Positions 1 to 64,000 of a stretch of 64,000 bases of DNA are shown in pieces. Position numbers and translations under genes: made by a program. The notes under the pieces are model-generated. The model made no database searches. It had not been told where the DNA came from and saw only the letters and a program-made list of their open reading frames with translations. Position 1 is the first letter of the stretch; the number at the start of each line of letters is the position of its first letter. The stretch spans positions 16,156 to 80,155 of the forward strand of contig FR899419.1 of NCBI GenBank assembly GCA_000437315.1, read 5' to 3'. This DNA is from Mycoplasma sp. CAG:472 (GTDB lineage: Bacteria > Bacillota_I > Bacilli_A > RF39 > UBA660).

Positions 1-1596
1 AGGCTCTTTAGTATAATTTTCAATAACAAACTCTAAAACTTCTTTACTTATTTTAATTTCTGCTTTATATTCACTAAAAATATCCTTAATTAAATAATTT
101 TTAGCAATATCAATCTTTTGACTTGTTAAATAATTATCCATATTTATTATCTCTAACCTGTCAAGTAAAGTTGATGGAATATTATCTAAACTATTAGCGG
201 TTAATATAAACATTACTTTAGATAAATCAAATGGTTCCTCAATATAATTATCTATAAAATATTTATTTTGAGTACTATCAAGTATTTCAAGTAAAGTTGA
301 GGCAGGATCACCTTTATAATCTTTAACCATTTTATCAACTTCATCAATAAGAATAACAGGATTTTTTACTTTGCATTTAATTATACCTTGCATTATTTTT
401 CCAGCAGAAGCCCCAAGATAAGTTCTACGTGATCCAATAAGTTCAGTTGAATCATTTAAACCACCTACACTTATTTTAATAAACTCTCGATTTAATGCTT
501 TAGCAATTGAGTATGCACTTGAAGTTTTACCAACACCAGGTGCACCCAAAAGACATATTACCGGTGCAGATAACTGAGTATTTTTTGATAAAAAATATGC
601 ATATTCACAAATTCTTTCTTTAAGTTCTACGAGTCCATAATGAGTGGCATCAAGTTCATTTTTTATTTTTTTTATATCAGTATTTAATACTGTTTCACTA
701 TTCCAAGGTAAATTTAAAACAGTATCCAAATAGTTTTTAATAACAGCAGCTTCAGGACTAAATTCTGAACAAGTCGAATATTTATTAATTTCAATTAATA
801 GTTTATTATAAGTTTTTTCCTCCAAAGAAAGACTCGATAATTTCTCTTTTAGACTTGCTATTTCATTTTCTTTAGTTATACCGAGTTCACTATTAATTTC
901 CTTTAGTTTTTCTTTTAAAATATATTCTCTTTGACCATTTTCAATAGATTGAGTTAATTTTTCATCAAGCTCTCTATCAATATTTGTAACAAGTATTTCT
1001 TCATTTAAATCATTTATTAAATTTTCCGCTCTTGTAAGGGGATTAATAGTTTCCATATATGAAAGTTTTTTAGAAAAACTAAATGGTAAAAATGAAGTAA
1101 TTATATCAGTTATATCAGATAAACTTTTTCTTTCATCTAAAGTTTTTAATATAGAATTTGAAACATTTTTATTAAGTAAAATATAGTTTTTAGTAAGTTC
1201 AATTAGTTTTCGTTGAATAGCTGTTTCATTTGCTTTTGAAAATGATGGAAGTTCAATAACATTGAAACTACACTTCAAAACATTAGTATTTTTATTTTGA
1301 TAATATTTATTAATACTTACCCTTTCTTCTCCTTTTATAATAACTCTTAATTTATTATTTGGAAGTTCTACTTTACTTTTTACTTTAGCAACAACACCAA
1401 CTCTAGGAAGATCCTCTATTGAAGGTGAGGATTCTAAAGTATTAATCGGAGCAATAACTAAAACTTTATTAAGTTCATTTTTTGCACTTGCCCAAATTAC
1501 TTTTTTACTAAATTCATTATTTAAATCGATTTTAATTTCTTGATTAGGAAGAATAATGACTTCATTAAGTATAAGTACAGGTAGTAAATTATTCAT
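1..1596 (-). CDS. lon: Lon protease, N-terminal ~530 aa (C-terminus runs off the window start)
   Basis: Absent from the ORF track because it is truncated. My translation from the ATG at 1594-1596 (AGGGAGGA RBS just upstream) gives MNNLLPVLILNEVIILPNQ... (LON N-domain). It is followed by Walker A LLGAPGVGKTS (~520-545) and Walker B VILIDEVDK (~340-370). Confidence 0.85.
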   Translation of the reverse strand, partial: MNNLLPVLILNEVIILPNQEIKIDLNNEFSKKVIWASAKNELNKVLVIAPINTLESSPSIEDLPRVGVVAKVKSKVELPNNKLRVIIKGEERVSINKYYQNKNTNVLKCSFNVIELPSFSKANETAIQRKLIELTKNYILLNKNVSNSILKTLDERKSLSDITDIITSFLPFSFSKKLSYMETINPLTRAENLINDLNEEILVTNIDRELDEKLTQSIENGQREYILKEKLKEINSELGITKENEIASLKEKLSSLSLEEKTYNKLLIEINKYSTCSEFSPEAAVIKNYLDTVLNLPWNSETVLNTDIKKIKNELDATHYGLVELKERICEYAYFLSKNTQLSAPVICLLGAPGVGKTSSAYSIAKALNREFIKISVGGLNDSTELIGSRRTYLGASAGKIMQGIIKCKVKNPVILIDEVDKMVKDYKGDPASTLLEILDSTQNKYFIDNYIEEPFDLSKVMFILTANSLDNIPSTLLDRLEIINMDNYLTSQKIDIAKNYLIKDIFSEYKAEIKISKEVLEFVIENYTKEP

Positions 1597-1707
1597 ATTA
1601 TCCTCCCTTCAAAGTTACCATTTATTATAAAGGGCAAAGTTATCTTTGTAAATACAAATTACACTTTCTTGACACTTTTTTGCTTAAGTTTTTTTGAATT
1701 ATCATGT

Positions 1708-2559
1708 TTAAGTAAATTTGCCTTCATTACTTTTGAAAAATTCATAATAAGTTCTTACTGACGGAATATCTTCATACTTTACTGGTACAAAATCTTTTTT
1801 ATCTAAATCATAGATTACTGCTTCATTCAAATTAAGTAAAAAAGGGCTATGTGTTGATATTATAAATTGACAGTTAAAAAATCTTACACTTTCTTCTATA
1901 AATGTCTTTAGTTTTAAGGTATTTTCTGCTGATAAACTATTTTCAGGTTCATCTAAAATATATATACCATTTTCTTTAATCTCTTTTTCCCAAAACATAA
2001 GGGAGGACTCCCCATTAGATTGCAAAGAAATAGTATTATTCATTAAATTACCTCTAATAAATTTGGACATAGTTGCAGTTTTAGTTTCATAATTTTTTCG
2101 AATCTCATCATAATCAAAAATTGAAATATCCTTACTATTATATTTATTATCTAAATAGTATCTAGCAAGTTCATCTTTTCTACGATTAACGTGAGAATTA
2201 ATACTTCTTAAATCAAGTAAATAATCAAATATATCATCACTTGTAATTGTAACAATTTCTTCAGGAATTTTATTCATCTCATATCTCATAACATCCATAT
2301 AATTTTTAAATAATGTTCCTTTATCATAATTAGTCTTTTTTACTGAATTAAGCTTACTAGAAATAAGATTTAATAAAGTCGATTTACCACAGCCATTACT
2401 TCCACAAAAAAGTGTAATAGAACCAAATTTAATATTTTTAATATTTTTCATGTGTGAAAAAATACCAAAGGGATAATAACTATTATATATTTTTCTTTCA
2501 TCCATAGCTAACCCTTCTTCATCATTTTCTAATAATCTAATGCTTTCTAAATAAACCAT
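1708..2559 (-). CDS. Stand-alone ABC/AAA-type ATPase (AAA_21/OLD-like ATPase core)
   Basis: Walker A GSNGCGKST, Walker B ILDEPENSLS, H-loop STHSP. I moved the start to MVYLES (ATG 2557-2559) because AAAGGAGGAAAA lies directly upstream; the track start at 2580 reads through that RBS. Confidence 0.7.
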   Translation of the reverse strand: MVYLESIRLLENDEEGLAMDERKIYNSYYPFGIFSHMKNIKNIKFGSITLFCGSNGCGKSTLLNLISSKLNSVKKTNYDKGTLFKNYMDVMRYEMNKIPEEIVTITSDDIFDYLLDLRSINSHVNRRKDELARYYLDNKYNSKDISIFDYDEIRKNYETKTATMSKFIRGNLMNNTISLQSNGESSLMFWEKEIKENGIYILDEPENSLSAENTLKLKTFIEESVRFFNCQFIISTHSPFLLNLNEAVIYDLDKKDFVPVKYEDIPSVRTYYEFFKSNEGKFT

Positions 2560-2729
2560 TTTTCCTCCTTTTAATTTCATTTTTTTAATTGATATTCATT
2601 AATTTTTTTGCAATATATTCATACAACTTCTTTTTTATATCGAACATATATTTGCTGTCAGTATATTTAAACTATACTCTAAAAAAATATAGTTGTCAAT
2701 ACTTTTATCGTATTTTTGTTCGTTTACTA

Positions 2730-2762
2730 AAATATAAAAAAATGTAAGTATTTTTACCTACA
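2730..2762 (-). terminator. Rho-independent terminator after der
   Basis: Minus-strand hairpin TGTAGGT-AAAAAT-ACTTACA immediately after the stop codon, followed by TTTTTTTATATTTT. Confidence 0.6.
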
Positions 2763-4064
2763 TTAATCATTTTTATTTTTAAATTCTAATATAATTGGTG
2801 TTCCATCAAGTTCAAAAGTTTTTCTAATTTGATTTTCTAAATATCTTTCATAAGAAAAATGTACTAACTTTTTATTATTAACTTCAAAAGTAAATTTTGG
2901 AGGTTTAATACTTGTTTCAGAAACAAAATATATTTTTAGTCTTTTACCTTTATATGAGGGTGGATTATGCATTTGAACACTTTCAATTATACAATCATTA
3001 AGCATACTTGTTGCTATTACTCTATTATGTGATTCATAAGCATTAATTATTTCTGGCATTAATGTTCCAAGTCTTTTGGATGTTTTAGCGGAAACAAATA
3101 CTACTTTTGCATAAGATAAAAATTTAAATTCATTTTCCATTAAAAGTTTCCATTTTTTAAGTTCTTCCTCAGGGTTTTCCACGGTATCCCATTTATTTAC
3201 GCATATTACAATAGCTTTACCAGCATCAGTAATATAGGAAGCAATATGCTTATCATGCTCTATAATACCCTCTTTTGCATCAATTACAAGAACACATACA
3301 TCGCTTCGATCAATTGCTTTTAAAGAACGGATATAAGAATACTTTTCAATTTGTTCATAAATTTTACCTTTTTTTCGCATACCTGCTGTATCAATAACAA
3401 CATATTCATTACCGTTATATTTAAATGTACTATCAACAGCATCTCTTGTTGTTCCCGCAATATCAGATACAATTAATCTGTCTTCTTTCAAAAGAGCATT
3501 TACTAAGGAACTTTTACCAACATTTGGTCTTCCAACAAAACAAAATTTAACTCTATTATCTTCTTTTTCTTTACCTTCACTAATATTTGCCTCTAAATAA
3601 GAATTTAATTTATCAAAACCAATATTATGCTCTGCAGAAATTGCAATCATATCCTCAAAACCTAATTCATAAAAATTATATAAATTATTTTGTCTTTCTT
3701 TATTATCTGCTTTATTTACTAAAACTAATACTTTTTTATTAGATTTATGAAGCATACTTGCAACCATTTTATCTTCAGTAGATATTTCACAAGTGGCATC
3801 TACGATAAAAAGAATTAAATCAGCTTCATCAATTGCAAGTGTTGCCTGAGCTAAAATATCTTTATTAAAGTCTCCATTTTCTAAAGATAATCCCCCGGTA
3901 TCAATTAAATGAAAAGATTTATCCATTAAATGAACTACACCATAAATTCTATCTCTTGTAACACCAGGTGTATCCATTATAATTGATTTTTTTTCTTTTA
4001 TTAATCTATTAAAAATAGTACTTTTACCAACATTTGGTTTTCCTATTAAACATACAGTTTGCAT
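2763..4064 (-). CDS. der: Ribosome-associated GTPase Der/EngA (two tandem GTPase domains + KH-like C-terminus)
   Basis: Two G1 motifs, GKPNVGKST and GRPNVGKSS, each followed by DTGG/DTAG and NKxD (NKAD, NKWD). Length 433 aa is typical. Confidence 0.95.
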   Translation of the reverse strand: MQTVCLIGKPNVGKSTIFNRLIKEKKSIIMDTPGVTRDRIYGVVHLMDKSFHLIDTGGLSLENGDFNKDILAQATLAIDEADLILFIVDATCEISTEDKMVASMLHKSNKKVLVLVNKADNKERQNNLYNFYELGFEDMIAISAEHNIGFDKLNSYLEANISEGKEKEDNRVKFCFVGRPNVGKSSLVNALLKEDRLIVSDIAGTTRDAVDSTFKYNGNEYVVIDTAGMRKKGKIYEQIEKYSYIRSLKAIDRSDVCVLVIDAKEGIIEHDKHIASYITDAGKAIVICVNKWDTVENPEEELKKWKLLMENEFKFLSYAKVVFVSAKTSKRLGTLMPEIINAYESHNRVIATSMLNDCIIESVQMHNPPSYKGKRLKIYFVSETSIKPPKFTFEVNNKKLVHFSYERYLENQIRKTFELDGTPIILEFKNKND

Positions 4065-4127
4065 AATTTCCTCCTTTTTATCAAATTATTATATCAAAAA
4101 TATTTATAATAACAAGCATAAAGATAA

Positions 4128-4688
4128 TTAACAATAAAGATCCTTATTGTATTTATCAAAAGTATCAGTTTCTTTTATTAAATTTTTATTATTAGTATTT
4201 TTTTCTATACAAGCATAAACTCTATTATTATTAGTAAATATTTTAATAGATATCTCATTAACAATTAAACTATCCACATTATTAGTAACTATATTTTTAC
4301 AAAACTCTCCATCTTTATAACCATATTGAGAAGTTTTACTATTAGAGCATTTTGTATAATTATAAAGGTTTGGATTAACAGCTTCTTCAGATTCATAATA
4401 ATCATTTGCTATTAAGTTGCCAATTGTTAATTTGGCCCCTTTTACAGTTTTTTCTACAGTTTCATCCCCATCTTTAACGCTAATTGTTATGTTAAGTGTA
4501 AGTTCTTCTTTATTATCTTCACCCCATTTTTCAGCGGATGATATGGCACTATTTAATTTTTCCTCGAATAGTTTTTTATCCATTTGTTTTCTTACACCTG
4601 TTATACTAGTAACACCAACTAAAGCAATAATAGATATAATAACTATTACTGCCATAAGTTCTACTAAAGTAAATCCTTTTTTATTCAT
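4128..4688 (-). CDS. Type IV pilin/pseudopilin-like protein (prepilin N-terminal cleavage/methylation motif)
   Basis: N-terminus MNKKGFTLVELMAVIVIISIIALVG matches the G/FTLxE prepilin signature plus a hydrophobic helix. No pilus assembly genes are adjacent. Confidence 0.75.
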   Translation of the reverse strand: MNKKGFTLVELMAVIVIISIIALVGVTSITGVRKQMDKKLFEEKLNSAISSAEKWGEDNKEELTLNITISVKDGDETVEKTVKGAKLTIGNLIANDYYESEEAVNPNLYNYTKCSNSKTSQYGYKDGEFCKNIVTNNVDSLIVNEISIKIFTNNNRVYACIEKNTNNKNLIKETDTFDKYNKDLYC

Positions 4689-4703
4689 ATCTTATTTTCT
4701 CCT

Positions 4704-5285
4704 TTATAAATAACTTTCTATTATTTTAAGTACATCTTCTCTACCTTTTTTTGTAATTGTAGAAAAAGGTATAAACATTTCATCATCACCTAGTTTTAAT
4801 GCACTTTTAATTAATTTATCTTGTTTAATACGACCATTTTTCTTAATCTTATCATATTTAGTAGCAACAATAGTAATATTTAAATTATAATACTTTAAAT
4901 AATTATACATTAATATATCATCCTCAGTGGGTTTATGACGATAATCCACAAGTAAAAATACACGCTGAAGATTACTTCTATTTTTAATATAATCCTCAAT
5001 CATAAGACCAAACTTTTTTTGTTTTTCTTTTGATACATTAGCATAACCATAACCAGGTACGTCTACTAAATAAAATGTATCATTTACTAAATAAAAATTA
5101 AGAGTTTGGGTTTTTCCAGGCTTCGAAGATGTATGTGCAAAATTTTTCCTTTCTACTAAAGTATTAATAAAACTTGACTTCCCTACATTACTTCTTCCCA
5201 CTAGTAAAAATTCTTTTTTATTATCATTTGGATACTGAGATACCCTAACAGCTATATTAGGTTCTTTTACAGATATTATATCCAT
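4704..5285 (-). CDS. engB: Ribosome biogenesis GTPase YsxC/EngB
   Basis: GRSNVGKSS G1 motif, DVPGYGYA G3 motif, TKYDK G4 motif. Start moved to MDIISVKE (ATG 5283-5285) behind GGTGGTGA; the track start at 5342 adds 19 unlikely residues. Confidence 0.9.
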   Translation of the reverse strand: MDIISVKEPNIAVRVSQYPNDNKKEFLLVGRSNVGKSSFINTLVERKNFAHTSSKPGKTQTLNFYLVNDTFYLVDVPGYGYANVSKEKQKKFGLMIEDYIKNRSNLQRVFLLVDYRHKPTEDDILMYNYLKYYNLNITIVATKYDKIKKNGRIKQDKLIKSALKLGDDEMFIPFSTITKKGREDVLKIIESYL

Positions 5286-5425
5286 TTTACTATCACCACC
5301 ATTTAAATTATAAAGGAAAATACTAAAAAAAGCAATATTCACAAATTGCCGAATGAAATTTCTACAAATTGCTAAATTGCATTGGAAACTATAAAAAATC
5401 TAAGTTTTTTTAGTCTAAACTTTTT

Positions 5426-6286
5426 TTATTTGGAACTAATTTTTAAAATAAGTTTATCAAAATATAAAGAAGTAAATGATAATATTAAACTTATTAAATA
5501 AACCCCTAAATTAATATCTATAAAACTAAAACAAAAAGATATTAATCCTAAAATAAAACCATATAAATAACAACCACCTTTTGTATAGGGAGTAAATATA
5601 CTGATTGTATTTAAAAATATAAATGAAAAAACTAAATTATTATTTAACAAAAGATTATAATCAAACTTTTTAAATAATACAAAACTAATTATTAGTAAAA
5701 TATAATACACCGTTAAAGAAGTTACTACAATATGTTTTTTATATGAAAAATCACATATTAAATATATAAAAACTAAAATACTATAAATAAATAATGTATT
5801 TGAAATTCCCCCAGAACCATTACCAAATAAATAATTAGTTATACTATAACTATGATTTACACTTTCTTCATAAACATTTAAAAATGAATACTTAGAAAAT
5901 ATCATAGAAACTATAATTAGTAATAAAATAGTAATTAAACTTATATTAATCTTTTTAAATGTATATAATATATTAACTAAAAATAAAATAATTAAATAAA
6001 TAAATATATTTGTATTAGGTAATACTATTAAACTACTTAATATATTTAAGTATAATCTATACGAAATAAAATCTTCTTTTTTATATTTTGCAAATAAATA
6101 ACTTATTAAAATAGCAATAATAGTTAAAATAAGTGGTTTAAACATATAAAATATATTAACATATTCACCTTTATATAATAATATTCCATTCTTATAAAAA
6201 CCATATATTAAAAAAGGTATTAAAAGTAAAATATATTTTACTAATATTTTATTTTCATTATTTTTAGATTTTAAATAAACATTCAT
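5426..6286 (-). CDS. Polytopic membrane protein, possibly RnfD/NqrB-like
   Basis: About 8 hydrophobic segments. GNGSGGISNTLFIYSILVFIYL resembles the RnfD G..G.IGETS segment. Overlaps the upstream RnfC-like gene by 4 nt. Confidence 0.4.
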   Translation of the reverse strand: MNVYLKSKNNENKILVKYILLLIPFLIYGFYKNGILLYKGEYVNIFYMFKPLILTIIAILISYLFAKYKKEDFISYRLYLNILSSLIVLPNTNIFIYLIILFLVNILYTFKKINISLITILLLIIVSMIFSKYSFLNVYEESVNHSYSITNYLFGNGSGGISNTLFIYSILVFIYLICDFSYKKHIVVTSLTVYYILLIISFVLFKKFDYNLLLNNNLVFSFIFLNTISIFTPYTKGGCYLYGFILGLISFCFSFIDINLGVYLISLILSFTSLYFDKLILKISSK

Positions 6287-7428
6287 TTTTGACCTCTTAA
6301 ATATTTTCTTAAATTAATTTTACATGGACAAATATATGTACATAGTCCACAGTCAATACAATTTTTACTTTTTTTACCAGTATCCATAACATTTTTAGGA
6401 TTTACCTTTACAGGACATATTTTATAGCACATTCCACACAAATTACATGGTTTTTCTTCTTCATTAAATTTAGGTATAATTATAACTCCTTTCATATTAC
6501 TTGTAACTATACATTTTTTATAATCAACTTCATATCCAGTCATTAAACCATTATAAATACATAAATAATTCTCTTTTATATTAATATTTAAACTATTAAA
6601 TACATCACTAAGAAGTGTTCCTATTTTAACATTTATTACATAACTTTTAGGTAAAAAAGGACTAGCAATCGTAATAAAAGTTGTATCAATATCACAAAGA
6701 TATACAACACTATTATAAATACTAAGCAAATCTTGAGCACTTATAACTAAACTATTATCTTTTAAATTCATATTCTCAAGTAAAAAGAAATCACTTCCAA
6801 GTAAATATTTATCTTCGATTAAACTTAAATTTATATTTGTATAAGTTCCTATCTTACTTAAAAATAAATTAATATTTTCTGTATCATTACTTTTAATTGC
6901 AATATAAGCATTTTTTATATCAAAAGCATTAATTAATTTATCTGTTATTTTAAGTATATCACTTGCATATTTATTTAATACAAATGGATTATTTTCAAAA
7001 TATGGTTCATCCTCCATACCATTTATAACTAAATTTTCTATATTTAATTTTTTTAATTTATCAGCATATTTATCTAAATTATGTATAAATAAATTATTGA
7101 TTATATCCTCAGAGGAAATATTTTTAATTATATTTTTTACTTCTTTACTATCTTCTTCATAATTATTTTCTATAACGATACATTCTTTTTCTACTCCATC
7201 ACATATAAGTTTACTTGTACCAATTACTTTTCCAGATATACTACTTTTAATTTTTTTAAGTTTGTTTTCTAAAATTGCTTCGCCCATCAAGACTTTAGAA
7301 TTTTGTTTTTTTAATAAGTCAAAACCATTTTCAATTGGTATATAAATATGTTCAGGTGATAAAAAAGAATGAATTTTACTATCAAATTTTATATCATATA
7401 TTTTATCTAATTTAATTAACTTTCTCAT
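6283..7428 (-). CDS. RnfC-like protein with C-terminal 2x[4Fe-4S] ferredoxin motifs
   Basis: CNLCGMCYKICP and CIDCGLCTYICPC cysteine clusters. VINGMEDEPYFENNPF resembles the RnfC/PduS NgaECEP segment. Confidence 0.6.
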   Translation of the reverse strand: MRKLIKLDKIYDIKFDSKIHSFLSPEHIYIPIENGFDLLKKQNSKVLMGEAILENKLKKIKSSISGKVIGTSKLICDGVEKECIVIENNYEEDSKEVKNIIKNISSEDIINNLFIHNLDKYADKLKKLNIENLVINGMEDEPYFENNPFVLNKYASDILKITDKLINAFDIKNAYIAIKSNDTENINLFLSKIGTYTNINLSLIEDKYLLGSDFFLLENMNLKDNSLVISAQDLLSIYNSVVYLCDIDTTFITIASPFLPKSYVINVKIGTLLSDVFNSLNINIKENYLCIYNGLMTGYEVDYKKCIVTSNMKGVIIIPKFNEEEKPCNLCGMCYKICPVKVNPKNVMDTGKKSKNCIDCGLCTYICPCKINLRKYLRGQK

Positions 7429-7463
7429 ATATTACCTCGTATATATATGATATCATAATCCAC

Positions 7464-7490
7464 AAAAAAACTCATTATTTTTTTAATGAG
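7464..7490 (-). terminator. Rho-independent terminator after the glycine-rich protein gene
   Basis: Minus strand CTCATTAAAAAAATAATGAG hairpin followed by TTTTTTT. Confidence 0.6.
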
Positions 7491-7492
7491 TT

Positions 7493-9421
7493 TTATGGAT
7501 TATAAACAATTCTTGCATAACCATTACCAGAATGACCTGTTTCAGTCCCACCGGTTGTACTAGGAAATGATGAACTTCCTGCAGTAGTTGATGCGTTTGT
7601 TAGGTAATATGACGATGTAAGTTTACAACCAGATGGATAGCTTGAGGCTGTTGACGAAGTATAAACATATCCTGAACCACCGCCACCGCCGTTTGACCAG
7701 CCTGCTGAAGCTCCAGCTCCACCGCCGAACCAGCCACCGCCGCCGCCGCCGCCATCATAATTTCCGTCACTTGCATTTCCACCTTTACCAAATGTACCTG
7801 TATTAGCTCCAGATGTGCCACTATATATTCCTTTAGCACCTCCAGCAGTTTGAGTTCCACCGCCGGCCTGAGTACCACAACTACTTTGACTTGCAGAACC
7901 ACCACCTGTTGTTCCTCCGCCAATTCCACCAGCAGCACAGCTATCTTGTCCTTTTCCACCACCGCCACCAGCAACAATTACTCTTGCATATAATGAATCA
8001 GTTCCTATTCTTATGTCAGAAGCACCTCCACCTGTTCCACCACCAGAACCAGTAGTACCACCACCATTAAATCCTCCAGTCGAACCTTTTGAACCTTGAC
8101 CACCTACATAAATATATAATTTCATATTTTCATTCAAATTAACTACTCCTGTTGAATAACCACCTTTTCCACCGGTATTTCCACCTTGAGCACCCCAAAC
8201 AGATAGAGTATGTTTTCCACGACACACTGTAGTAAAATTTTGAACTGCACCTGTGTAATCAAAACTTGTAACAGTTGCGGCTGCACAACCCATATCAAAC
8301 GATTTACTTGATGTTTTACCTGCGGCATCTTTTACGTGTACATAATAAGTACCATTTGCTGTAGTAGGATATGTTACACTTGCAGTTTTTCCAGAAACAG
8401 CAGTCCAACTTGTAGGTGTAGTTGAGGTTGTTGTAACTGCATAACCTGCTAAATTATTATCATCAGAAAGTGCAATTACAGCATTTTTAGTATAAGCATC
8501 AATATTTCCAACAGTTGGAGCAGCAGCATCAAGTGTTATAGTTATTGCTTCAGAAATAGCATTATTTCCTGCAGTATCTTTAACCCATAAATAATATGTT
8601 CCTTCAGTAGCATATTCAAAAGTTGTTGATTGACTTGTTCCACTAAAATAATACCAATCATCAGGTGCTATAGTGTTAGATGAACTAAGGCCATACATTG
8701 CAAGACCAATATTATCCGAAGCAGTAAATGTTACTGCTTTACCATCAACAGATAAATTACTTACCGTTGGGCCAACACTATCACTATTTTTATCAGCATA
8801 AACATTACATACTGATTTTTTAGTTGCAAGTACTACTATATTTCTTCCTTCAATGCTTACTGTTGCACCATTAGTACAACTTGTTTTACTTGTATTTATC
8901 GTATAATAATATCCTGTTTCATAAAGTGGTAACTGACCCATTTTATTATAATTATTATCATTAGTATTACCTACTTCATTTTGAACAAAAAGATTTACTT
9001 CATAATCATCAATATAACCATCTATAGCATCAAAATATACTTTACATTTTCCTTTTTTAGTCGCATCTACATAAAACTTTTGATTTTCATATTTAGTTAT
9101 TGTTATTCCTGTGCCACATACTGTCTTTGAACTTACATAATTATATGATGCACTACTTGGAACATAATATGATAATGAATAAGTATTTATTCCAACACCA
9201 TTTTCATTTTTATTTTCTCTATATACTTTTATTGATACATCTGCTGAATCTAAAGAAGCTATACCAGATATTATAAGTTTTCTACTTTTATTTTGATAAA
9301 ATGAATATGCTATTAAAGTAATACTAGAAACAATTGTTAATATTAAAATTATTAATATTGTAATACTTTTTGTTTTATTATCTTTAAAATAATTTTTAAT
9401 ATTTTTAAATATATTTTTCAT
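7493..9421 (-). CDS. Membrane-anchored surface protein: Ig-like repeats + C-terminal glycine-rich domain
   Basis: N-terminal TM segment (ITILIILILTIVSSITLIAY). Two repeats of the type ...YYLWVKDTAGN / YYVHVKDAAGK. C-terminal part reads HTLSVWGAQGGNTGGKGGYSTG...LYIYVGGQGS...GGFNGGG...ASDIRIG...RVIVAGGGGG, as in bacterial glycine-rich domain proteins (Gly_rich, ALK/LTK-type GRD pattern). This stretch is locally GC-rich. Confidence 0.7.
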   Translation of the reverse strand: MKNIFKNIKNYFKDNKTKSITILIILILTIVSSITLIAYSFYQNKSRKLIISGIASLDSADVSIKVYRENKNENGVGINTYSLSYYVPSSASYNYVSSKTVCGTGITITKYENQKFYVDATKKGKCKVYFDAIDGYIDDYEVNLFVQNEVGNTNDNNYNKMGQLPLYETGYYYTINTSKTSCTNGATVSIEGRNIVVLATKKSVCNVYADKNSDSVGPTVSNLSVDGKAVTFTASDNIGLAMYGLSSSNTIAPDDWYYFSGTSQSTTFEYATEGTYYLWVKDTAGNNAISEAITITLDAAAPTVGNIDAYTKNAVIALSDDNNLAGYAVTTTSTTPTSWTAVSGKTASVTYPTTANGTYYVHVKDAAGKTSSKSFDMGCAAATVTSFDYTGAVQNFTTVCRGKHTLSVWGAQGGNTGGKGGYSTGVVNLNENMKLYIYVGGQGSKGSTGGFNGGGTTGSGGGTGGGASDIRIGTDSLYARVIVAGGGGGKGQDSCAAGGIGGGTTGGGSASQSSCGTQAGGGTQTAGGAKGIYSGTSGANTGTFGKGGNASDGNYDGGGGGGGWFGGGAGASAGWSNGGGGGSGYVYTSSTASSYPSGCKLTSSYYLTNASTTAGSSSFPSTTGGTETGHSGNGYARIVYNP

Positions 9422-9511
9422 ATCTAACCTCTTATTATTTTACTCTAAAAATATAATATCATAATTTTTTATTTTGTACCATAGTTTTTCATAAAAAAAG
9501 AGCAAATGCTC

Positions 9512-10618
9512 TTAATTTAAATACCAAAGTTTTTCACCATCTTTGAAAACTTCATCAATAAAGCCACATCCAAGACACTCTTCTCCATCATAAAATACAC
9601 ACGCTTGACCTGGTGTTACACTTTTGGCTTTACCTTTATAAATGACTCTTATTTTATTATTTTCAAGATATTCTAAAGCGCATGGATGATCTTCTCCCCT
9701 ATAACGGAATTTACAAGTACAAAATGAAGGTCTTTTACTAGAAATAAAGTTTACATTATCTACAGTACATTCATCTGAATATAAATACTCACTTTCACCA
9801 AAAGCAACATATAATATATTTTTCTTTGTATCTTTACCACATACATAATGTCTTTGTTCATCACCAGAAAGTCCAACATTTTTTCTTTGACCTATTGTAT
9901 AATTCATAAGTCCCATATGTGTGCCTATCTTTTCACCTGTTTCTACATTAATAATATCACCAGGATTAGGTTTTAAATAGTTTGCCATAAATTTTTGAAA
10001 GTTTCTTTCTCCTATAAAACATATTCCAGTAGAATCTTTTTTATCAAATACAGGAATTCCTACTTCTTTAGCAATTTGTCTTATTTCAGGTTTTGTATAA
10101 TCTCCAATTGGAAAAAGTACATCTTTAAAATTATTTACATTTACATCCGCTAAAAAATAAGTTTGATCTTTATTTAAATCTTTTGCTCTTAAAAGTTTAT
10201 TACCATTTATTCTAGCATAATGACCTGTTGCTATATAATCTGCTCCAAGTCGTCTTGCTTCTTTTACAAATAAATCAAATTTAATATATTTATTACAAAG
10301 CATATCTGGATTAGGTGTTCTACCTTTTTTTAATTCCTCTAAAAAATAGGTAAATACATAGTCCCAATACTCTTTAATAAAATCTATTCTATGAAGCTCT
10401 ATACCTAAAAATTCACATACTTTTTTAGCATCATTATAATCTTTTTCCTGTGGACAAATATCATTTGTATCATTAGGATTTCCTAATATATCATTATTAA
10501 TATTACTATCCCAGTTACGCATAAAAAGACCTACTACTTCGTAGCCTTCCTTTTTAAGTAAATAAGCACCTACTGCACTATCTACTCCTCCACTTAATCC
10601 AATAACAACTTTTTTCAT
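9512..10618 (-). CDS. mnmA: tRNA-specific 2-thiouridylase MnmA
   Basis: PP-loop SGGVDSAV at the N-terminus, GHYAR, catalytic Cys context (KKDSTGICFIG). Length 368 aa. Confidence 0.95.
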   Translation of the reverse strand: MKKVVIGLSGGVDSAVGAYLLKKEGYEVVGLFMRNWDSNINNDILGNPNDTNDICPQEKDYNDAKKVCEFLGIELHRIDFIKEYWDYVFTYFLEELKKGRTPNPDMLCNKYIKFDLFVKEARRLGADYIATGHYARINGNKLLRAKDLNKDQTYFLADVNVNNFKDVLFPIGDYTKPEIRQIAKEVGIPVFDKKDSTGICFIGERNFQKFMANYLKPNPGDIINVETGEKIGTHMGLMNYTIGQRKNVGLSGDEQRHYVCGKDTKKNILYVAFGESEYLYSDECTVDNVNFISSKRPSFCTCKFRYRGEDHPCALEYLENNKIRVIYKGKAKSVTPGQACVFYDGEECLGCGFIDEVFKDGEKLWYLN

Positions 10619-10704
10619 ATTTCATCACAAACATATAATATCACATTTTATTTTATTTTACTACTTTAATTTAAATAGAATTTATGATATAGTAATTAAG
10701 TAAT

Positions 10705-10780
10705 TACCCAGTAGCCAAGCGGTAAGGCATCAGGTTCTGGTCCTGACATTCCATGGGTTCGAATCCTATCTGGGTAACCA
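10705..10780 (+). tRNA. tRNA-Gln (anticodon CUG), CCA encoded
   Basis: Folds by hand as acceptor TACCCAG/CTGGGTA, D-arm GCC-AAGCGGTAA-GGC, anticodon arm TCAGG-TTCTGGT-CCTGA, T-arm ATGGG-TTCGAAT-CCTAT. Near-identical D and T regions to E. coli tRNA-Gln. G at position 37 and a 6-nt variable region are slightly unusual. Confidence 0.8.
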
Positions 10781-10790
10781 AATATATAAT

Positions 10791-10826
10791 AACTTTCCTT
10801 ATTTTAAGGAAAGTTTTATTTTTTTA
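10791..10826 (+). terminator. Rho-independent terminator after tRNA-Gln
   Basis: AACTTTCCTT-ATTTT-AAGGAAAGTT perfect 10-bp hairpin followed by TTATTTTTTT. Confidence 0.65.
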
Positions 10827-10867
10827 CCCCAACTTTTACCACCAAAATAAAAAAAGCGCCGAAGCAC

Positions 10868-13036
10868 TTAAAACCTTGAGGGATTAATAGTAATTTGTAC
10901 ATCAACATCTTTATTTAAAACATATTTTTTATCAATATTTGAAAGGACATCAAAAAGATTATCAATTGTTTTATATTTAATAATAATTCCAAAATGATAT
11001 AAATTATTTATTCTAAACATACCCGCAGGTGTTGGTCCTAAAATAATTTTATTTTTAATTTCTTTGTTTAAATAACCCTTTATTAAATTGGATTCTTTAC
11101 TAGCAATTTCATAACTTTTACTAATTATCATAATATGAGCAATATAGCAAAATGGTGGATAAAAAAGTTTATGGCGAATATCAAGTTCATATTTAAAGAA
11201 GCTTTCATAATCATTATTTTTAACATACTCTAAAACTTTATTATCAGGATTAAATGTTTGAATTAAAACTTCTCCAGGAGCATTTCCTCTTCCTGCTCTT
11301 CCTGATGTTTGATATAAAAGAGAAAATGTTTTTTCATTAGCTCTAAAATCTGGTATATTTAAGGATGTATCAGCATTAATAATACCCACTAAAGTAACAA
11401 GTGAAAAATCAAGGCCTTTACTAATCATTTGCGTACCTAAAAGTATATCATATTTATGTGCAGAAAAATCATCAATAATTCTTTGATAACTACCTTTTTT
11501 TGATGTAGTATCTTGGTCCATTCTAATAATATTTGCCTCTTTGAAAAGAGTTTTTAGTTCTTCCTCAACTTTTTGAGTACCAAGGCCTAAATAATTAAGA
11601 GCATCTTCATTACAGTTTGGACACATTTCATCCTTTTTAATATTATATGAACAATAATGACATCTTAAACTATTACTTGTCTTATGATATGTTAAGGTTA
11701 TATCACAGTTTGGACATTTATATGTATAACCACAATTTGAACAAGTTACAAATGTAGAAAAACCTCTCCTGTTTAAAAGAAGTATTACTTGCTCTTTTTT
11801 TGCTAACCTATCACTAATTTTAGAGATTAATTCTTTTGATAAGAATTTTCCTCCTTCATATTTCATATCAATTAAATATGTTTTAGGAAGCGGTGCATTA
11901 TTTGCTCTTTTGTTAATTGTAACAAGATGATATACATCTTTTAAAGTTCTTGCTTTTGATTCAAGACTAGGAGTTGCACTAGCAAGTACTAAAGGTATCC
12001 CAAGTTCCTTTGCTCTAAAATTTGCTACATCAATTGCATCATATCGTGGAGAGCTATCTTGTTTATAACTATCTGAATGTTCTTCATCAATAATTATTAA
12101 ACCTAAGTTTTTAATTGGTACAAATATACTACTTCGAGTTCCTACAACTATTTTAACTTCTCCTTTATATATTTTCATATATTCATCATACTTTTCGCCA
12201 GTAGAAAGTCCACTATGGAAAATAGCTACAAGTGATCCAAATCTTTTATAAAATCTTTGAACAGTTTGCGTAGTTAAACATATTTCAGGAACAAGTACAA
12301 TAACAGTTTTACCTATTTTTAATACTTCATCAATAAGAGCCATATAAGTTTCAGTTTTACCACATCCAGTAACCCCCTGAAATAAATATACATTATAAGA
12401 ATTTATTCCTTTATTCATTATTTCAAAAGCTTTAGTTTGCTCTTCATTTAATGTAACAGGTATGCTTTTTTCATCACCGATATTAATACGATATTTTTCT
12501 TTTTTAACTTCCTTTACTAAACCTTTTTTAACAAGAGTATTTAAACTACTACCTACTACTTCTTTTTTATTTATAAATTCACTATTTAAAAGTTTATCTA
12601 ATATAATTACTTGATTTTGATATCTTTCATTTTCTAAAATATATTTATTTATAATATTTTTAGCTTTATTTAAAGTAATAAATGTATCATATTTCTTATA
12701 ATCTTTATTATCACTTTTTATTTTAAGTGATGGAGGCATCATTACCTCAATTGCACTTATAAGTGGACACAAAGTAGTTTTTTTTAAATAATAAGCCATT
12801 TTAAGTTGCTCGTCATTTACAATAAAATTATCATTTATAGAAATAATTTCTTTCATTTCATAATCACATTTATTAGAGTTTATCCCAATAACTATTCCAT
12901 TAATAACTCCTTTGTTAAAGGGAACAACTACTTTCATACCAACTTTTAAAGTATCCTTAAATTTATTTGGAATTATATATGAAAATATTTTATCTAATGA
13001 TTTAACTGGATATTCAATTATTACATCTGCCTTCAT
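10868..13036 (-). CDS. priA: Primosomal replication restart helicase PriA
   Basis: Walker A GVTGCGKTE, DEEH box (IIIDEEHSDSYKQ), two Cys4 zinc clusters (CSNCGY..CPNCD, CHYCSY..CPNC). Length 722 aa. UUCG-loop hairpin plus T7 at 10847-10867 after the stop. Confidence 0.95.
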   Translation of the reverse strand: MKADVIIEYPVKSLDKIFSYIIPNKFKDTLKVGMKVVVPFNKGVINGIVIGINSNKCDYEMKEIISINDNFIVNDEQLKMAYYLKKTTLCPLISAIEVMMPPSLKIKSDNKDYKKYDTFITLNKAKNIINKYILENERYQNQVIILDKLLNSEFINKKEVVGSSLNTLVKKGLVKEVKKEKYRINIGDEKSIPVTLNEEQTKAFEIMNKGINSYNVYLFQGVTGCGKTETYMALIDEVLKIGKTVIVLVPEICLTTQTVQRFYKRFGSLVAIFHSGLSTGEKYDEYMKIYKGEVKIVVGTRSSIFVPIKNLGLIIIDEEHSDSYKQDSSPRYDAIDVANFRAKELGIPLVLASATPSLESKARTLKDVYHLVTINKRANNAPLPKTYLIDMKYEGGKFLSKELISKISDRLAKKEQVILLLNRRGFSTFVTCSNCGYTYKCPNCDITLTYHKTSNSLRCHYCSYNIKKDEMCPNCNEDALNYLGLGTQKVEEELKTLFKEANIIRMDQDTTSKKGSYQRIIDDFSAHKYDILLGTQMISKGLDFSLVTLVGIINADTSLNIPDFRANEKTFSLLYQTSGRAGRGNAPGEVLIQTFNPDNKVLEYVKNNDYESFFKYELDIRHKLFYPPFCYIAHIMIISKSYEIASKESNLIKGYLNKEIKNKIILGPTPAGMFRINNLYHFGIIIKYKTIDNLFDVLSNIDKKYVLNKDVDVQITINPSRF

Positions 13037-13523
13037 TTTTCCTCCATATATGAATTAAAAATACTAGTAAAGAAAGCATTATTATACCTATAAAAATATA
13101 TAAATAATTATTAAGTAAAAATGCATAAATAGCGCCAAAATTACTTATAACAAGTACTACTTTACCAAATACTTTACTTTTATCAATTTCTTCACCATCA
13201 TTAAATTTATTACTATCACCTTTAGTTTTATAATAACCAGATTTAATTGAAATAACTCTATGAGTATTGACAAAATTTTCATTTGTTTTAAAGGAGATTA
13301 CATCATTAACTTTATAACTATCCTCTTTTTTAACTATTACTAAATCACCAACATTTATATATGGTAGCATACTTGATCCAGTATTTATAAAACTTGTATA
13401 ACCAAATACATAAGGAATTTTTTTTAAAACTATTTTTTGATATGCAAAAGAAATTGTGATATAAAGAAAAAACATCACAACGATAGTAAGTAATATTAAT
13501 ATTATTTTTCTAAATACTTTCAT
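13014..13523 (-). CDS. Signal peptidase I, ER/archaeal (SipW-like, Ser/His) type
   Basis: N- and C-terminal TM segments, catalytic Ser box NTGSSMLPYINVGDLVIV, His box VNTHRVISI, and TKGDSN box. These match SipW/S26B rather than the Ser/Lys LepB type. Confidence 0.8.
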   Translation of the reverse strand: MKVFRKIILILLTIVVMFFLYITISFAYQKIVLKKIPYVFGYTSFINTGSSMLPYINVGDLVIVKKEDSYKVNDVISFKTNENFVNTHRVISIKSGYYKTKGDSNKFNDGEEIDKSKVFGKVVLVISNFGAIYAFLLNNYLYIFIGIIMLSLLVFLIHIWRKNEGRCNN

Positions 13524-13568
13524 AAAAAAATTATATCATTATTTTATATTTTATTAAAGGAAAAGAAA

Positions 13569-13820
13569 CTACTTTGATTTAGTTTCTTTTTGAATTTCAC
13601 TAACTAACTTATTATAGTCTTTCTCAGTTATGTCTATTGATTTCAAAATAAGTTCTTTAGATGCACCATTTTTAATAAATTCTTTTGCAATAGCAAGATT
13701 ATTTTCTTCAATAGCTAACTCTTTCATTTCTGCTTCGTGAAACTTTTTAGGATCATAATAAATTAACTCATCATAATTTTTTTGCATAGCATCCAACTCC
13801 TTTACAATTCTTAGCATCAT
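13569..13820 (-). CDS. Hypothetical small helical protein (83 aa)
   Basis: ORF only; no motif recognised. Same strand as its neighbours. Confidence 0.35.
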   Translation of the reverse strand: MMLRIVKELDAMQKNYDELIYYDPKKFHEAEMKELAIEENNLAIAKEFIKNGASKELILKSIDITEKDYNKLVSEIQKETKSK

Positions 13821-13994
13821 TTTATCACCAACAAATACTTTATTATTATTTGTTATGCATATTAGTCATAAATATTCTAAGCTATCCCTATCCAACTTTC
13901 TAATATCATCATATGACATTTTTCTTAATAATGCAACATTTATGTGATATATTGTTAATAAAAAATTTTTAAAAAAAATTAACATTTTTATATG

Positions 13995-15092
13995 CTAATT
14001 TTTCTTTCTTAGACTTTTTACAAGTTCAGTGGCCCTAGCTTTACCATTTAAAAGTGGTGAAATACTTTGACCTAAATATAATTTATAAATAATTTCAGAG
14101 ATATTTTCTGAACAATCAACCTCTTCGAACCAAGGCTCGTTTTTAATATCTTCGTCTAAATAAGTAAGATTTGTTGAATATACTTTAGAAATAATACCTT
14201 TATTATAATATTCTTCGAATTTTTCTTTTCCTTCGGTAAATAGTGAGAATGTTGCAGCAAGAGAAATATTTTTAGCACCACGTTCTTTCATCATTTTAGC
14301 GCAGTCTAATATAGACCCACCTGATGCTATCATATCATCCACAATAAGTAAGTTTTTACCACATACATCTTTACCTAAATATTCATGAGCCACAACTGGG
14401 TTTTTACCATTAACAATTTTACTTAAATCTCTTCGTTTATAACAAATACCTACATCAGTACCAAGCATATCTGCATAGTATCTTGCTCTATCCATAGCAC
14501 CTACATCTGGTGATATTACTAAATAATTATCTGGATTATTAAACATATTTTGATCATTTTTCATCATTGATTCAATTATATTTGTGGTAACATAAAAACT
14601 ATCAAATGAAGAACATGGTATAGCATTTTGAATATTTGGATCATGTGCATCAAATGTAATTATTTCTTTTACTCCTAACCTTTCAAGTTCCTGAAGGGCC
14701 ATTGCACAATCTAATGACTCTCTTCCTTTTCTACGATGTTGTCTTGATTCATATAAAAGTGGCATTATTACACTTATTCTATTAGCATGTCCCATACAAG
14801 CACAAATAAATCTTTTTAAATCTTGAAAATGTTCATCAGGACTCATATAGGAAGTTTTATGATACATTTCATAGTCTATGCTATGATTTCCTATATCACA
14901 TAAAATATAAACATCATCATTTCTAATAGACTCATTAATAAGGGCTTTTGCTTCCCCATTATTAAATCTTGGATTTGAGGTATCCACGATAAAAGTATTA
15001 TCTGTATTAAAGGCTTTTTTTAAATAAGCATCTACTTTTTCTCCTAAAGGTTTTGCACCTTTCATAACAATTAATTTTAGATCTTTTTCCAT
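13995..15092 (-). CDS. prs: Ribose-phosphate pyrophosphokinase (long form)
   Basis: PRPP-binding loop LLIVDDMIASGGSI and the VISPDVGA motif. Start moved to MEKDLKLIV (ATG 15090-15092) because the track start reads through the GGGAGGAAAT RBS. Confidence 0.85.
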   Translation of the reverse strand: MEKDLKLIVMKGAKPLGEKVDAYLKKAFNTDNTFIVDTSNPRFNNGEAKALINESIRNDDVYILCDIGNHSIDYEMYHKTSYMSPDEHFQDLKRFICACMGHANRISVIMPLLYESRQHRRKGRESLDCAMALQELERLGVKEIITFDAHDPNIQNAIPCSSFDSFYVTTNIIESMMKNDQNMFNNPDNYLVISPDVGAMDRARYYADMLGTDVGICYKRRDLSKIVNGKNPVVAHEYLGKDVCGKNLLIVDDMIASGGSILDCAKMMKERGAKNISLAATFSLFTEGKEKFEEYYNKGIISKVYSTNLTYLDEDIKNEPWFEEVDCSENISEIIYKLYLGQSISPLLNGKARATELVKSLRKKN

Positions 15093-15128
15093 ATTTCCTC
15101 CCATAAAAAATAAATTAGAAAAACTAAT

Positions 15129-15314
15129 TTATTTACATTTACCATCACCTGGTTTTTCACCAGCAACGTATTCCTGGCCAATCATTGAGCAGCTTGTTTT
15201 AGTGATAGAGTCTTTTAAATAACCACCAAAATAGTTAACTAAAGCAATTGCAAGTACACTTACAAGAGCAATAATTAAAATATATTCTACTAAAGCTTGT
15301 CCTTTTTTATTCAT
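15129..15314 (-). CDS. Flp/class-III-signal-like small pilin (61 aa), last gene of the F1-like operon
   Basis: MNKKGQALVEYILIIALVSVLAIALV fits the Flp-type G-xxxxEY motif plus a hydrophobic helix. It lies 42 nt downstream of the gamma-like gene. Confidence 0.5.
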   Translation of the reverse strand: MNKKGQALVEYILIIALVSVLAIALVNYFGGYLKDSITKTSCSMIGQEYVAGEKPGDGKCK

Positions 15315-15356
15315 ACATTAACCTCACTATCATTTTATCTTAACTTACATTTTTTG

Positions 15357-16154
15357 TCAATTATCATCATCATCTTCATTATTTGTAAATATTACTTTTT
15401 TAGAGTTTTCAATATTTTTCTTAAGATCTTTTTCACGAATCTTTCTAAGTTCACGAAGTTTTTCTTCCATTTCAAGTTCATCAAGTTTCTTAAGTGCTGA
15501 AGAAGTCATCGCATTTCTAATAACGTTTTCACTTGCCCAAGAAAATATTTCACATATTTCAAGTTCATAACAAACATAATAAACGATTAAATTATTTATA
15601 AAACTTTTAATATCAGTTTCTATTAAAAAATCAACATTTTCTTTTGCACTTTCATCATAAACTACTGGGAAAACTTGCATACTTGTAAATTCACTTTTTG
15701 AAAAGTTATAATAATGATTATAATAAATAACTATTTTACTATAACTTTTTTCATTAATTGCTTTTGTAAGATATTCTTTTAATCTATCAAGTTCTTTATA
15801 AAAATCATCTTTTGCTATTTTCATAACTGTTTTATCATCTTCATAAGCAATTTTTCTACCAATTATAATTTTATAATCGTCTTTAGTTTCTTTAATCTTT
15901 TGAGAAACAACCTGATTATATGAAGAACAAAAACCATAATCTGAAGCAATATAAATATTAAGTACTGGTTTTGAGGCATCAGGTTCTATCGAATTTTTGT
16001 CAAGAACTATATTATCATTATACATAATCGAAGATATTATTTTAGTAAGAACTGAACTTGTCATACCAAATTCTTCGACTTTACTTTTCGCAGAATTTAT
16101 TCTAACTAGAGAAAATAAATTCATAACTTGTACTATAGGTTTAATATTTTTCAT
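15357..16154 (-). CDS. F1 gamma-like subunit (short, 265 aa)
   Basis: NIYIASDYGFCSSYNQVV resembles the AtpG ITSDRGLAGAYNSNV segment. N- and C-terminal helices (C-terminus NVIRNAMTSSALKKLDELEME..LRELRKIREKD) match the gamma coiled-coil pattern. Confidence 0.55.
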   Translation of the reverse strand: MKNIKPIVQVMNLFSLVRINSAKSKVEEFGMTSSVLTKIISSIMYNDNIVLDKNSIEPDASKPVLNIYIASDYGFCSSYNQVVSQKIKETKDDYKIIIGRKIAYEDDKTVMKIAKDDFYKELDRLKEYLTKAINEKSYSKIVIYYNHYYNFSKSEFTSMQVFPVVYDESAKENVDFLIETDIKSFINNLIVYYVCYELEICEIFSWASENVIRNAMTSSALKKLDELEMEEKLRELRKIREKDLKKNIENSKKVIFTNNEDDDDN

Positions 16155-16161
16155 ATTACAC

Positions 16162-16476
16162 CTACATTATTGTATTAATTCTAGTTTTATAAAACTCATC
16201 TAAATATTTAAAATAATCCGCTATAGCTTCTCCATCTTTAATCTTTCTTGCTTCATCTTTAATATCTTTACTATCAATTAACATTTGGGTAATATCATTA
16301 ATCATTTTCTTACTATCAATTGATATAAGTCCATTTCCGGAAACTTGAAATATCTTTTTTTCATCACTATTAACACTTACGGCATAAGCACATTTAATTG
16401 CTTTATAATTAATAAGTTTTAATACTACATATTCTTCGCCAGTTTCATCACAAAGTGTTTTTCCTACTAAATCCAT
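16162..16476 (-). CDS. Hypothetical soluble protein (104 aa) within the F1-like operon
   Basis: ORF abuts both neighbours (gaps of 1 and 7 nt). No motif recognised. Confidence 0.45.
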   Translation of the reverse strand: MDLVGKTLCDETGEEYVVLKLINYKAIKCAYAVSVNSDEKKIFQVSGNGLISIDSKKMINDITQMLIDSKDIKDEARKIKDGEAIADYFKYLDEFYKTRINTIM

Positions 16477-16477
16477 T

Positions 16478-17203
16478 TTAATCCTCCTTTAATATAGAAA
16501 GAGTATCTATATTTCTATTAAGTAAACTTACATTTTTATTTTTAACTGAGGCATCGTTAATTAAATCAATTATATAATCATTTAAATAAAGTGATGCACC
16601 AGTTATTTTAGTATCTTCATAATAAAATCTACTATTTGCATAATCATAATACATAATATAATTACTATTTACATAAATAAAGCTAAATCTTGAAAGATTT
16701 ATTTCTTTGCCATTATATTTTAAAATGCAAGGTTCAAAAACTACATAAGTATCTTCATTATCATATAAAAAGAAATTATTTTTTAGAGCTTCTTTTTTAT
16801 TATACTTTAACTTAAATAATGATTTATTATCTTCGATAACTGTATACTTTGGTAAACTATAACTCTCATTATTTTTATTATAAAAATAGATTATCATTTT
16901 TTTAGGTAAAATTATTTTAGAAAGTGCTTCAGAATAAATAATTGAATCTTCATCAATTTCATTTCCAGCATTTTTTATATCTATAATACTATCATCCTCA
17001 TATGTAATATGTGCTTCATAAGTATTTTTCTTTAATGCATCATATTGATATACTTTTTCATAAGTACTTTTAAGTTCTACTTTATTAGAGTTATTTATAA
17101 TTCTAACAATAATAATTGTACTTATGATAACTAGTATAAGTCCTAAAATTATAGATACGACAATATAATTTTTCTTAAAAAAATTAATTATTTTCTTTTT
17201 CAT
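16478..17203 (-). CDS. Single-pass membrane-anchored protein (241 aa) within the F1-like operon
   Basis: N-terminal TM segment YIVVSIILGLILVIISTIIIV followed by a beta-rich Asn/Tyr-rich ectodomain. Overlaps the upstream gene by 20 nt. Confidence 0.5.
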   Translation of the reverse strand: MKKKIINFFKKNYIVVSIILGLILVIISTIIIVRIINNSNKVELKSTYEKVYQYDALKKNTYEAHITYEDDSIIDIKNAGNEIDEDSIIYSEALSKIILPKKMIIYFYNKNNESYSLPKYTVIEDNKSLFKLKYNKKEALKNNFFLYDNEDTYVVFEPCILKYNGKEINLSRFSFIYVNSNYIMYYDYANSRFYYEDTKITGASLYLNDYIIDLINDASVKNKNVSLLNRNIDTLSILKED

Positions 17204-17689
17204 TTTTTACCTTCCTAATATCTCTTATAAATTTTAAATGTGTAAACATATAAAAGAATAAGCCAAATAAATTTATTGCTACTTGTAAAAAGAAATAAAT
17301 GTAATTTTCAGTATTTGCAAGTTTTATTTCATTAATTAAATTGGCAAGGTAAATTGTTGAAACATTGACACCATTTATAAGTAAATTTATAAAAAGTGCT
17401 TTCCATTTTAATACTAAAATAAAACTAAGTAATATTAAAATTTCACTAACTACGGCAAAAGAAACGCTAAAATCTAATTTAAAAATAAGAAAATATGTTA
17501 GAAATAAGTAATTAATAATAATTAAACTTAAAGCAAATATTTCATTATTTTTTAGATTTAAAAACATTCCATATAGATTATAATTATTTTTACCTTGCTT
17601 TTTTATAATGAAATAAAGAGCAAAAATAAGAACAAGGAAAAGGGAAAAAACAATTACTAAAAATAAATATTTTTGAATAAATTCTACCA

Positions 17690-17690
<1 letters not shown>
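17184..17690 (-). CDS. Polytopic membrane protein (168 aa, ~5 TM), possible degenerate a-subunit analogue
   Basis: Five hydrophobic segments. The last helix, QVAINLFGLFFYMF, is reminiscent of the a-subunit LRLFGN motif but has Asn where the essential Arg would be. This is a weak similarity. Confidence 0.45.
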
Positions 17691-20605
<2,915 letters not shown>

Positions 20606-20608
20606 AAG

Positions 20609-21348
20609 TCACACATCCCTTTCATTTATGCTATAATCATAAATTCTATCCTGATATTTAATTATAATTCCTTTATATATATCATCACTATAGGAAGTTT
20701 TTACATATGGATTAATATGATTATAATTCTTATTTTTATCACCAGTTATAACTTCAATAACTGGATTTGTTTTTTCTATATTAAGTTCAAAATCTAATAA
20801 AAATCTATTTAACTTAAACTTATGATGTTTTAAATAATCATAAAATACTTTATATTCATCTTCATTAAGCATTTTAGATATTTCATTTATTTGATTATCT
20901 TTATTAAGCATTTTAAGTTTATATATTAGATTTGGACTAAATCTATCGTAAATACTTTGATAATATTTATAATTTTCATCTACTGTATTATTCTTAACAA
21001 AATCAGATATTATTTTATCTTCATCAATCTTAAAAATTGCATCAACTTTATTAGCAATTTTTAAGGCATTACCATTTTCATAATCAGCATTATTATAAAT
21101 ATCAAGAAGTGATTTATCGATACCCTCTTTTACTTCTACCTTCTTTTTATCCTCTTCATAAAATTCATTATTAATTTTTTCTTCATTTGTTTCTTTGTTT
21201 TTTTCCTCTATTTTCTTATCAAGAGCTTGCATAGTCTTAAAGTAATATTTTTGACTATCTTTATTTAAGCTCTCAATAAGTTTTTTTAGAGAAAAGAACA
21301 TTATAACTGAAAGTAATCCAGTTAATATTAAAAGTAATACTATTTCCA

Positions 21349-21349
<1 letters not shown>
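20609..21349 (-). CDS. N-terminally anchored coiled-coil protein (246 aa), possible b/delta-like stator
   Basis: N-terminal TM segment IVLLLILTGLLSVIMFF, then a charged helical stretch (KKIEEKNKETNEEKINNEFYEEDKKKVEVKE), then a ~120-aa globular C-terminus. The position between c-like and alpha-like genes mirrors atpF/atpH. Confidence 0.4.
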
Positions 21350-22940
<1,591 letters not shown>

Positions 22941-22942
22941 TC

Positions 22943-25900
22943 TTACCCTCTTTTCTTATCTTCAGTTCTTGTTGTAGCATTATTTTCACTACCAAGAATA
23001 TAACATTCATTTTTATCAGCATTCCATTTATTTGAGGCAGCGTTTGCAATACATTTTTCCTCAGTATTTAAATCTTTAGTAATAGCTCCTCCTAAATAGA
23101 ATTTATATACTATGTTATAACCAGCACTTCTTAAAAGTAGTTCATCAGTATAAGCGTATGCATTAGCATTTTGACCTTTTGTTCCATTATGTCTAAGTAA
23201 TATTTGATAATAACTATCTCCGACTACGGAACTTTCTGTTGAACCAGTTATATAAATAATCTTATCATCTTCATCAGTACTTAACTCATCAAACATCTTT
23301 GTTCCAGAAATATAAATATTTCCTACTGAACTTTCAATTGAGTTAATTGCATAAGTTATACCTACTACATAAGCCTCTTGCTCTACATAATCTTCATCAG
23401 GTTCTAATGGTACATTATCTTTCATTATATTAGCCGCATAACCAAATCTTAATGTAGTTTCACCATAAATATTTTGATCTTCACCAACATAGTTATCAGC
23501 TATATATTGGACAAGTCCTGTATTAATATGATAATTATTTAATGTAAACATTAAGTATCTATCAAAATGATGTTCTAGAGCAGTTGTTCCATTATTATTA
23601 ATATAAGTATCATACTCTATAATGAAATAATATTGTTTATTTTCATCGAGGTTATTATATCTTGTTTTATTATTTGAACTAAAGATATTTTTAACTTCTT
23701 CAGAGCCACTTACAACCTTATATTCACCATTTTGAAGTATTGCAAGATATGCTTTATAATTACCACTTGTAACAACTTTATCAGGGTCATTAAAGGCAAT
23801 TTTGAAATTTAAATAATAACCACTTGTTGTATTATAATGACTTGCTTTAATAACATCTAGGTTTGGAGCATTAAGACTTCGAACGCTTACACCACTGTTA
23901 TAGATAACTATTTCTTTTTCTCCTGAAGGAGTATCCACTTTAGCAGTCAATTTAGTTTGATAATCTTTACCAAATATAAAACTATCACCAGTTATATCAA
24001 AAGATGCTGACATATCATATTTATTTGATTTAGCGCATGTACTGCCACCTAAAACATTGTAATTATCATCACTACAGTTTTGAATATTTGTAGCACATAC
24101 ACCATCTGCACAAATTTCATAATCTACTGATTTAATACCCATAATATCTGAAATATTATAATTTAAATTTAATAATCTTTGTGAATAATCATCTTTAGAA
24201 TTAATATCAAATGAAGCATCAGTTACTTTTACATCAGCCTCGCTTAAAGTTTTAAATGTATAATTAAATGTTTCATAAAGAGTACTAGATGAATCTGTTA
24301 AATATACTTTCTTACCAGATATCATCATATAGGCTTTTATGTTATATTCAGTATTAATATCAAGACCATATAATGTAATTTCATAAGTAATATCAATCTT
24401 TTTACCAGAATACTCTTCATCATTAAACTTAATAGTTTTTGTTAAATAATCATATTTATAATCAGTTACTACTTTATTATCCACTTTTACACTTTTTAGA
24501 TTTAATAAGTAATTTGAATATGTTTTAATTACATAACTATTACCATTTACTACTCCACTTTGAGAAGTAAGTTCATCTTTATTAATCTTTAATGTATTAT
24601 TTCCTACTTCTAAATAAAGGTATTTAACATTATCTTCATTATCAATATCACTTTCTTTAATACCAGATATTTGCATATTAATTTTAGCTCCATTTATAGT
24701 CGGAGATACTAAATTAATTTTAAGTGATGGTACAACATTTTCATAAGTAAATGTATTATCTAAACTACTTATTTCTGATGTACCAAGTTCTTTTATATCA
24801 ATAGCTTCATAATCTTTATTTAAATATATTGTAACACCTTTTTCATTTACTTTATAATCTACTTTTCTTTCATAGAATATTTCATTTTTATTAGCAAAAT
24901 ATCTTGATGCAAGGTTTTTAAAGTAAATATTTCCTATAAAATAATTATTATTTGCATAAGTATTAGAGCCTGCTCCCGGTTCATCATCATCAACAAAGTA
25001 TCCTCCTGAGGTAAATGGATAATATGCTCCAATTGCATTTTGTGATAAAGTAAAGTTTCTATCAAATAGTAAAACATATTCACCAGTTTCACTTTTTACA
25101 AAAGCATATTTTTTACTAGTATTTCCTAAAAATCCTACTTTGCCTGTATCATATAAACCTTCAAGGGTAACAGTTATATTTTTATTTTTATAACTTTCAA
25201 AAACTGATCCAAAAGTGTTAGAGTAATATAATTTAGAATAATCTAAATATAAACATAAGTCTTCTTCACATGTTCCAATATATGCAGTATGAAGTAAATC
25301 ATTATTTTTATCATATCCTGTATAATTCCATGTTTTTGTTTCACTACCTTTAGTATAAGTTATCTTATTACCTCCGATAGCATCTAAGAATCCTTCAGTT
25401 TTATTATTATTTATATTTTCTATTTTAAATGTAGAACTTCCATCTGATAAAATCAAATTATATGAAGCAACTTTTGATGTTTGACCAGTAAGTTTCATAA
25501 TAAGTAAATTATTATGCATTAACTTATTTTCAGTTTTAAGTATATTATAACTCATTTCAAGAGGACTAATACCATTAAATACTTTTTCATTTACTAAAGC
25601 ATAACTACTTTCATAAGTATCACTTTCAATAAGTTTTACATTAACATGTATTTTATAATTATCAGCATTATTTAAATTATTAATCTTTGCACATTTATAA
25701 GCTGAAGCATTATATGCTCTTAATGGTTTAGGACAAGTAACACTTTCACTAGGATTAATTACTTCATCCTCATTTACAGAATAATATAAATTAAAATCAT
25801 TATTATTAATTGCTTTATCTTTATCAATTATCTCATATTTATATGTAATAAAGTTTTCTGCAGATTCCCAAGCAAACATATAAACTGTTGGTACTTCCTT

Positions 25901-28867
25901 TAAAACATTAATATTTTCTGAGGTAACTGGTTCATTTTTACTTAAATCATCTTTATTAAATGGAAATAATAATTCATCACTTTCTGGAGTAAATTTTAAT
26001 GATAAAGTATACTCTACTACATAAATATGTCCACGTTTTAAAAATTCATAATCAGAAAAATACAAAGTTTTTTCAGGTAAATTATCTGAGGCAGTAAGTT
26101 CAAGTTCATCAGTTATTTTTAATGTATTTGCTTCATCTTTACCATTTGTTATATCATATATTTTATAATTAATCTTTTTAATATATTTTTTAATTGAATT
26201 ATTATTAGTTACTTCTTCTTCATTTTCAGATGTAGTATCCTTTAAGATTGGTGTTATTTTAAGACCAATAGTTGTATCATCCTTTAAGTTTTCATCTTTA
26301 CCAGCATTAGGTATTTGAGTAACCTCTATCGTTGCTTCTCCAGAGGCAAGTACTAAAAGTGAATCATTAATTCTAAATTCAAGGTATCCTGGATCAAATA
26401 CTACTGAATCATTTCCACTTATTCCATTTTTAATAAATATTACATAATTTTTAGATATTATACCATTTTTATGTCTTTCACGAAGCATATCAAGTGTATA
26501 ACCAAAATCCGCTAAAGTAAGTTTCTTTGTTCCATCAAAGTAATCAGCTATAATATTTTCTGTAACATTTATCGAAGATATATGTGAATTATTATATAAA
26601 GTTCCTTCACAAAGTTCTATTTCAAAACTTTTAAAGTTTTCTTTAATAACATCTGCGGTTATACTTTCATCAATTAATTTACTTATTTCAAGATTAACAT
26701 TAACATTAAATATATCCTTAAATGCTTCTTCATCAGTTAATGTAATACTTTCCATATTTGTTTTAACTACATTTGCCTCAGTTGTAAATATCAATGTTCT
26801 ATCTACAAAATTAACTCCTGCAGGTTTTTCTTCATCCTTTAAATCATAATATGCATATAAATCTAATGTGTATTTTGTAGAACTTTTTAGCATTGATAGA
26901 TTAATACTTGCACATTTTGTTGTTTCACTTTCAGATGAAGAACAATCAGTATAAGTAAGAGCAGTAGTATTAACATCTCCACTACTCATATTTTTATATT
27001 CTACATAAATATTTTTAGTTTTATCAATTGTATTATCTGGATCATATATAGTAAACTCTCCAGTTACAGTTGATGCACTTACATAAATATTTTTAGCACT
27101 AATTGTTGGTGTCTGAAGGTTATTCATATTAAATAAAGGACTATTTTCTGTACGATAATCAATATTTTTTTCATTATCATTAATACTTATTATAGCATTT
27201 ACATAATAATTTTTATTTTTTTCTAAAGGCTTTTCAAATTTTAATACTTCCTCAAGGGGTTTATCTTTAGTAATAGTTTTTACTAAATTATCTCCTTCAT
27301 CATAAATATTATATATTACTTTTTTAATTGAATTATTTGGATCTACTACATTTTCTAATTTAATACTTACTGTATAATCTTTTTTATTAACTGTTGCTAT
27401 TACACTAGGCATTATTTGAGTATCTTTAAATGGATTAATTTTTAATGTACTTGATGTTACACTTGCGGCATTACCATCAGGATAAGATATACTTCCATAA
27501 GTAATATCTTCGATTTTAGCAATATATTTTTTATTAGGGTTTAAATTATTAAATGTATGATTTATTTTTTGACCATTATTTTCAAATCTAACGCTTTCTA
27601 CTAAATTACTTTTTTCATCATATAAATTAAGTGTTCCTGACGTAAATGTAGATGTTTTACTTACATTAATGTTATAAGATAAACTATTACTACTTTTATA
27701 ATCAAGTTCAAGAAGTGCTCCAATTTCTGAAGTATTAAATGTTCTTTGGAATAATACATAATCACTTACTACTCCAGTATTACCTTTATATGAAGCATAA
27801 ATTGTTAATATATATTTACTATTACTTTTAAGTCCATCATAAATATATTCATTTATTTTTCCATAAGTTTTATATTCTTTTAAATCAATTACATCACCAG
27901 TTTTAACATTTAATAGTTTTGCATATACTGAAGATGTTATTAAATTATTATCATCAATTACATCAAAATTAATATCTATTTTATGAGAATTTACATTACT
28001 TGATAATAGTCTTACATAAGGAGCTTTTTTATAATCAACAACTGTTTCTACTTGATATCTATCCTCTACTTTAATATTTGGTTTATTAGGTTTAACTGTA
28101 GTATTTCCTGTATTATCATCATCTTTTTTATCATCATATAAAATATCAATATTTTGATCACTATTAATTACTATTTCAGATAAGTTTAATTTAGTTTCAT
28201 TTCCTACACTAATTATTCTTTTATCTAAATCAACTTTTACATTATCAGATGTTAATATGAAGCATTCTGATGCAATAGTTTCAATATTTAATGTTTCATT
28301 TGTTATTCTAACAAGTCCACCATCAATAAATTCAAATTCAAAATAATAGTTTTCATACATATTTTCAGAACTTGTTAATTTAAGTTTTAAGTTTTTACCT
28401 GCTACTATATATTTTGTATCACTAATTCTTCCAATAAAACTACTAAAAGTAATATCTTTATTTTTAGAACTAATTAAATATCTATCATCTTTATAATTAA
28501 TTAAATATTTACTTTTAATATTGTAATAAGAAAGATATTTTTCATTTAAATCATCAAGTGGCATAAGTACACCATCATTTAAAAAACTTATTGATTTATC
28601 ATTATAAAATGCAAATGAATAAATACTTGCAACAGTTTTCTTATCATCTTTTGAAGTAAATATTACATCATCACTATATCCTTTTTTATATTCAGTTCCC
28701 TTTATAAAATAGGCTTTCTCTGGTACATCACTATCGGTTATACTTACATAACCATCACTATAAAATACTGTTTTTTCTTTCAAAACAAATTTATAAAGTG
28801 AAAATACTAAAGCTGCAAAAGTTACTATACTTACTAAAATTATCGTTACAAGGCTTTTATTTTTCAT
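22943..28867 (-). CDS. Giant membrane-anchored surface protein (1974 aa) with many FN3/Ig-like repeats; first gene of the F1-like operon
   Basis: N-terminal TM segment LVTIILVSIVTFAALVFSLY. Recurrent about 90-110-aa modules end in L(K/N)xNxxY.....Y strands (LKSNSKYILTIYASY, LNPNKKYIAKIEDI, LKSSTKYTLDLYAYY, LDENKQYYFIIEYD). Its stop lies 2 nt from the next start. Confidence 0.7.
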   Translation of the reverse strand: MKNKSLVTIILVSIVTFAALVFSLYKFVLKEKTVFYSDGYVSITDSDVPEKAYFIKGTEYKKGYSDDVIFTSKDDKKTVASIYSFAFYNDKSISFLNDGVLMPLDDLNEKYLSYYNIKSKYLINYKDDRYLISSKNKDITFSSFIGRISDTKYIVAGKNLKLKLTSSENMYENYYFEFEFIDGGLVRITNETLNIETIASECFILTSDNVKVDLDKRIISVGNETKLNLSEIVINSDQNIDILYDDKKDDDNTGNTTVKPNKPNIKVEDRYQVETVVDYKKAPYVRLLSSNVNSHKIDINFDVIDDNNLITSSVYAKLLNVKTGDVIDLKEYKTYGKINEYIYDGLKSNSKYILTIYASYKGNTGVVSDYVLFQRTFNTSEIGALLELDYKSSNSLSYNINVSKTSTFTSGTLNLYDEKSNLVESVRFENNGQKINHTFNNLNPNKKYIAKIEDITYGSISYPDGNAASVTSSTLKINPFKDTQIMPSVIATVNKKDYTVSIKLENVVDPNNSIKKVIYNIYDEGDNLVKTITKDKPLEEVLKFEKPLEKNKNYYVNAIISINDNEKNIDYRTENSPLFNMNNLQTPTISAKNIYVSASTVTGEFTIYDPDNTIDKTKNIYVEYKNMSSGDVNTTALTYTDCSSSESETTKCASINLSMLKSSTKYTLDLYAYYDLKDEEKPAGVNFVDRTLIFTTEANVVKTNMESITLTDEEAFKDIFNVNVNLEISKLIDESITADVIKENFKSFEIELCEGTLYNNSHISSINVTENIIADYFDGTKKLTLADFGYTLDMLRERHKNGIISKNYVIFIKNGISGNDSVVFDPGYLEFRINDSLLVLASGEATIEVTQIPNAGKDENLKDDTTIGLKITPILKDTTSENEEEVTNNNSIKKYIKKINYKIYDITNGKDEANTLKITDELELTASDNLPEKTLYFSDYEFLKRGHIYVVEYTLSLKFTPESDELLFPFNKDDLSKNEPVTSENINVLKEVPTVYMFAWESAENFITYKYEIIDKDKAINNNDFNLYYSVNEDEVINPSESVTCPKPLRAYNASAYKCAKINNLNNADNYKIHVNVKLIESDTYESSYALVNEKVFNGISPLEMSYNILKTENKLMHNNLLIMKLTGQTSKVASYNLILSDGSSTFKIENINNNKTEGFLDAIGGNKITYTKGSETKTWNYTGYDKNNDLLHTAYIGTCEEDLCLYLDYSKLYYSNTFGSVFESYKNKNITVTLEGLYDTGKVGFLGNTSKKYAFVKSETGEYVLLFDRNFTLSQNAIGAYYPFTSGGYFVDDDEPGAGSNTYANNNYFIGNIYFKNLASRYFANKNEIFYERKVDYKVNEKGVTIYLNKDYEAIDIKELGTSEISSLDNTFTYENVVPSLKINLVSPTINGAKINMQISGIKESDIDNEDNVKYLYLEVGNNTLKINKDELTSQSGVVNGNSYVIKTYSNYLLNLKSVKVDNKVVTDYKYDYLTKTIKFNDEEYSGKKIDITYEITLYGLDINTEYNIKAYMMISGKKVYLTDSSSTLYETFNYTFKTLSEADVKVTDASFDINSKDDYSQRLLNLNYNISDIMGIKSVDYEICADGVCATNIQNCSDDNYNVLGGSTCAKSNKYDMSASFDITGDSFIFGKDYQTKLTAKVDTPSGEKEIVIYNSGVSVRSLNAPNLDVIKASHYNTTSGYYLNFKIAFNDPDKVVTSGNYKAYLAILQNGEYKVVSGSEEVKNIFSSNNKTRYNNLDENKQYYFIIEYDTYINNNGTTALEHHFDRYLMFTLNNYHINTGLVQYIADNYVGEDQNIYGETTLRFGYAANIMKDNVPLEPDEDYVEQEAYVVGITYAINSIESSVGNIYISGTKMFDELSTDEDDKIIYITGSTESSVVGDSYYQILLRHNGTKGQNANAYAYTDELLLRSAGYNIVYKFYLGGAITKDLNTEEKCIANAASNKWNADKNECYILGSENNATTRTEDKKRG

Positions 28868-28897
28868 ACATCTTACCCTTTCTTATCATACATAATT

Positions 28898-28926
28898 ATT
28901 TTATCAAAACTATGTTACTTATTCAA
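28898..28926 (-). promoter_or_regulatory. Candidate sigma-A promoter of the 12-gene F1-like operon
   Basis: Minus strand TTGAAT (28926-28921), 17-nt spacer, TAAAAT (28903-28898), about 30 nt upstream of the ATG at 28867. Confidence 0.45.
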
Positions 28927-28954
28927 GTAATTGATTATATTTTTTTATAAAAAA

Positions 28955-28980
28955 ATCGGCTTCACATAGCGAAGCACGAT
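28955..28980 (-). terminator. Conserved hairpin after DGR target 1 (copy 1 of 2); here followed by a T-run
   Basis: Minus strand ATCGTGCTTCGCTATGTGAAGCCGAT followed by TTTTTTTAT. A near-identical 26-nt copy lies at 32523-32548. Confidence 0.6.
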
Positions 28981-28983
28981 TTA

Positions 28984-30108
28984 TTATCCAAGCATTATTT
29001 TATATGGATTACCCTCAGAACCATCTCCTGAAACAACATATACATTAGATTTAAGATATAAGACTGGCCTAACTGCATAACCGTAATACGCATAGTTGTT
29101 GTAGAGACCGCCGGTGCCAGAGACGTAAACAGGGAGAGAAGAACTGTAGGCCGTCATTGTCCATTCATATCCCTTTGTAAATAACCAATTATTTTTATAA
29201 CCATTATTCACTGCATAACCATAATCACTTGCATACATTAAACCTATCTTTAAAGTAGTACTAGTTTGGCTTGTTTTTTCTTTATCATATTGCGTTTTTC
29301 CCGTGGTTGATGTTGAACCAGAAACGCCAATATTCCAATATACACCATCATATATCATATTATAATAGTCTCCACTTAAGGCTATACCATTTTGCGTATA
29401 ATCACATTTAGCAACCGGTTTTTGTGAACTACTATAATATGAATAACAATAAGCTGCACAGTCACTATTATTTCTACTATTAATTTTTAAAAAGCATTCA
29501 TTTAAATTCTTTTGAATTGTACTTCCTACCCAAGTTGAACTAGATGTAGTATCTGCATTATAGACTAGGCCTCCAATTGAATCATTTCTTATTATTTTAA
29601 CAAGTCCATTATTATTCCAAGTTTTACACGTACCGTCAGTATTTACTGCTGTACATACTGGTGTTTTACCAATTATTCTATAAAGCTCTTTATTATGCCA
29701 AATATAATTATTAGGATTATTTCCTTTATATCTAACTCCGTAATCAGATTTATATAAAAGTCCATTTCCACTTACTTCTCCAGAAGTACTTGTTGTATTA
29801 ACTACATTAGAAAGAAGTTTAGGATTACTTGTAAATGATACATTACAAGAAACATTTCCAGTTATATTTTTAATATCTAATTTCCAATTATCTATATCCC
29901 ATACTCCATCAGCATTATCACAAGTTATATCTACTTGATATAAACCTTTACTAGGAAATGTATTAGATACTTTACCATTTACAAGTAATGCAATTGTATT
30001 TCCATTATAGTTAAATGTATTTTTAGGTTTATTACCAATTATTAATAAAGTACATATCATTATAACAATTAATGATACACATATAACAATCTTTTTATTA
30101 TTTTTCAT
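28984..30108 (-). CDS. DGR target protein 1: membrane-anchored surface protein with a C-terminal variable region
   Basis: N-terminal TM segment. Shares the central module RYKGNNPNNYIW..LYRIIG and the C-terminal WTMTAYSS..[VR]..GYAVRPVLYL..SGDGSEGNPY with the 572-aa paralogue. VR1 lies at 29071-29151. Confidence 0.8.
   Translation of the reverse strand: MKNNKKIVICVSLIVIMICTLLIIGNKPKNTFNYNGNTIALLVNGKVSNTFPSKGLYQVDITCDNADGVWDIDNWKLDIKNITGNVSCNVSFTSNPKLLSNVVNTTSTSGEVSGNGLLYKSDYGVRYKGNNPNNYIWHNKELYRIIGKTPVCTAVNTDGTCKTWNNNGLVKIIRNDSIGGLVYNADTTSSSTWVGSTIQKNLNECFLKINSRNNSDCAAYCYSYYSSSQKPVAKCDYTQNGIALSGDYYNMIYDGVYWNIGVSGSTSTTGKTQYDKEKTSQTSTTLKIGLMYASDYGYAVNNGYKNNWLFTKGYEWTMTAYSSSLPVYVSGTGGLYNNYAYYGYAVRPVLYLKSNVYVVSGDGSEGNPYKIMLG
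29071..29151 (-). repeat. DGR variable repeat VR1
   Basis: Aligns base-for-base with the TR at 30527-30607. All 15 mismatches fall on plus-strand T (coding-strand A) of the TR. Encodes SSLPVYVSGTGGLYNNYAYYGYAV. Confidence 0.9.
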
Positions 30109-30367
30109 TTAATAACCTTCTTTCTAATATATTAATTAAATTTATTTTAAAATAATAATTTAAATAATTATTATTTTCATATTCTTTTTTTACAATAATA
30201 TCTAAATTATCTAATATTATATAATTAATTTCATACTTATTTAAATTTCTATTTATATAATTAAATATTATCTTATCTTCATCAAAAGTATAATATTTAT
30301 TATTTTTAATTATTAATATTAAATAATTTTGATAAATATGTTTTAAAACATTATATCTTTCTTTCAT
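30098..30367 (-). CDS. Small ORF (89 aa), possible truncated MutS-domain-I-like (MSL-like) paralogue
   Basis: NNKYYTFDEDKIIFNYINRNL...INYIILD loosely parallels RGKFYQCKNTDAYIMNLLFGY...ISYQIIE of the 147-aa MSL-like protein. Overlaps the target 1 start by 11 nt. Confidence 0.35.
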   Translation of the reverse strand: MKERYNVLKHIYQNYLILIIKNNKYYTFDEDKIIFNYINRNLNKYEINYIILDNLDIIVKKEYENNNYLNYYFKINLINILERRLLNEK

Positions 30368-30379
30368 ATTATTTTATTA

Positions 30380-30418
30380 GATGTCGATAGAAAGAGTACG
30401 TATACTCTTTCGTCCATC
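30380..30418 (-). promoter_or_regulatory. Long imperfect hairpin in the spacer 3' of the TR
   Basis: GATG..GAT.GAAAGAGTA-CGTA-TACTCTTTC.GTC.CATC: about 17 paired positions with a 4-nt loop. It is relatively GC-rich for this genome. Confidence 0.5.
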
Positions 30419-30526
30419 TATTATCTTTTAAAAGTATAATACTTTTAAGGAAAGTTTATGTTTCTTATGCTTAACACTTTATAGCCATAACCATAAAACC
30501 TAAACCAAACATAAGAAGCTATAAAA

Positions 30527-30607
30527 AACTGCATAACCGTTATACGCATTGTTGTTGTTGAGACCGCCGTTGTTATTGACGTTAACAGGGTTAGAAGAAC
30601 TGTTTTT
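30527..30607 (-). repeat. DGR template repeat (TR)
   Basis: Non-coding. Starts 23 nt downstream of the RT stop. The coding-sense reading is AAC/AAT-rich (N SSS N PV N V NNN GGL NNNN AY N GYAV). Matches VR1 and VR2 except at adenines. Confidence 0.9.
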
Positions 30608-30630
30608 CAAAAAACTTCCCTATATTTATA

Positions 30631-31692
30631 TTAATAGTACCTATCTATAATATGATTTATTTTATCCTTATTTACAAAATTATAACTATGAAAATAATTT
30701 TCTAAAGAATAAAAATATTTTTCAAAAGTAATCATATTATTTTGATACATATAAATACCTTTCTTAATACCTTTTTTTATATTATTTCTTGCATTTTCAC
30801 TGAAATTAATAATAGTTTTATTATTAATAATTCTAAAATTATAACCTAGAAAATTAAAACCATTTTTTAAATTTACAATATAAGTTTTCTTTTCATTTAT
30901 TTCTAAATTATAAGAATGAATAAAATCTATTATTTTATTTTTACATATTTTTAAATAGTTTAAATCATTTGAAAATATTACATAATCATCCATATATGAA
31001 AGCATATATTTTAAATGCAAATCATGAATTATATAGTGATGTAATTTATATAAATAAAATATAGCAAAAAACTGTTGAACTTGGCCTCCCAAAGAAAGTC
31101 CTACACCATTTTTATATCTAGGTAATTTTTCATTAACTTCTTTTTCTAATATATCTATTTTATCATTAATATAATCATAATTAGTACTATCAATTATTTT
31201 ACAAACTAAATTATATTCTTCATTAGTTAAAACATTTATTATTAAAGATTTTAAAATATTATGATCAATAGAATAAAAATATTTTTTTATATCAATTTTT
31301 AAAACATAAATATCTTTATTAAAATGTTTTAACTTTTCAATATCAGAAAGTAATAATTTAATAGCATATGTAAGTCCCATACCTTTCCTTGTTGCAGTAA
31401 TTTCCTTACATAGATATTTTGATAGTTTAGGAATCAAAATATATTTTGCTACATAATGATTAATAATTTTATTAATAATACTTTCACTCATAACAACCCT
31501 AATTTTAGGTTCTCTAACTAAAAATATATTATAACTACTACCTTGATATAAACCATTTTCTAAAATATATTTTATATAAACTAAATACTCTATTTTACAT
31601 TTTTCAAATGCAAGAATTTTCTTTCTATTTTTCACTCCTTTCAATATCTCATTATTATATATATCTAATAAATCACTTATTTTTACTATCAT
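30631..31692 (-). CDS. DGR reverse transcriptase (353 aa)
   Basis: RT motifs: LKIDIKKYFYSIDHNIL, TRKGMGLTYA, GLSLGGQVQQFFAIFYL, YMDDYVIFS (YxDD), LGYNF. Small size, no maturase or endonuclease domains, flanked by Avd and the TR. Confidence 0.9.
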   Translation of the reverse strand: MIVKISDLLDIYNNEILKGVKNRKKILAFEKCKIEYLVYIKYILENGLYQGSSYNIFLVREPKIRVVMSESIINKIINHYVAKYILIPKLSKYLCKEITATRKGMGLTYAIKLLLSDIEKLKHFNKDIYVLKIDIKKYFYSIDHNILKSLIINVLTNEEYNLVCKIIDSTNYDYINDKIDILEKEVNEKLPRYKNGVGLSLGGQVQQFFAIFYLYKLHHYIIHDLHLKYMLSYMDDYVIFSNDLNYLKICKNKIIDFIHSYNLEINEKKTYIVNLKNGFNFLGYNFRIINNKTIINFSENARNNIKKGIKKGIYMYQNNMITFEKYFYSLENYFHSYNFVNKDKINHIIDRYY

Positions 31693-32062
31693 AATCTATC
31701 TTATTATCTAACCATTTATTACTCATTCTATTTATTTCAGATAACTTATATGAAATCTTTTTCAATGAAGTTTCTGCAATATAACCTTTAATAAATAATC
31801 TTTCTATAATGTAATCAATAGTATTTATAAGTGAATTTATTTCTACTTTATATGCACTTATCAATTTATAATTATCTTCATTATTAGTTTTATTTATAGA
31901 ATATAATAATTCTATAGATAATTCCTTTAACTTATTTTTATAAAAATAATCTTTTTTAGGAATATTTTCTATTATCTTATCGAGTATATTCATAAAATCT
32001 TTATACTTAGTTAATATTAAAAATTCTTTAGATGATGCATTATTTTCTAAGTTCATTTTCAA
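31673..32062 (-). CDS. avd: Avd-like accessory variability determinant (four-helix-bundle protein, 129 aa)
   Basis: Size, all-helical character and position immediately upstream of the RT (20-nt overlap). Pattern IENIPKKDYFYKNKLKELSIELLYSI ... IDYIIERLFIKGYI is typical of Avd / 23S-IVS four-helix-bundle proteins. Confidence 0.7.
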   Translation of the reverse strand: MKMNLENNASSKEFLILTKYKDFMNILDKIIENIPKKDYFYKNKLKELSIELLYSINKTNNEDNYKLISAYKVEINSLINTIDYIIERLFIKGYIAETSLKKISYKLSEINRMSNKWLDNKIDYDSKNK

Positions 32063-32483
32063 TTAAACCTATTATTTGTTCAAGTTTTTCATCACAGCAT
32101 CTATTTAAATTGTCAATTAAATAATCTAATCTTTTTCTTTTATCTAAATTTTTTAATGCTAAATCTAAATATTTTGGATAATTATTAAGTTTATCAAAAT
32201 CCTTAATAATAGGATTTTTATCTACCTCAATAATTTGATAAGATATTTTAGCATCTTCCAAAGTATTTAATACTTTGGATAAACTATTATCAGGAAATCC
32301 GCATAAACCATCTTTGAGTACTTTATAACCAAATAGTAAATTCATTATATAAGCATCAGTATTTTTGCACTGATAAAATTTACCACGATTTTTATAAAAT
32401 ATCAAAAATGACTTTACATTAGTAACCCCCCCCCCCGATTTTACATTGTCTTTACATACGTTTACGTTTTTAAATAATTTCAT
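32040..32483 (-). CDS. MutS-domain-I-like small protein (MSL-type DGR accessory, 147 aa)
   Basis: RGKFYQCKNTDAYIMNLLFGYKV..GLCGFPDNSLSKVLNTLEDAKISYQIIE parallels MutS mismatch-binding domain I (GDFYELF..DA......L......aGvP......yl..L...G..vai.EQ). Overlaps avd by 23 nt. Contains a G11 tract at 32426-32436. Confidence 0.6.
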   Translation of the reverse strand: MKLFKNVNVCKDNVKSGGGVTNVKSFLIFYKNRGKFYQCKNTDAYIMNLLFGYKVLKDGLCGFPDNSLSKVLNTLEDAKISYQIIEVDKNPIIKDFDKLNNYPKYLDLALKNLDKRKRLDYLIDNLNRCCDEKLEQIIGLIENELRK

Positions 32484-32522
32484 TTTAACCTTCCTTTCAA
32501 ATTATTTAATCATTTATTTTAA

Positions 32523-32548
32523 ATCGGCTTCACAATGCGAAGCACGAT
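32523..32548 (-). promoter_or_regulatory. Conserved hairpin after DGR target 2 (copy 2 of 2), no T-run
   Basis: Minus strand ATCGTGCTTCGCATTGTGAAGCCGAT. Differs from the 28955-28980 copy only in two loop bases. Lies between the target 2 stop and the msl-like start. Confidence 0.55.
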
Positions 32549-32555
32549 TTATCGA

Positions 32556-34274
32556 TTACATTCCCAAAGTATATGGACTCGCCATTGTTCCATCACCAGA
32601 AAGTTTGCTTACATTAGATTGTAGATACAAGACTGGCCTAACTGCATAACCGTCATACGCATTGCTGTAGTTGAGACCGCCGAAGTTATTGATGCGAACA
32701 GGGTTAGAAGAACTGAAGGCTGTCATAGTCCACTCATAACCTTGACCGAATAGCCAATTATTAACCATTTGACTATTAGCACTCGAATAACTCAAATTTC
32801 CTGTGTAACCACTTATAGCATAGCCAAAATCACTTGCATACATAAGTCCTATCGAAGTATTTTCTGAAGTTTGTTTAATTATCTCTTTGGCATAAAAATT
32901 ACTTGATGACAAACTATATGAACCAGCAATTCCAGTATTATAATAAACGCTTTCTACCATATTACCATAACTATCATTTTCATTAATGCCATTTTGTGAG
33001 TAATTACATACACCTTGAGTAGTTTGATAAGCATAACAGTATTTATCACAACCATCTTTTTTACCTAAATAACAAGAATTTAAAAGTCCTTGAACTGTAC
33101 TTCCAATCCACACTATAGGATTTGATGAACTATAATTTGATTTATTATAGGCAAAAGCTCCAATTGGGTCTGCTTTAATAATTTTTACTCTATTTTCCCA
33201 TTTAGTACACTGTGCTTCCCCTTGTTTAAATTCTATTCCATTAATAGTTGTATCCTCGGTTACTGGAGAAACTTCTAAACATACGGGTACATAACCTATT
33301 ATTCTCCATAATTGATTATTAAAGGATACATAGTTATTTGGATTATTACCTTGATATCTATATTGCTCAGTACCATTATCTGTTACTTTTGTTATTACTC
33401 CATCTCCTGAAGTACCTACACCTCCTGTTATAACACTTGATAAAAGTGTTCCTGTAGTATTTGTAGTTTTAGTAAGAGTTGCACTACCGCCATCATTAAC
33501 TTCATTTTTAATAGATATCATTCTATTAATATTATTCCATTCTATATTCGAAGAAGTTATACCATTTAAATTAGATAATGAATAATTACTATTAGGATTA
33601 TTATATGGTAAATCTGTTACATTTATATTTATTTGATTAATAGCCTCTGTTTGATAACATGTTACATTAGCTACTTTAAATGTACCTTTATAAGTTTTAT
33701 TTATTAAATTAGATTGATCAAATGCTAAATTATAAAATTTTGTATTTATTGTCCAATTATGTAATGAAGGACTACCTTTTTTAGAATTAGATATTTTAGC
33801 ATTTTTTACAACAGTCATATTTGCAGAAGGAAAATCATCTTCACTCATAAATTCATTATTACCTACTTCAGGTCCTATTACTTGTAATGTAAATTCTTTA
33901 AAAGTACCTGCTGTTTTAGAGGTATATTTATCTGATGAACTATCATAATTAAATATAATATCATAAGTACATGTTACTCCTGTTTTAGTGGTATTTGCAT
34001 CTAAACTTACATTTAATGTACTTGTATTACTTGCTATATAAGTAGTACTAGTTTCCTCAGTCATATTATAAGGATCCACTGTTATAGAAAAATTTGTTGT
34101 ATTGGTATCAAGTACTGCATTATCTATTTTATTTGCAGTTATATTTACATTCATAACATTATTTAAATCAATATTAAATATACCTAAATATCCAAAAGAT
34201 ATTGCTATAGCAAGTATTAAAGTAACTGCTATTGATATTATAATAATCTTCTTTTTATTTTCTATCTTTTTCAT
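32556..34274 (-). CDS. DGR target protein 2: SipW-signal surface protein with a C-terminal variable region (572 aa)
   Basis: N-terminus ...AIAISFGYLGIFN, central module RYQGNNPNNYVSFNNQLWRIIG, C-terminus WTMTAFSSSNPVRINNFGGLNYSNAYDGYAVRPVLYLQSNVSKLSGDGTMASPY. VR2 lies at 32640-32720. Confidence 0.8.
   Translation of the reverse strand: MKKIENKKKIIIISIAVTLILAIAISFGYLGIFNIDLNNVMNVNITANKIDNAVLDTNTTNFSITVDPYNMTEETSTTYIASNTSTLNVSLDANTTKTGVTCTYDIIFNYDSSSDKYTSKTAGTFKEFTLQVIGPEVGNNEFMSEDDFPSANMTVVKNAKISNSKKGSPSLHNWTINTKFYNLAFDQSNLINKTYKGTFKVANVTCYQTEAINQININVTDLPYNNPNSNYSLSNLNGITSSNIEWNNINRMISIKNEVNDGGSATLTKTTNTTGTLLSSVITGGVGTSGDGVITKVTDNGTEQYRYQGNNPNNYVSFNNQLWRIIGYVPVCLEVSPVTEDTTINGIEFKQGEAQCTKWENRVKIIKADPIGAFAYNKSNYSSSNPIVWIGSTVQGLLNSCYLGKKDGCDKYCYAYQTTQGVCNYSQNGINENDSYGNMVESVYYNTGIAGSYSLSSSNFYAKEIIKQTSENTSIGLMYASDFGYAISGYTGNLSYSSANSQMVNNWLFGQGYEWTMTAFSSSNPVRINNFGGLNYSNAYDGYAVRPVLYLQSNVSKLSGDGTMASPYTLGM
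32640..32720 (-). repeat. DGR variable repeat VR2
   Basis: Aligns with the TR at 30527-30607. 12 mismatches fall at TR adenines (coding sense) and one does not (32693). Confidence 0.9.
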
Positions 34275-34547
34275 ATAATTACTTTCCTATCTTTACTAAT
34301 TTATCATACCATAATAAAACTACTTTTCCAAGTAGTTAAGTTATAAAAATTTAAATTTTAGTAGTTAAATGAACAAATAATTAAAATTGAAATATATTTT
34401 ATTGTTTTAACTCCCTTAATATTTTTTCTTAATTTTATCTATATCAGTAAAAAATAAATTAGTTCCCCTTTGTTTTAAACTTATCATATTCTTAAATAAA
34501 CTTTTTATTTTGAACTTATTTGTATAAACCATAAAATGTCTTTATCA

Positions 34548-34649
34548 TTAACAGTAAAATAAGTTTCTTTTGTGATTTTTCATTAAAGTATCATTATCTA
34601 CAATATCAAAATACTCATCTTTTATATGATATAAATAACCTTTTTTAAT
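34548..34649 (-). pseudogene. Possible degraded ToxN/AbiQ-family toxin N-terminal stub
   Basis: The frame after the terminator reads (I)KKGYLYHIKDEYFDIVDNDTLMKNHKRNLFYC then two stops. It resembles the FY.v...Y..fl...D..v start of ToxN/AbiQ toxins. No ATG, and the rest of the gene is missing. Confidence 0.3.
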
Positions 34650-34674
34650 TTTCTAACGTGTCGCCTCCACTCGC

Positions 34675-34827
34675 AAAAGAAAACCTCATCTTGCGATGAA
34701 GTTATCTAATATTTTCAACCAGGATCATTTATTAGTCGCACCACCTGGAAGCGAAAAACATTGTCGACTGGAATCATTTATAAGCCGCACCATCCATAAG
34801 CGGCTAAACATTTTCACACTTTTAAGT
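34675..34827 (-). ncRNA. Candidate type III antitoxin-like RNA: two pseudoknot repeat units + terminator
   Basis: TTGATA-17-TATATA promoter (34862-34834). Unit 1 (34804-34768) and unit 2 (34755-34719) are 37-nt repeats with a 49-nt period. Compensatory changes occur in both the hairpin stem and the loop-to-tail pairing. These are followed by CTTCATC-GCAA-GATGAGG and TTTTCTTTT. Confidence 0.5.
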
Positions 34828-35215
34828 GCAATATATATACTACATTTATGTAAAAATATCAACTAATAACAAGTTTTATTATAGTGTATATTATAGTATA
34901 TTTATTAAAATATATTGTGAACAGCTCTAAACTCTTGTGAATGCGCCAATTCAAACGAATTGGTGCTATATATAATTAAAATTATATATTATAATTTTAA
35001 AATATAATTACCTAGCCTATCACATTTTGTTTTGAAATTTTAATATAATGGATCACTTCTTAATTTTAATTTAGTTAGTTACAATTTGTAACCATCTTAT
35101 TTTTTTTATCTATGTTTTAATAGCTTTTATTCAAATATTTTTTACTTTGCTTCAATTTCTAATTCATCTTTATATTCATAATTTAGTCTGTTTTGTTTAG
35201 TAATTACACTTTCTC

Positions 35216-35815
35216 CTAAATTTTTTCTATGTTCTCTTTTGCAATTTTTGCTGTCATACCAGACCATTCTTTATAGATTTCATTAGTTAGTATAGCATAT
35301 TCTTTTCCATCAGTTATACCACCATCTTGCCAAACATCAGTTAATTGTTTTCTATCTTGAATTCCTTTTAATCTTTTTGCAATCCATTTTTCATCATAAC
35401 CTTTAGCACGATATATATCTACAGCTCTTTGAGCAGCAATAGATGGATCAAATACTTCATCAATTCTTTCACTTCCAAGTTTTGCAAGCCATTGTTTTAT
35501 TGGCTCAGCATTCTTACTAGGAATAGATTCAATTATTCTAAACATTTCTTCAATATCACATACATCTGTAAGTCGATATTTACCATCTTGAGACTTTAAT
35601 TTCAACTGTCCGATTTTTTCGGACACTTCATTTCCCTCTTGTTTTAGTTTATTTTTTAGGTCGCTCCAATATTTTCGTGGTCTATCACTTTCTGATATTA
35701 CCCCAACTATATCAACAACACTAATATAATATTTTTCTTTTTCCTTATCCCATACAGTTCTTATTGTTTCATTATTAAAAATTTTATTAATTAAATGCAT
35801 TTTATCTTGATTCAT
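35216..35815 (-). CDS. Bro-N/antirepressor-like (DinD-like) protein, probably C-terminally truncated
   Basis: FNNETIRTVWDKEKEKYYISVVDIVGVISESDRPRKYWSDLK is a Bro-N-type N-terminus. The protein ends abruptly after EWSGMTAK, where homologues as I recall them continue. Confidence 0.55.
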   Translation of the reverse strand: MNQDKMHLINKIFNNETIRTVWDKEKEKYYISVVDIVGVISESDRPRKYWSDLKNKLKQEGNEVSEKIGQLKLKSQDGKYRLTDVCDIEEMFRIIESIPSKNAEPIKQWLAKLGSERIDEVFDPSIAAQRAVDIYRAKGYDEKWIAKRLKGIQDRKQLTDVWQDGGITDGKEYAILTNEIYKEWSGMTAKIAKENIEKI

Positions 35816-35856
35816 TTTTAACCTCCCATTTCTTTTAGAATTTAGATAATTTTTAT

Positions 35857-36480
35857 TTACGACAGCAAATCAATATAATTCATTACCACCTTCTTTATAC
35901 CAAACTTTTCAGCATATAAATATAGTTTAACAAAATCTTTGTCTTTTCTTTTTATATACTTTTTTAAACAACTTTTAACTAGGTTAAAGTCCATTCTATT
36001 TTTAGATCTAATAATATCACATATACATCTTTCAATATCATATACTTTTATTTTATTACCCATAGGTGTTTCTATTTCAGTAAGACCAAGTTCATAAATA
36101 TCATTATTTACATAAAATACATTATGTTTTCTTAAATGAGCACTATTATAACTTTTTTTTACTGTTATGTCATACACACAATTTGGTGATTTTGTAGATA
36201 AACCATGAAAATATAAAGCAGTCATATGTGAAAATATTGCATTAGGCATACTTAATCCAAAAATATAATAATTATCTTTTTTAATATTAACATCAATATA
36301 AATACCTGGTGCAACTTTTTTTATAATACCCTTATCTTGCATAATTGATAGATACATTCTATGTAAATCAAACATATCAAGTTCTTTAGAAGTAATATAT
36401 CCTTTATTTTTTTTCATAAGTTCTTTAATAATTTCAATATTACTTTTATCTTGAAATTCTTTCATAGTTATTTTTTCCAT
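35857..36480 (-). CDS. AbiEi-family type IV TA antitoxin-like transcriptional regulator (orphan)
   Basis: N-terminal wHTH GYITSKELDMFDLHRMYLSIMQDKGIIKKVAPGIYI is typical of AbiEi_4. No AbiEii nucleotidyltransferase gene follows. Confidence 0.6.
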   Translation of the reverse strand: MEKITMKEFQDKSNIEIIKELMKKNKGYITSKELDMFDLHRMYLSIMQDKGIIKKVAPGIYIDVNIKKDNYYIFGLSMPNAIFSHMTALYFHGLSTKSPNCVYDITVKKSYNSAHLRKHNVFYVNNDIYELGLTEIETPMGNKIKVYDIERCICDIIRSKNRMDFNLVKSCLKKYIKRKDKDFVKLYLYAEKFGIKKVVMNYIDLLS

Positions 36481-36604
36481 TTAATATCACCTTTGACTTT
36501 CTTACTACCAATATAACATTATCAAGTGATTAAGTCAATAGTATATTTTGCATACTATTTCAAAATAAGAATAAATATTTTAAACTAAAACAAAAATTTT
36601 TCAA

Positions 36605-36630
36605 ATAAAAAAAGCAGAAATTAATCTGCT
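36605..36630 (-). terminator. Rho-independent terminator after tig
   Basis: Minus strand GAGCAGATTAATTTCTGC followed by TTTTTTTAT. Confidence 0.7.
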
Positions 36631-36644
36631 CAAAAGTTAATATA

Positions 36645-37892
36645 CTAATTATTTTCTTTAATAATTTCTAATGCTTTATGCATTGTCATATCATATTTAA
36701 CTACATCAATAGTTCCATATGCTTTAATTAATTCATCAACTGTAATACCATAGTTTTCAGCCATTTCTTTTGCTTTAGCATCAACTTCTTCTTTAGTAAA
36801 GTCAATATTTTCTTTTTTAGCAACTTCTTCGATTAAATAACGACATTTAACTCTTTTTGTAGCTTCACCTTCCATTTTTTTATGAAGTCCTTCTTCAGTA
36901 TCACCAGTAAGTTCAAAATATTTATTCATATCTAAACCTTGCATTTTAAGTTGTCTTTCATATTCGTGGATCATTCTATGAATTTCATCATCAACGATTT
37001 CTTCGTTAAGTTCAATTTTCATATTTTCCATTGCTTTATCTAAAACTTTATCTAAATGAATATCATCAAGTTTAGCTTGTTCTTCTTTTTGAAGTTCATC
37101 TTTTACTTTATTTTCTAATTCTTCTTTAGTTTTGATATCTTCATATCCTAAATCTTTAAAGAATTCTTCATTAATTTCTGGTAAAACTCTTACTTTTACT
37201 TCATTAACTTTTACTTCGAATACTACATCTTTTCCTTTAAGATTTTCTACATAATCCTCAGGGAATTTAAGATTTAAAGTAACGATATCACCAGTTTTAT
37301 GACCAACTAAGCCTTCCTCAAAACCTGGAATAAATGAATGAGTTCCAATCTCAAGTGAATAATTTTCAGCACTTCCACCCTCTAAAGGCTCTCCATCAAC
37401 AGTTCCTTTAAAATCAATTACTACAGTATTACCTTCTTCAATAATACCATCTTCTTTAACAATTAAATCAGCAAATTTATCTTGCAATTTTTTAATTTCT
37501 TCATCAATTTCTTTTTTACTTACTTTAGCTTCTTCTTTTTTAATTCCTAAATTTTTATAATCTCCTAAAGTAATTTCTGGTTTAGTTATAATAGTAAATT
37601 TAAATTCTATTTCTTTTGCAGAAATATTTTTAATATCTACTTTTGGTTCAATAACTGGATTAATATCTTTATTATCCTCTAAAGCTTTTTTATAACCAAC
37701 TGCTACTGCTTCATCAACAGCATCCATATAAAGACTTTCAATACCAAATCTTTTGATAAATATATCTTTTGGACAAGCTCCCTTTCTAAAACCGTCTACT
37801 TTAGTTTCCTTAACTTTTTTCTTAAATGCATCATCTAAGCATTTTTCCCATTCAGTAGTAAGTTTAATTTCAATTTCATGTACATTTTTCAT
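36645..37892 (-). CDS. tig: Trigger factor
   Basis: N-terminal ribosome-binding motif GFRKG, central FKBP-type PPIase segment (VVIDFKGTVDGEPLEGGSAENYSLEIGTHSFIPGFEEGLVG). Length 415 aa. Confidence 0.95.
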   Translation of the reverse strand: MKNVHEIEIKLTTEWEKCLDDAFKKKVKETKVDGFRKGACPKDIFIKRFGIESLYMDAVDEAVAVGYKKALEDNKDINPVIEPKVDIKNISAKEIEFKFTIITKPEITLGDYKNLGIKKEEAKVSKKEIDEEIKKLQDKFADLIVKEDGIIEEGNTVVIDFKGTVDGEPLEGGSAENYSLEIGTHSFIPGFEEGLVGHKTGDIVTLNLKFPEDYVENLKGKDVVFEVKVNEVKVRVLPEINEEFFKDLGYEDIKTKEELENKVKDELQKEEQAKLDDIHLDKVLDKAMENMKIELNEEIVDDEIHRMIHEYERQLKMQGLDMNKYFELTGDTEEGLHKKMEGEATKRVKCRYLIEEVAKKENIDFTKEEVDAKAKEMAENYGITVDELIKAYGTIDVVKYDMTMHKALEIIKENN

Positions 37893-37957
37893 TTATATTT
37901 CTCTCCTTTTTTCTTTCCATATTATATAATAAATAAACTCTTTTTACAAGAACAATC

Positions 37958-38809
37958 TCATCTTCGTGGCATATTTTTGAGATATTCACTTTTAATATAA
38001 TCATCAGTTATATGTGTATATATTTCTGTTGAGGATAATGATGCATGTCCTAAAAGTTCTTGGACGCTTTTTAAAGGACATCCATTTGAAAGCATGTGTG
38101 TAGCAAAAGTATGTCTAAATGTATGTGGTGAAACATGAACTTTTAAACATGCTTTATCTATAACATTTTTTATTATAAGTTCAATTCCCCTTACAGTAAT
38201 TTCTTTCCCTTTATTATTAAGAACTAAATAATCATTATTAAAACCTCTGTTTTCCAAATATTTATTTATAGCTATAAGTGAATGATTATTAAAAAATACT
38301 ATTCTTTCTTTACTACCTTTTCCCATTACTTTAATACTTTTTTCACTAAAATTTATATCTTTTATTTTAATATTTTTTAGTTCACTAACTCTTATTCCAG
38401 TTGCATATAATAGTTCTATAATCATTTTATTTCTAATAGATAAAGTGTCTGTTTCTTCGATTGAATCAATTACTTTTCTAATATCTTCATAATTTAAAAA
38501 AGTTGGTAATTTTTTTTCTAATTTAGGATTACTAATTAATTTAAAATAATTTACTTCAATCATTTTATTATCTAATAAATAGTTATAAAAACATCTTAAT
38601 GAGCTTAATATAGCACTTATACTTTTATTAGATAAATTATCTATTTTTTTTAAATAATCTATTATTATATCTTTATTAATATTTAAATAATCTATTTTAT
38701 TTTCATCACAATAAAATAGAAATTCTTTTACATGAATTATATATTCTTTTATTGTATAATTTGAATAATTAAGTTCATATTTTAAATATTCTTCATATCT
38801 TTCTATCAT
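37958..38809 (-). CDS. Tyrosine recombinase, XerC/XerD-like
   Basis: N-terminal SAM-like core-binding domain. Catalytic ATGIRVSEL (Arg), HTFRHTFATHML (H-x-x-R), LGHASLSSTEIYTH (His/Tyr). Confidence 0.85.
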   Translation of the reverse strand: MIERYEEYLKYELNYSNYTIKEYIIHVKEFLFYCDENKIDYLNINKDIIIDYLKKIDNLSNKSISAILSSLRCFYNYLLDNKMIEVNYFKLISNPKLEKKLPTFLNYEDIRKVIDSIEETDTLSIRNKMIIELLYATGIRVSELKNIKIKDINFSEKSIKVMGKGSKERIVFFNNHSLIAINKYLENRGFNNDYLVLNNKGKEITVRGIELIIKNVIDKACLKVHVSPHTFRHTFATHMLSNGCPLKSVQELLGHASLSSTEIYTHITDDYIKSEYLKNMPRR

Positions 38810-39386
38810 ATCTTATCCTTTACCACTATATTATATAAAATATAATGATTTATTTCAATTAATATTTTAGTTTGAAAACTTAGGAATACTTTTAAATACT
38901 ACCTTTATATTTTTTTAACCACAGAAAAAGATGCTTTTGCATTTTAACAAAATTTATATAACTAAAATATTAATAGTAAAAAGAATTAAAATAACCAAAA
39001 CCTTTTTTACCTTAATTACAATTTTGAATATCAATTATTTATCAAAGCACGATTGTTCAATGGACTCAACCCACATTTAATTTTAAAAATATTTTCAACT
39101 TTTGTGAGCTTACAAAAAAGATTATAAAAAAATTTAACTATATAAAAAATGATATTAAAATGAGAATCTTAATATCAATCTATCAAAAATTTAAAAACTA
39201 TTTTACAATATACTCATACAATTTATATATTTTAATTTTCAATTATAGTAATTCACAATGTACATAAATTCTTTTCACGCCTAATCTTAAAACTAATTTT
39301 AATAAATTATAAACTTAAATTTGAATTTTTTTATTATTATCAAATTAAATCTTTCAGTTCAAATATTTTTCTAATAACATAAGAAC

Positions 39387-41162
39387 CTATTCAATCACAA
39401 ACGGTGAAGTATAACTGCCATCTCCAGAAACATATTCAATATTTGGTTTCAATGATACAGCAGGTTTTACACCAAATGGAATGGTACTATCCTGTGAACT
39501 AATTGAATCATTCCATAATGCTTTAATTAAATTATATGGCTGATATGTTGAAGCACTATTTGGACTAATAGTCCAAAAGTCATTTCCATTTAAATAACTA
39601 TCTTTAACATCTACATCTTTATTTGCAAGCATAACCTCACTTAAAGACAACATTGCTATAGGATAAATCAATTTAGCTTTTACATTTTTCATACTAAATC
39701 TATCAGTTTCATTAGCACATGCTAAACTATAATTATATGTATTAAAATCAACACTTACATTTGTTCCAGTGGTTACACTTTCATTAGTATCAAAAAAACC
39801 CTTTGATTTAATTGTTCTATTATTGCAAAAAACAGTATCCTCAAGTTTTTCTTCATAATTTTTTAAATTGTTTTTATACCAATTATCTATATATGCTTTA
39901 ACTGTACTATCGTATTTGTTTACATCGTCTGCATACAGCATTTCATTTAAGGCATCGTCCACAGATTTGCCTCCAGTTAAAGATATATAATATGCTCCAC
40001 CATTATTAGCTAATAAAACATAATAAATAGATTCACAAGTTGTGCTAGAATTAAAGCAAGTGTAATGTGTATTATTTATTGTATTATATTCATTCGACCA
40101 ATCATTTATAGTTTTGGTGTTATTTAGTGTATAAGTACCATTGGTATAAGTAAATGATTTTCCCAAAACTACACTTGACTCTGATGATAAATTTTTAATA
40201 GAATATGTATAAACTGTATTATACATGTACCCAACATATGCTGGAGAATTAGAGCTACTATTAAAGGCACTTCTTCCTATTTGCGAATCCGTTCCAGTGT
40301 TATTACAAGAACCATCTTTTTGTACACCATTATATACTATTTTTACTCCACCAGTTTCTGTTGTTCTTACTATCTTCCAACAAAAACCACCAAATAATAA
40401 ATTATTATTTTGGGCAGCACCATGATAATAGTATATACTATTATCATAAGTAGTATTATCACCGTATTCAGTTGGATTATACAATTTAACATGTTCATCA
40501 CCATTTTCATATTTATTACTAATAGTTTGATAAAGTCGCAAATCAAAAGTATTTGTTCCACTTCCTAATGTTAAATAAGCATTTAAAGATTTGTTCATAG
40601 TGGAGCCATTACCTAAACTTCCTTCATCTTTATCTATCCATAAATATAAATTATATGTTTTAGTTCCAGAACTAACTGTTCCACTTCCTACACTAAATCC
40701 ATTTTTTAATGTTTCATTTTTAATAGCTAATAATTGTTTTTGAATAGTACTATCTAATAAATATTCATTTGATATAAGTGTTCCAGTTGTTGGAGTAACT
40801 CCTTCCTCAACTAAAGCATATTTTAATGCTTTAATTGGCATTGTATTAGAACTATTTGGTACAAGAAGTAAATTAAATGATTGACTAGTATTACAATTAT
40901 TTGTTATAGTAACTGAAGTTTTATATGTATTAGAACTTAATGCTTTTTTATCAGATATAGGTACAGCATATTCATTAGATATTGTAATATTATCTGAGGA
41001 TAACTGAAGTGACATACAAAGTGCTGCCCCATTTATTGTAACATTAGTATTTGCATTATTATTAGAACTAGTAACCTTAAAAAATGCGTAAGAAATAGAT
41101 ATTCCTGTACACATTACAAGTAATATTAAAATTGCTGTTAATGTTTTTTTATTACTATTCAT
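39387..41162 (-). CDS. Surface protein paralogue with SipW-type signal peptide (591 aa), not DGR-targeted
   Basis: N-terminus ...CTGISISYAFFKV (cf. the TasA/camelysin GGTYAYFSD class). Central FCWKIVRTTETGGVKIVYNG and AYVGYMY. C-terminus FGVKPAVSLKPNIEYVSGDGSYTSPF. No TR-like sequence. Confidence 0.7.
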   Translation of the reverse strand: MNSNKKTLTAILILLVMCTGISISYAFFKVTSSNNNANTNVTINGAALCMSLQLSSDNITISNEYAVPISDKKALSSNTYKTSVTITNNCNTSQSFNLLLVPNSSNTMPIKALKYALVEEGVTPTTGTLISNEYLLDSTIQKQLLAIKNETLKNGFSVGSGTVSSGTKTYNLYLWIDKDEGSLGNGSTMNKSLNAYLTLGSGTNTFDLRLYQTISNKYENGDEHVKLYNPTEYGDNTTYDNSIYYYHGAAQNNNLLFGGFCWKIVRTTETGGVKIVYNGVQKDGSCNNTGTDSQIGRSAFNSSSNSPAYVGYMYNTVYTYSIKNLSSESSVVLGKSFTYTNGTYTLNNTKTINDWSNEYNTINNTHYTCFNSSTTCESIYYVLLANNGGAYYISLTGGKSVDDALNEMLYADDVNKYDSTVKAYIDNWYKNNLKNYEEKLEDTVFCNNRTIKSKGFFDTNESVTTGTNVSVDFNTYNYSLACANETDRFSMKNVKAKLIYPIAMLSLSEVMLANKDVDVKDSYLNGNDFWTISPNSASTYQPYNLIKALWNDSISSQDSTIPFGVKPAVSLKPNIEYVSGDGSYTSPFVIE

Positions 41163-41406
41163 ATAAACCTTCTTTCATGTTATATAATTTAAAAATTATA
41201 CTTAATAATTATTTTTATTAACTATGTAAATAATATAGGTAAACAAATGATTAAATTAACTATCTATTTACTATCTACCTTACGATAAAATCTTAGCATA
41301 TTTTAATCTAAATTTCAATAATTTGCGAAAATTAATTGAATAAAAAAGTTATAAAATTTATTTTTTATAATTTAATGAAAAGGATGATAAATTTTTACCA
41401 TCCTTT

Positions 41407-44278
41407 TTATCTAATGTGATATGGATTTGTACTTGTTCCTTCTCCTCCAGCAATACTTAATTCTTTAGAGTCAAGATAAAATACAGGTCTATAATTATAT
41501 TCATCAGTTGAATCTATTCCAGAGGCTTGTATATATCCTTGTCTTCTTATTATGGATACGTTATTATCATTTTCACTGCTTGGAGAAATAAGCCATTCAT
41601 CAACATTTCCACCAAATGTATCAAGTTGAGATTGATATAACCAATTGTTATCTAAACAAGTTTGATTATTATTTAATTCAAATAATTTTGTTGATTGACA
41701 TCCTTTTGCAGCATAACCATAATCACTTGGATACATAAGTCCAACATAGCCGAAAAGATATGGTGGATTTGAAGAATAAACTGCACTTGTATTTCTTTCT
41801 ATTGCATACATATTTGCTGCTGTAACCTGTTCCCAATTATATGTGGAACTATTTGCTCCTCCTAAATGCCATTTAGCTTGTGCCATACCATTATGTTGAT
41901 TTGCAAATTTTGAATGAAATTCACTTATATTAAATAAGTTACCTAAATAATCATTATTTATCGTAGTAGCAATATCAGATTGTTCCCAGTTATTTAAATT
42001 ATAGTTATTTGTACTTACTGTACTTGCTGCCCACCTACTAGTACCATAATCGGTTGTAGAAATTATTTTTAATAATTTTGATTTACTATTATTCATAATA
42101 CTACTACCAGTAAGTTCTTCTTCAAATAATCCAATTATTCTAAATAATAACTCTTTATTAGAACAACTACCAGTTGTATTATTATCTAAACATATATAAT
42201 TATTTGGATTAGCCCCTTCATATCTTATACCATTATGATTAAACAAATCGTTATTATTTGCAACGAATGTAGTATCAAATGATGTTCCAAGAAGAACAAC
42301 AATTTCTTGAGTAGTTGTATTACCTTTTGCATCTTTTACCCATAAATAATTTCTTCCCTCTTCTTGAACATTAGTATTTAAATTATAAGATTTTCCACTT
42401 ATTGAAACCCAGTTTTTTGGTGTACTAGTACTTTTACTAATTGCATAACCAGTAAGACCTTTTTCACCACTAAGTGTTGCTGTAACATTTTTGCCACTTA
42501 TACTTATATTTTTTACTGTTGGTTTATCGCTAGCTACTTCATATACATTATTCCAAGTTCCATCACCGATTAAATTAGCATCAGAGGATAGAGAAACTAC
42601 ACCACGGACCCCAACATTGCTATTGACAATGCCAACGTTCAGAGCGCCATCACCACGCACAACGAACCCACCAGCAAAAGAACTACCACCGAAAGCACGA
42701 GGGGAGCCCGCCCAATAATAATCTCCAGTATATAAATAAAAACTATTATTTGCTTTTCCTGTTGGTAATCCAGCAAAAGTTATTTCATCCGCTGATATTA
42801 ATCCCACTGGATAAGATAACTTACCATTACCCTTGACTGTTGTTGTTGTAAATTTATCACTGGCTACTGGACATATGTAATCAGGTGACACTGGATTATT
42901 CCATACTCTACCATTCGCTCCATAAAAATATCGTGTTCCCTTTGAATTCCAACTTGTTAAGGTTGTATAATTTGTAGTTGAATATGCTACATTTGAAGTC
43001 GATGCTGTTCTATCATTACAATATATTTGATCCGTTATTTTTGTTCCTGTTTTATTTAAATCTGTATAGTTTGCATACCAATTATCTAAATATGTTTTTA
43101 TATCACTACTTTGACTTGTTCCATGTTGTTTTCCTATTTCATACATATACCCTACATATTCTGCACTATTATATTTTTGATTAAAAGGACTATTTCCTAA
43201 TGAGACTTTCATTAAATTGACTATTTCCTAATGAAGTATCTTCTGTTTTTATTACCTTTGTACTTTCTGTTGGTGCTTTTACACCACTATATATCATTCT
43301 TATTGAACCATCACCATTTATTCTAATTATTCGCCAATATATATCATCACCACTTGATGCTATTTTTGTGCATGAATTACCTGTATCCGTAGCAGATATC
43401 GTACCATTATTACAATTATACATGTCTTTAGTATACTTACCATATTTTACCCAGTTATTATCTACTGCTCCTCTGAAATAATAAGATGTTCCTAAATCAT
43501 CTTGTGCTGAATACATACCCTTATCACTTGCGGTTGTTACTGTACTAAAATCTGGTTTTGGTTTACTTTCTATTTGCGATTTAGCCTCCGCTACGGAAGA
43601 AGCACCAGTACTTTTTAATAATACATAATCTCCACCTAGTATTTGCTCATTAAATGAACAATTTGTATTGGCTACTTTAATATTACCTTTAAAAGTTTTA
43701 CCAACTACATTATCTTGAATAACATCTAAATTATAATATTTAGCAGTAAAAGACCATTTTTCTAAAATATTTGTATCTGTAGAAATTTTTATACCACTTA
43801 TTAATGTAACTGCACTAGAACCCGATACATCTATTTCACTAAATGAATTTCCTTTATCTGAAGTACCACTTAAAGTAAATTCTTTTAAACCTGCATTTGT
43901 TGCTCCACTACTTGGAGTATATGCTGTACTTGGAATATATACTAAATCATAACTACAATATACTTTTTTAAGTCCATTTGTATTAAGTGAAACATTAATA
44001 TTACCACCATTTCCACTTACAAAAGAACTATAATCATTACTAGCATTTGCCATATCTAAATCACTTTGATTTATAGTTAATGATAAAGTGCTATTACCAC
44101 TACTTTCAAATGTATAATATTTAGTATTAATATTACCCGATATAGTATTATTATTTTTAATTTCTATATTAAAGAAATATGCATAAGAAATACCTATAAT
44201 AATTGTTACTACTAATAAAACACCAATAAATATTAATATTCCTACTCTATTTTTAACTATTTTATCTTTTAATTTCAT
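41407..44278 (-). pseudogene. Surface protein paralogue split into two ORFs (43190-44278 and 41407-43212) by an imperfect 31-nt tandem duplication
   Basis: The N-terminal ORF has a SipW-type signal (IIIGISYAYFFN) and ends ...TSLGNSQFNESLIRK*. The C-terminal ORF starts MKVSLGNSPFNQKYNSAEYVGYMY. Deleting one 31-nt copy fuses them in frame. The C-terminus also carries the YLWVKDAKGN Ig-like module and ends YNYRPVFYLD..GGEGTSTNPY. Confidence 0.7.
43183..43244 (-). repeat. Imperfect 31-nt tandem duplication (25/31 identical, 16-nt perfect core)
   Basis: The plus-strand core GACTATTTCCTAATGA occurs at 43198-43213 and 43229-43244. Coding sense: TCATTAGGAAATAGTC-AATTTAATGAAAGTC / TCATTAGGAAATAGTC-CTTTTAATCAAAAAT. 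Confidence 0.85.
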
Positions 44279-44642
44279 AATAAAAATACCTTTCTACTAT
44301 CTATTAAAATGATACCACATTTTAATAGTTTCTAAAAGTATTTTTTACAAAAAAATTATTTTTTTACATCTAAATTTTAAATGTATTGTAAAATATAAAC
44401 ATGTTTTTGTCAAAAAATATATTGAGTGTAAGTATACTAACATTAACAATTATCACTAAAATTAATACTAATATCGTATAAGACCTCTGTTCAATTTGAA
44501 ATATTACGTTTTGTACATGAAAAGTTTATATAGAAAGAATAGAGCTTTTTTATTATATTTAAGAATATACGAACTATAAATTATAGTTTAAAATGTATAC
44601 TTTTACTTGATTTATGCATATTATATATAGTACAATTAAATC

Positions 44643-44751
44643 GCAAAGGCGAAAGCCTGAAGTAGAAATACTTCATAATTGTACTTATTTAAGTACATAG
44701 TCAAGTGTCTAGGACACATTTACTATACTAGTCAATTTGACTAGTTTTTTT
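44643..44751 (+). ncRNA. Candidate ~110-nt structured small RNA convergent with greA
   Basis: TTGATT (44607-44612), 18-nt spacer, TACAAT (44631-44636). Then five consecutive hairpins: AGGC-GAAA-GCCT, GAAGTA-GAAA-TACTTC, GTACTTA..TAAGTAC, GTGTC-TAG-GACAC, and ACTAGTCAA..TTGACTAGT followed by T7. The GNRA loops and the T-run exist only in the plus-strand reading. Confidence 0.45.
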
Positions 44752-44778
44752 ATATTTTACAATAAAAAAAGTATGCAA

Positions 44779-45240
44779 TTAACATACTTTTAGAATTTTA
44801 ACAGAATACTGTCCGTTAGGTGATTCAACAGTAACAATATCTCCTTCTTTATGAGACATTAATGCTTGTCCTAAAGGTGATACATTACTAATTAAGTTAT
44901 TAAATGCATCAGCTTCAGCAGAACCAACTATTTTATAAGTGTCTTCATCACCATCATCATCAATTGTAACAGTGGATCCAACACTTACTTTACCACCCTT
45001 TTCAATTTTAGCTATTTCACTATGTTCAAGTCTATATTCAAGTTCTTTAATTCTTGATTCAACTTTACCTTGAGCATCTCTTGCAGCATCATAATCAGAA
45101 TTTTCAGATAAATCTCCTTGAGCTCTAGCATCCTTTAATGCTTTAATTATTTGAGGTCTACGTACATTTTTAAGTTCATTTAATTCTTCCTCAAGTTTAA
45201 GGTATCCCTCAGCGGTAATTATAAAACTATCTTTTTTCAT
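44779..45240 (-). CDS. greA: Transcription elongation factor GreA
   Basis: N-terminal coiled coil with the acidic tip (AQGDLSENSDYDAARD). C-terminal FKBP-like domain (SPLGQALMSHKEGDIV). Length 153 aa. Confidence 0.95.
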   Translation of the reverse strand: MKKDSFIITAEGYLKLEEELNELKNVRRPQIIKALKDARAQGDLSENSDYDAARDAQGKVESRIKELEYRLEHSEIAKIEKGGKVSVGSTVTIDDDGDEDTYKIVGSAEADAFNNLISNVSPLGQALMSHKEGDIVTVESPNGQYSVKILKVC

Positions 45241-45354
45241 TTTTTCTTTCTCTCCTTGCTAATTTAATTTGTCGATAAAAATTATACCATATCTATTATA
45301 TTTGTCAAGTAGTAAAAAATATATGATTTTTTTAGTAATTTATTAATAAAAATC

Positions 45355-46161
45355 TTACTTAAATCTATTTTTATATGTGCACTTTTTGCAAATATCTAAA
45401 TAACATTTATTATTCTTAAAATAATTTATAATATTATGGTATTTTTCACTATTTAGTATAAAAGATAAGTCTTCATAAAAAATATTTCCTAAATTACTTT
45501 CTCCTTCACCATCAAGACAACATATTATTACACTGCCATCAGATAATATACCAATATGACTTTTACCGCCAAGACAATATCCATCACTATTACTATTTGC
45601 ATTACTTGGCCACTCAAAAATATTTTGTAGTGATACATAAACATTATCTATAAGTTTAGTATTATTATTAATTTCATTTATATTAAAATATCTTTTTAAA
45701 ATACTAATATACTTTTTAGTTTTATCATCCATTTTATTTTCCTCTAAAGTCCAAAATCTTAAAGAAATAATTGTATTTATTTTTAAAATACTTATACATT
45801 CTAAAATATCTTCTAAATAACTTTCTTTACTATTTTCACTATGAAGAGAAATATTTATTTTATATATATTATGTTTTAATAATATATCAAGTTTTTCTTT
45901 TAAAAGTGTCCCATTTGTGGTAATTATAACTTTTTTATTATAATTATCTAGTAACTCAAGTATTTTATCTAAATCTGGATGTAAAAGAGGTTCTCCTTTA
46001 ACGTGTAAATATATAAAATCAGTATATTTATCTATTTTTTTTAAAACAGTTTCAAATTCTAAAATACTCATATTTCTTTTATCTCTAAAAGATTTACTAC
46101 AAAAAGAGCAATTTAAATTACAACTATTAGTTATTTCTATATATATTCTTTTAAATTTCAT
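45355..46161 (-). CDS. Radical SAM protein with C-terminal SPASM/twitch-like Cys cluster
   Basis: CNLNCSFC (CxxxCxxC) at residues ~14-21. The C-terminus contains CLGG..IICCLDGEG...CYLDICKKC. Confidence 0.75.
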   Translation of the reverse strand: MKFKRIYIEITNSCNLNCSFCSKSFRDKRNMSILEFETVLKKIDKYTDFIYLHVKGEPLLHPDLDKILELLDNYNKKVIITTNGTLLKEKLDILLKHNIYKINISLHSENSKESYLEDILECISILKINTIISLRFWTLEENKMDDKTKKYISILKRYFNINEINNNTKLIDNVYVSLQNIFEWPSNANSNSDGYCLGGKSHIGILSDGSVIICCLDGEGESNLGNIFYEDLSFILNSEKYHNIINYFKNNKCYLDICKKCTYKNRFK

Positions 46162-46187
46162 ATTAACCTTTCATAAGAAAAAAAGAG

Positions 46188-47123
46188 TTAATTACCCTTT
46201 TCCTCAAACTTATCAAATTCATTACCATTATTTTTAATAATTATTTGATTATCATTTATTTCATAACTTAAACTATCTGTTTCAATTGGTGTATATCTTT
46301 TTTCTATAGTACTCGATTTACTATTATAAATAATAATTTCATTAGAACTACTTGTTAATATAATAATATAATCATTAAAATATTCATAATTATTTATACT
46401 TAAATCTGATAAAATATTATCTCCATTATAAGTATAAAATGAATAAATATCATTATTTTTAGATATTATTAGATTATCATTATAATCATAAATAGGAACT
46501 CCAAAAGTACTTGTTAATGAATTATCATCTTTATCTATTAAATAATATCCATTTAATTTTTCAACAATAATTTTATCACTTTTAATAACGTCTTCATCAG
46601 TTTTATTAGCAAGTGCCATATAATCATAACTAGGTTTTATTTTAAAATTACCTACATTTAAATCAAATAATCCATATAAATTTTCTTCATTTTTAACTAT
46701 TAAATAGTTTCCCTCAATATCAGAATTATAATTTTTTAACATATTTAAAGTTAATAACTTAATTTTAGTACCTAAACTATACAAATAGATTTTATCATTA
46801 TCCTTAATAAAAACATTATCAGTATTAAATACACCAATATCATTTTTATCTCCTTCTTTATAAAAATCATTTATTTCATCATCAATTTCAGTTTGAGCAT
46901 CATCACAATCTGAAGATGTACATTCATATGTTCCTAATAATTTACCTTCACTATCATAGTAAAATAATTTATTATTATATTTATGTTCTTTACTAGGATT
47001 TTCTAAAGAAGTACCCTTAGATAAACTTTTATAAGAACCAATTACTGTAAGAGGCAAAAATATTATCAGAAGAATAATTATAACGGGAAGAACCATTTTA
47101 TTATTCTTCATTACCATCACCAC
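46188..47123 (-). CDS. Membrane-anchored WG/KWG-like repeat protein (311 aa)
   Basis: N-terminal TM segment, then repeated segments of the type LYGLFDLNVGNFKIKPSYDYMA. Overlaps the upstream paralogue by 23 nt; the exact start among several Met codons is uncertain. Confidence 0.5.
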   Translation of the reverse strand: MVMVMKNNKMVLPVIIILLIIFLPLTVIGSYKSLSKGTSLENPSKEHKYNNKLFYYDSEGKLLGTYECTSSDCDDAQTEIDDEINDFYKEGDKNDIGVFNTDNVFIKDNDKIYLYSLGTKIKLLTLNMLKNYNSDIEGNYLIVKNEENLYGLFDLNVGNFKIKPSYDYMALANKTDEDVIKSDKIIVEKLNGYYLIDKDDNSLTSTFGVPIYDYNDNLIISKNNDIYSFYTYNGDNILSDLSINNYEYFNDYIIILTSSSNEIIIYNSKSSTIEKRYTPIETDSLSYEINDNQIIIKNNGNEFDKFEEKGN

Positions 47124-49170
47124 TTACAAGATTACCTGTTGCTTTATTAAATTTATAACTATTATTATTTACTTTTATAATATAATTTTCTTCATCCTCA
47201 CTTATTTCAAATAAAGTTGAATCATTTCCTTTAATTTGAATATTTACATCTAAAATACCTTTTTTAGCATCTTTGTAATTATAGATATTTAAAGAGTTAT
47301 CTTTTTTAACTAATGCAAAATAATTATCATAAAGTTTTATATATTTCCCTTCATTAGATAAAATATTACCTTTCATACTATATACTAAATAATTATCTTT
47401 GTTTTTAACAAGCATATATGAAGATACATAATCTATAATATCAAATGTTGATGATGCTATCTCATTACCTATTTTATCATATAGGAAATTTTTCTTTTCT
47501 CTTTTTACTAAAAGTAAGTCTTTCATAAATGATATGCTAAGAGTTTTACCTGATGGTTCATCACTTTTAGTATCAGTAAAGGCTATTACCCCAGATGGAC
47601 CATTACTACCAAATGTTATTGCTCCATATCCATCGGATGTATTTTGACAATATACTAAACTATTTAAGGCTGATACATGAGTTACTTTTTCTACGCCAAT
47701 GCCAGTATCTACTGCTTTATATTCACTTAAGTTTTTACTATTTTTTAAATCATATAATATAACGTTATTATTATCAGAAATAAATGCATAACTATTATTA
47801 AATATTGGAATATATCCTGAAGTTTCATTTACAATCTTACTTTCCTTTGCTACAAAACAGCTTGTAAGTTCAGTTGTTTTACTTGTAACATCATTTTTAT
47901 TTTTACATGTATATTTGCCAATTAAGTTTTCTTTATCTTCATCTGAATAAAAATAAAGTTTTCCATCAAAATAATTTACAAAATCAAGTTTAGAGTTAAA
48001 TGCTCCTTCATAAACATTGATAGTCTTTTCTTTATCATCATAAGTAATTGTAAGACTTCCGTTAGAATAAGTAAATTCAAAAGGTTTTTTAGTTTCTTTT
48101 AAAGTATTTTTTTCATCAAAAATGTATGATGTTTTATAATCTAAACTCTTTAATTTAATTTCTTCTTCATTTAATTTATTTAAGTTATTATCATAAATAG
48201 TCATTTTTCTACTGTTAACTGCAAATACAAAATCTTTATCAAGTAAAATAGTATCATATTCTTTATTTATAACTTTATTACCATTTAAATCATATAAAAC
48301 ATTATCACTTACTAAAAATTTATCATTAAATGCACTAATTTCATTACTAAAATCTTTAGAAATCTTATTATCATCCTTTATTAAATAATATGATGAACCC
48401 TCTTTTGCAATAAATGTATTATCACTATTATATATATCAATATAATCATATTTTGCTTTAGCAAGTTCCTTTATTTCATCACTAATTGATAAAACACCAT
48501 ATTTATCTTTTTCATCAGTAAAGGCTACAATGCCCTCTTTAGTAGATCCAACTTTAATAGTTTTATATGAACTTTCTTTTTTCTTATCAATCATATTATA
48601 TAAATTAATTATATCGCCATCTTGAACAAAGACATATTTATTATTATATATTTGACTTCTTCTTTGTAAAGGATTTTCTTTTTCATCTAAATAAACTGGT
48701 AAGTCGGTTTTATTTTCACTTGTTAAATATGCAACATAACATTTATTTTCATCTTTATTTTCACATTCATAATCACCAATAGTTTTATCATCTTTATCCA
48801 AAAATTTTAATGTACCATTATTATAAATGTAATTATCTTTTTCCACTATAACGGGTTTTTCTTTATTATCATCTACTTTCTTATCTTTTTTTATAACAAG
48901 AAAATATACTAAAATAAATGCTATTACTAAAACAATTAAAGATATACTTACTATAAAAATTATCTTTTGTTTTTTAGTAAGGTTTTTAAAAGAAAACTTC
49001 TTTTTATTTTTCTGAGGTTTCTTTTTCTTTTCTTTAGTTACAACCATTTCATCATCCTCAATAGATACTTTATCTTCATCATATAAAGTATCCTCAACAT
49101 TTTTGTTTATTTCGACAATAACATTAGTGCTATCATCATATTCATTTTTAAAATCATCCATACTTTTCAC
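47101..49170 (-). CDS. Membrane-anchored WG/KWG-like repeat protein (689 aa)
   Basis: Charged N-terminus, one TM segment (IIFIVSISLIVLVIAFILVYFLVI), and repeats of the type KYGVLSISDEIKELAKAKYDYIDIYN. Confidence 0.5.
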   Translation of the reverse strand: MKSMDDFKNEYDDSTNVIVEINKNVEDTLYDEDKVSIEDDEMVVTKEKKKKPQKNKKKFSFKNLTKKQKIIFIVSISLIVLVIAFILVYFLVIKKDKKVDDNKEKPVIVEKDNYIYNNGTLKFLDKDDKTIGDYECENKDENKCYVAYLTSENKTDLPVYLDEKENPLQRRSQIYNNKYVFVQDGDIINLYNMIDKKKESSYKTIKVGSTKEGIVAFTDEKDKYGVLSISDEIKELAKAKYDYIDIYNSDNTFIAKEGSSYYLIKDDNKISKDFSNEISAFNDKFLVSDNVLYDLNGNKVINKEYDTILLDKDFVFAVNSRKMTIYDNNLNKLNEEEIKLKSLDYKTSYIFDEKNTLKETKKPFEFTYSNGSLTITYDDKEKTINVYEGAFNSKLDFVNYFDGKLYFYSDEDKENLIGKYTCKNKNDVTSKTTELTSCFVAKESKIVNETSGYIPIFNNSYAFISDNNNVILYDLKNSKNLSEYKAVDTGIGVEKVTHVSALNSLVYCQNTSDGYGAITFGSNGPSGVIAFTDTKSDEPSGKTLSISFMKDLLLVKREKKNFLYDKIGNEIASSTFDIIDYVSSYMLVKNKDNYLVYSMKGNILSNEGKYIKLYDNYFALVKKDNSLNIYNYKDAKKGILDVNIQIKGNDSTLFEISEDEENYIIKVNNNSYKFNKATGNLVSGDGNEE

Positions 49171-49251
49171 ATCCTATTTTCAAAATAATTATAGCAAATA
49201 TATAGTTTTGTTGCAAGATGGAAAGTTTTTCAATTAAAAAGTCAATGATAA

Positions 49252-50184
49252 TTATTTATCAAAGACTTTTCTTTTTAAAGTTTCGTATTCTTCCTCAGTT
49301 ATTTGCAAGTAGTTAATTACTTGCTGTTTTGATAGACCATCTTTTATCATTTTGAGAGCTATTGCCACAGTAACTTCATCAGTCACTTTTTGGGTTACTT
49401 CATCAGTTACTTTTTGAGTTATTTCTTTAGTAATTTCTTTTTCTCTTTTTTCTACCTTTTCGGCAACTTGTTTTTCAATAGTTTCTTTCATTGCCTCATC
49501 ATCGGCAGCTTTTCTAAGTTTTTCGACATCATAATATAGCATATCATCAAAATTTTCCCACATTTCCTCTAACCTTTTAATTACCCTTTCCATTATTGGA
49601 TTGCCATCATAAAACTGTTCATAGTTAAAATCTTCTCGATTATAAAATACTAGAAACAATTTTTCCAAACTATCACTTGGCATCCCATCAATTTCATTAT
49701 AACTTAGTTTTTTTAGAAAGTCCATATTGATATCATAAATAACAAGGTTGTTATCACGAATGCAATGATATGTGGTTTCGCATAATTGTGTTTTGTAAAT
49801 AAACTCTCCCTTTTGATAAATATCGAAATTATTCACATTAATTTGATATATTGGTTTAATTTTTCTTTCTTTTTCACCAGGTTTAAGTTGTCTTAAATAT
49901 AAATGAAATACATACATATTATTCTTTACAATATATGTTGATTTATATTCAGTATTAAATTCAAAATTAATAACGCTATAATCATTTTCAAATAAAGCAT
50001 CAGTATCTTTTCCTTTTATATTTTGATTTTCATTAACACCATTATGAACAAGCTCTAGATTATTCTTAACATATTCATAGTTTAGTTTTAATAATTTACT
50101 TATTATTAAACATACATAATCTCTAAGGTTTATATCAGTTAAAAGTAGTTTAGCTGCTCTATCATTAATAAAACCATAAGGCAT
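49252..50184 (-). CDS. Possible Rpn/PD-(D/E)XK-nuclease-family (transposase_31-like) protein
   Basis: GKDTDALFENDYSVINFEFNTEY resembles the D...E.Q nuclease core; the C-terminal helix-turn-helix-like tail is LSKQQVINYLQITEEEYETL. Start moved to MPYGF (ATG 50182-50184) behind AAAGGAGGAAAG. Confidence 0.4.
   Translation of the reverse strand: MPYGFINDRAAKLLLTDINLRDYVCLIISKLLKLNYEYVKNNLELVHNGVNENQNIKGKDTDALFENDYSVINFEFNTEYKSTYIVKNNMYVFHLYLRQLKPGEKERKIKPIYQINVNNFDIYQKGEFIYKTQLCETTYHCIRDNNLVIYDINMDFLKKLSYNEIDGMPSDSLEKLFLVFYNREDFNYEQFYDGNPIMERVIKRLEEMWENFDDMLYYDVEKLRKAADDEAMKETIEKQVAEKVEKREKEITKEITQKVTDEVTQKVTDEVTVAIALKMIKDGLSKQQVINYLQITEEEYETLKRKVFDK
49371..49418 (-). repeat. 24-nt tandem duplication inside the Rpn-like gene (encodes TQKVTDEV x2)
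   Basis: TAACTTCATCAGTCACTTTTTGGG / TTACTTCATCAGTTACTTTTTGAG. Confidence 0.8.
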
Positions 50185-50402
50185 ATTCTTTCCTCCTTTC
50201 AAATGCATATTAGCAAAATTAAAAGAATTAAGCAAAAGTCTAAAAAATGCATATTTTGTTCTAAATTTATATTTTTAGAGTGATTTTTTGCAAAAAAAAT
50301 TTTAAATTGCATCCAAAAATATATTTTTAGATAAAATTATGAAATTTTAGTATTTTTTACACTTTACATATTTTTTACATAAAAAAGAAATAGATTTTTA
50401 CA

Positions 50403-51542
50403 CTATTTCATTTTTCTATTAAAGTCCTTTATTTCATCTTCATTATCAAGATTGCTATCTAAAAGTTCCTTGAATAATTTCTTTTGGGATAAAGTAAGTT
50501 TTGTAGGAATAATAATATTTACTACAACATACATATTACCGCGCATAATTGAATTTGGACTTTTTAAACCTTTTCCTTTAAGTTTTAACTTTGTATAATT
50601 TTGAGTTCCTGGTTTTATTTCAAGAATAACATTACCAGTAAGTGTTGGTATTTCTTTTTCACAACCTAAAGTCGCCTCGGCAACATTAATTGGAAGTTCA
50701 AGATAAATATCATTTCCTTGTCTTTCAAAAAGAGGATGCTCTTTTATTTCAAAATCTACATAAAGATCACCATTTTCACCATTTGAAGAGGCATTACCTT
50801 TACCTGCAAGTCTTAATTCATGACCTGAATCAACGCCTTCGGGAACTTTAATTTTAATAGATTTTTTTTCATTTACAATACCCATTCCTTTACAGTCTGA
50901 ACAAATATTTTGATAAGTAACACCTTTCCCCATACAATCAGGACATACTTTTTGGGTTTGCATTACTCCAAATATAGAACGAACTTGCTCTAAGACTACT
51001 CCACGACCACCACATTTTGAACATGTTTTTTCATTAAAGCCACCTTTACCATCACAGGTTTTACAAGAACTTTTTAAATTAACTTCAATAGTTTTTTCAC
51101 ATCCAAATGCAGCCTCTTCGAAAGTAAGAGGAATAGTTACTTTTATATCACTACCTCTTGAAGTTCTTTGCTTTCTTCCTCCACCAAATGAGGAAAATCC
51201 ACTTGTAAAGGATGAACCGAAGTCATCATCCTCTCCAAAAACATGGCGAAGAATATCTCCTAAATCGATATCACTGGCATTAAAATTAAATCCACCTTGA
51301 CCGCCAAAGTTACCTGTTCCATCAAAGGCAGCTGAACCATACTGATCATATGCTTTCCTTTTTTGTGGATCAGATAAAATTGCATAAGCCTCACCTATTT
51401 CTTTGAATTTTGCTTCATCACCAGTTTCTTTATTATCTGGATGGTACATCTTAGCAAGTTTTCTAAAGGCTCTTTTAATTTCTTCGTCAGTGGCTGTTTT
51501 TGAAACACCTAAAAGTTCATAATAATCTTTTTTACTATTCAT
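50403..51542 (-). CDS. dnaJ: Chaperone DnaJ
   Basis: J-domain with HPD (KMYHPDNK), a G/F-rich linker, and four CxxCxGxG zinc motifs (CKTCDGKG, CSKCGGRG, CPDCMGKG, CSDCKGMG). Confidence 0.95.
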   Translation of the reverse strand: MNSKKDYYELLGVSKTATDEEIKRAFRKLAKMYHPDNKETGDEAKFKEIGEAYAILSDPQKRKAYDQYGSAAFDGTGNFGGQGGFNFNASDIDLGDILRHVFGEDDDFGSSFTSGFSSFGGGRKQRTSRGSDIKVTIPLTFEEAAFGCEKTIEVNLKSSCKTCDGKGGFNEKTCSKCGGRGVVLEQVRSIFGVMQTQKVCPDCMGKGVTYQNICSDCKGMGIVNEKKSIKIKVPEGVDSGHELRLAGKGNASSNGENGDLYVDFEIKEHPLFERQGNDIYLELPINVAEATLGCEKEIPTLTGNVILEIKPGTQNYTKLKLKGKGLKSPNSIMRGNMYVVVNIIIPTKLTLSQKKLFKELLDSNLDNEDEIKDFNRKMK

Positions 51543-53298
51543 AAAGACTTTCTAACTCCTTTCTTTTTTCATCAAAGAATTTAAATACTTCATCATAAAG
51601 TGATGGACTTTGTATATCTACGCCCGCTACTTTTAAACTTTTAACTGGATCTAATGTAGAACCAAGTTTTAAAAATTTAATATAGTTTTCTAAAGCTCCA
51701 TCTTTCTTATTTATAATATCATTTGCTATTTTAAGTGCAGCAGCATAACCTGTAGCATATTGATAAACATAGAAATTATAATAAAAATGTGGAATTCTAT
51801 AACATTCGTATTTAATATCTTCATCAACTTCAACATTTGGTCCAAAATATAATTTATTTAAATCTAAATATTCTTTTTGTACTAATTCTTTAGTAAGAAC
51901 TGTTCCATTCATTTCTTTGTTATGAAGATTATCTTCGAAATGAGCAAACATAGTTTGTCTAATCATTGTTGCTTTAAATCTTTGTAATATACTATCTAAT
52001 ATATATTTTTTCTCCTCAATATTATCTGTATGATTTAACATATAATTTGTAAGAATTATTTCATTTACTTGACTTGCAACCTCCGCTACAAAAATAGAAT
52101 AATTATAGTCTTCATAAGTATTAAAGTTTTGAGCATAGTAATAATGCATTGCATGGCCTAGTTCATGAATAAGAGTTGATACATCATCAAGTTTTCCCTC
52201 ATAATTTATAACTATATAAGGATGAGCAAGATATGCACATGTACAGTATCCACCATCTCTTTTATTTTTTTTAGGATATACATCAATCCAATTATCAGAA
52301 AATGCTTTTTTAATTACCTCTACATAAGAATTTCCCATTACCTCTAAAGAAGATATTACAAGTTTTTTTGCTTCATCATATGTATATTTTTTATCAAAAT
52401 CTTTTGTAATATTTGCATAAGTATCATATAAATGAAGTTTATCTAAACCTAATACTTTCTTTTTTAAATCATAATATTTATAAAATTTAGGTAAATTATT
52501 TTTAATACCATTTATTAAATTATCATAAATATCATTTTTAATATCATTTGAATATAAACTCAAACTTCTTGCAGAAGTAAATCCTCTTAACTTAGCAACC
52601 TTATTATTACTCATTACTTTTGTTGTATATATAGTATTAAAGGTATTTTCATAATGTTTAATTTCTTTATAAAGCTTTAAAAATGCCTCTTTTCGAACAT
52701 TTTGATTATTACTTCGAATATAAGTACTAAAGTTAGATATTGTTAAAGGTACGATTTTACCTTCTTCATTTGTAATAGTGCCAAAGTCCATATCCGTTGT
52801 AAGAAGCATTTCACTTGCATCCTCACTTTTAGAGTATACAGATGTTAAAAGTGTAATAATTTTTTCTTCTTCTTTAGACTTAATATATTTTTTAGCTCTA
52901 TAAATACTCTTTAAATTATTTTCATATTCCTTTAACTTTGGAAATTTTTTTATATATTCTTTAACAAATTTAAAATCTTTTTCAAGTAATTCTGGAACAA
53001 CATAACTTTCTTTTTCTGATAATTCATTTAAGAAATTAAGTACATTACCTAACATTTCATTATAATTTTCATTTGTTAAATCTAAATCATTATTAATATG
53101 AGCATATAGATAAAGCCTTTCAAGTCTTTTTGAAATTTCATTATCATACTCTAAATATTCATATAACATTTCTGGATTAGATAATATTTTACCTTCATAA
53201 TTAGAAATATTTTTAGCATATTTTTTTAAGGAAATAAGTTCCTTTTTAGCATCTTCATCACTTTTAAATAAAGCACTTAAATCAATTTTTTCTTTCAT
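51535..53298 (-). CDS. pepF: Oligoendopeptidase F (M3B family)
   Basis: HELGHAMH zinc motif with the downstream E (FVAEVASQVNE). Length 587 aa. Confidence 0.85.
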   Translation of the reverse strand: MKEKIDLSALFKSDEDAKKELISLKKYAKNISNYEGKILSNPEMLYEYLEYDNEISKRLERLYLYAHINNDLDLTNENYNEMLGNVLNFLNELSEKESYVVPELLEKDFKFVKEYIKKFPKLKEYENNLKSIYRAKKYIKSKEEEKIITLLTSVYSKSEDASEMLLTTDMDFGTITNEEGKIVPLTISNFSTYIRSNNQNVRKEAFLKLYKEIKHYENTFNTIYTTKVMSNNKVAKLRGFTSARSLSLYSNDIKNDIYDNLINGIKNNLPKFYKYYDLKKKVLGLDKLHLYDTYANITKDFDKKYTYDEAKKLVISSLEVMGNSYVEVIKKAFSDNWIDVYPKKNKRDGGYCTCAYLAHPYIVINYEGKLDDVSTLIHELGHAMHYYYAQNFNTYEDYNYSIFVAEVASQVNEIILTNYMLNHTDNIEEKKYILDSILQRFKATMIRQTMFAHFEDNLHNKEMNGTVLTKELVQKEYLDLNKLYFGPNVEVDEDIKYECYRIPHFYYNFYVYQYATGYAAALKIANDIINKKDGALENYIKFLKLGSTLDPVKSLKVAGVDIQSPSLYDEVFKFFDEKRKELESLYE

Positions 53299-53313
53299 AT
53301 TTTATAACCAAAT

Positions 53314-53339
53314 ATTAGGTCCTAGAAATAGGACCTAAT
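53314..53339 (-). promoter_or_regulatory. Strong intercistronic hairpin between dnaK and pepF
   Basis: ATTAGGTCCTA-TTTC-TAGGACCTAAT: 11-bp perfect stem, unusually GC-containing for this genome, with only a weak U-tract. Confidence 0.55.
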
Positions 53340-53356
53340 ACTCTACCTTTCTTTTA

Positions 53357-55174
53357 TTATTTTTCTTTATATTCAGCTTCTTGGGCATCGTCTGATGAAT
53401 CATTTGAACTAGTTGTTTCAGTATTTTCAGCATTTGATTTATTTGCCTCATATACTTTACCAGCAAGTTCCATAGCCTTTTTATTTAGACTTTCAGTCTT
53501 AGCTTTAATATCTTCGATGTCATTTCCCTTAAGAGATTCCTCAAGGTCTTTAATTAATTTTTCAGCTTCTTCTTTATCTTTAGGATCAACTTTATCTTTT
53601 AAGTCCTCTAAAGCACGATTTGTTGCAAGAATCATTGAATCTGCTTCATTTCTAGCTTCACTTTCAGCCTTTTTCTTTTCATCAGCTTCTTTATTAGCTT
53701 CAGCCTCTTTCATCATTTTATCAATTTCTTCATCAGAAAGATTTGTTGAAGATGTAATTGTAATTGATTGTTCTTTATTAGTTCCAAGATCTTTAGCAGT
53801 AACGTTTACTATACCATTAGCATCAATATCAAATTTTACTTCAATTTGTGGAACTCCTCTTCTTGCTGGAGGTATATTAGTAAGTTGGAAGTTTCCTAAA
53901 GTTTTATTATCTGATGCCATTGGTCTTTCACCTTGAAGTACGTGAATATCAACAGCAGGTTGGTTATCTGCAGCAGTTGAGAATACTTGACTCTTACTTG
54001 TTGGAATAGTTGTATTTCTAGGAATAAGTACAGTCATTACGTTTCCTAAAGTTTCAATACCAAGTGATAGTGGTGTAACATCAAGAAGTACTACATCATT
54101 TACTTCACCAGTAAGTACGCCACCTTGAATAGCAGCACCCATTGCTACAACTTCATCAGGGTTTACACTCTTATTTGGTTCTTGTCCAAGTTCTTTTTTA
54201 ACAAGTTCTTGAATATAAGGTATTCTAGATGATCCTCCAACAAGGATTACTTTATTAATATCTTTTGCAGTAAGTCCAGCATCTTTTAAAGCTTTTCTAA
54301 CTGGTTCAAGTGTAGAATCAAATAAATCTTTATTTAAATCTTCGAATTTTGCTTTTGATAAAGTAATGTCCATATGAAGTGGTTCTTTGTTTTCATTTTG
54401 AGTTATAAATGGAAGTGAAATTTGTGTTGTAGTCATAGATGATAAATCTTTTTTAGCTTTTTCAGCAGCATCTTTAACTCTTTGCATTGCCATAGCATCT
54501 TTTGATAAATCAATACCATGCTCTTTTTTGAATTCTGATACTAAATAATTAGCAACTCTTTCATCAAAGTCATCTCCACCTAAATGGTTATTACCTGCAG
54601 TAGACTTAACTTCGAAAACACCATCACCAAGTTCAAGAATTGAAACATCGAATGTTCCTCCACCTAAGTCATATACTAAAATTGTTTGAAGTACATCTTG
54701 TTTATCAAGGCCATAAGCAAGTGCTGCAGCTGTTGGTTCATTGATAATTCTTTCAACATCAAGACCTGCTATTTTACCAGCATTTTTAGTTGCTTGTCTT
54801 TGTGCATCATTAAAGTATGCTGGAACTGTAATAACAGCTTTAGTTACTTTATCTCCTAAATAACTTTCAGCATCTTTTTTTAATTTAGAAAGAATCTTTG
54901 CACTGATTTCCTCTGGTGTATACATTCTTCCATTAGCCTCAACTTTTTCATTTGTTCCCATTTTTCTTTTAATTGAGGAAATTGTATTTTTAACATTTGT
55001 TACTGCTTGTCTTTTTGCAGTTTCTCCAACTAGTTCATCGTCACCTTTAAAAGCAACTACTGAAGGAGTTGTACGGTTTCCTTCGGCATTAGGAATAACT
55101 TTTGCTTCCCCACCTTCTAGTACCGCTACACAACTATTTGTTGTACCTAAATCTATACCAATAATTTTACTCAT
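53357..55174 (-). CDS. dnaK: Chaperone DnaK (Hsp70)
   Basis: [34 protein letters not shown]. Length 605 aa. Confidence 0.97.
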
Positions 55175-55194
55175 AATTTATCATTCCTTTCTTT

Positions 55195-55497
55195 TTATCG
55201 AGTAATTTTATTTTCATTATCTAAATTTGAATTAATTTCATTAACAATTTTAACTATTTCATCATTAATAATAATTTGTTCCTCACTAGATAAATTGCTT
55301 AAAATTTGATTATAATTACTAGAAAACTCTTCATGACTAATAAGTCCTCTAGTAACTTTTAAAAGTTCCATTAATGAATCAAAATATGCTCTATCAAGTT
55401 TCTCTGATGTAAGTCTAGAATGAATATCAATACTTTCTAAATGATACTCACCAAAACTATTAAAAATTAGTGACAAAGCTAGAAAATTATCATTCAT
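55195..55497 (-). CDS. Hypothetical 100-aa protein between grpE and dnaK
   Basis: ORF overlaps the grpE stop by 8 nt. No motif recognised. Confidence 0.4.
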   Translation of the reverse strand: MNDNFLALSLIFNSFGEYHLESIDIHSRLTSEKLDRAYFDSLMELLKVTRGLISHEEFSSNYNQILSNLSSEEQIIINDEIVKIVNEINSNLDNENKITR

Positions 55498-56056
55498 TAA
55501 CTTTTACCATAGCTACTCTTATAACTTTATCATTATAAGTATAGCCTTTTTGCATTACTTCCACAACTACGCCTTCCTCTTCTTCCATAATACTGGTAGT
55601 CATAATTGCTTCCATAGTTTTTGGATCAAACTGTTTACCCATTGCTTCAATCTCTTTAACACCAATTGCATTTAAAGTAGATAAAAGTGATGTATATATC
55701 ATTTTAAATCCAGATAAGAATTTTGAAAGCTCATCAGTTAAGTTATCATCATCAAGAGATATTGCTCTTTCAAAATTATCAATGATAGGTAAAATCTCTT
55801 TAATAAGTTTTTCACCATCATATTTATAAATATTAGCTTTTTCTTCATTAAAGCGTCTATTCATATTTTGCATTTCAGCATTTAATCTTAATATTTTATC
55901 TGAAAGTGCATTTTTTTCTTCAATTAACTTCTTGTTTTCTTCAGCAAATTTTTTGATTTCTTCCATACATTTTTCATGATGATTATTTTTTTTATCTTTC
56001 TTAATTTCTTTTTCATTTACTGAAACTTTTTCTTCTTTTTTAATATCTTCTTTCAA
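55490..56056 (-). CDS. grpE: Nucleotide exchange factor GrpE
   Basis: Long N-terminal helix, ILPIIDNFERA motif, and a C-terminal beta domain (GYTYNDKVIRVAMVKV). Confidence 0.9.
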   Translation of the reverse strand: MKEDIKKEEKVSVNEKEIKKDKKNNHHEKCMEEIKKFAEENKKLIEEKNALSDKILRLNAEMQNMNRRFNEEKANIYKYDGEKLIKEILPIIDNFERAISLDDDNLTDELSKFLSGFKMIYTSLLSTLNAIGVKEIEAMGKQFDPKTMEAIMTTSIMEEEEGVVVEVMQKGYTYNDKVIRVAMVKVNE

Positions 56057-56064
56057 GTTATCAC

Positions 56065-57063
56065 CTACTTTTTCTTCATTTGTTCTAGGACATAATCAAG
56101 TAGTCCATATACTTTAGCATAATCCATTCTTTTTGGACCTATTATTGCAATAGAACCTTTTTCACCATTAATATCATAAGTCCTTTTTACAATAGTTGTA
56201 TTATCATCAATTTGCGATTCATCGCCTATATAAACCTTAATTTCATCACTACCATCAATACTTGTAACTTTCTTAATGAAGGATTCATCCTCAAGTTTAT
56301 ATGCAAGTTTTTTAATTGAATCAGGATTATCATATTCTGGTTGTTCTAATACTTTAGCCTTACCACTTACAGTAACATTTGCATTTTCATCAACAAAATC
56401 TGTAAAAGCATTATAAAATATATTATATACTTTTTCATAATTACTTATTTCCTGTGCAATAATTGGTTTTATTTCAAACTCCAAATGCTGTGAAACATCT
56501 TTAATTGGTGTTCCAATAAGCATCTTATTAATTATTTCACTAGTTTTAATAAGTTCTTTAACATTTGTACCATCCGGTAAAACAAATTTCTTATTTTCTA
56601 CAAGTCCTGTATTTGTACATACTAAAGCAACAATTTTATTTTCATCTATTGGAATAATACTTACTTGTTTAAGCAAATTATCCATGCTACTACTTCCCAA
56701 AACTATTGAAGCATAATTTGTTAAATCACTAATTATCTCCATACACTTAGTAATTGCATCAGATAATACTAAATCTTGATTTTTAACTACTCTCTGAAGT
56801 TTTAACATTTCGCTACCATTAAGTTTTTCAGGTTCCATCAAGTTTTCAACATAATAACGATAACCTTTTTCTGAAGGTATTCTTCCTGAGGATATATGAT
56901 TTTTTTCAATATAACCTAAATCCTCTAAAATAGCCATCTCATTTCTTATTGTAGCACTTGATAAATTAAACTTTTCACAAAGCGACTTACTTCCAACAGG
57001 TTTAACGGACTTTACATAAGTCTCTACTATTACTTTTAGTAACTGTTTTTGACGATTATCCAT
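56065..57063 (-). CDS. hrcA: Heat-inducible transcription repressor HrcA
   Basis: N-terminal wHTH (PVGSKSL..LSSATIRNEMAILEDLGYIEKNHISSGRIPSEKGYRYYV). Length 332 aa. Heads the grpE-dnaK operon. Confidence 0.9.
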   Translation of the reverse strand: MDNRQKQLLKVIVETYVKSVKPVGSKSLCEKFNLSSATIRNEMAILEDLGYIEKNHISSGRIPSEKGYRYYVENLMEPEKLNGSEMLKLQRVVKNQDLVLSDAITKCMEIISDLTNYASIVLGSSSMDNLLKQVSIIPIDENKIVALVCTNTGLVENKKFVLPDGTNVKELIKTSEIINKMLIGTPIKDVSQHLEFEIKPIIAQEISNYEKVYNIFYNAFTDFVDENANVTVSGKAKVLEQPEYDNPDSIKKLAYKLEDESFIKKVTSIDGSDEIKVYIGDESQIDDNTTIVKRTYDINGEKGSIAIIGPKRMDYAKVYGLLDYVLEQMKKK

Positions 57064-57073
57064 AATGTCCTTT

Positions 57074-57100
57074 CTAGCACTTCCTTAACCAAAATGCTAA
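57074..57100 (-). promoter_or_regulatory. CIRCE-like operator 1 (degenerate), just downstream of the -10
   Basis: Minus strand TTAGCATTT-TGGTTAAGG-AAGTGCTAG, against the consensus TTAGCACTC-N9-GAGTGCTAA. Confidence 0.6.
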
Positions 57101-57104
57101 CATT

Positions 57105-57133
57105 ATTATATTATGCAAATTAGCACTTGTCAA
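57105..57133 (-). promoter_or_regulatory. Consensus sigma-A promoter of the hrcA operon
   Basis: Minus strand TTGACA (57133-57128), exactly 17 nt, TATAAT (57110-57105). Confidence 0.75.
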
Positions 57134-57146
57134 TACCTTTTGCTAA
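57120..57146 (-). promoter_or_regulatory. CIRCE-like operator 2, overlapping the -35
   Basis: Plus strand TTAGCACTT-GTCAATACC-TTTTGCTAA (9-nt spacer). Confidence 0.55.
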
Positions 57147-57169
57147 TTTTTTTTATAAAAAAATTAATG

Positions 57170-58834
57170 TTAATTTCCTAACACTAATTTTTCTTCTTTA
57201 GATAAATATTTTTCTATTTCTATAGCACTTTTTTGTAAAAATTCTACAAAGTTATCAATACTAATACTTGCTTTAAATGTAACTTCTCCTTCATAAAAAT
57301 CAGTAAATTCTATTAAGGAATCTTTTAAAGTTTCTTTAAGTATAACTTTGTAATTACCATGAGCAATACTATTCCTAATGCCGTTAATTATCTTTTCATT
57401 TTTAAGTAGACTTGCATAAGTACTTACATAATTATTTACATTATTTAAAGTATTTTGAATATTTGCTAAATCAATATTATATCCATTAATATTCCCATTA
57501 ATTGTATTTATTTGACTAGTTATAGCATTTATACCTTTTTGATTACCAATCGAAGTAACTTTTGCTAAATTATTATTGCAACTAACTAAAGCATTATTTA
57601 ATTTATTTATATTATTTTTAATAGCATTTTCCTTTACACCTAAATCAGTAATATATCCATCATCTGTTTTTTCCACTTCTACATTAAACGAACTTGTATC
57701 TATAAGTGAATAATCAAAACCATCCAAATCTAAACTTTGATATTCATTTTTATTATGTAAAACATCATCATAACCATATGCAAATAAAGCATTAAACGAA
57801 GATATTAAACTTTGAGCTAAGTCATCAGTAGCTATATAAAGTTTACCATATTTTTTTATTATATCATCATGAACTTTTTCATAATTAGATGTTCCTAATT
57901 CTTTTATTGAATTAAGTAGTAATAAGTTATGTACACCTGAGGCAATCATGCTAAAGTTATCAAATTTATCTTTATTAAATAATTTATCAACTTCATAACC
58001 AACAATTTCAATAGCTCTTTCATATGGCGTATTTAAAGTTGTACTATTATATAGAAAACTTTCTAACATTTTCGTGTCTTCATTTTTAGTACTAACTTTA
58101 TTCCAAGTTACTTCATAATCATTTTTAACTTTCTTTTCGAAATCAATAAGTTCGCTTAAATTTAATGAATTTGAAAATGAAGAAACAGTTTCATTAAATC
58201 TATCAAATATAAATCCCTCAATTGGACTTCCATCTTTTCTTTTTATTGTAATATTATACTTATAATAAGATGCAATCATATTTTTATATTCATTTAATGA
58301 ATACCTTTCTTTATCCTTACCAATAATACTTTTAGAATAAACAAAACATCTTGTAAATGAGGAAGTATTATAATTTTGTAATGTTGAGGAAAAAGATGAT
58401 ATAACAAAATTTGTAAGCTTTGGTATTTGAATAACTATATCATTTCCATCAACTTTTAATATTATTCTATTATGAGCAAAATCTATCAAATATTCACCAT
58501 GACCTAATTTATTTCTAATCGTAGTAACTAAAGTATAACTATCTTTAAAAGTATAACCATTTATTTCATAACCACAATCTGTTTTATTAGCAATTATATT
58601 TACATTTTTTTCCATTAAGGAAATAGGAAGTAAAATGTTATTATTTTTATCAACCATTTTTTCTTTAATAGCTAAAAATATACTTGAAATATTTCCCACT
58701 ATAGCACCATTTAAATATTCTTTATTTGAAATATATTCACTATAGATAGGATTACCAAATATCATTCCCATTAAAAATAAATCATATGCATAATTTCCTG
58801 AAAAATATTTTATTATAGTTTCTTCTTTATTCAT
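57170..58834 (-). CDS. Protein with two HEPN-type RNxxxH motifs (554 aa)
   Basis: IRNKLGHGEY (R107-H112, nt 58516-58499) and IRNSIAHGNY (R487-H492, nt 57376-57359). I verified both against the DNA. An Asn-rich predicted coiled coil lies between them. Overlaps the upstream gene by 4 nt. Confidence 0.6.
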   Translation of the reverse strand: MNKEETIIKYFSGNYAYDLFLMGMIFGNPIYSEYISNKEYLNGAIVGNISSIFLAIKEKMVDKNNNILLPISLMEKNVNIIANKTDCGYEINGYTFKDSYTLVTTIRNKLGHGEYLIDFAHNRIILKVDGNDIVIQIPKLTNFVISSFSSTLQNYNTSSFTRCFVYSKSIIGKDKERYSLNEYKNMIASYYKYNITIKRKDGSPIEGFIFDRFNETVSSFSNSLNLSELIDFEKKVKNDYEVTWNKVSTKNEDTKMLESFLYNSTTLNTPYERAIEIVGYEVDKLFNKDKFDNFSMIASGVHNLLLLNSIKELGTSNYEKVHDDIIKKYGKLYIATDDLAQSLISSFNALFAYGYDDVLHNKNEYQSLDLDGFDYSLIDTSSFNVEVEKTDDGYITDLGVKENAIKNNINKLNNALVSCNNNLAKVTSIGNQKGINAITSQINTINGNINGYNIDLANIQNTLNNVNNYVSTYASLLKNEKIINGIRNSIAHGNYKVILKETLKDSLIEFTDFYEGEVTFKASISIDNFVEFLQKSAIEIEKYLSKEEKLVLGN

Positions 58835-59919
58835 TTTCTCACCATTATTAAAGGCACATACATTTCATCTTCTGTAAAACCTGCATGATTAGATTTAAAT
58901 ATATGTCCTCCTCTTTTATACTTAAATATTTTATCACTTTTTGCAAGAGCAATAAAGTCTCCAATAGAATCACAAAAATATTTATTTTCATTATTAAGAC
59001 CAAATAATTTAGATTCTATTACTTCATCTTTACTCATTAATTTAAAATATTCCGAAAAGTATTTATTAAATAATTTTTCAAATAAAGTTTTATCAGTTAC
59101 ATTAAATGCGCAGCATCTTCCCTCAAGCCAAACATTGCTAATAATTAAATCAAATAAATCTGGATAATCACTTAAATAAATGTATTCAGTATCTAAATGA
59201 CCATGATCTGCTGTAATAATTAATAAAGTATCTTTTATTTCATTTGCAAAACTTTCACATTTATTATTAATCATTTTTAAAATAGATAATACTTCTTTAC
59301 TGTTATTACCTTTTACATGTAACATGCTATCAGGATCCATATAATAAGCATAAATATAATTTTTTTCTTTTATATTTAAATTGGATTTTATCATAGATAG
59401 CATTTCATCAATATCTTTATATGTTTCTTCATATTTAATTGGAAATACTATTTTTGAATGATATTTACCATTTTCTAAAATTCTATCAGTAATCGTTTTA
59501 TAAGAAAAATATTTTTCTGCAATATTAAAGGGATATTCTTTATCACCATCTTTATATATATTTGTAAACATTGTTACAAAAGCATTTTCATTTTTATAGT
59601 ACATATCCCATCCTAAATAACCATGCGTGCAAGGATATTTTCCTGTCATAATCGAAGTTGTAGCACTAGTCGTTGTCGAAGGACAAGTCGAGATAACTTT
59701 TTTAACTATATTATTTACTAAAAATGTATTAGGTAGTTTTTCATTTATTAAGTTATAACCCATTCCATCAAATAAAATAACCACTACATTTTTAGGTTTA
59801 TAAGTATTTAATACTTCATCAATTTCCCCAAGTGAAGAAACTTCACTTTTTAAATCAAAATATTTTTCAATACTACCTGCTATATTAACAATATTATTTT
59901 TATAATCTGGATAAATCAT
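58831..59919 (-). CDS. Alkaline-phosphatase-superfamily enzyme (type I phosphodiesterase/nucleotide pyrophosphatase-like, 362 aa)
   Basis: VVVILFDGMGYN (metal Asp), CPSTTTSATTSIMTGKYPCTHGY (nucleophile Thr/Ser region), LIITADHGH. Confidence 0.7.
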   Translation of the reverse strand: MIYPDYKNNIVNIAGSIEKYFDLKSEVSSLGEIDEVLNTYKPKNVVVILFDGMGYNLINEKLPNTFLVNNIVKKVISTCPSTTTSATTSIMTGKYPCTHGYLGWDMYYKNENAFVTMFTNIYKDGDKEYPFNIAEKYFSYKTITDRILENGKYHSKIVFPIKYEETYKDIDEMLSMIKSNLNIKEKNYIYAYYMDPDSMLHVKGNNSKEVLSILKMINNKCESFANEIKDTLLIITADHGHLDTEYIYLSDYPDLFDLIISNVWLEGRCCAFNVTDKTLFEKLFNKYFSEYFKLMSKDEVIESKLFGLNNENKYFCDSIGDFIALAKSDKIFKYKRGGHIFKSNHAGFTEDEMYVPLIMVRK

Positions 59920-60347
59920 AAATACCTCGTATATTTAATTTTTTTAAATAATTTAATTAATTCAACAATAGAAAAAACAAGCATCATTAAAACTAAAAAA
60001 ATTGCGGCTATAGCTCCAGGCAATCCTATTTCGTTCCATTTTTTTAGTAAATCATAAAGCATATAAATTGATGAAACTAATATAAGTAACATAAAAGAAA
60101 ACATAAATTTATCATAAAGTTTTTTATAAATCATTTTACCAGACTCTTTATTAAATATTTTAATAACACTTGTTGCAATCATATAAGAACTTAGTAAAAA
60201 AACAATAGCATATAATAACTTTATAATTATAATGAATCCTGGTTCCTTAAATAAAGTTCTAAAAATAAAAATACTAGTAAAAACAAATGCCAATGATAAA
60301 ACTCCATAACAAATTGCATATATGATTTTTTCTTTCTTTTCCATCAT
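59916..60347 (-). CDS. Small 4-TM membrane protein, paralogue 3 of 3 (143 aa)
   Basis: Four hydrophobic helices. Same architecture as the two upstream genes. 4-nt overlaps on both sides. Confidence 0.6.
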   Translation of the reverse strand: MMEKKEKIIYAICYGVLSLAFVFTSIFIFRTLFKEPGFIIIIKLLYAIVFLLSSYMIATSVIKIFNKESGKMIYKKLYDKFMFSFMLLILVSSIYMLYDLLKKWNEIGLPGAIAAIFLVLMMLVFSIVELIKLFKKIKYTRYL

Positions 60348-60766
60348 AAAGTTCTCCCCTCTTTTATTGTTTCTATTACTTTTTTAACCATTATAAAACC
60401 TGGAATATAAAAGATAAAAGAAAATAATAGTAACCCGATATCTCCATGATAATCTTTAATAACTGTGTAATCAAAATATATTAAAGAGGAAAACCACATT
60501 AGCATAAACACTATATAAAAAATAATACTAAAAATTCTAAACATTTTCTTACCAGTTTCTTCATTATATAATTTAACAATTTGACAAGCATTAGAATATA
60601 TTCCAAACAACATAGCAATAGAAAATAATATCATAAACACTGAAATAGAATCGGTACTAGAAAAAATATTTTTTACAAAAAATTTCCAAAACAAAAAAAT
60701 TGCCAAAATTGCTACACCATAAACAATTGTATATATTATTCTAGTAACTTTATCAAACTTTTTCAT
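60344..60766 (-). CDS. Small 4-TM membrane protein, paralogue 2 of 3 (140 aa)
   Basis: Shares ...IIFYIVFMLMWFSSLIYFDYTVIKDY... with paralogue 1 (LIIYLAFLIFWFGSLIYYDYSLINNW). Confidence 0.6.
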   Translation of the reverse strand: MKKFDKVTRIIYTIVYGVAILAIFLFWKFFVKNIFSSTDSISVFMILFSIAMLFGIYSNACQIVKLYNEETGKKMFRIFSIIFYIVFMLMWFSSLIYFDYTVIKDYHGDIGLLLFSFIFYIPGFIMVKKVIETIKEGRTL

Positions 60767-60770
60767 ACAT

Positions 60771-61226
60771 TCACCCCGCTCTTATTTTTCTATAAGTAGT
60801 ATAGCTCATAAATAGTCCTGGTAAATATAAAAATATAGTACAAAGAAGTTCTTTTAAACTTGAATTATTCCAATTATTTATTAATGAATAATCATAATAA
60901 ATTAAACTTCCAAACCAAAATATTAGAAATGCTAAATAAATTATTAAACTTATTACATTAAGCACTTTTTCATTCTTTTTAATGCATAAATCTAATGCTA
61001 CCAAAACAAAAACTATTGATGAAAATATAAAAATACCTCCGATAAGAATTAATAGTAATTTAATGATTCCATTATAACTGTTCATACGATTAAACATTAA
61101 TTTACTGCATATTACCATTAAAAAACACATAAAAATTGAAATAGCAATTAAAATTTTTTTCATAGTTTTATCTTTAGACAAAGACTTATCTAATCTTTTC
61201 ATCAATTTTTCTAATTTCTCTTCCAT
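60771..61226 (-). CDS. Small 4-TM membrane protein, paralogue 1 of 3 (151 aa)
   Basis: Start moved to MEEKLEKL (ATG 61224-61226) behind GGTAGGAGG; the track start at 61241 reads through the RBS. Confidence 0.6.
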   Translation of the reverse strand: MEEKLEKLMKRLDKSLSKDKTMKKILIAISIFMCFLMVICSKLMFNRMNSYNGIIKLLLILIGGIFIFSSIVFVLVALDLCIKKNEKVLNVISLIIYLAFLIFWFGSLIYYDYSLINNWNNSSLKELLCTIFLYLPGLFMSYTTYRKIRAG

Positions 61227-61475
61227 GAAACCTCCTACCATAATTTAATAATAGCACATAAAGAAAAATGAAACAATAAAAAAATCAACATATTTCTATG
61301 CTAATTTTATATTTTTATAACTAACTCATGTCTTATTTTGACATGTTTTGTCGAAGTAGTTGCAATGCAAAAATTTACATGTATAATACTTAATCGAACG
61401 TGCAGGAACTGGCGTTGCCACCAATTTTCAGGGGGTTTGAAATAAATCAAAATTTCTGGAAGGAGGATGATGCTT

Positions 61476-61625
61476 ATGTCTAAAGATAAGATAATTAAAT
61501 TCGAGTTTTTATGCATACTATTTCTGATTTGTTTTTACAACCTAGATAAAATAGAAAACGCCGTCCATGTTCTAGTAAAACTATTTAGACTTTTAAAAGA
61601 GTTTATTTTAGCTTTACTAGCATAG
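61476..61625 (+). CDS. Candidate 49-aa hydrophobic peptide (not in the track)
   Basis: GGAAGGAGG ends 9 nt before the ATG at 61476. Translation: MSKDKIIKFEFLCILFLICFYNLDKIENAVHVLVKLFRLLKEFILALLA*. An extended -10 (TGTATAAT) lies at ~61381-61388. The hairpin at 61654-61674 lies downstream. Confidence 0.3.
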   Translation: MSKDKIIKFEFLCILFLICFYNLDKIENAVHVLVKLFRLLKEFILALLA

Positions 61626-61653
61626 ATAGCGTTATCTAATTTCATTATTAGGC

Positions 61654-61674
61654 AACGTGAACTTCCTTCACGTT
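61654..61674. terminator. Hairpin between the convergent P-type ATPase gene and the small plus-strand ORF
   Basis: AACGTGAA-CTTCC-TTCACGTT, an 8-bp perfect stem. The flanking T/A runs are weak on both strands. Confidence 0.4.
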
Positions 61675-61720
61675 CACCTATTTATAATATAACATTAATC
61701 TATATATTTATGCAAGGGGT

Positions 61721-64000
61721 TTAGATATTATTTGTTTTTCTTAATATATAATTTGAAAGTGATTTAAGTTTATCAAAAATATACATACTACAAATAAATA
61801 AAACTATAAATACTAAAATAGTGTCTTTATTAATATTACTTATATTGAAAAATGCATATTGGTAAAGCGCACAATATTCAAATGCTAAGAATAATATACA
61901 CATCATTACTCCCCTTAAAAGATTATATGGTTTACAAATATAATTTAAGAATATAAATCCTGTTATAGCGGTTAAAAATACTGTAAGAGTCGAACATAAT
62001 TCTTGTGAAAGACCAAAATTAATTTGGAACAACTTAATAATTACTACATTAAATACTACAGTTAAAGCACTAGGTAAAGCCTTTAAGAATACTTTCAAAA
62101 GAAAATTTCCTTTTACAAGTTCATGGTTTGGTTCAAGTGCTAAAATAAATGATGGAACACCTATTGTAAAAAATGTTATTAAAGTTAAATGAATTGGAAT
62201 AAAGAAATATTCTGTATTTAGGAAAATACAAGCAATAATTAAAATTATTGTAAATATTGTTTTACTAAGGAGAAGTGATGAACTTCTTTCTATATTATTA
62301 ATACTTCTTCTTCCCTCCTTTAAAATAAGAGGTAAATTATCAATTTTTGAATCAAGAAGTACAAACTGACTTACATTTTTGGCAGCATCTGCTCCACTTG
62401 CCATTGCAATAGAACAATCACTTTCTTTTAAAGCAAGGCAATCGTTTACTCCATCACCAGTCATACCTACAAAATGTCCTTTATTCTTAAGGGCAATAAC
62501 TATTTTTTTCTTTTGGTCTGGTTTAACTCTACCTAAAATATTAAAACTTTCAATAATATCAGGTATTTCTTCATCACTAACCTGTGACATATCTACACTT
62601 CTTATATCACTAATTCCTGCCCTACTAGCAATTTTAGAAACAGTTACTGGATTATCTCCACTTATGATTTTAATATCAATACCTTGCTCTTTAAAATAAT
62701 TTAAAGTAACATCAGCATTTTCTTTGATTTTATCTTGAATTAAAATTAAAGCAATAGGTTTTATATCTTTTATATTTTTTAAACTTTCTCCTTTTGCAAG
62801 AAGTAATACTCTATAATCTTCTTGATAAGATGAAAGATTTTTTATTTTACCTTTATATAAATTTTCAGGACTACCTAAAAAGTATACATCACTTTCAAAT
62901 TTAACCGCTGAATACTTACGTACACTTGAAAATGATAATGTTTCTAAAAAAGCATCCTTATATTTAATATCACTTACAAAACTTTCTACTGCTTTAAAAG
63001 TTGGTGATGGATCAGAAAGTGCATTTACATAAGATGCTAAAATTTCTTTAATATCTTTTTCACTTTCTTTTTTAAGAGGAATAATTTTTTTTACTTCCAT
63101 AAATCCTTCGGTAATTGTACCAGTTTTATCTAAACATAAAGTATCTACTCTAGCAAGATTTTCAATAGAATATAAATCTTGAACTAAAACATTATATTTT
63201 TTAAGTCTAATAACACTTACTGCCATTGCCGATGATGTTAAAAGTACAAGCCCTTCGGGTATCATACCTATTAAAGCACTAACCATACTCATAAGGGAAT
63301 CTGGAATGCTGTTAGTAATACCCATTTGATTTATAAAAAATAATATACCAATTGGAACAAGTAAAACACTTAGTATTTTTAGCATCTTTTCAAATGAATT
63401 ATAAATAACTGAATTAGTCTTTTTTATATATTTTGTTTCACTAGTAATTTTAGAAATATAATTATCTTTTCCTATATGAATTACCTTAGCATAAACATTA
63501 CCACTTATAATAAATGAACCACTTGTTAAATCATCACCCTTTTCTTTAGTAATAATTTTTTCTTCACCAGTTATAAAAGCTTCATTTACTTCACAAGTTC
63601 CAGATAATATTACAGCATCAGTTACAACCTGGTTTCCTATTTCATAATTACATACATCATCTAAAACAAGCTGTTCTCTAGTAAGCTCTATAGTTTCACC
63701 ATCACGAATTACTTTAATTTTGCTATCGGCAATAACACTTAATTTATCAATTGTTTTTTTAGCAAGAATTTCTTCGACTATACTTATTATAGTATTTGTA
63801 AAAATGACATTAACAAAAAGACAATTTTTTAATGCATATAAAAATTTTCCAGATACTATTCCACTTATTAAAACCATTAAACCTAAAGCAATATTTAAAA
63901 AGTTAAAATAAGTTAAAGCATTTGTCTTAATAATTTCTTTAATAGTTTTAGTTTTTGGTTCATCAACATAATTTATTAAACCTTTTTGTTTTCTTTCTTC
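61721..64000 (-). CDS. Cation-transporting P-type ATPase (N-terminus runs off the window end)
   Basis: DKTGTITEG phosphorylation motif, ISGDNPVTV, MTGDGVNDCLALKESD hinge. The frame stays open upstream of the track Met at 63877 through 64000 (EERKQKGLINYVDEPKTKTIKEII...). Confidence 0.9.
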   Translation of the reverse strand, partial: EERKQKGLINYVDEPKTKTIKEIIKTNALTYFNFLNIALGLMVLISGIVSGKFLYALKNCLFVNVIFTNTIISIVEEILAKKTIDKLSVIADSKIKVIRDGETIELTREQLVLDDVCNYEIGNQVVTDAVILSGTCEVNEAFITGEEKIITKEKGDDLTSGSFIISGNVYAKVIHIGKDNYISKITSETKYIKKTNSVIYNSFEKMLKILSVLLVPIGILFFINQMGITNSIPDSLMSMVSALIGMIPEGLVLLTSSAMAVSVIRLKKYNVLVQDLYSIENLARVDTLCLDKTGTITEGFMEVKKIIPLKKESEKDIKEILASYVNALSDPSPTFKAVESFVSDIKYKDAFLETLSFSSVRKYSAVKFESDVYFLGSPENLYKGKIKNLSSYQEDYRVLLLAKGESLKNIKDIKPIALILIQDKIKENADVTLNYFKEQGIDIKIISGDNPVTVSKIASRAGISDIRSVDMSQVSDEEIPDIIESFNILGRVKPDQKKKIVIALKNKGHFVGMTGDGVNDCLALKESDCSIAMASGADAAKNVSQFVLLDSKIDNLPLILKEGRRSINNIERSSSLLLSKTIFTIILIIACIFLNTEYFFIPIHLTLITFFTIGVPSFILALEPNHELVKGNFLLKVFLKALPSALTVVFNVVIIKLFQINFGLSQELCSTLTVFLTAITGFIFLNYICKPYNLLRGVMMCILFLAFEYCALYQYAFFNISNINKDTILVFIVLFICSMYIFDKLKSLSNYILRKTNNI

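Follow-up and report, generated by a model that had tools for sequence, protein, structure and literature searches.

The window analysed here is a stretch of 64,000 nucleotides from Mycoplasma sp. CAG:472, to which all positions refer. Within it, twelve tightly packed genes (g1 to g12) lie on the minus strand from 28867 down to 15129, exactly the coordinates of the initial annotation, and its description of same-strand reading frames with short overlaps or gaps agrees with the junctions. Gaps of 2 nt (g1/g2), 14 nt (g2/g3), 3 nt (g4/g5), 1 nt (g9/g10) and, in the distal half, 7 nt (g10/g11) and 42 nt (g11/g12) are found together with overlaps of 1 nt (g3/g4, g5/g6 and g7/g8), 17 nt (g6/g7) and 20 nt (g8/g9). 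The genes and their flanking signals are as follows.

28959..28975, minus strand: intrinsic-terminator-like hairpin GCTTCGC-TAT-GTGAAGC with a T-run, the 5' boundary of the unit
28898..28926, minus strand: promoter-like site TTGAAT-17-(TG)ATAAAAT, a 9/12 match only
22943..28867, minus strand: g1, 1974 aa, one N-terminal TM helix (6-24), the remainder predicted to be extracellular
21609..22940, minus strand: g2, 443 aa, N-terminal TM helix (10-28), a paralogue of the N-terminal part of g1 (hhalign probability 92%)
21349..21594, minus strand: g3, F-type c-subunit hairpin (PF00137, 30.8 bits, cut-off 24)
20609..21349, minus strand: g4, b-delta fusion (AF2, Foldseek, hhalign)
19283..20605, minus strand: g5, alpha-like subunit, 440 aa (Pfam PF00006), P-loop GDKKTGKT, Arg finger SVSRLGG
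17937..19283, minus strand: g6, catalytic beta-like subunit, 448 aa (Pfam PF00006), [15 protein letters not shown], Walker B Asp, DEMSEED
17690..17953, minus strand: g7, epsilon-like subunit, 87 aa (hhalign)
17184..17690, minus strand: g8, 168-aa membrane protein with about five TM helices, conserved in every family locus
16478..17203, minus strand: g9, 241-aa single-pass protein (TM 14-32) with an all-beta ectodomain (AF2 pLDDT 68.6)
16162..16476, minus strand: g10, 104-aa soluble protein, only in close relatives of the window
15357..16154, minus strand: g11, gamma-like subunit, 265 aa (PF00231, 81.3 bits)
15332..15360, minus strand: near-consensus promoter-like site TTGACA-17-TAAAAT, an 11/12 match
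15129..15314, minus strand: g12, 61-aa Flp-like prepilin-type peptide, KG|QALVEY motif
15108..15134, minus strand: AT-rich 11-bp hairpin with a U-run (-7.3 kcal/mol, z = -3.4)

The hairpin at 28959-28975 closes off the DGR target gene that precedes the block; at 32521-32552, after a second DGR target, stands a copy of it with 94% identity. Downstream of it, the promoter-like site of g1 carries a TG before its -10 element and is followed by the ribosome-binding site AAAGGG and the g1 ATG. At 25% G+C, the DNA shows no enrichment of promoter-like hexamers (172 found against 150 +/- 13 in shuffles), and thus this promoter is credible by position only. That it is the single promoter of the block, as originally proposed, holds only in part, as g12 has its own strong promoter-like site, which overlaps the stop codon of the gamma gene and precedes the ribosome-binding site GAGG and the g12 ATG. 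The AT-rich hairpin lies directly after the g12 stop, with prs starting 24 nt past that stop, and is likely a weak terminator and the 3' boundary of the block. Neither the g12 promoter nor the 3' hairpin featured in the earlier account.

At the centre of the block is an F1-like head. The proteins resembling alpha and beta match PF00006 with E values of 1e-70 and 3e-63, respectively, and the motifs GDKKTGKT and SVSRLGG of alpha, along with [19 protein letters not shown] (which includes the Walker B Asp) and DEMSEED of beta, are invariant across the family of homologous loci. Catalytically the pair is intact, in line with the first reading of these proteins. Alpha keeps its N-terminal helix, which is normally gripped by delta; its C-terminal ~60 residues are missing throughout the family. 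Epsilon is detected only by profile-profile comparison (hhalign probability 86%, E 6e-7; residues 3-87 aligned to 1-87 of 138) and consists of the N-terminal beta-sandwich only, the inhibitory C-terminal regulatory helices being absent. The identification of gamma-, epsilon-, b- and c-like proteins is upheld by PF00231, hhalign, Foldseek and PF00137.

The absence of a recognisable delta/OSCP, asserted at first, is not borne out, for g4 joins such a domain to a b-like segment. In g4, a TM and stalk helix occupies residues 2-57; residues 57-77 form a disordered linker, which varies in length, and residues 79-241 a delta/OSCP-like bundle of helices plus a beta domain. The best ~40 Foldseek matches of the AF2 model (pLDDT 76.5) are all delta/OSCP chains, with probabilities up to 0.98; by hhalign the C-terminal motif of delta aligns and the match to b is weak. 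Among the fold matches are mycobacterial b-delta chains (7nkd_d, 7y5b_d), and mycobacterial AtpFH likewise joins a membrane-anchored b helix to delta/OSCP in one polypeptide. The mycobacterial enzyme, however, is a true ATP synthase in which a, b' and a c-ring able to bind ions are retained, and g4 is much shorter than AtpFH; the fusion in g4 is probably independent of the mycobacterial event.

The c-like protein g3 retains a glycine-rich TM1, the cytoplasmic GRNPETK loop and an outer-face tail (F/Y-N-P-L/F) that is conserved. With dN/dS 0.02 at dS ~0.9, its gene is under the strongest constraint in the block. The ion-binding carboxylate of TM2 is replaced by Ala here and by Ala, Ser or Asn in relatives, and is missing from 12/12 family c proteins, whereas 10/10 canonical c proteins encoded at related loci have it; it is likewise absent from some 30 additional representative clusters that carry the RNPET loop. 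No protein of the block has a Pfam match to the a subunit, and the family-specific g8 lacks a conserved membrane Arg and shows no detectable relation to a, AtpI or b profiles, in agreement with the earlier statement that a normal a subunit is missing from the block. Compared with the canonical atpBEFHAGDC operon, the block shows both likenesses and losses. Shared are an alpha/beta pair in which every nucleotide-binding and torque motif is present, gamma, the beta-sandwich of epsilon, a c hairpin and its R-N/Q-P-E loop, b and delta modules and the gene order of deep relatives. Lacking are a, the c carboxylate, the C-terminal helices of epsilon and the end of alpha, and the block further differs by fusing b to delta, by the extra membrane proteins g8 and g9 and by giant surface proteins in the same operon. 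With no a subunit, an odd gene order and extra membrane proteins, it is not a normal ATP synthase, as had been argued from the outset, and very probably represents a non-chemiosmotic ATPase of F-type derivation.

The competing view is a divergent housekeeping F1Fo enzyme, with a encoded elsewhere or g8 serving as an unrecognisable a, unconventional ion binding and surface genes that are unrelated neighbours. A nearly complete subunit set (c, b-delta, alpha, gamma, beta, epsilon), a canonical ancestral order and the public annotation of the beta protein as 'F0F1 ATP synthase subunit beta' would fit it. It is nevertheless very unlikely, given that no family c subunit has an acidic residue in TM2, that g8 resembles a in neither sequence nor conserved Arg, that epsilon has no regulatory domain, and that related reduced-genome Bacilli MAGs (L028, L047) carry ordinary atpBEFHAGDC operons. 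The loss of the carboxylate, the strongest argument against a housekeeping role, had not been seen by eye in the first reading. The position of the catalytic subunits also speaks against this view: alpha and beta lie far outside the canonical cluster, below the equivalog cut-offs set for the canonical and N-type families and for Types 2 and 3 of Mycoplasma. Family beta proteins are 39-50% identical to canonical beta, while canonical betas of many phyla share 58-99.7% among themselves, and in a beta phylogeny the family is monophyletic and branches outside canonical F-type sequences as its own clade (100/100 bootstrap).

Gene order points to the origin of this family. The order c, b-like, alpha, beta, epsilon-like, unknowns, gamma noted initially is confirmed here, but deeper relatives are near canonical: gamma, which in the window has moved to the end of the ATPase genes, lies between alpha and beta in the deep-branching loci L006-L011, where the order c-b/delta-alpha-gamma-beta-epsilon is kept. 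The block therefore derives directly from an atp operon, and the gamma-last order is, as judged from these loci, a recent rearrangement. The best reading is that the family arose from an atpEF(H)AGDC operon independently of the mycoplasma F1-like ATPases.

The same 12-gene block is found in L087, L085 and L086 (beta identity 89, 81 and 74%) with differing neighbours, so that it is intact in four genomes with three different neighbour sets. Purifying selection acts on each of the twelve genes (dN/dS 0.02-0.43), which contradicts the idea of a functionless, decaying remnant of an ATP synthase operon, for which the loss of a and of the c carboxylate, the truncated alpha and epsilon and the split alpha and beta ORFs of L010 might be cited. 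In the window all ORFs are intact, catalytic residues of alpha and beta are unchanged over a divergence of 53-93% identity, and hundreds of assemblies carry the family, with this very beta sequence on 197 contigs; decay is thus hardly credible.

Conservation extends to the surface proteins. Directly upstream of the ATPase genes, g1 and g2 are present in 9/13 loci having enough flank, the deepest branches included, which supports the proposal that they belong to a conserved unit and counts against the unrelated neighbours of the housekeeping view. Homologues of g1 (1590-1990 aa) occupy this place in L001, L006-L008, L010, L011 and L085-L087. The g1 protein evolves fast, and sequence searches of Pfam and PDB returned no match for it. 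Its homology to g2 lies in the N-terminal module (144-319); the C-terminal modules of g2 are weakly FN3-like (fn3 E 0.04; PDB profile matches E 0.003-1). Of the two proteins originally described as membrane-anchored and FN3-like, the N-terminal TM helices thus stand, and the FN3 assignment is weakly supported. Lineages that carry g1 and g2 also conserve g9, for which a fold search with the AF2 model returned no significant match. In one subclade (L002, L005, L021, L084) the ATPase core is kept but g1, g2 and g9 are absent, and there is instead another single-pass protein, of 254 aa, and a coiled-coil protein of 280 aa; the giants are therefore not obligatory partners.

The distal genes are more narrowly distributed, with g10 orthologues in L085, L086 and L087. 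The g12 peptide has a hydrophobic stretch and two Cys near its C-terminus, matches Flp_Fap under the cut-off (25.8 vs 32.2), and is 85-90% identical in L085-L087 and 66% in L004 (dN/dS 0.08). A Flp-like pilin is present as first described, but its own promoter-like site and its linkage to the block only within close relatives of the window suggest that it would be a separately promoted accessory of the window's genus.

Among known systems, the Type 2 and Type 3 F1-like ATPases, described in the literature consulted only from mycoplasmas, remain the closest functional analogues, as originally suggested (PMC3369863; PMC12994834). Membership in either type was rejected, as family scores fall under their cut-offs. 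Type 3, or 'F1-like X0' (MSC_0618/0619), shares with the block an extra-functional alpha/beta/gamma/epsilon set without a, adjoining membrane proteins of unknown function and genes for N-terminally anchored surface proteins immediately upstream (PMC12994834; PMC3369863). Both occur in genome-reduced relatives of Bacilli. Its ATP hydrolysis is thought to act on surface proteins (PMC12994834; PMC3369863), and the ATPase is needed for the antibody-cleaving MIB-MIP surface system encoded just upstream (PMC12994834). Type 3, however, has no c and no b/delta, an alpha without the N-terminal helix, a 12-TM protein, a signal-peptide protein with two C-terminal TM helices and the order gamma-epsilon-X-alpha-beta (PMC12994834), whereas the block keeps c, b-delta and the alpha N-terminus. 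On the Type 3 beta model, g6 scores 380 (cut-off 570), below ordinary AtpD (455-461).

The Type 2 'G1-ATPase' of M. mobile is likewise an F1-like ATPase tied to very large, mechanically working surface proteins (PMC12994834; PMC11864180), and drives the giant gliding proteins (PMC12994834). Unlike g6, its beta is extended N-terminally by ~300 aa and forms dimers arranged in chains, and no c subunit has been described for it, whereas the block has one. Scores are 326 and 380 against Type 2 cut-offs of 850 and 600, and in PDB searches ordinary F1 beta, at 340 bits, was matched better than G1 beta, at 268 bits. The N-ATPase (atpDCQRBEFAG) resembles the block as a divergent second F-type operon with rearranged gene order, but keeps a and an ion-binding c and has AtpQ/AtpR; scores of 357 and 341 fall below its cut-offs of 752 and 750.5.

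Taken overall, the best explanation, with a probability of about one half, is an ATP-hydrolysing rotary engine without ion translocation and with its output directed to surface proteins. ATP hydrolysis would turn gamma-epsilon together with a carboxylate-free c-ring, in which the loop that docks gamma and epsilon is retained, while b-delta and g8 would form the stator. Because no ion would be moved, the work would cross the membrane mechanically and reach g9, g2 and the giant g1. As an outcome, a surface structure may move or cycle between conformations, in adhesion and release, motility or surface remodelling, in parallel to proposals for mycoplasma Type 2 (gliding) and Type 3 (MIB-MIP). That the motor mechanically drives the co-encoded surface proteins is a tentative step, put at slightly below even odds, and is suggested by these analogies and by gene linkage. 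Counting against this reading are the subclade that has the ATPase core but not the giants, and the short stalk helix and disordered linker predicted for g4, which would make a poor rigid stator.

F1 and T3SS ATPases are homologous, and the block could alternatively encode a FliI-FliJ-like export or assembly ATPase that energises secretion, insertion or polymerisation of the giants, the Flp-like peptide or TasA/SipW-signal-like proteins, with the c-ring and g8 as part of a membrane gate. Beta scores ~200 bits on FliI/SctN models, and genes for secreted or anchored proteins flank the cluster in every lineage, be it g1/g2, the Flp-like peptide or arrays of TasA/SipW-signal-like proteins (L001, L002, L005, L021, L084, L086). 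This alternative is nonetheless unlikely: an alpha/beta heteromer, a peripheral stalk that bears delta and a c-ring are features of rotary machines rather than of homohexameric export ATPases, the signal-anchor helices of g1, g2 and g9 are ordinary, N-terminal and compatible with Sec/YidC, and a search for export-gate homologues detected none. Should the rotary engine acting on surface proteins prove correct, a surface-acting, ATP-burning motor, a design so far described only in mycoplasmas, would be present in an uncultured gut bacterium.

The block consists of twelve minus-strand open reading frames (g1–g12) running from position 28867 of the window down to 15129, with neighbors that overlap by 1–20 nt or lie at most 42 nt apart. 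In order, these encode a 1974-aa giant surface protein (g1) and its 443-aa paralogue (g2), a c subunit (g3), a b-delta protein (g4), alpha (g5), beta (g6), an epsilon-like protein (g7), a multi-pass membrane protein (g8), a single-pass protein (g9), a small soluble protein (g10), gamma (g11) and a Flp-like peptide (g12). The initial annotation had described twelve tightly packed ORFs on one strand, which is accurate in coordinates and spacing. The signals at the ends are:

28975–28959, minus strand: G+C hairpin with a T-run at the end of the gene upstream of the block
28926–28898, minus strand: promoter-like TTGAAT-17-(TG)ATAAAAT, 3' of the hairpin and then the ribosome-binding site AAAGGG and the ATG of g1
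directly 5' of the Flp-like g12, minus strand: near-consensus promoter-like TTGACA-17-TAAAAT
3' of the g12 stop codon, minus strand: AT-rich 11-bp hairpin with a U-run (-7.3 kcal/mol, z -3.4)

Since the DNA is AT-rich and has no excess of promoter-like hexamers (172 in the window against 150 ± 13 in shuffles), the promoter of the block is credible by its position and not by its match. The start of prs lies 24 nt past the g12 stop codon. Both ends of the block carry signals that appear plausible. The window as a whole has a G+C content of 25%, its ORFs are readable with code 11, and nearly all genes lie on the minus strand. This strand carries every real-looking ORF of at least 100 aa, GC skew is uniformly negative across positions 1–64000, and the sole plus-strand feature found is a tRNA (10705–10777).

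The catalytic head encoded by the block is readily recognized. Alpha and beta match PF00006 with E-values of 1e-70 and 3e-63, respectively, and gamma passes the cut-off of PF00231 (81.3 bits against 39.9) while scoring below that of the equivalog TIGR01146 (53 bits against 194). Throughout the family of block-type ATPases, the P-loop, GERSREG, Walker B Asp and DEMSEED are invariant in beta, as are the P-loop and Arg finger in alpha, which bears out the earlier view that the catalytic and torque motifs are intact. Because these motifs are invariant, the machine is predicted to bind and hydrolyze ATP and should still drive gamma, without a recognizable ion path. The C-terminal ~60 residues of alpha are missing family-wide, and the N-terminal helix, the binding site of delta, is kept. 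The epsilon-like g7, at 87 aa, has a profile–profile match to the N-terminal β-sandwich of epsilon only (hhalign probability 86%, E 6e-7), which covers positions 1–87 of the 138-residue canonical profile and leaves g7 short of a two-domain epsilon, without the inhibitory C-terminal helices.

No recognizable delta/OSCP had been seen in the block, and g4 had been called b-like; the first claim is overturned, and the second holds for one part of the protein. The AlphaFold2 model of g4 (pLDDT 76.5) comprises a transmembrane-plus-stalk helix (residues 2–57), a disordered linker, a helical bundle and then a small β domain. When this model was searched against the PDB with Foldseek, the top ~40 matches were all delta/OSCP subunits of F-type ATP synthases (probability up to 0.98), with the mycobacterial b-delta fusion among the matches, and the conserved C-terminal motif of delta aligns with g4 at the sequence level (hhalign). 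From the model, these matches and the motif, delta is present in the block, and g4 is predicted to be a b-delta fusion with delta/OSCP at its C-terminal end.

The c subunit departs most plainly from an ordinary ATP synthase. The 81-aa g3 scores above the cut-off of the c-subunit family, and its alignment with eleven orthologues also took in ten canonical c subunits, drawn from related MAGs with ordinary atp operons. All of these share the cytoplasmic R-N/Q-P-E loop. At the ion-binding position of TM2, 10/10 canonical sequences have Glu, whereas 12/12 family members have Ala, Ser or Asn and carry no alternative acidic residue in TM2. A search of 1.8 billion representative proteins returned ~30 further clusters of RNPET-loop c subunits, likewise without the carboxylate. 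The earlier statement that the block has no normal a subunit is upheld: no block protein matches ATP-synt_A, the profile of g8 against that of the a subunit gives a probability below 1%, and no conserved Arg was found in the TM segments of g8 in the family alignment. By these alignments, the block is not a chemiosmotic ATP synthase and encodes no a subunit within it. With recognizable F1 subunits on one side, and the lost carboxylate and the lack of an a subunit in the block on the other, it is very unlikely that the block represents a divergent housekeeping enzyme.

Comparison with named F-type families likewise places the block apart. Beta scores 401.7 bits against TIGR01039 (atpD; equivalog cut-off 462.85), where canonical controls reach 820–835 and two other family members 455 (L084) and 470 (L008). 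Alpha scores 380.4 bits against TIGR00962 (atpA; cut-off 484.45, canonical controls 768–820) and 414 against PRK13343 (cut-off 554). On the N-ATPase models TIGR03305 (cut-off 752) and TIGR03324 (750.5), the block reaches 357.2 and 341.3 bits, and on those of Type 2, the Mycoplasma mobile gliding G1-ATPase (NF045858, cut-off 850; NF045863, 600), 326 and 380. The beta subunit of G1 is 784 aa long with an N-terminal extension of ~300 aa, and the match lies at 350–752, whereas beta of the block has 448 aa; in a PDB search, ordinary bacterial F1 was a better match to it than the G1-ATPase. Against the models of Type 3, the mycoplasma F1-like X0 ATPase (NF045934, cut-off 570; NF045936, 520), beta and alpha score 379.7 and 290.8 bits. 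Ordinary AtpD and AtpA score 455–461 and 331 on the same models, and since AtpD thus exceeds the family betas (380–417), a special kinship with Type 3 was rejected. The Type 3 cluster consists of seven genes, for a 12-TM protein, a small cytoplasmic protein, gamma, epsilon, a protein with a signal peptide and two TM helices, alpha and beta, with neither c nor b (PMC12994834). The block differs in both composition and order, having c and b-delta and no 12-TM protein.

Hundreds of close relatives of the block's beta turn up in metagenome assemblies, with 197 contigs carrying the identical sequence. Among species-representative genomes, a scan recovered thirteen family loci with beta identities of 52–67%, followed by ordinary AtpD at no more than 44%. 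The proposed alpha/beta phylogeny, run for beta as a neighbor-joining tree of 82 sequences with 100 bootstraps, resolved the family as its own clade outside the canonical betas (100/100). Identity between family and canonical betas is 39–50%, as compared to 58–99.7% among canonical betas of many phyla. Most family loci have a G+C content of 25–29%, and two of 50–58%; close relatives are labeled by NCBI as “Bacilli bacterium” or “Mycoplasma sp.” MAGs. Ordinary atpBEFHAGDC operons occur in related reduced-genome MAGs, e.g. Ca. Enterosoma.

In six related loci (L001, L006–L008, L010 and L011) the genes again run giant, g2, c, b-delta, alpha, (gamma), beta, epsilon, g8, g9, and the full twelve-gene block, including g10 and the Flp-like gene, is present in L087, L085 and L086. 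The synteny of surface-protein and ATPase genes is conserved in these nine loci. The neighbors of the full block vary (TruB/SpoVIF, Ddl or a diversity-generating retroelement, DGR, upstream; prs or IreB/RuvX downstream). In the deeper branches, L006–L011, gamma sits between alpha and beta, which matches the canonical atpE-F(H)-A-G-D-C order except that atpB is lacking, and in the window's branch it has relocated to the end. Gene order in the mycoplasma F1-like clusters differs from that of the block (PMC3369863, PMC12994834), and the deep-branch order suggests that the block descends directly from an atp operon rather than from those clusters. In L006, the c gene (13–216) lies upstream of the giant gene and not after g2, and in L010 alpha and beta are each split into two ORFs (7782–9114, 9986–11354) by frameshifts or assembly errors. 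One subclade (L002, L005, L021, L084) keeps the ATPase core and g8 without g1, g2 and g9, and has another single-pass protein of 254 aa upstream and a 280-aa coiled-coil protein downstream.

Comparison with the orthologous block of L087 gave dN/dS values of 0.02–0.43 across all twelve genes. Constraint is strongest on the c gene (protein identical at dS ~0.9), and the fastest evolving are g1, g2, g9, g4 and g8. For all the missing parts, a decaying relic is barely credible beside these values, by which the family is judged conserved and functional.

A hidden a subunit, AtpI or b was rejected for g8, a protein with ~5 TM helices, at profile–profile probabilities of at most 1.3%; a DUF1600 match (E 0.02) was taken as chance, being seen in just 1 of 18 members, and a PDB profile search returned no match. 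The single-pass g9 has an all-β ectodomain, modeled by AlphaFold2 at moderate confidence (pLDDT 68.6) from a shallow alignment of close homologues only; Foldseek found no fold relatives (best E 0.16, probability 0.21), and the PDB profile search nothing meaningful. Both g1 and g2, earlier described as membrane-anchored and FN3-like, carry a single TM helix at the N-terminus and are homologous in a membrane-proximal module (hhalign probability 92%). Their anchoring thus stands, and their FN3-likeness finds weak support: g2 has a weak fn3 match in Pfam, and internal FN3-like repeats of g1 are hinted at by hhalign probabilities of 46% and below. For g1, no Pfam match was obtained even at E ≤ 10, nor a PDB sequence match at E ≤ 1; for a linkage to MIB-MIP, these Pfam results for g1 and g2 were considered.

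The Flp-like g12 carries the processing motif of such pilins, G/xxxxEY followed by a hydrophobic helix (KG|QALVEYILIIALVSV), and its score on PF04964 (Flp_Fap) lies just below gathering (25.8 bits against 32.2). Orthologues in L085, L086 and L087 have precomputed Flp_Fap matches, some marked weak. Its occurrence beside the cluster is confined to the window, L004, L085, L086 and L087, and it was therefore rejected as a universal component. No tad/cpa assembly genes (prepilin peptidase, TadA ATPase, TadB/C) were found among the window ORFs scanned with Pfam, nor did the window show any other genes for pilus assembly. A 186-aa protein at 4128–4688, unrelated to g12, matches the N-terminal methylation motif of type IV pilins (PF07963).

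Directly upstream of the block, a DGR occupies 28984–34274 of the minus strand, and is absent at the corresponding position in L087, L085 and L086:

29071–29146, minus strand: variable repeat, 3' end of a 374-aa target ORF
~30527–30602, minus strand: template repeat
30631–31692, minus strand: reverse transcriptase
31673–32062, minus strand: bAvd-like gene
32640–32715, minus strand: variable repeat, 3' end of a 572-aa target ORF

The two target genes are paralogous, with mismatches at template adenines (coding strand), and end in near-identical terminator hairpins (28953–28984, 32521–32552). A few kb upstream of the DGR are mobile-element-type genes (35216–38809 and 49252–50235) for a Bro-N domain protein, an AbiEi-like regulator, a tyrosine recombinase (XerC/D or integrase type) and a PD-(D/E)XK transposase-like protein, interleaved with the housekeeping genes for trigger factor, GreA and the dnaK operon. 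Elsewhere in the window are a small signal peptidase, S24/S26-like and with terminal TM helices (13014–13523), and, at 5426–9421, RnfD-like (286 aa) and RnfC-like (381 aa; Nuo51 FMN domain plus 4Fe-4S) proteins without other rnf genes. Adjoining these, a 642-aa protein strongly matches PF12810, the glycine-rich domain of eukaryote-type ALK/LTK (E 7e-41). In six related genomes, the ATPase cluster is followed by tandem arrays of 1–5 paralogous proteins of ~200–260 aa:

L001, 14874–15569: tandem array
L002, 7487–9905: tandem array
L005, 13713–17548: tandem array
L021, 13751–15985: tandem array
L084, 13834–14484: tandem array
L086, 14005–18114: tandem array

The very conserved N-terminus of these proteins, e.g. 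MEENRKGPGVFYAVIGVATLVVAIIGATFAYFSA, recalls SipW-dependent/TasA-type signal peptides, and distant relatives lie in the window at 43190–44278 and in the N-terminal part of the DGR target at 32556–34274.

As to how the machine would work, ATP hydrolysis in alpha3beta3 would rotate gamma-epsilon and the attached carboxylate-free c-ring against a stator formed by b-delta and probably by g8. As the ring can carry no ion, we infer that the work passes through the membrane to the single-pass surface proteins encoded alongside, namely g9, g2 and the giant g1. Type 2 powers giant gliding proteins, and the surface MIB-MIP system, with its genes immediately upstream of Type 3, depends on that ATPase (PMC12994834, PMC11864180). 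By analogy, the ATPases of Types 2 and 3 proposed earlier as analogues would be the closest functional precedents of the block, although not relatives by membership. Full-text literature searches agree that they are described only in mycoplasmas, where alone ATPases of this kind were found, and returned nothing on the present family. The block falls outside all named families tried, yet would resemble mycoplasma F1-like X0 machines in working; it is set apart by the retention of the c-ring and b-delta stalk, the loss of ion coupling, and a host among walled, code-11 gut Bacilli.

Coupling to g9, g2 and g1 has its weak points in the subclade without giants and in the short, flexible stalk of the b-delta model. 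An ATPase for the export or assembly of neighboring secreted proteins is considered unlikely. Within the surface-coupled reading it is possible, if doubtful, that the c-ring is a free-spinning transmembrane rotor bearing a surface protein, with the g9 helix (and/or that of g2/g1) set into the ring or upon it and the giant extracellular protein rotated or cranked by ATP hydrolysis. Single-pass proteins are found inside the c-rings of V-ATPases, and here the conserved outer-face F/Y-N-P-L/F tail of c may dock the helix. If so, the block would represent a third kind of bacterial surface rotary machine, driven by ATP and not by ions, and a living intermediate from ATP synthase to mechanical motor.

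Public records list beta as “F0F1 ATP synthase subunit beta” or “F-type H+-transporting ATPase subunit beta”, and b-delta as “hypothetical protein”. Given these labels of beta, automated reconstructions would score a proton ATP synthase as present, and metabolic reconstructions of reduced-genome gut Bacilli may wrongly credit them with one. With its c-ring and b-delta stalk kept, the family offers a natural experiment on a rotary F-type machine once ion coupling is removed, and could bring within reach of study how force is transmitted in the mycoplasma motors, a step that is poorly understood. Common as the family is in vertebrate-gut metagenomes (197 contigs, hundreds of related clusters), surface-working F1-like ATPases would not be a mycoplasma oddity.

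Follow-up and report, generated by a model that had tools for sequence, protein, structure and literature searches.

Does this cluster of surface-protein genes, together with the reverse transcriptase (RT) gene in its midst, constitute a diversity-generating retroelement (DGR), and is the element still at work? The preliminary description of the window (the whole 64-kb stretch of DNA analysed) proposed a DGR with one template repeat (TR) and two variable repeats (VRs) in paralogous surface proteins. The gene order target 2-msl-avd-RT-TR-spacer-ORF89-target 1 is confirmed, and all features located below by their window coordinates lie on the minus strand. The product of target gene 1 (28984-30108, 374 aa) begins with a membrane anchor, continues with a small beta domain and has a C-terminal DUF6273-type module containing VR1. 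That of target gene 2 (32556-34274, 572 aa) is likewise membrane-anchored but longer in its N-terminal region, and has the same type of C-terminal lectin-like module, here containing VR2; the two modules are 53% identical.

The ungapped three-way alignment of TR, VR1 and VR2 is borne out. A search of the 64-kb window with each TR adenine replaced by N gives three matches and no others, namely TR, VR1 and VR2, where chance would give none. Within the 81-nt repeat as initially delimited, 15/15 TR/VR1 mismatches fall on plus-strand T, as do 12 of the 13 TR/VR2 mismatches, the remaining one being C>T. The repeat is hence real, but its 5' boundary was placed 3–5 nt too far. Repeat membership is not demonstrable for these last 3–5 nt (30603-30607, coding 'AAAAA'). 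As the VR bases opposite (GCCTA or GCCTT) are fixed in all alleles seen, and the AAA-versus-GCC codon position displays only background variability among 120 homologues, the secure repeat is 76 nt (30527-30602), with an extension to 78 nt (30604) possible. The 76-nt TR is non-coding and contains 24 adenines; in the VR frame it translates as NSSSNPVNVNNNGGLNNNNAYNGYAV, with 11 of 26 codons being AAY. VR1 (29071-29146) spans codons 321–346 of target 1, and all 11 of its mismatches to the TR occur at TR adenines (hypergeometric P = 4e-7). VR2 (32640-32715) has eight mismatches, seven at adenines (P = 1e-3) and one G>A. A shared 29-nt element is indeed present 3' of both VRs, but its proposed IMH role is indistinguishable from coding constraint: the element specifies VRPVLYL(K/Q)SNV, a peptide more conserved than any other in the protein family. 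No IMH/IMH* pair is recognisable, TR-VR homology ending abruptly at the 3' end.

The RT (30631-31692, 353 aa) contains a YMDD catalytic box and matches Pfam RVT_1 (1.5e-16). Its top PDB sequence match is the Bordetella phage bRT (8ub7, 7e-13). The RT family profile places the enzyme among DGR RTs, with bRT (4.4e-29, IGxxxSQ motif aligned) far ahead of group II intron (1e-15) and retron (1e-8) RTs. Motif 4 of the window RT reads LGGQVQQ, with QQ replacing the canonical SQ of the family consensus IGNMxSQ. The adjacent avd-like gene (31673-32056, 127 aa from ATG, pI 9.05) overlaps both msl and the RT gene. Its matches to Pfam bAvd (3.6e-7, 31 bits, cut-off 40) and NCBIfam DivGenRetAVD (3e-7, 30.7 bits, cut-off 80) both fall under the curated cut-offs; a bAvd match is found at the equivalent position in all related contigs.

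A further gene, msl (32040-32483, 147 aa), encodes a MutS-domain-I-like protein with the conserved motif GKFY(Q/E)..DA..GFPD. The match of the window MSL to Pfam MutS_I is weak (E 0.058), while 12 of 16 MSL homologues match this family (best 7.4e-6), and the MSH6 mismatch-binding domain ranks first among the PDB matches of the MSL profile (E 0.17). MSL proteins are a published class of DGR accessory protein (PMC5758913), and the avd-like and MutS_I-like genes both occupy the published positions upstream of the RT.

Codons 16–20 of msl comprise a poly-G tract (G11, 32426-32436), of which we found no mention in the DGR literature searched. The tract is 6–11 G long among same-species contigs, and msl is in frame only at 8 and 11, the window allele thus being ON. 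We consider the tract a probable slipped-strand phase-variation switch, a candidate assignment made from sequence comparison. Alternatively, the length differences could reflect errors of sequencing or assembly, or slippage of a neutral kind, and would then not switch the DGR on and off; MSL might be made regardless, for instance if transcription or translation slips on the G-run, or if translation starts at the internal ATG (codon 47). All tract lengths derive from short-read consensus assemblies, in which long homopolymers are open to miscalling, and gene callers do report a 101-aa msl product from the internal start. Furthermore, OFF lengths outnumber ON lengths, and the VRs of OFF strains are nonetheless diversified. 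Against this, equal lengths recur in independent samples of one VR genotype (G7 in L002 and L007; G11 in L001, L003, L010 and the window), and interrupted, 'locked' versions of the tract occur (L027, L039). Even where MSL identity drops to 41–48%, in cassettes from genomes of 22–27% GC, a G10–11 run persists at the corresponding codons, and the tract is the sole G/C run of at least 8 in the 64-kb window (25% GC). OFF alleles also lose 46 residues that include the invariant GKF motif. Noise or neutral slippage hence appears possible but rather unlikely, and the switch remains our preferred reading of the tract.

The TR itself is embedded in a structured RNA, as supported by covariation. RNAalifold reveals a module 3' of the TR (30368-30526), functionally analogous to the spacer (Sp) of BPP-1, that comprises the P1/P2 helices (30462-30517), hairpin P3 (30428-30448) with the A-rich stretch that follows it, and a UACG-capped stem of 9 bp (30390-30411) within an outer stem (30379-30422). 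The covariance model (R1) matches 52 of 92 sources, once per locus, with the window scoring 139 bits. In the model, 96.6% of cells are paired, compared to 71% for shuffles and about 50% for slid controls, and 20 of 21 pairs show double-sided changes. Single-sequence minimum free energy (MFE) folding yields identical helices (z = -3.8), and an Rfam search of the module matched no family. A long-range duplex brackets the TR, its 5' arm GGGAAGUUU (30612-30620) pairing with the 3' arm AAACUUUCC (30449-30457). All nine positions of this duplex pair in 47 of 50 loci, and the arms covary through at least 15 distinct sequence pairs; the mean for shuffled 9-mers is 6.9 paired positions. The duplex is also present in the MFE fold. 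The RNA matches the duplex, hairpin and stem-loop elements reported by Handa et al. for 207 of 278 Avd-containing DGRs.

Directly 3' of the DGR RNA starts ORF89 (30098-30367), which runs into the start of target 1 and encodes a small, conserved protein of 89 aa with a basic pI (9.0). Counterparts with 43–49% identity occupy the same site in divergent cassettes, and the gene lies immediately 3' of the RNA in about 28 loci. No match was found in Pfam or NCBIfam. ORF89 is thus a candidate additional DGR accessory gene.

To assess variation in natural populations, we compared ten contigs with identical RT protein from different metagenome samples, using assembly consensus sequences for all allele and variation comparisons. 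Nine of the ten carry an invariant TR, L006 being the exception. VR1 occurs as four alleles among samples with identical RT and TR, with 19 of 20 variable sites at TR adenines and 0/400 nt variable in the upstream flank. VR2 likewise occurs as four alleles across samples (18 of 19 variable sites at TR adenines; 1/400 nt variable upstream). The adenine restriction is highly significant (P about 1e-11 to 1e-12), one VR1 allele and one VR2 allele carrying a non-adenine change. Across 120 homologue clusters (85–94% identity), VR codon entropy reaches at least 3 bits solely at AAY-templated codons, and related cassettes in MAGs of other species have a similar two-VR layout with A-biased mismatches. 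As VR1 and VR2 alleles differ between samples with identical RT and TR, the element is active on both targets. The allele data and the RT profile together support the core proposal, and we conclude with high confidence that the locus is a chromosomal, currently active DGR of uncultured low-GC human-gut Bacilli. The closest MAGs carry the label Bacilli, Bacillales UBA6448 or 'Mycoplasma sp.'.

Could the locus instead be a decayed relic, its TR/VR similarity and A bias stemming from past activity that has since ceased? The out-of-frame msl in many assemblies, the loss of the msl start codon in one MAG (L011) and the departure of the window RT from the SQ motif are what such decay might produce. 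However, four alleles per VR accompany a 100% identical RT protein, an identical TR and 0–1 differences per 400 nt of flank. Contig L010 matches the window in its VR2 allele and differs from it at VR1, and this change must therefore be very recent. Moreover, RT, avd, RNA and TR are intact and conserved. A relic is thus strongly disfavoured and highly improbable. Still less credible is recombination or gene conversion among the paralogues, or ordinary diversifying selection, without reverse transcription of the TR: four paralogues do lie within 16 kb and the targets are 80% identical around the VR, but 37 of 39 variable sites match adenines of a non-coding template, other VR positions and flanking codons are invariant, the non-diversified paralogues lack any TR-like segment, and a complete RT/Avd/RNA machinery adjoins.

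With an active DGR as the preferred reading, what is being diversified? An AF2 model of target 1 (aa 95–374, pLDDT 92.3) was compared by Foldseek, which returned the lectin-like N-terminal domain of the T. ramosa IgAse and phage DUF6273 proteins; Legionella Lcl/DUF1566 is a further close fold. The Pfam DUF6273 match of target 1 is weak (E 0.024), the window sequences being sub-threshold. This confident model predicts that the variable module is a DUF6273-type, enlarged C-type-lectin-like domain. The contrast initially drawn between a Firmicutes-type module and a C-type lectin is hence a false one. Two further paralogues exist and are undiversified, as had been noted, with no TR-like sequence found by the pattern search of the 64-kb window. 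One (39387-41162, 591 aa) has a similar C-terminal module with 25% identity; a frameshift, located next to an imperfect duplication of ~26 nt, divides the other (41407-44278) into two ORFs (43190-44278 and 41407-43212).

A GC-rich inverted repeat (28953-28982, -14.5 kcal/mol), followed by a T-run, lies directly 3' of the target 1 stop codon. Its counterpart directly 3' of the target 2 stop (32521-32550, -16.1 kcal/mol) has the same stem with an AUU rather than UAU loop. No GC-rich post-gene hairpin is present at either non-diversified paralogue, and divergent cassettes contain unrelated GC-rich stems at the equivalent post-target position. The repeat after target 1 is a candidate DGR target hairpin/cruciform and/or terminator. 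In these repeats the loop is 3 nt and the distance to the VR 84–87 nt, compared to GRNA loops and distances of 4–34 bp in the phage DGRs studied so far.

We propose a mechanism in which the TR-bearing transcript would fold with the 9-bp duplex bracketing the TR, while the RT-Avd complex would be drawn in by the downstream helices, the 9-bp UACG-capped stem-loop among them. The RT would then copy the TR into cDNA, misincorporating opposite adenines, and the cDNA would replace the 3'-terminal, homologous 76-nt VR of one target gene or the other. MSL, as a homologue of the MutS mismatch-binding domain, may act on the cDNA:VR heteroduplex, and slipped-strand mispairing at the 5' poly-G might turn MSL on or off and so alter the efficiency or outcome of diversification. 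Cis-priming, the Avd role, the roles of the RNA helices and the mode of cDNA integration are modelled on BPP-1. The outcome would be randomisation of approximately 11 AAY-templated codons that map to the C-terminal face of the lectin-like domain, which is displayed at the cell surface, the DGR rewriting the tips of two lectin-like proteins.

The prototype BPP-1 DGR (mtd-avd-TR-brt) shares with this locus the RT clade, an Avd-like partner, adenine-specific TR-to-VR information transfer and a VR at the C-terminal end of a ligand-binding protein of C-type-lectin fold. Both TRs lie in a structured RNA with bracketing duplex, hairpin followed by A's and tetraloop-capped 9-bp stem-loop, and in both an inverted repeat occurs 3' of the VR. 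In contrast to phage-borne BPP-1, the present locus is chromosomal, with the order avd-RT-TR rather than avd-TR-RT, two targets flanking the cassette, and MSL and ORF89 as extra genes. Its TR is shorter (76–78 nt compared to 134 nt), its post-VR hairpin is more distant with a 3-nt loop, and the (GC)14/IMH-IMH* pair of BPP-1 is not recognisable.

Homopolymeric-tract contingency loci include the poly-G phase-variable genes of Campylobacter, Neisseria and Bordetella. As in these, msl contains a long G-run early in the coding region, over-represented for the base composition, whose length differs between close strains and toggles the reading frame. Here, however, the candidate switched gene, with tract lengths taken from assemblies, is neither a surface nor a modification gene; it supplies an accessory factor to a machine for targeted hypermutation.

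The avd-RT-TR order, the two targets and the target type, regarded in the preliminary description as less usual, have all been published (PMC5758913, PMC10743442, PMC11792537). Wu et al. 2018 described avd-RT-TR (architecture B2), MSL cassettes (architecture D) and multiple targets (PMC5758913), and DUF6273 is a reported C-lectin-like DGR target (PMC10743442, PMC11792537); the element is therefore of a known kind. As in architecture D, to which the Legionella pneumophila DGR belongs, avd is accompanied by a gene for a small MutS-like protein, and as in D and B2 the TR lies downstream of the RT and the targets are lectin-like cell-surface proteins, there of DUF1566/CLec2 type (PMC5758913). This locus differs in its gut Bacilli host (about 25% GC), its DUF6273-type rather than DUF1566 module and the conserved 5' poly-G in msl. 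Compared to the phage DUF6273 DGRs (tentaclins; Faecalibacterium prophages Lelie, CP11, Roos and Pioen), the targets are membrane-anchored bacterial proteins, not phage tail or receptor-binding proteins, and fall under the Pfam DUF6273 threshold. Those cassettes nonetheless share the VR at the C-terminal end of a C-type-lectin-resembling DUF6273 and can likewise contain two targets (PMC10743442, PMC11792537), and the best viral fold matches of the target 1 model are DUF6273 phage proteins.

All genes of the DGR region lie on the minus strand, and their ORF coordinates bear out the proposed order target 2, msl, avd, RT, TR, ORF89 and target 1. Target 2 (32556–34274, 572 aa) is followed by an msl-like gene (32040–32483, 147 aa), an avd-like gene (31673–32056, 127 aa), the reverse transcriptase (RT, 30631–31692), a non-coding stretch of 263 nt, ORF89 (30098–30367) and target 1 (28984–30108, 374 aa). 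The TR is located outside the targets, in the intergenic RNA between the RT and ORF89. VR1 corresponds to codons 321–346 of the 374 codons of target 1, and VR2 to the equivalent codons of the 572-aa target 2.

A repeat finder returned a single three-copy family of 76 nt (29071–29146, 30527–30602 and 32640–32715). A TR-derived pattern with N at each adenine matched the 64 kb three times, at the TR, VR1 and VR2, compared to no match in 100 shuffles; by this pattern search the 64-kb window holds no further remote VRs. Over the 76 nt that are secure, all 11 differences between VR1 and the TR are at TR adenines (P = 4e-7), while seven of the 8 differences in VR2 fall on adenines, the remaining one being G>A (P = 1e-3). 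Translation of the TR in the frame of the VRs gives NSSSNPVNVNNNGGLNNNNAYNGYAV, with 11 of 26 codons being AAC or AAT (AAY). The mismatch counts of the preliminary description are correct within its 81-nt coordinates; its 5′ TR boundary had to be moved, as the five extra bases (AAAAA in the TR, GCCTA or GCCTT in the VRs) are constant in every recovered allele. Among 120 homologues, codon 320 varies at background level, and the moderate variability of codon 321 (AAC in the TR) places the true 5′ boundary probably at 30602–30604.

The exact RT protein of the window is encoded on 23 public contigs, ten of which were compared, as assembly consensus sequences rather than reads. The TR is identical in nine of these ten. 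Four alleles were found for each VR: 19 of the 20 variable positions in VR1 and 18 of the 19 in VR2 coincide with TR adenines (37/39 taken together; P about 1e-11 to 1e-12 for adenine enrichment), and, of 24 TR adenines, 22 show a substitution in one allele or more. The flanks contain 0 (VR1) and 1 (VR2) variable sites per 400 nt upstream and 0 per 100 nt downstream. One contig (L010) combines the window's VR2 allele with a different VR1, hence the two VRs have been rewritten independently and recently. When the search was widened with the target 1 module, more than 120 distinct 90%-identity clusters came up, at 85–94% identity. Entropy along target 1 among the 120 homologues is 0.1–0.4 bits per column, rising to at least 3 bits, with 11–14 residue types, exactly at residues 325, 328, 330–332, 336–339 and 342, which are the AAY-templated codons. 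The adenine-restricted VR alleles among RT-identical contigs and the entropy pattern, both drawn from consensus sequences, refute the readings of the locus as a relic and of the variation as recombination among paralogues. As judged from these assemblies, mutagenic retrohoming is demonstrably ongoing and the DGR active in human-gut populations. The population check proposed in the preliminary description thus came out as predicted at the level of assembly consensus, with VR variation nearly confined to TR-A sites and the TR and flanks near-constant. Its assignment of the locus as a DGR is correct, given the DGR-clade RT, the TR-A-restricted repeats, the location of the VRs in the 3′ parts of the targets and the population variation.

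A different TR (…AACGGAGGGCATTGGCGGGCTCAACACCACC…) is present in contig L006 (7060–7328), which encodes an RT protein identical to that of the window. This TR resembles that of a species-level relative, L014 (4339–4411), which suggests either that mosaic exchange took place or that the TR evolved independently of the RT, with misassembly over the TR/VR repeats as a possible alternative explanation.

The window RT matches Pfam RVT_1 (1.5e-16), and its best solved relative by sequence is the Bordetella phage bRT (8ub7, 7e-13), followed by a group II intron RT (8e-7). A profile built from 19 family members widens this gap: 4.4e-29 for bRT 8ub7, 1e-15 for group II RT, 3e-12 for RT-Cas1 and ~1e-8 for retron RTs. 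A closer affinity to retrons or group II introns than to DGR enzymes, named beforehand as an observation that would speak against a DGR, is not seen in the family profile, and on these scores the RT can be placed in the DGR clade, closest to bRT. The profile alignment pairs the family's GLPIGNMxSQ with GIPIGSLTSQ of bRT, a motif (motif 4, [I/L/V]GxxxSQ) known as the DGR RT signature. YMDD is present in the window RT; motif 4 (residues ~198–208) reads LGGQVQQ compared to the family consensus IGNMxSQ, with the canonical serine replaced by glutamine. Adenine mutagenesis evidently tolerates this deviation, as far as can be read from the normal adenine-specific diversification in the population VR data. 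The Avd-like protein (127 aa, basic pI) overlaps the RT start, and its size, position and basic pI fit Avd. It matches Pfam bAvd at 3.6e-7 (31.1 bits, under the cut-off of 40) and NCBIfam DivGenRetAVD at 3e-7 (30.7 bits, under the cut-off of 80), and a PDB sequence search yielded no match.

The 159 nt located 3′ of the TR are structured, with compensatory changes across five lineages. A strict UNCG-hairpin motif search, which recovered 19 of 75 loci, was replaced by a covariance model, which matches 52 of 92 sources, once per locus. Paired cells make up 96.6% of the real alignment, compared to 71% when shuffled and about 50% in slid registers, the real alignment having been fitted to the model and hence leaning its way; in the same model-fitted alignment, double-sided changes occur in 20 of 21 pairs. 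Evidence independent of the covariance model comes from a duplex that brackets the TR. The sequence GGGAAGUUU (30612–30620), 10–18 nt upstream of the TR, pairs with the downstream AAACUUUCC (30449–30457). Of 50 loci, 47 have all nine positions paired, compared to a mean of 6.9 pairs for shuffled 9-mers, and no fewer than 15 covarying versions of the sequence pair occur. The same duplex appears in the single-sequence minimum-free-energy fold (z = -3.8). The 3′ arm is followed immediately by a hairpin, P3 (30428–30448), and then by adenine-rich sequence and a stem of 9 bp with a UACG cap (30390–30411). An Rfam search of the region 28800–34500 at permissive threshold gave no family match. The DGR RNA described by Handa et al. 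2024 contains a TR-bracketing duplex, a stem-loop with adenosines after it, and a tetraloop-capped stem-loop of ~9 bp that binds Avd; all three elements are matched by the window RNA, in the duplex, in P3 with its A-rich stretch, and in the 9-bp UACG stem. By analogy, we infer corresponding roles for the helices, including Avd/RT binding. The covariation in about 50 loci provides independent confirmation of RNA elements that were inferred from BPP-1 cryo-EM. Distant cassettes with RTs 44–52% identical to that of the window (L045, L048, L051, L064, L075, L076, L078 and others) show the order TR-RNA-msl-avd-RT. The RNA travels with the TR, since in these cassettes both are found upstream of msl, and on gene order TR plus RNA behave as one module that can be moved.

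Residues 95–374 of target 1 were modelled by AlphaFold2 from a 63-sequence alignment (pLDDT 92.3, pTM 0.92), which places VR1 at model residues 227–252, in the C-terminal strands. A Foldseek search of the PDB gave a single strong match, the Thomasclavelia ramosa IgA peptidase (9qa6, E 4e-8, 313 columns), followed by the Legionella Lcl C-terminal domain (DUF1566) and then many C-type lectin-like domains. In the depositors' account (PMC12237041), the 290-residue N-terminal domain of the T. ramosa peptidase is a C-type-lectin-like core of double size with a relationship to Lcl. The top matches in a fold search of viral models are phage proteins annotated as DUF6273 domain-containing (probability 1.0). 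At the sequence level, target 1 scores 14.9 bits against Pfam DUF6273, under the cut-off of 23.5, and target 2 has no match to this family; DUF6273 is matched by 9 of the 63 homologues (best E 3e-5), and some relatives carry a precomputed PF19789 match. A PDB sequence search with the target profile returned nothing useful. With sub-threshold scores but remote sequence matches and best viral folds that are DUF6273, the module is, on the predicted fold and remote homology, DUF6273-type rather than a scored member. The preliminary description had likened the module to a widespread Firmicutes domain (YWLRS...GVRPALWL) rather than to an annotated C-type-lectin target; taken as DUF6273-like versus C-type lectin, this is a false contrast, as the model folds match both C-type-lectin-like and DUF6273 proteins. 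With 2173 clusters at 50% identity (E ≤1e-3), the module is widespread. Phage DGRs that target DUF6273, a C-lectin-like domain whose C-terminal end carries the VR, have been published (PMC10743442, PMC11792537), and the target module is thus already known from other DGRs. Each of the two targets starts with a hydrophobic anchor, in keeping with surface display.

Homology between the TR and VRs stops at GCAGTT, after which the TR continues with TTTTATAGC and the VRs with AGGCCAGTCTT. The 29-nt element proposed as an IMH is indeed shared by both VR flanks. It also encodes VRPVLYL(K/Q)SNV, the peptide most strongly conserved in the family (RPV.YL being invariant), and changes synonymously in relatives. 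Because the 29 nt encode a family-invariant motif, any DNA-level IMH signal is inseparable from coding constraint; an IMH role is possible. Right past each target stop lies the same GC-rich inverted repeat, at 28953–28982 (-14.5 kcal/mol) and 32521–32550 (-16.1 kcal/mol). In divergent cassettes this position is occupied by GC-rich stems of unrelated sequence, and the post-stop stem is absent from the two non-diversified paralogues. The DGR hairpin/cruciform of Guo et al. 2011 is GC-rich, with a 7–10 bp stem and a GRNA loop, 4–34 bp from the VR. The window repeats are similar, but are located 84–87 nt from the VR and have a 3-nt loop. They may be simple terminators.

An origin in a prophage was considered and set aside. 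The cassette is flanked by trigger factor, an XerC-like recombinase and GreA, other contigs have the same chromosomal position, and the flanks of the locus are chromosomal. The closest genomes, MAGs from the human gut, carry the labels uncultured Bacilli, Bacillales UBA6448 or 'Mycoplasma sp.'. A Hadza-gut Bacilli MAG contains two complete cassettes, L011 (CAKONK010000001.1) and L015 (CAKONK010000008.1), with RTs 97% and 85% identical to that of the window and each with its own TR and two VRs. The interval between target 2 and trigger factor (34275–36640) differs among strains and appears to form a small variable island adjoining the DGR. It contains Bro-N-like and unknown ORFs in the window, an additional 155-aa ORF in L002 and L007, and AlbA_2/HATPase_c_4 genes in L006. 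Directly downstream of target 1, a 1974-aa membrane-anchored protein (22943–28867, minus strand) with no Pfam match on record is encoded by a gene with internal repeats at 318-nt spacing (27272/27590; repeat families D5, D7 and D13), and is kept beside the cassette in related contigs. A frameshift at 43190–43235, adjoining an imperfect direct duplication of ~26 nt (…SLGNSQFNES / SLGNSPFNQK…), divides the non-diversified paralogue at 41407–44278 (minus strand) into two ORFs. Either the gene is a pseudogene or the assembly is in error here; two lectin-like modules lie in the downstream part.

The features that had been singled out as unusual are already published. Standard architectures include both avd-RT-TR (B2) and MSL cassettes (D) (Wu et al. 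2018, PMC5758913). The locus is an ordinary DGR in kind and a well-documented new case. It is also an unusually clean natural one, being chromosomal, with two targets, and active in an uncultured gut Bacilli lineage with a reduced genome. Possible novelty is confined to two features, the poly-G tract of msl and the conserved ORF89.

ORF89 encodes a small basic protein; it begins a few nt beyond the DGR RNA and overlaps target 1 at the latter's start. In about 28 related cassettes, this position is taken by a counterpart with 43–49% identity. An HMM search missed clear copies in four contigs (L011, L013, L015 and L026), all of which were found by direct translation. No family match was obtained, including in Pfam, and no homologue was detected in the distant TR-RNA-msl-avd-RT cassettes. 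The reading of ORF89 as a diverged MSL paralogue was rejected: residues 11–38 align with MSL residues 22–50 at an hhalign probability of just 4.6%, and ORF89 has no Pfam match. The resemblance to the MutS-I-like core of MSL is a hint only.

The window MSL (147 aa) matches Pfam MutS_I weakly (E 0.058); of 16 MSL homologues, 12 match it (best 7.4e-6). The top PDB matches of the family profile are to the MSH6 mismatch-binding domain over GKFYE..DA..GFP (E 0.17); a single-sequence search of the PDB gave noise only. The MSL accessory class comprises small MutS-homologous proteins of 112–283 aa encoded with avd (Wu et al. 2018, PMC5758913). By homology, and with msl adjoining avd, the window msl product is assigned to this class. 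Codons 16–20 of msl consist of a G11 tract (32426–32436, minus strand), the only G/C homopolymer of at least 8 in the 64-kb window (25% GC). To our knowledge, MSL has no assigned function in any DGR.

Tract length varies among contigs of the same species as the window, being 6 in L011 and L027, 7 in L002, L006 and L007, 8 in L008, 9 in L031, 10 in L004, L005, L009, L024, L026 and L052, and 11 in the window, L001, L003 and L010. We assigned msl as ON (in frame) or OFF (out of frame) from tract length modulo 3 within groups with identical flanks. With window-type flanks, only 8 and 11 are in frame; the other lengths lead to a stop after 21–22 codons and to loss of the invariant GKF motif. A second subgroup, with lengths 11, 8, 8, 8, 9, 9, 7 and 6, likewise includes both in-frame and out-of-frame alleles. 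G10–11 is kept at the same place in cassettes whose MSL is just 41–48% identical, in genomes of 22–27% GC, and is absent from more distant MSL genes. The MSL homologue list contains many clusters of 100–109 aa alongside full-length ones. The tract was also seen in L013, L015, L019–L023, L028, L034, L036, L038, L040, L068, L070, L073, L091 and L096.

On these observations, slipped-strand mispairing at the tract probably switches MSL on and off. The chief rival reading is that the length differences reflect homopolymer miscalling, or that msl expression tolerates slippage. Tract lengths recur across independent samples with the same VR genotype. L005 carries the window's VR1 allele with G10 compared to G11, the single hint of reversible switching in a clonal population. 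Extending the slipped-strand switch further, the tract would act as a heritable, reversible and stochastic contingency switch that, through MSL, gates DGR hypermutation or its outcome, with ORF89 an undescribed cassette component; we put this forward tentatively, as a proposal somewhat short of probable. The literature searched contains no link of DGRs to homopolymer phase variation. The msl tract could matter more than the DGR itself: natural in-frame and out-of-frame alleles beside scorable VRs make both the role of MSL and the timing or restraint of the DGR testable, and, if true, the switch and its ON/OFF alleles in public metagenomes would open a first way into the function of MSL in DGRs. 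A parallel exists with homopolymeric contingency genes: like them, msl has a 5′ mononucleotide run that toggles its frame among close relatives.

Follow-up and report, generated by a model that had tools for sequence, protein, structure and literature searches.

What is the function of a gene cluster that ends in a protein with two RNxxxH motifs: do its genes work together as one defence system, or does the last protein act alone? This question is raised by a locus in a 64-kb stretch of Mycoplasma sp. CAG:472 DNA (hereafter the window, meaning the whole of the sequence that was analysed). Here five open reading frames, all on the minus strand, occupy positions 57170-61226, as the original prediction had placed them:

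60771-61226, minus strand: TM1, a small membrane protein of 151 aa, the operon's first gene
60344-60766, minus strand: TM2, a 4-TM paralogue of 140 aa, starting 4 nt past the TM1 stop
59916-60347, minus strand: TM3, a 4-TM paralogue of 143 aa, with a 4-nt overlap with TM2
58831-59919, minus strand: PDE, an NPP-type phosphodiesterase of 362 aa, with 4-nt overlaps with TM3 and with H
57170-58834, minus strand: H, a protein of 554 aa with two RNxxxH motifs

The genes are joined by one 4-nt gap (TM1/TM2) and three 4-nt overlaps (TM2/TM3, TM3/PDE and PDE/H), confirming the predicted translational coupling of all five. An AGGAGG sequence at 61231-61236 lies 4 nt before the TM1 ATG; the mechanical open reading frame of TM1 begins at 61241. 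The operon is present in all 10 of the conspecific contigs read, the 4-nt overlaps are retained in these 10 and in all four related species, and H occupies the same site in all four sister species. On one side the operon adjoins a P-type ATPase gene and on the other hrcA-grpE-dnaK; it lies neither in a defence island nor on a mobile element. Nor did the search for a known defence system at this locus succeed: none of the five proteins scores against a PADLOC defence model. The operon encodes no cyclase, CARF, SAVED or similar signalling part, leaving the suggested link to signalling nucleotides unsupported. The absence of CRISPR was confirmed and extended: neither the 64-kb window nor any of 59 related loci, taken with 8-kb flanks, contains a CRISPR-like array, and Rfam gives no match in 55000-64000. 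H was rejected as a Cas13/type VI effector, which calls for a CRISPR array and crRNA, because there is no array in the window or the 59 loci and no Rfam match near H.

In the window's clade the five genes could nevertheless act together, as a functional module of several components for defence or abortive infection, in which H would be the effector RNase, PDE a regulator or off-switch (e.g. through hydrolysis of a nucleotide signal or of 2',3'-cyclic phosphate ends), and the 4-TM proteins a membrane sensor, anchor or second effector. We think this unlikely. The preservation of the overlaps in all four related species and all 10 conspecific contigs speaks for such a module, while the lack of PADLOC matches and of any signalling part speaks against it; the individual components add evidence on both sides.

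Judged from its sequence, PDE belongs to the alkaline-phosphatase superfamily and is of the NPP type (type I phosphodiesterase/nucleotide pyrophosphatase), as had been predicted. It matches PF01663 with 77.3 bits against a cut-off of 23 (E 2.2e-21), and its metal and nucleophile residues (D51, T82/T83, D197, H201, D238, H239, H241 and H345) are invariant among 28 homologues. Its nearest solved relatives are ENPP5, ENPP4 and ENPP1 (E 1e-6), and it shares the two-metal site and Thr nucleophile of this family. Compared with the ENPP enzymes, PDE is small (362 aa) and predicted to be cytoplasmic, because it has no signal peptide and no TM segment. The alternative description of PDE as PglZ-like did not hold, since its PglZ score is below the Pfam threshold (23.4 bits vs 25). 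A PglZ/BREX-Pgl system, which would also comprise a PglX methylase, a PglY/BrxC ATPase and further components, was likewise rejected: the PglZ match is sub-threshold, no PADLOC BREX or Pgl model is matched, and the neighbours are the P-type ATPase and hrcA-grpE-dnaK.

TM1, TM2 and TM3 are paralogues (BLASTP E 8e-13, TM1 vs TM2, and 7e-14; tblastn cross-matches), each with 3-4 TM segments by a crude hydropathy count; TM1 belongs to no Pfam, PADLOC or NCBIfam family. The family is confined to the window's clade, it is not hypervariable, and its copy number ranges from 1 to 3, because TM3 is missing in three loci (L002, L003 and L071). These properties count against a defence module. Matches to TM-effector families are at chance level (PycTM, E 0.024; S_4TM, E 0.74), and on these grounds, together with the lack of a cyclase in the operon, a CBASS/Pycsar-type system with a TM effector was rejected.

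At 50% identity the H family falls into 203 clusters; most are full-length and collinear, and nearly all come from uncultured gut Bacilli. A search with one pattern found loci of the family in at least 59 species. Of the 59 species loci, 7 have PDE beside H, and these 7 are close relatives in the window's own clade; the other 52 have no PDE within 8 kb. Stand-alone H genes lie beside RecG, PFOR, UvrC, PBP2, gpsA, DHFR, YebC and the like, usually separated from them by gaps of 50-500 nt on both sides, and everywhere the flanks are core genes, at a chromosomal site that varies between genera. PDE homologues of 45-54% identity are also solitary: their neighbours are housekeeping genes, and TM genes and H are both missing beside them. 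Because PDE-H adjacency is limited to 7/59 loci, the TM family is clade-restricted, and H and PDE are otherwise solitary, the five genes are not one conserved multi-component system; their arrangement is a local operon capture. The operon should accordingly stay out of defence-system catalogues as a conserved system. Two observations speak for a module. PDE, a lipoprotein and H occur together in three loci (L006, L007 and L012) despite H identities of just 38-40%, but the ATPase-PDE-H order common to these loci can be plain inherited synteny. In L005, H is preceded, at a distance of 11 nt, by a weak TM-family homologue, with no PDE there.

This leaves the question of what H itself is. Its features are as follows:

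58370-58834, minus strand: N-terminal HEPN-like module, residues 1-155
58499-58516, minus strand: motif 1, R107-N-K-L-G-H112 (IRNKLGHG), conserved in 60 representatives
57659-58369, minus strand: central variable alpha/beta and helical domain, residues 156-392
57173-57658, minus strand: C-terminal HEPN-like module, residues 393-554
57359-57376, minus strand: motif 2, R487-N-S-I-A-H492 (IRNSIAHG), conserved in 60 representatives

We scored motif conservation over 60 H-family representatives that are 18-46% identical. R107 and R487 are invariant, and N108, H112, G113, N488, H492 and G493 are conserved at 90% or more, so the two R-N-x-x-x-H motifs first noticed in the window's protein are far more than chance occurrences. 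In the AF2 model of H (pLDDT 90.1, pTM 0.88), the N module consists of helices, a helix (99-111) ending in motif 1, a three-stranded meander and a helix (137-152), with K57/E58 conserved in the long helix that precedes the motif 1 helix. The C module follows the order of an Asn-rich helical hairpin (393-472), a helix (474-491) ending in motif 2, a three-stranded meander and a helix (526-553). The two modules are homologous by hhalign (probability 94.9%, E 4e-8) over the motif, the meander and the following helix. The Asn-rich helical region said to separate the motifs is limited to residues 393-472; residues 156-392 form a mixed alpha/beta and helical domain. This central domain is the fastest-evolving part of H, with the lowest family conservation (0.32-0.34), and between-species dN and dS are highest at residues 210-330. 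It matches no family and is related to neither the N- nor the C-terminal module, and we regard it as a candidate sensor or specificity domain.

Are the two modules HEPN domains? In HEPN proteins, the Rx4-6H motif lies where core helix 3 of a four-helix bundle ends and the link to helix 4 begins, and in Csx1 a beta-hairpin stands right behind the motif (PMC3710099). Both H motifs are of this Rx4-6H type, in which the Arg is followed by a polar residue (N/D/H), and are conserved family-wide. In AF2 models (pLDDT 90 and 89), of which secondary structure only was used, each motif is placed at the C-terminal end of a helix, with at least two long helices before it and a further helix after it, which corresponds to the end of the helix before the last core helix. 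Two further features agree with the published HEPN description (PMC3710099): the residue behind the Arg is Asn, and Glu58, in the helix before the motif 1 helix, is conserved. Profile matches point in the same direction: the C module matches the pEK499_p136 HEPN family (PF18736; E 8.4e-5, 22.8 bits, under the cut-off of 26.6), and across the family this module matches PF18736 in 8 of 28 members and PF18737 in 6 of 28, all sub-threshold. The N-terminal module matches PF18737 in 1/28 and PF18735 in 1/28. The conspecific allele in L071 carries an unmarked PF18736 match. On the window's H, every Pfam HEPN model stays below its gathering score, and Foldseek against the PDB finds no solved HEPN relative (best E 0.12 for the full model, 0.77 for the N module alone). 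Motif placement and module homology favour a putative HEPN fold, which Foldseek did not confirm.

An alternative is that neither RNxxxH motif forms a catalytic HEPN site. The modules would then have some other fold, made of helices and a beta-meander, that serves in binding or structure, and H would not be an RNase. The Foldseek result, profile matches that all fall under the Pfam cut-off, and a three-stranded meander right behind the motif, unusual for HEPN domains, agree with this possibility; the first two, together with the scant profile support for the N module, also weigh against the HEPN part of the reading that we prefer. However, the exact signature R-N-x-x-x-H-G is kept with few or no exceptions in two homologous modules, its helix-end placement is that of HEPN domains, and several independent members match two HEPN families with the register preserved (82-147 of the 152 profile positions). 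The Cas13an study reports true HEPN enzymes that Foldseek and HMM searches likewise leave unconnected (PMC12165695). We consider a non-HEPN fold very unlikely.

The evolutionary rates bear on the role of H. Between the window and the related locus L004, identity is 99.8% for DnaK, 98.8% for HrcA, 90.6% for PDE and 78.3% for H. The flanks have a dS of 0.13-0.15 and H one of 0.51; this three- to fourfold excess suggests old or exchanged alleles and not relaxed constraint alone. Its omega (0.2-0.3, compared with 0.01-0.1 in the flanks) is well under 1, a sign of purifying selection, and the H family evolves about ten times faster than its neighbours. Within the species, a single sharp diversity peak spans PDE and H (piN 0.025 and 0.013, respectively, against at most 0.003 in the flanks), a mark of unusual selection at this locus in a gut bacterium that is widespread. 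This shared peak is a further argument for a defence module that includes both enzymes. We count the between-species rates and the within-species peak of H, taken together, as apparent conflict-type evolution in favour of a conflict role. By sequence comparison, H founds an unnamed, lineage-restricted, fast-evolving family.

Could H instead be a lineage-specific housekeeping enzyme of RNA processing or turnover in these reduced-genome gut Bacilli, its operon an ordinary mixed one and its fast evolution a relaxation of constraint on non-catalytic parts? Its presence in 10/10 conspecific contigs, its constant site in four sister species and its core-gene flanks would all fit such an enzyme. So would purifying selection, an open reading frame that is intact in about 130 full-length clusters, and the absence of H from mobile elements: phage records, plasmid records and viral contigs contain no H match. 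Several of these observations (10/10 presence with core context, no phage or mobile-element link, no PADLOC model, and omega well below 1) must also be set against a conflict role. On the other hand, a housekeeping function does not readily account for a dS excess that implies old or exchanged alleles, tandem duplications (L011, L033, L038 and L039) with at least one split copy (L049), a gene turnover that also favours a conflict role, a chromosomal position that varies by genus, or a family detected in just 59 species genomes, a lower bound from one pattern. We therefore regard a housekeeping role as quite unlikely.

The reading that we favour, and hold to be probable by a modest measure, is that H acts alone as a single-chain double-HEPN RNase, in conflict or as a toxin, and has been locally captured into an operon. 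We infer the HEPN fold, the RNase activity, the intramolecular pairing of the sites and the biological role. What makes a conflict or toxin role the best reading is the fast evolution and deep allelic divergence of H. The protein is a single chain with two homologous HEPN-like modules at its ends, separated by the helical hairpin and the variable central domain. The two modules would pack together within the chain, so that the two Arg/His pairs form a composite metal-independent RNase site, an intrachain pairing as in Cas13, which other HEPN proteins achieve by dimerising. The variable central domain may sense a trigger, upon which H would cut cellular or invader RNA and growth would stop, in a toxin, abortive-infection or other conflict role. 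In the window's clade, H has been joined, through translational coupling, with a cytoplasmic NPP-type PDE and 1-3 clade-specific 4-TM copies. A bolder extension, which we think very unlikely, is that the clade's PDE, single-chain double-HEPN RNase and 4-TM proteins make up a new self-contained immune module whose enzymes co-diversify under balancing selection, PDE gating the RNase (e.g. by removing a nucleotide activator or processing cyclic-phosphate RNA ends), and that the H family is a CRISPR-free relative of an ancestral compact Cas13 architecture in which a protein sensor replaces the guide RNA.

It is instructive to compare a stand-alone RNase of this kind with known HEPN systems. The family closest in profile is pEK499_p136 HEPN (PF18736; Anantharaman et al. 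2013, PMC3710099): the H C module aligns to the C-terminal half of the profile (82-147 of 152) with RNxxxH in register. Genes of this type are recorded in Pgl operons with a PglZ phosphatase (PMC3710099), which echoes the PDE-H adjacency and lends some support to a joint module, but there are no Pgl/BREX genes at the H locus. The pEK499_p136 proteins are also small and single-domain, in contrast to the 554 aa of H with its two modules, coiled hairpin and 240-residue central domain.

The Abi-type HEPN RNases (AbiD/F, AbiU2, AbiV and AbiJ) and HepT toxins resemble H in being chromosomal, fast-evolving, predicted metal-independent RNases with RNxxxH that would act through growth arrest. They have one HEPN domain and dimerise, whereas H has two modules per chain. 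HepT has an MNT antitoxin partner and H does not: no NTP_transf-type domain (minimal nucleotidyltransferase antitoxin) occurs in the operon proteins or in recurrent neighbours. The abiF RNA motif (RF03085) is not present, and no PADLOC Abi model is matched.

With Cas13, including the compact Cas13an of 429-577 aa (PMC12165695), H has in common two RNxxxH motifs in one chain of similar size. The H N-module profile aligns locally with the HEPN2 motif region of Cas13an4/Cas13an7 at 18 bits over ~30 residues, a motif-level similarity that would not be significant in a database search. Unlike Cas13, H has no CRISPR array (window and 59 loci), no associated RNA family and no sign of RNA guidance. 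The Cas13an study also lists non-CRISPR clusters with intramolecular HEPN dimers; the H motifs were not found in its stored dimeric-HEPN cluster tables (PMC12165695). The H family is abundant in common, uncultured human-gut Bacilli and could provide a further small RNase scaffold to work with. To our knowledge, single-chain HEPN pseudo-dimers have so far been known mainly as Cas13. A compact, CRISPR-free, two-site family bears on the origin and control of single-chain HEPN enzymes.

The five genes are encoded on the minus strand, listed here from the first gene of the operon:

60771-61226, minus strand: TM1, ORF for a small membrane protein, first gene of the operon
60344-60766, minus strand: TM2, ORF for a second small membrane protein
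59916-60347, minus strand: TM3, ORF for a third small membrane protein
58831-59919, minus strand: PDE, ORF for a 362-aa phosphodiesterase
57170-58834, minus strand: H, ORF for a 554-aa protein with two RNxxxH motifs

These coordinates bear out the tight junctions of the original prediction: one 4-nt gap is followed by three 4-nt overlaps. The probable start of TM1 is the ATG at 61226, with AGGAGG 4 nt before it. The operon is flanked by a P-type ATPase gene (61721-64000) on one side and by the hrcA-grpE-dnaK-pepF heat-shock genes on the other, in a window of 25% G+C. The hrcA promoter is a perfect sigma-A promoter (57133-57105), and no terminator-like site was seen between H and this promoter. 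Ahead of the operon, a gap of 494 nt contains a plus-strand ORF for a 52-aa hydrophobic protein (61467-61625) and a hairpin (61327-61345), both outside the operon; at the other end, H abuts the hrcA-grpE-dnaK operon (51535-57063).

Only PDE gained a family when the five whole proteins were scanned against Pfam, NCBIfam and PADLOC. It matches PF01663 at 77 bits, in agreement with the phosphodiesterase class proposed from the sequence; PglZ, also mentioned there, scores 23.4 bits, below its cut-off of 25. The two-metal site and the Thr nucleophile (D51, T82/T83, D197, H201, D238, H239, H241 and H345) are invariant across 28 homologues, down to 41% identity, and the closest solved structures are ENPP5, ENPP4 and ENPP1 (E 1e-6). 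PDE, which has no hydrophobic segment, is an NPP-type phosphodiesterase and probably active. TM1, TM2 and TM3 found no family in the same scans; they are paralogues of one another (BLASTP E 8e-13 and 7e-14, and by alignment), each with 3-4 hydrophobic segments. A profile search of 5.8 billion proteins returned 85 relatives, every one an orthologue and every one from the window's narrow clade. The number of TM genes differs between loci: the window and the related locus L004 have three, L002 and the conspecific contig L071 have two, and L003 has one. In L005, a weak TM relative (E about 0.002) precedes the H homologue at a distance of 11 nt. The small proteins encoded ahead of distant PDE homologues proved not to be TM paralogues.

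We surveyed H loci by scanning one genome per species, calling and clustering ORFs, and mapping the neighbourhoods. The survey yielded 59 loci, nearly all in metagenome-assembled genomes (MAGs) of uncultured gut Bacilli or 'Tenericutes'. In L001-L004, where H is 75-94% identical, PDE and H are coupled; in L006, L007 and L012 (H 38-40% identical) the two genes are close, separated by a lipoprotein gene. The remaining 52 of the 59 loci have no PDE within 8 kb of H; there the neighbours include RecG, PFOR, UvrC, PBP2, gpsA, DHFR, YebC, signal peptidase and two-component proteins, and H is set off, usually on both sides, by intergenic gaps of 50-500 nt. PDE homologues at 45-54% identity in other Bacilli MAGs are likewise solitary, with neither TM genes nor H adjoining, and their neighbours include thrS, the CCA-adding enzyme, metK and a Cu-oxidase_4 protein. 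The five-gene arrangement thus characterises one small clade, outside which H and PDE are independent genes.

PADLOC models matched none of the five proteins (0/5). Among 146 H neighbours, the PADLOC census gave only scattered matches: to generic models for helicases and HTH proteins, to DUF1848 in 5 neighbours, and to mad3, mad8 and Csa3 in 2 each. The CRISPR-array scan found no array, its only hits being two coding tandem repeats, in agreement with the earlier remark that no CRISPR is nearby. An Rfam search near H revealed no abiF-type or other RNA, and no relatives of H were found in phage records, plasmid records or viral contigs. A five-gene 'system' as such is not supported.

A complete HMMER scan of 1.84 billion representatives puts H in a family of 203 clusters (130 at E <=1e-10); most are ~550 aa long and collinear over their whole length. 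Across 60 of these clusters, whose identity to the query is 18-46%, R107 and R487 never vary, and N108, H112, G113, N488, H492 and G493 show at least 90% conservation. Conservation along H is greatest at the two motifs (0.59 and 0.66) and least in the central domain and the helical hairpin (0.31-0.34). We regard it as very unlikely that the modules carrying these motifs represent a non-catalytic fold.

The AlphaFold2 model of H is confident (pLDDT 90.1, pTM 0.88). In it, the motifs terminate helices 99-111 and 474-491, and after each motif come a three-stranded meander and then a further helix (137-152; 526-553); a mixed domain spans residues 156-392, and residues 393-472 make a long Asn-rich helical hairpin. 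By hhalign, one motif module is homologous to the other (94.9%, E 4e-8, 62 columns). The central domain was also considered as a third, degenerate HEPN copy and rejected, being related to neither module. Published accounts of HEPN domains put the motif where helix 3 ends, ahead of helix 4; a polar residue follows the Arg, and helix 2 carries an acidic residue (PMC3710099). The arrangement in H agrees, its acidic residue being E58. Csx1 is known to carry a beta-hairpin insert after the motif (PMC3710099).

Direct profile support for HEPN in H is modest. The C-terminal module matches PF18736 (pEK499_p136 HEPN) at E 8.4e-5, under the cut-off; C-terminal modules of 8 of 28 family members match PF18736 and 6 of 28 PF18737, and N-terminal modules match PF18737 and PF18735 in only 1 of 28 each. 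Foldseek gave no solved relative for either the full model or the N-terminal module modelled by itself (pLDDT 89.4). When H and the profiles of both modules were searched against PDB sequences, just coiled-coil or chance matches came back, such as Tip-alpha. Foldseek and profile searches miss true HEPN enzymes too (PMC12165695). H is probably a member of the HEPN superfamily: membership is probable rather than proven, because the profile evidence is modest and Foldseek found no solved relative.

Amino-acid identity between the window and L004 is 99.8% for DnaK, 98.8% for HrcA, 97% for TM1, 90.6% for PDE and 78.3% for H; against L006 it is 79% for the ATPase, 68% for PDE and 40% for H. Between-species dS is 0.51 for H versus 0.13-0.15 for the flanks, omega is 0.2-0.3 versus 0.01-0.1, and the divergence of H peaks at residues 210-330. 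Since synonymous and non-synonymous divergence are both raised, the pattern suggests that old alleles are kept or exchanged. Such a pattern is typical of conflict genes, though omega is below 1. That H is a lineage-specific housekeeping RNase appears improbable to us. Tandem H duplicates occur in L011, L033, L038 and L039, and L049 carries a probable pseudogene, a copy broken into ORFs of 149 and 288 aa (L049:7962-9366).

Within the species, all ten long metagenome contigs with identical HrcA (10/10) carry the operon. One peak of nucleotide diversity spans PDE together with the 5' half of H (0.033-0.045 versus 0.004-0.017 in the flanks), and piN is 0.025 for PDE, 0.013 for H and 0.0001-0.003 for their neighbours; the TM genes are not variable. 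In these contigs (L064-L073) the peak is centred on the PDE/H junction, and PDE is more variable than H (mean amino-acid identity 94.9% and 97.3%, flanks 99-100%). The locus is also a small variable spot: the conspecific L071 has an extra 522-aa ORF (1186-2754) between the ATPase and its two TM genes, and in L003 two paralogous ORFs without a family (304 and 494 aa; L003:6440-8845) lie between H and hrcA. The diversity peak common to PDE and H, the translational coupling kept between genes, and the PglZ-pEK499_p136 linkage in the literature speak for a real functional module of PDE and H, perhaps with TM, in the window's clade, which we nevertheless consider unlikely. We lean, with some reserve, towards H as a single-chain double-HEPN RNase that stands alone: the variable centre would be a sensor, the protein would act as a toxin or defence enzyme, and in the window's clade an operon shared with PDE and the TM genes would have captured it.

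Several other H loci have distinctive neighbours. A ~245-aa protein is encoded directly upstream of the H homologue in five (L013:7265-8008, L027:7271-8008, L028:7268-8008, L011:7214-7957, L014:7251-7913), overlapping H by 8-11 nt in 3; its sequence contains a kinase-like glycine loop (GQGSQGICYL...VYKV) but matches nothing in Pfam, and the split 'kinase-like plus HEPN' arrangement is reminiscent of Ire1 and RNase L. A reverse transcriptase (L008:6947-7924; RVT_1 E 5e-22, YSDD motif), 73 nt upstream of H, is a possible defence-type neighbour. In L022:9662-12428, a 417-aa gene overlaps the H homologue by 4 nt and a 511-aa gene follows, a relative of whose product adjoins H in L053. At the distant loci L011, L014 (L014:6740-7156), L015 and L031, the first or second gene upstream of H encodes an HSP20; this and the heat-shock neighbour in the window may reflect chance or a heat-shock link. 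Six loci (L029, L030, L035, L036, L048, L054) share a conserved block made up of DUF1848, an HTH_3/DUF2975 membrane regulator, H, an S41 peptidase and a ~1290-aa protein. The PADLOC model 'RTasDUF1848' matches the DUF1848 proteins (E 1.8e-32).

Compared with known systems, H is closest in sequence to the pEK499_p136 HEPN family and closest in architecture to compact Cas13an. It lacks the CRISPR feature that defines Cas13, and its resemblance to the Cas13an and dimeric-HEPN sequences of the PMC12165695 supplement is confined to motif level; with Cas13an it is a local match of 18 bits. The H motifs are absent from the tables of dimeric-HEPN clusters in PMC12165695. Taken together, H probably belongs with the HEPN RNases, as a variant family.
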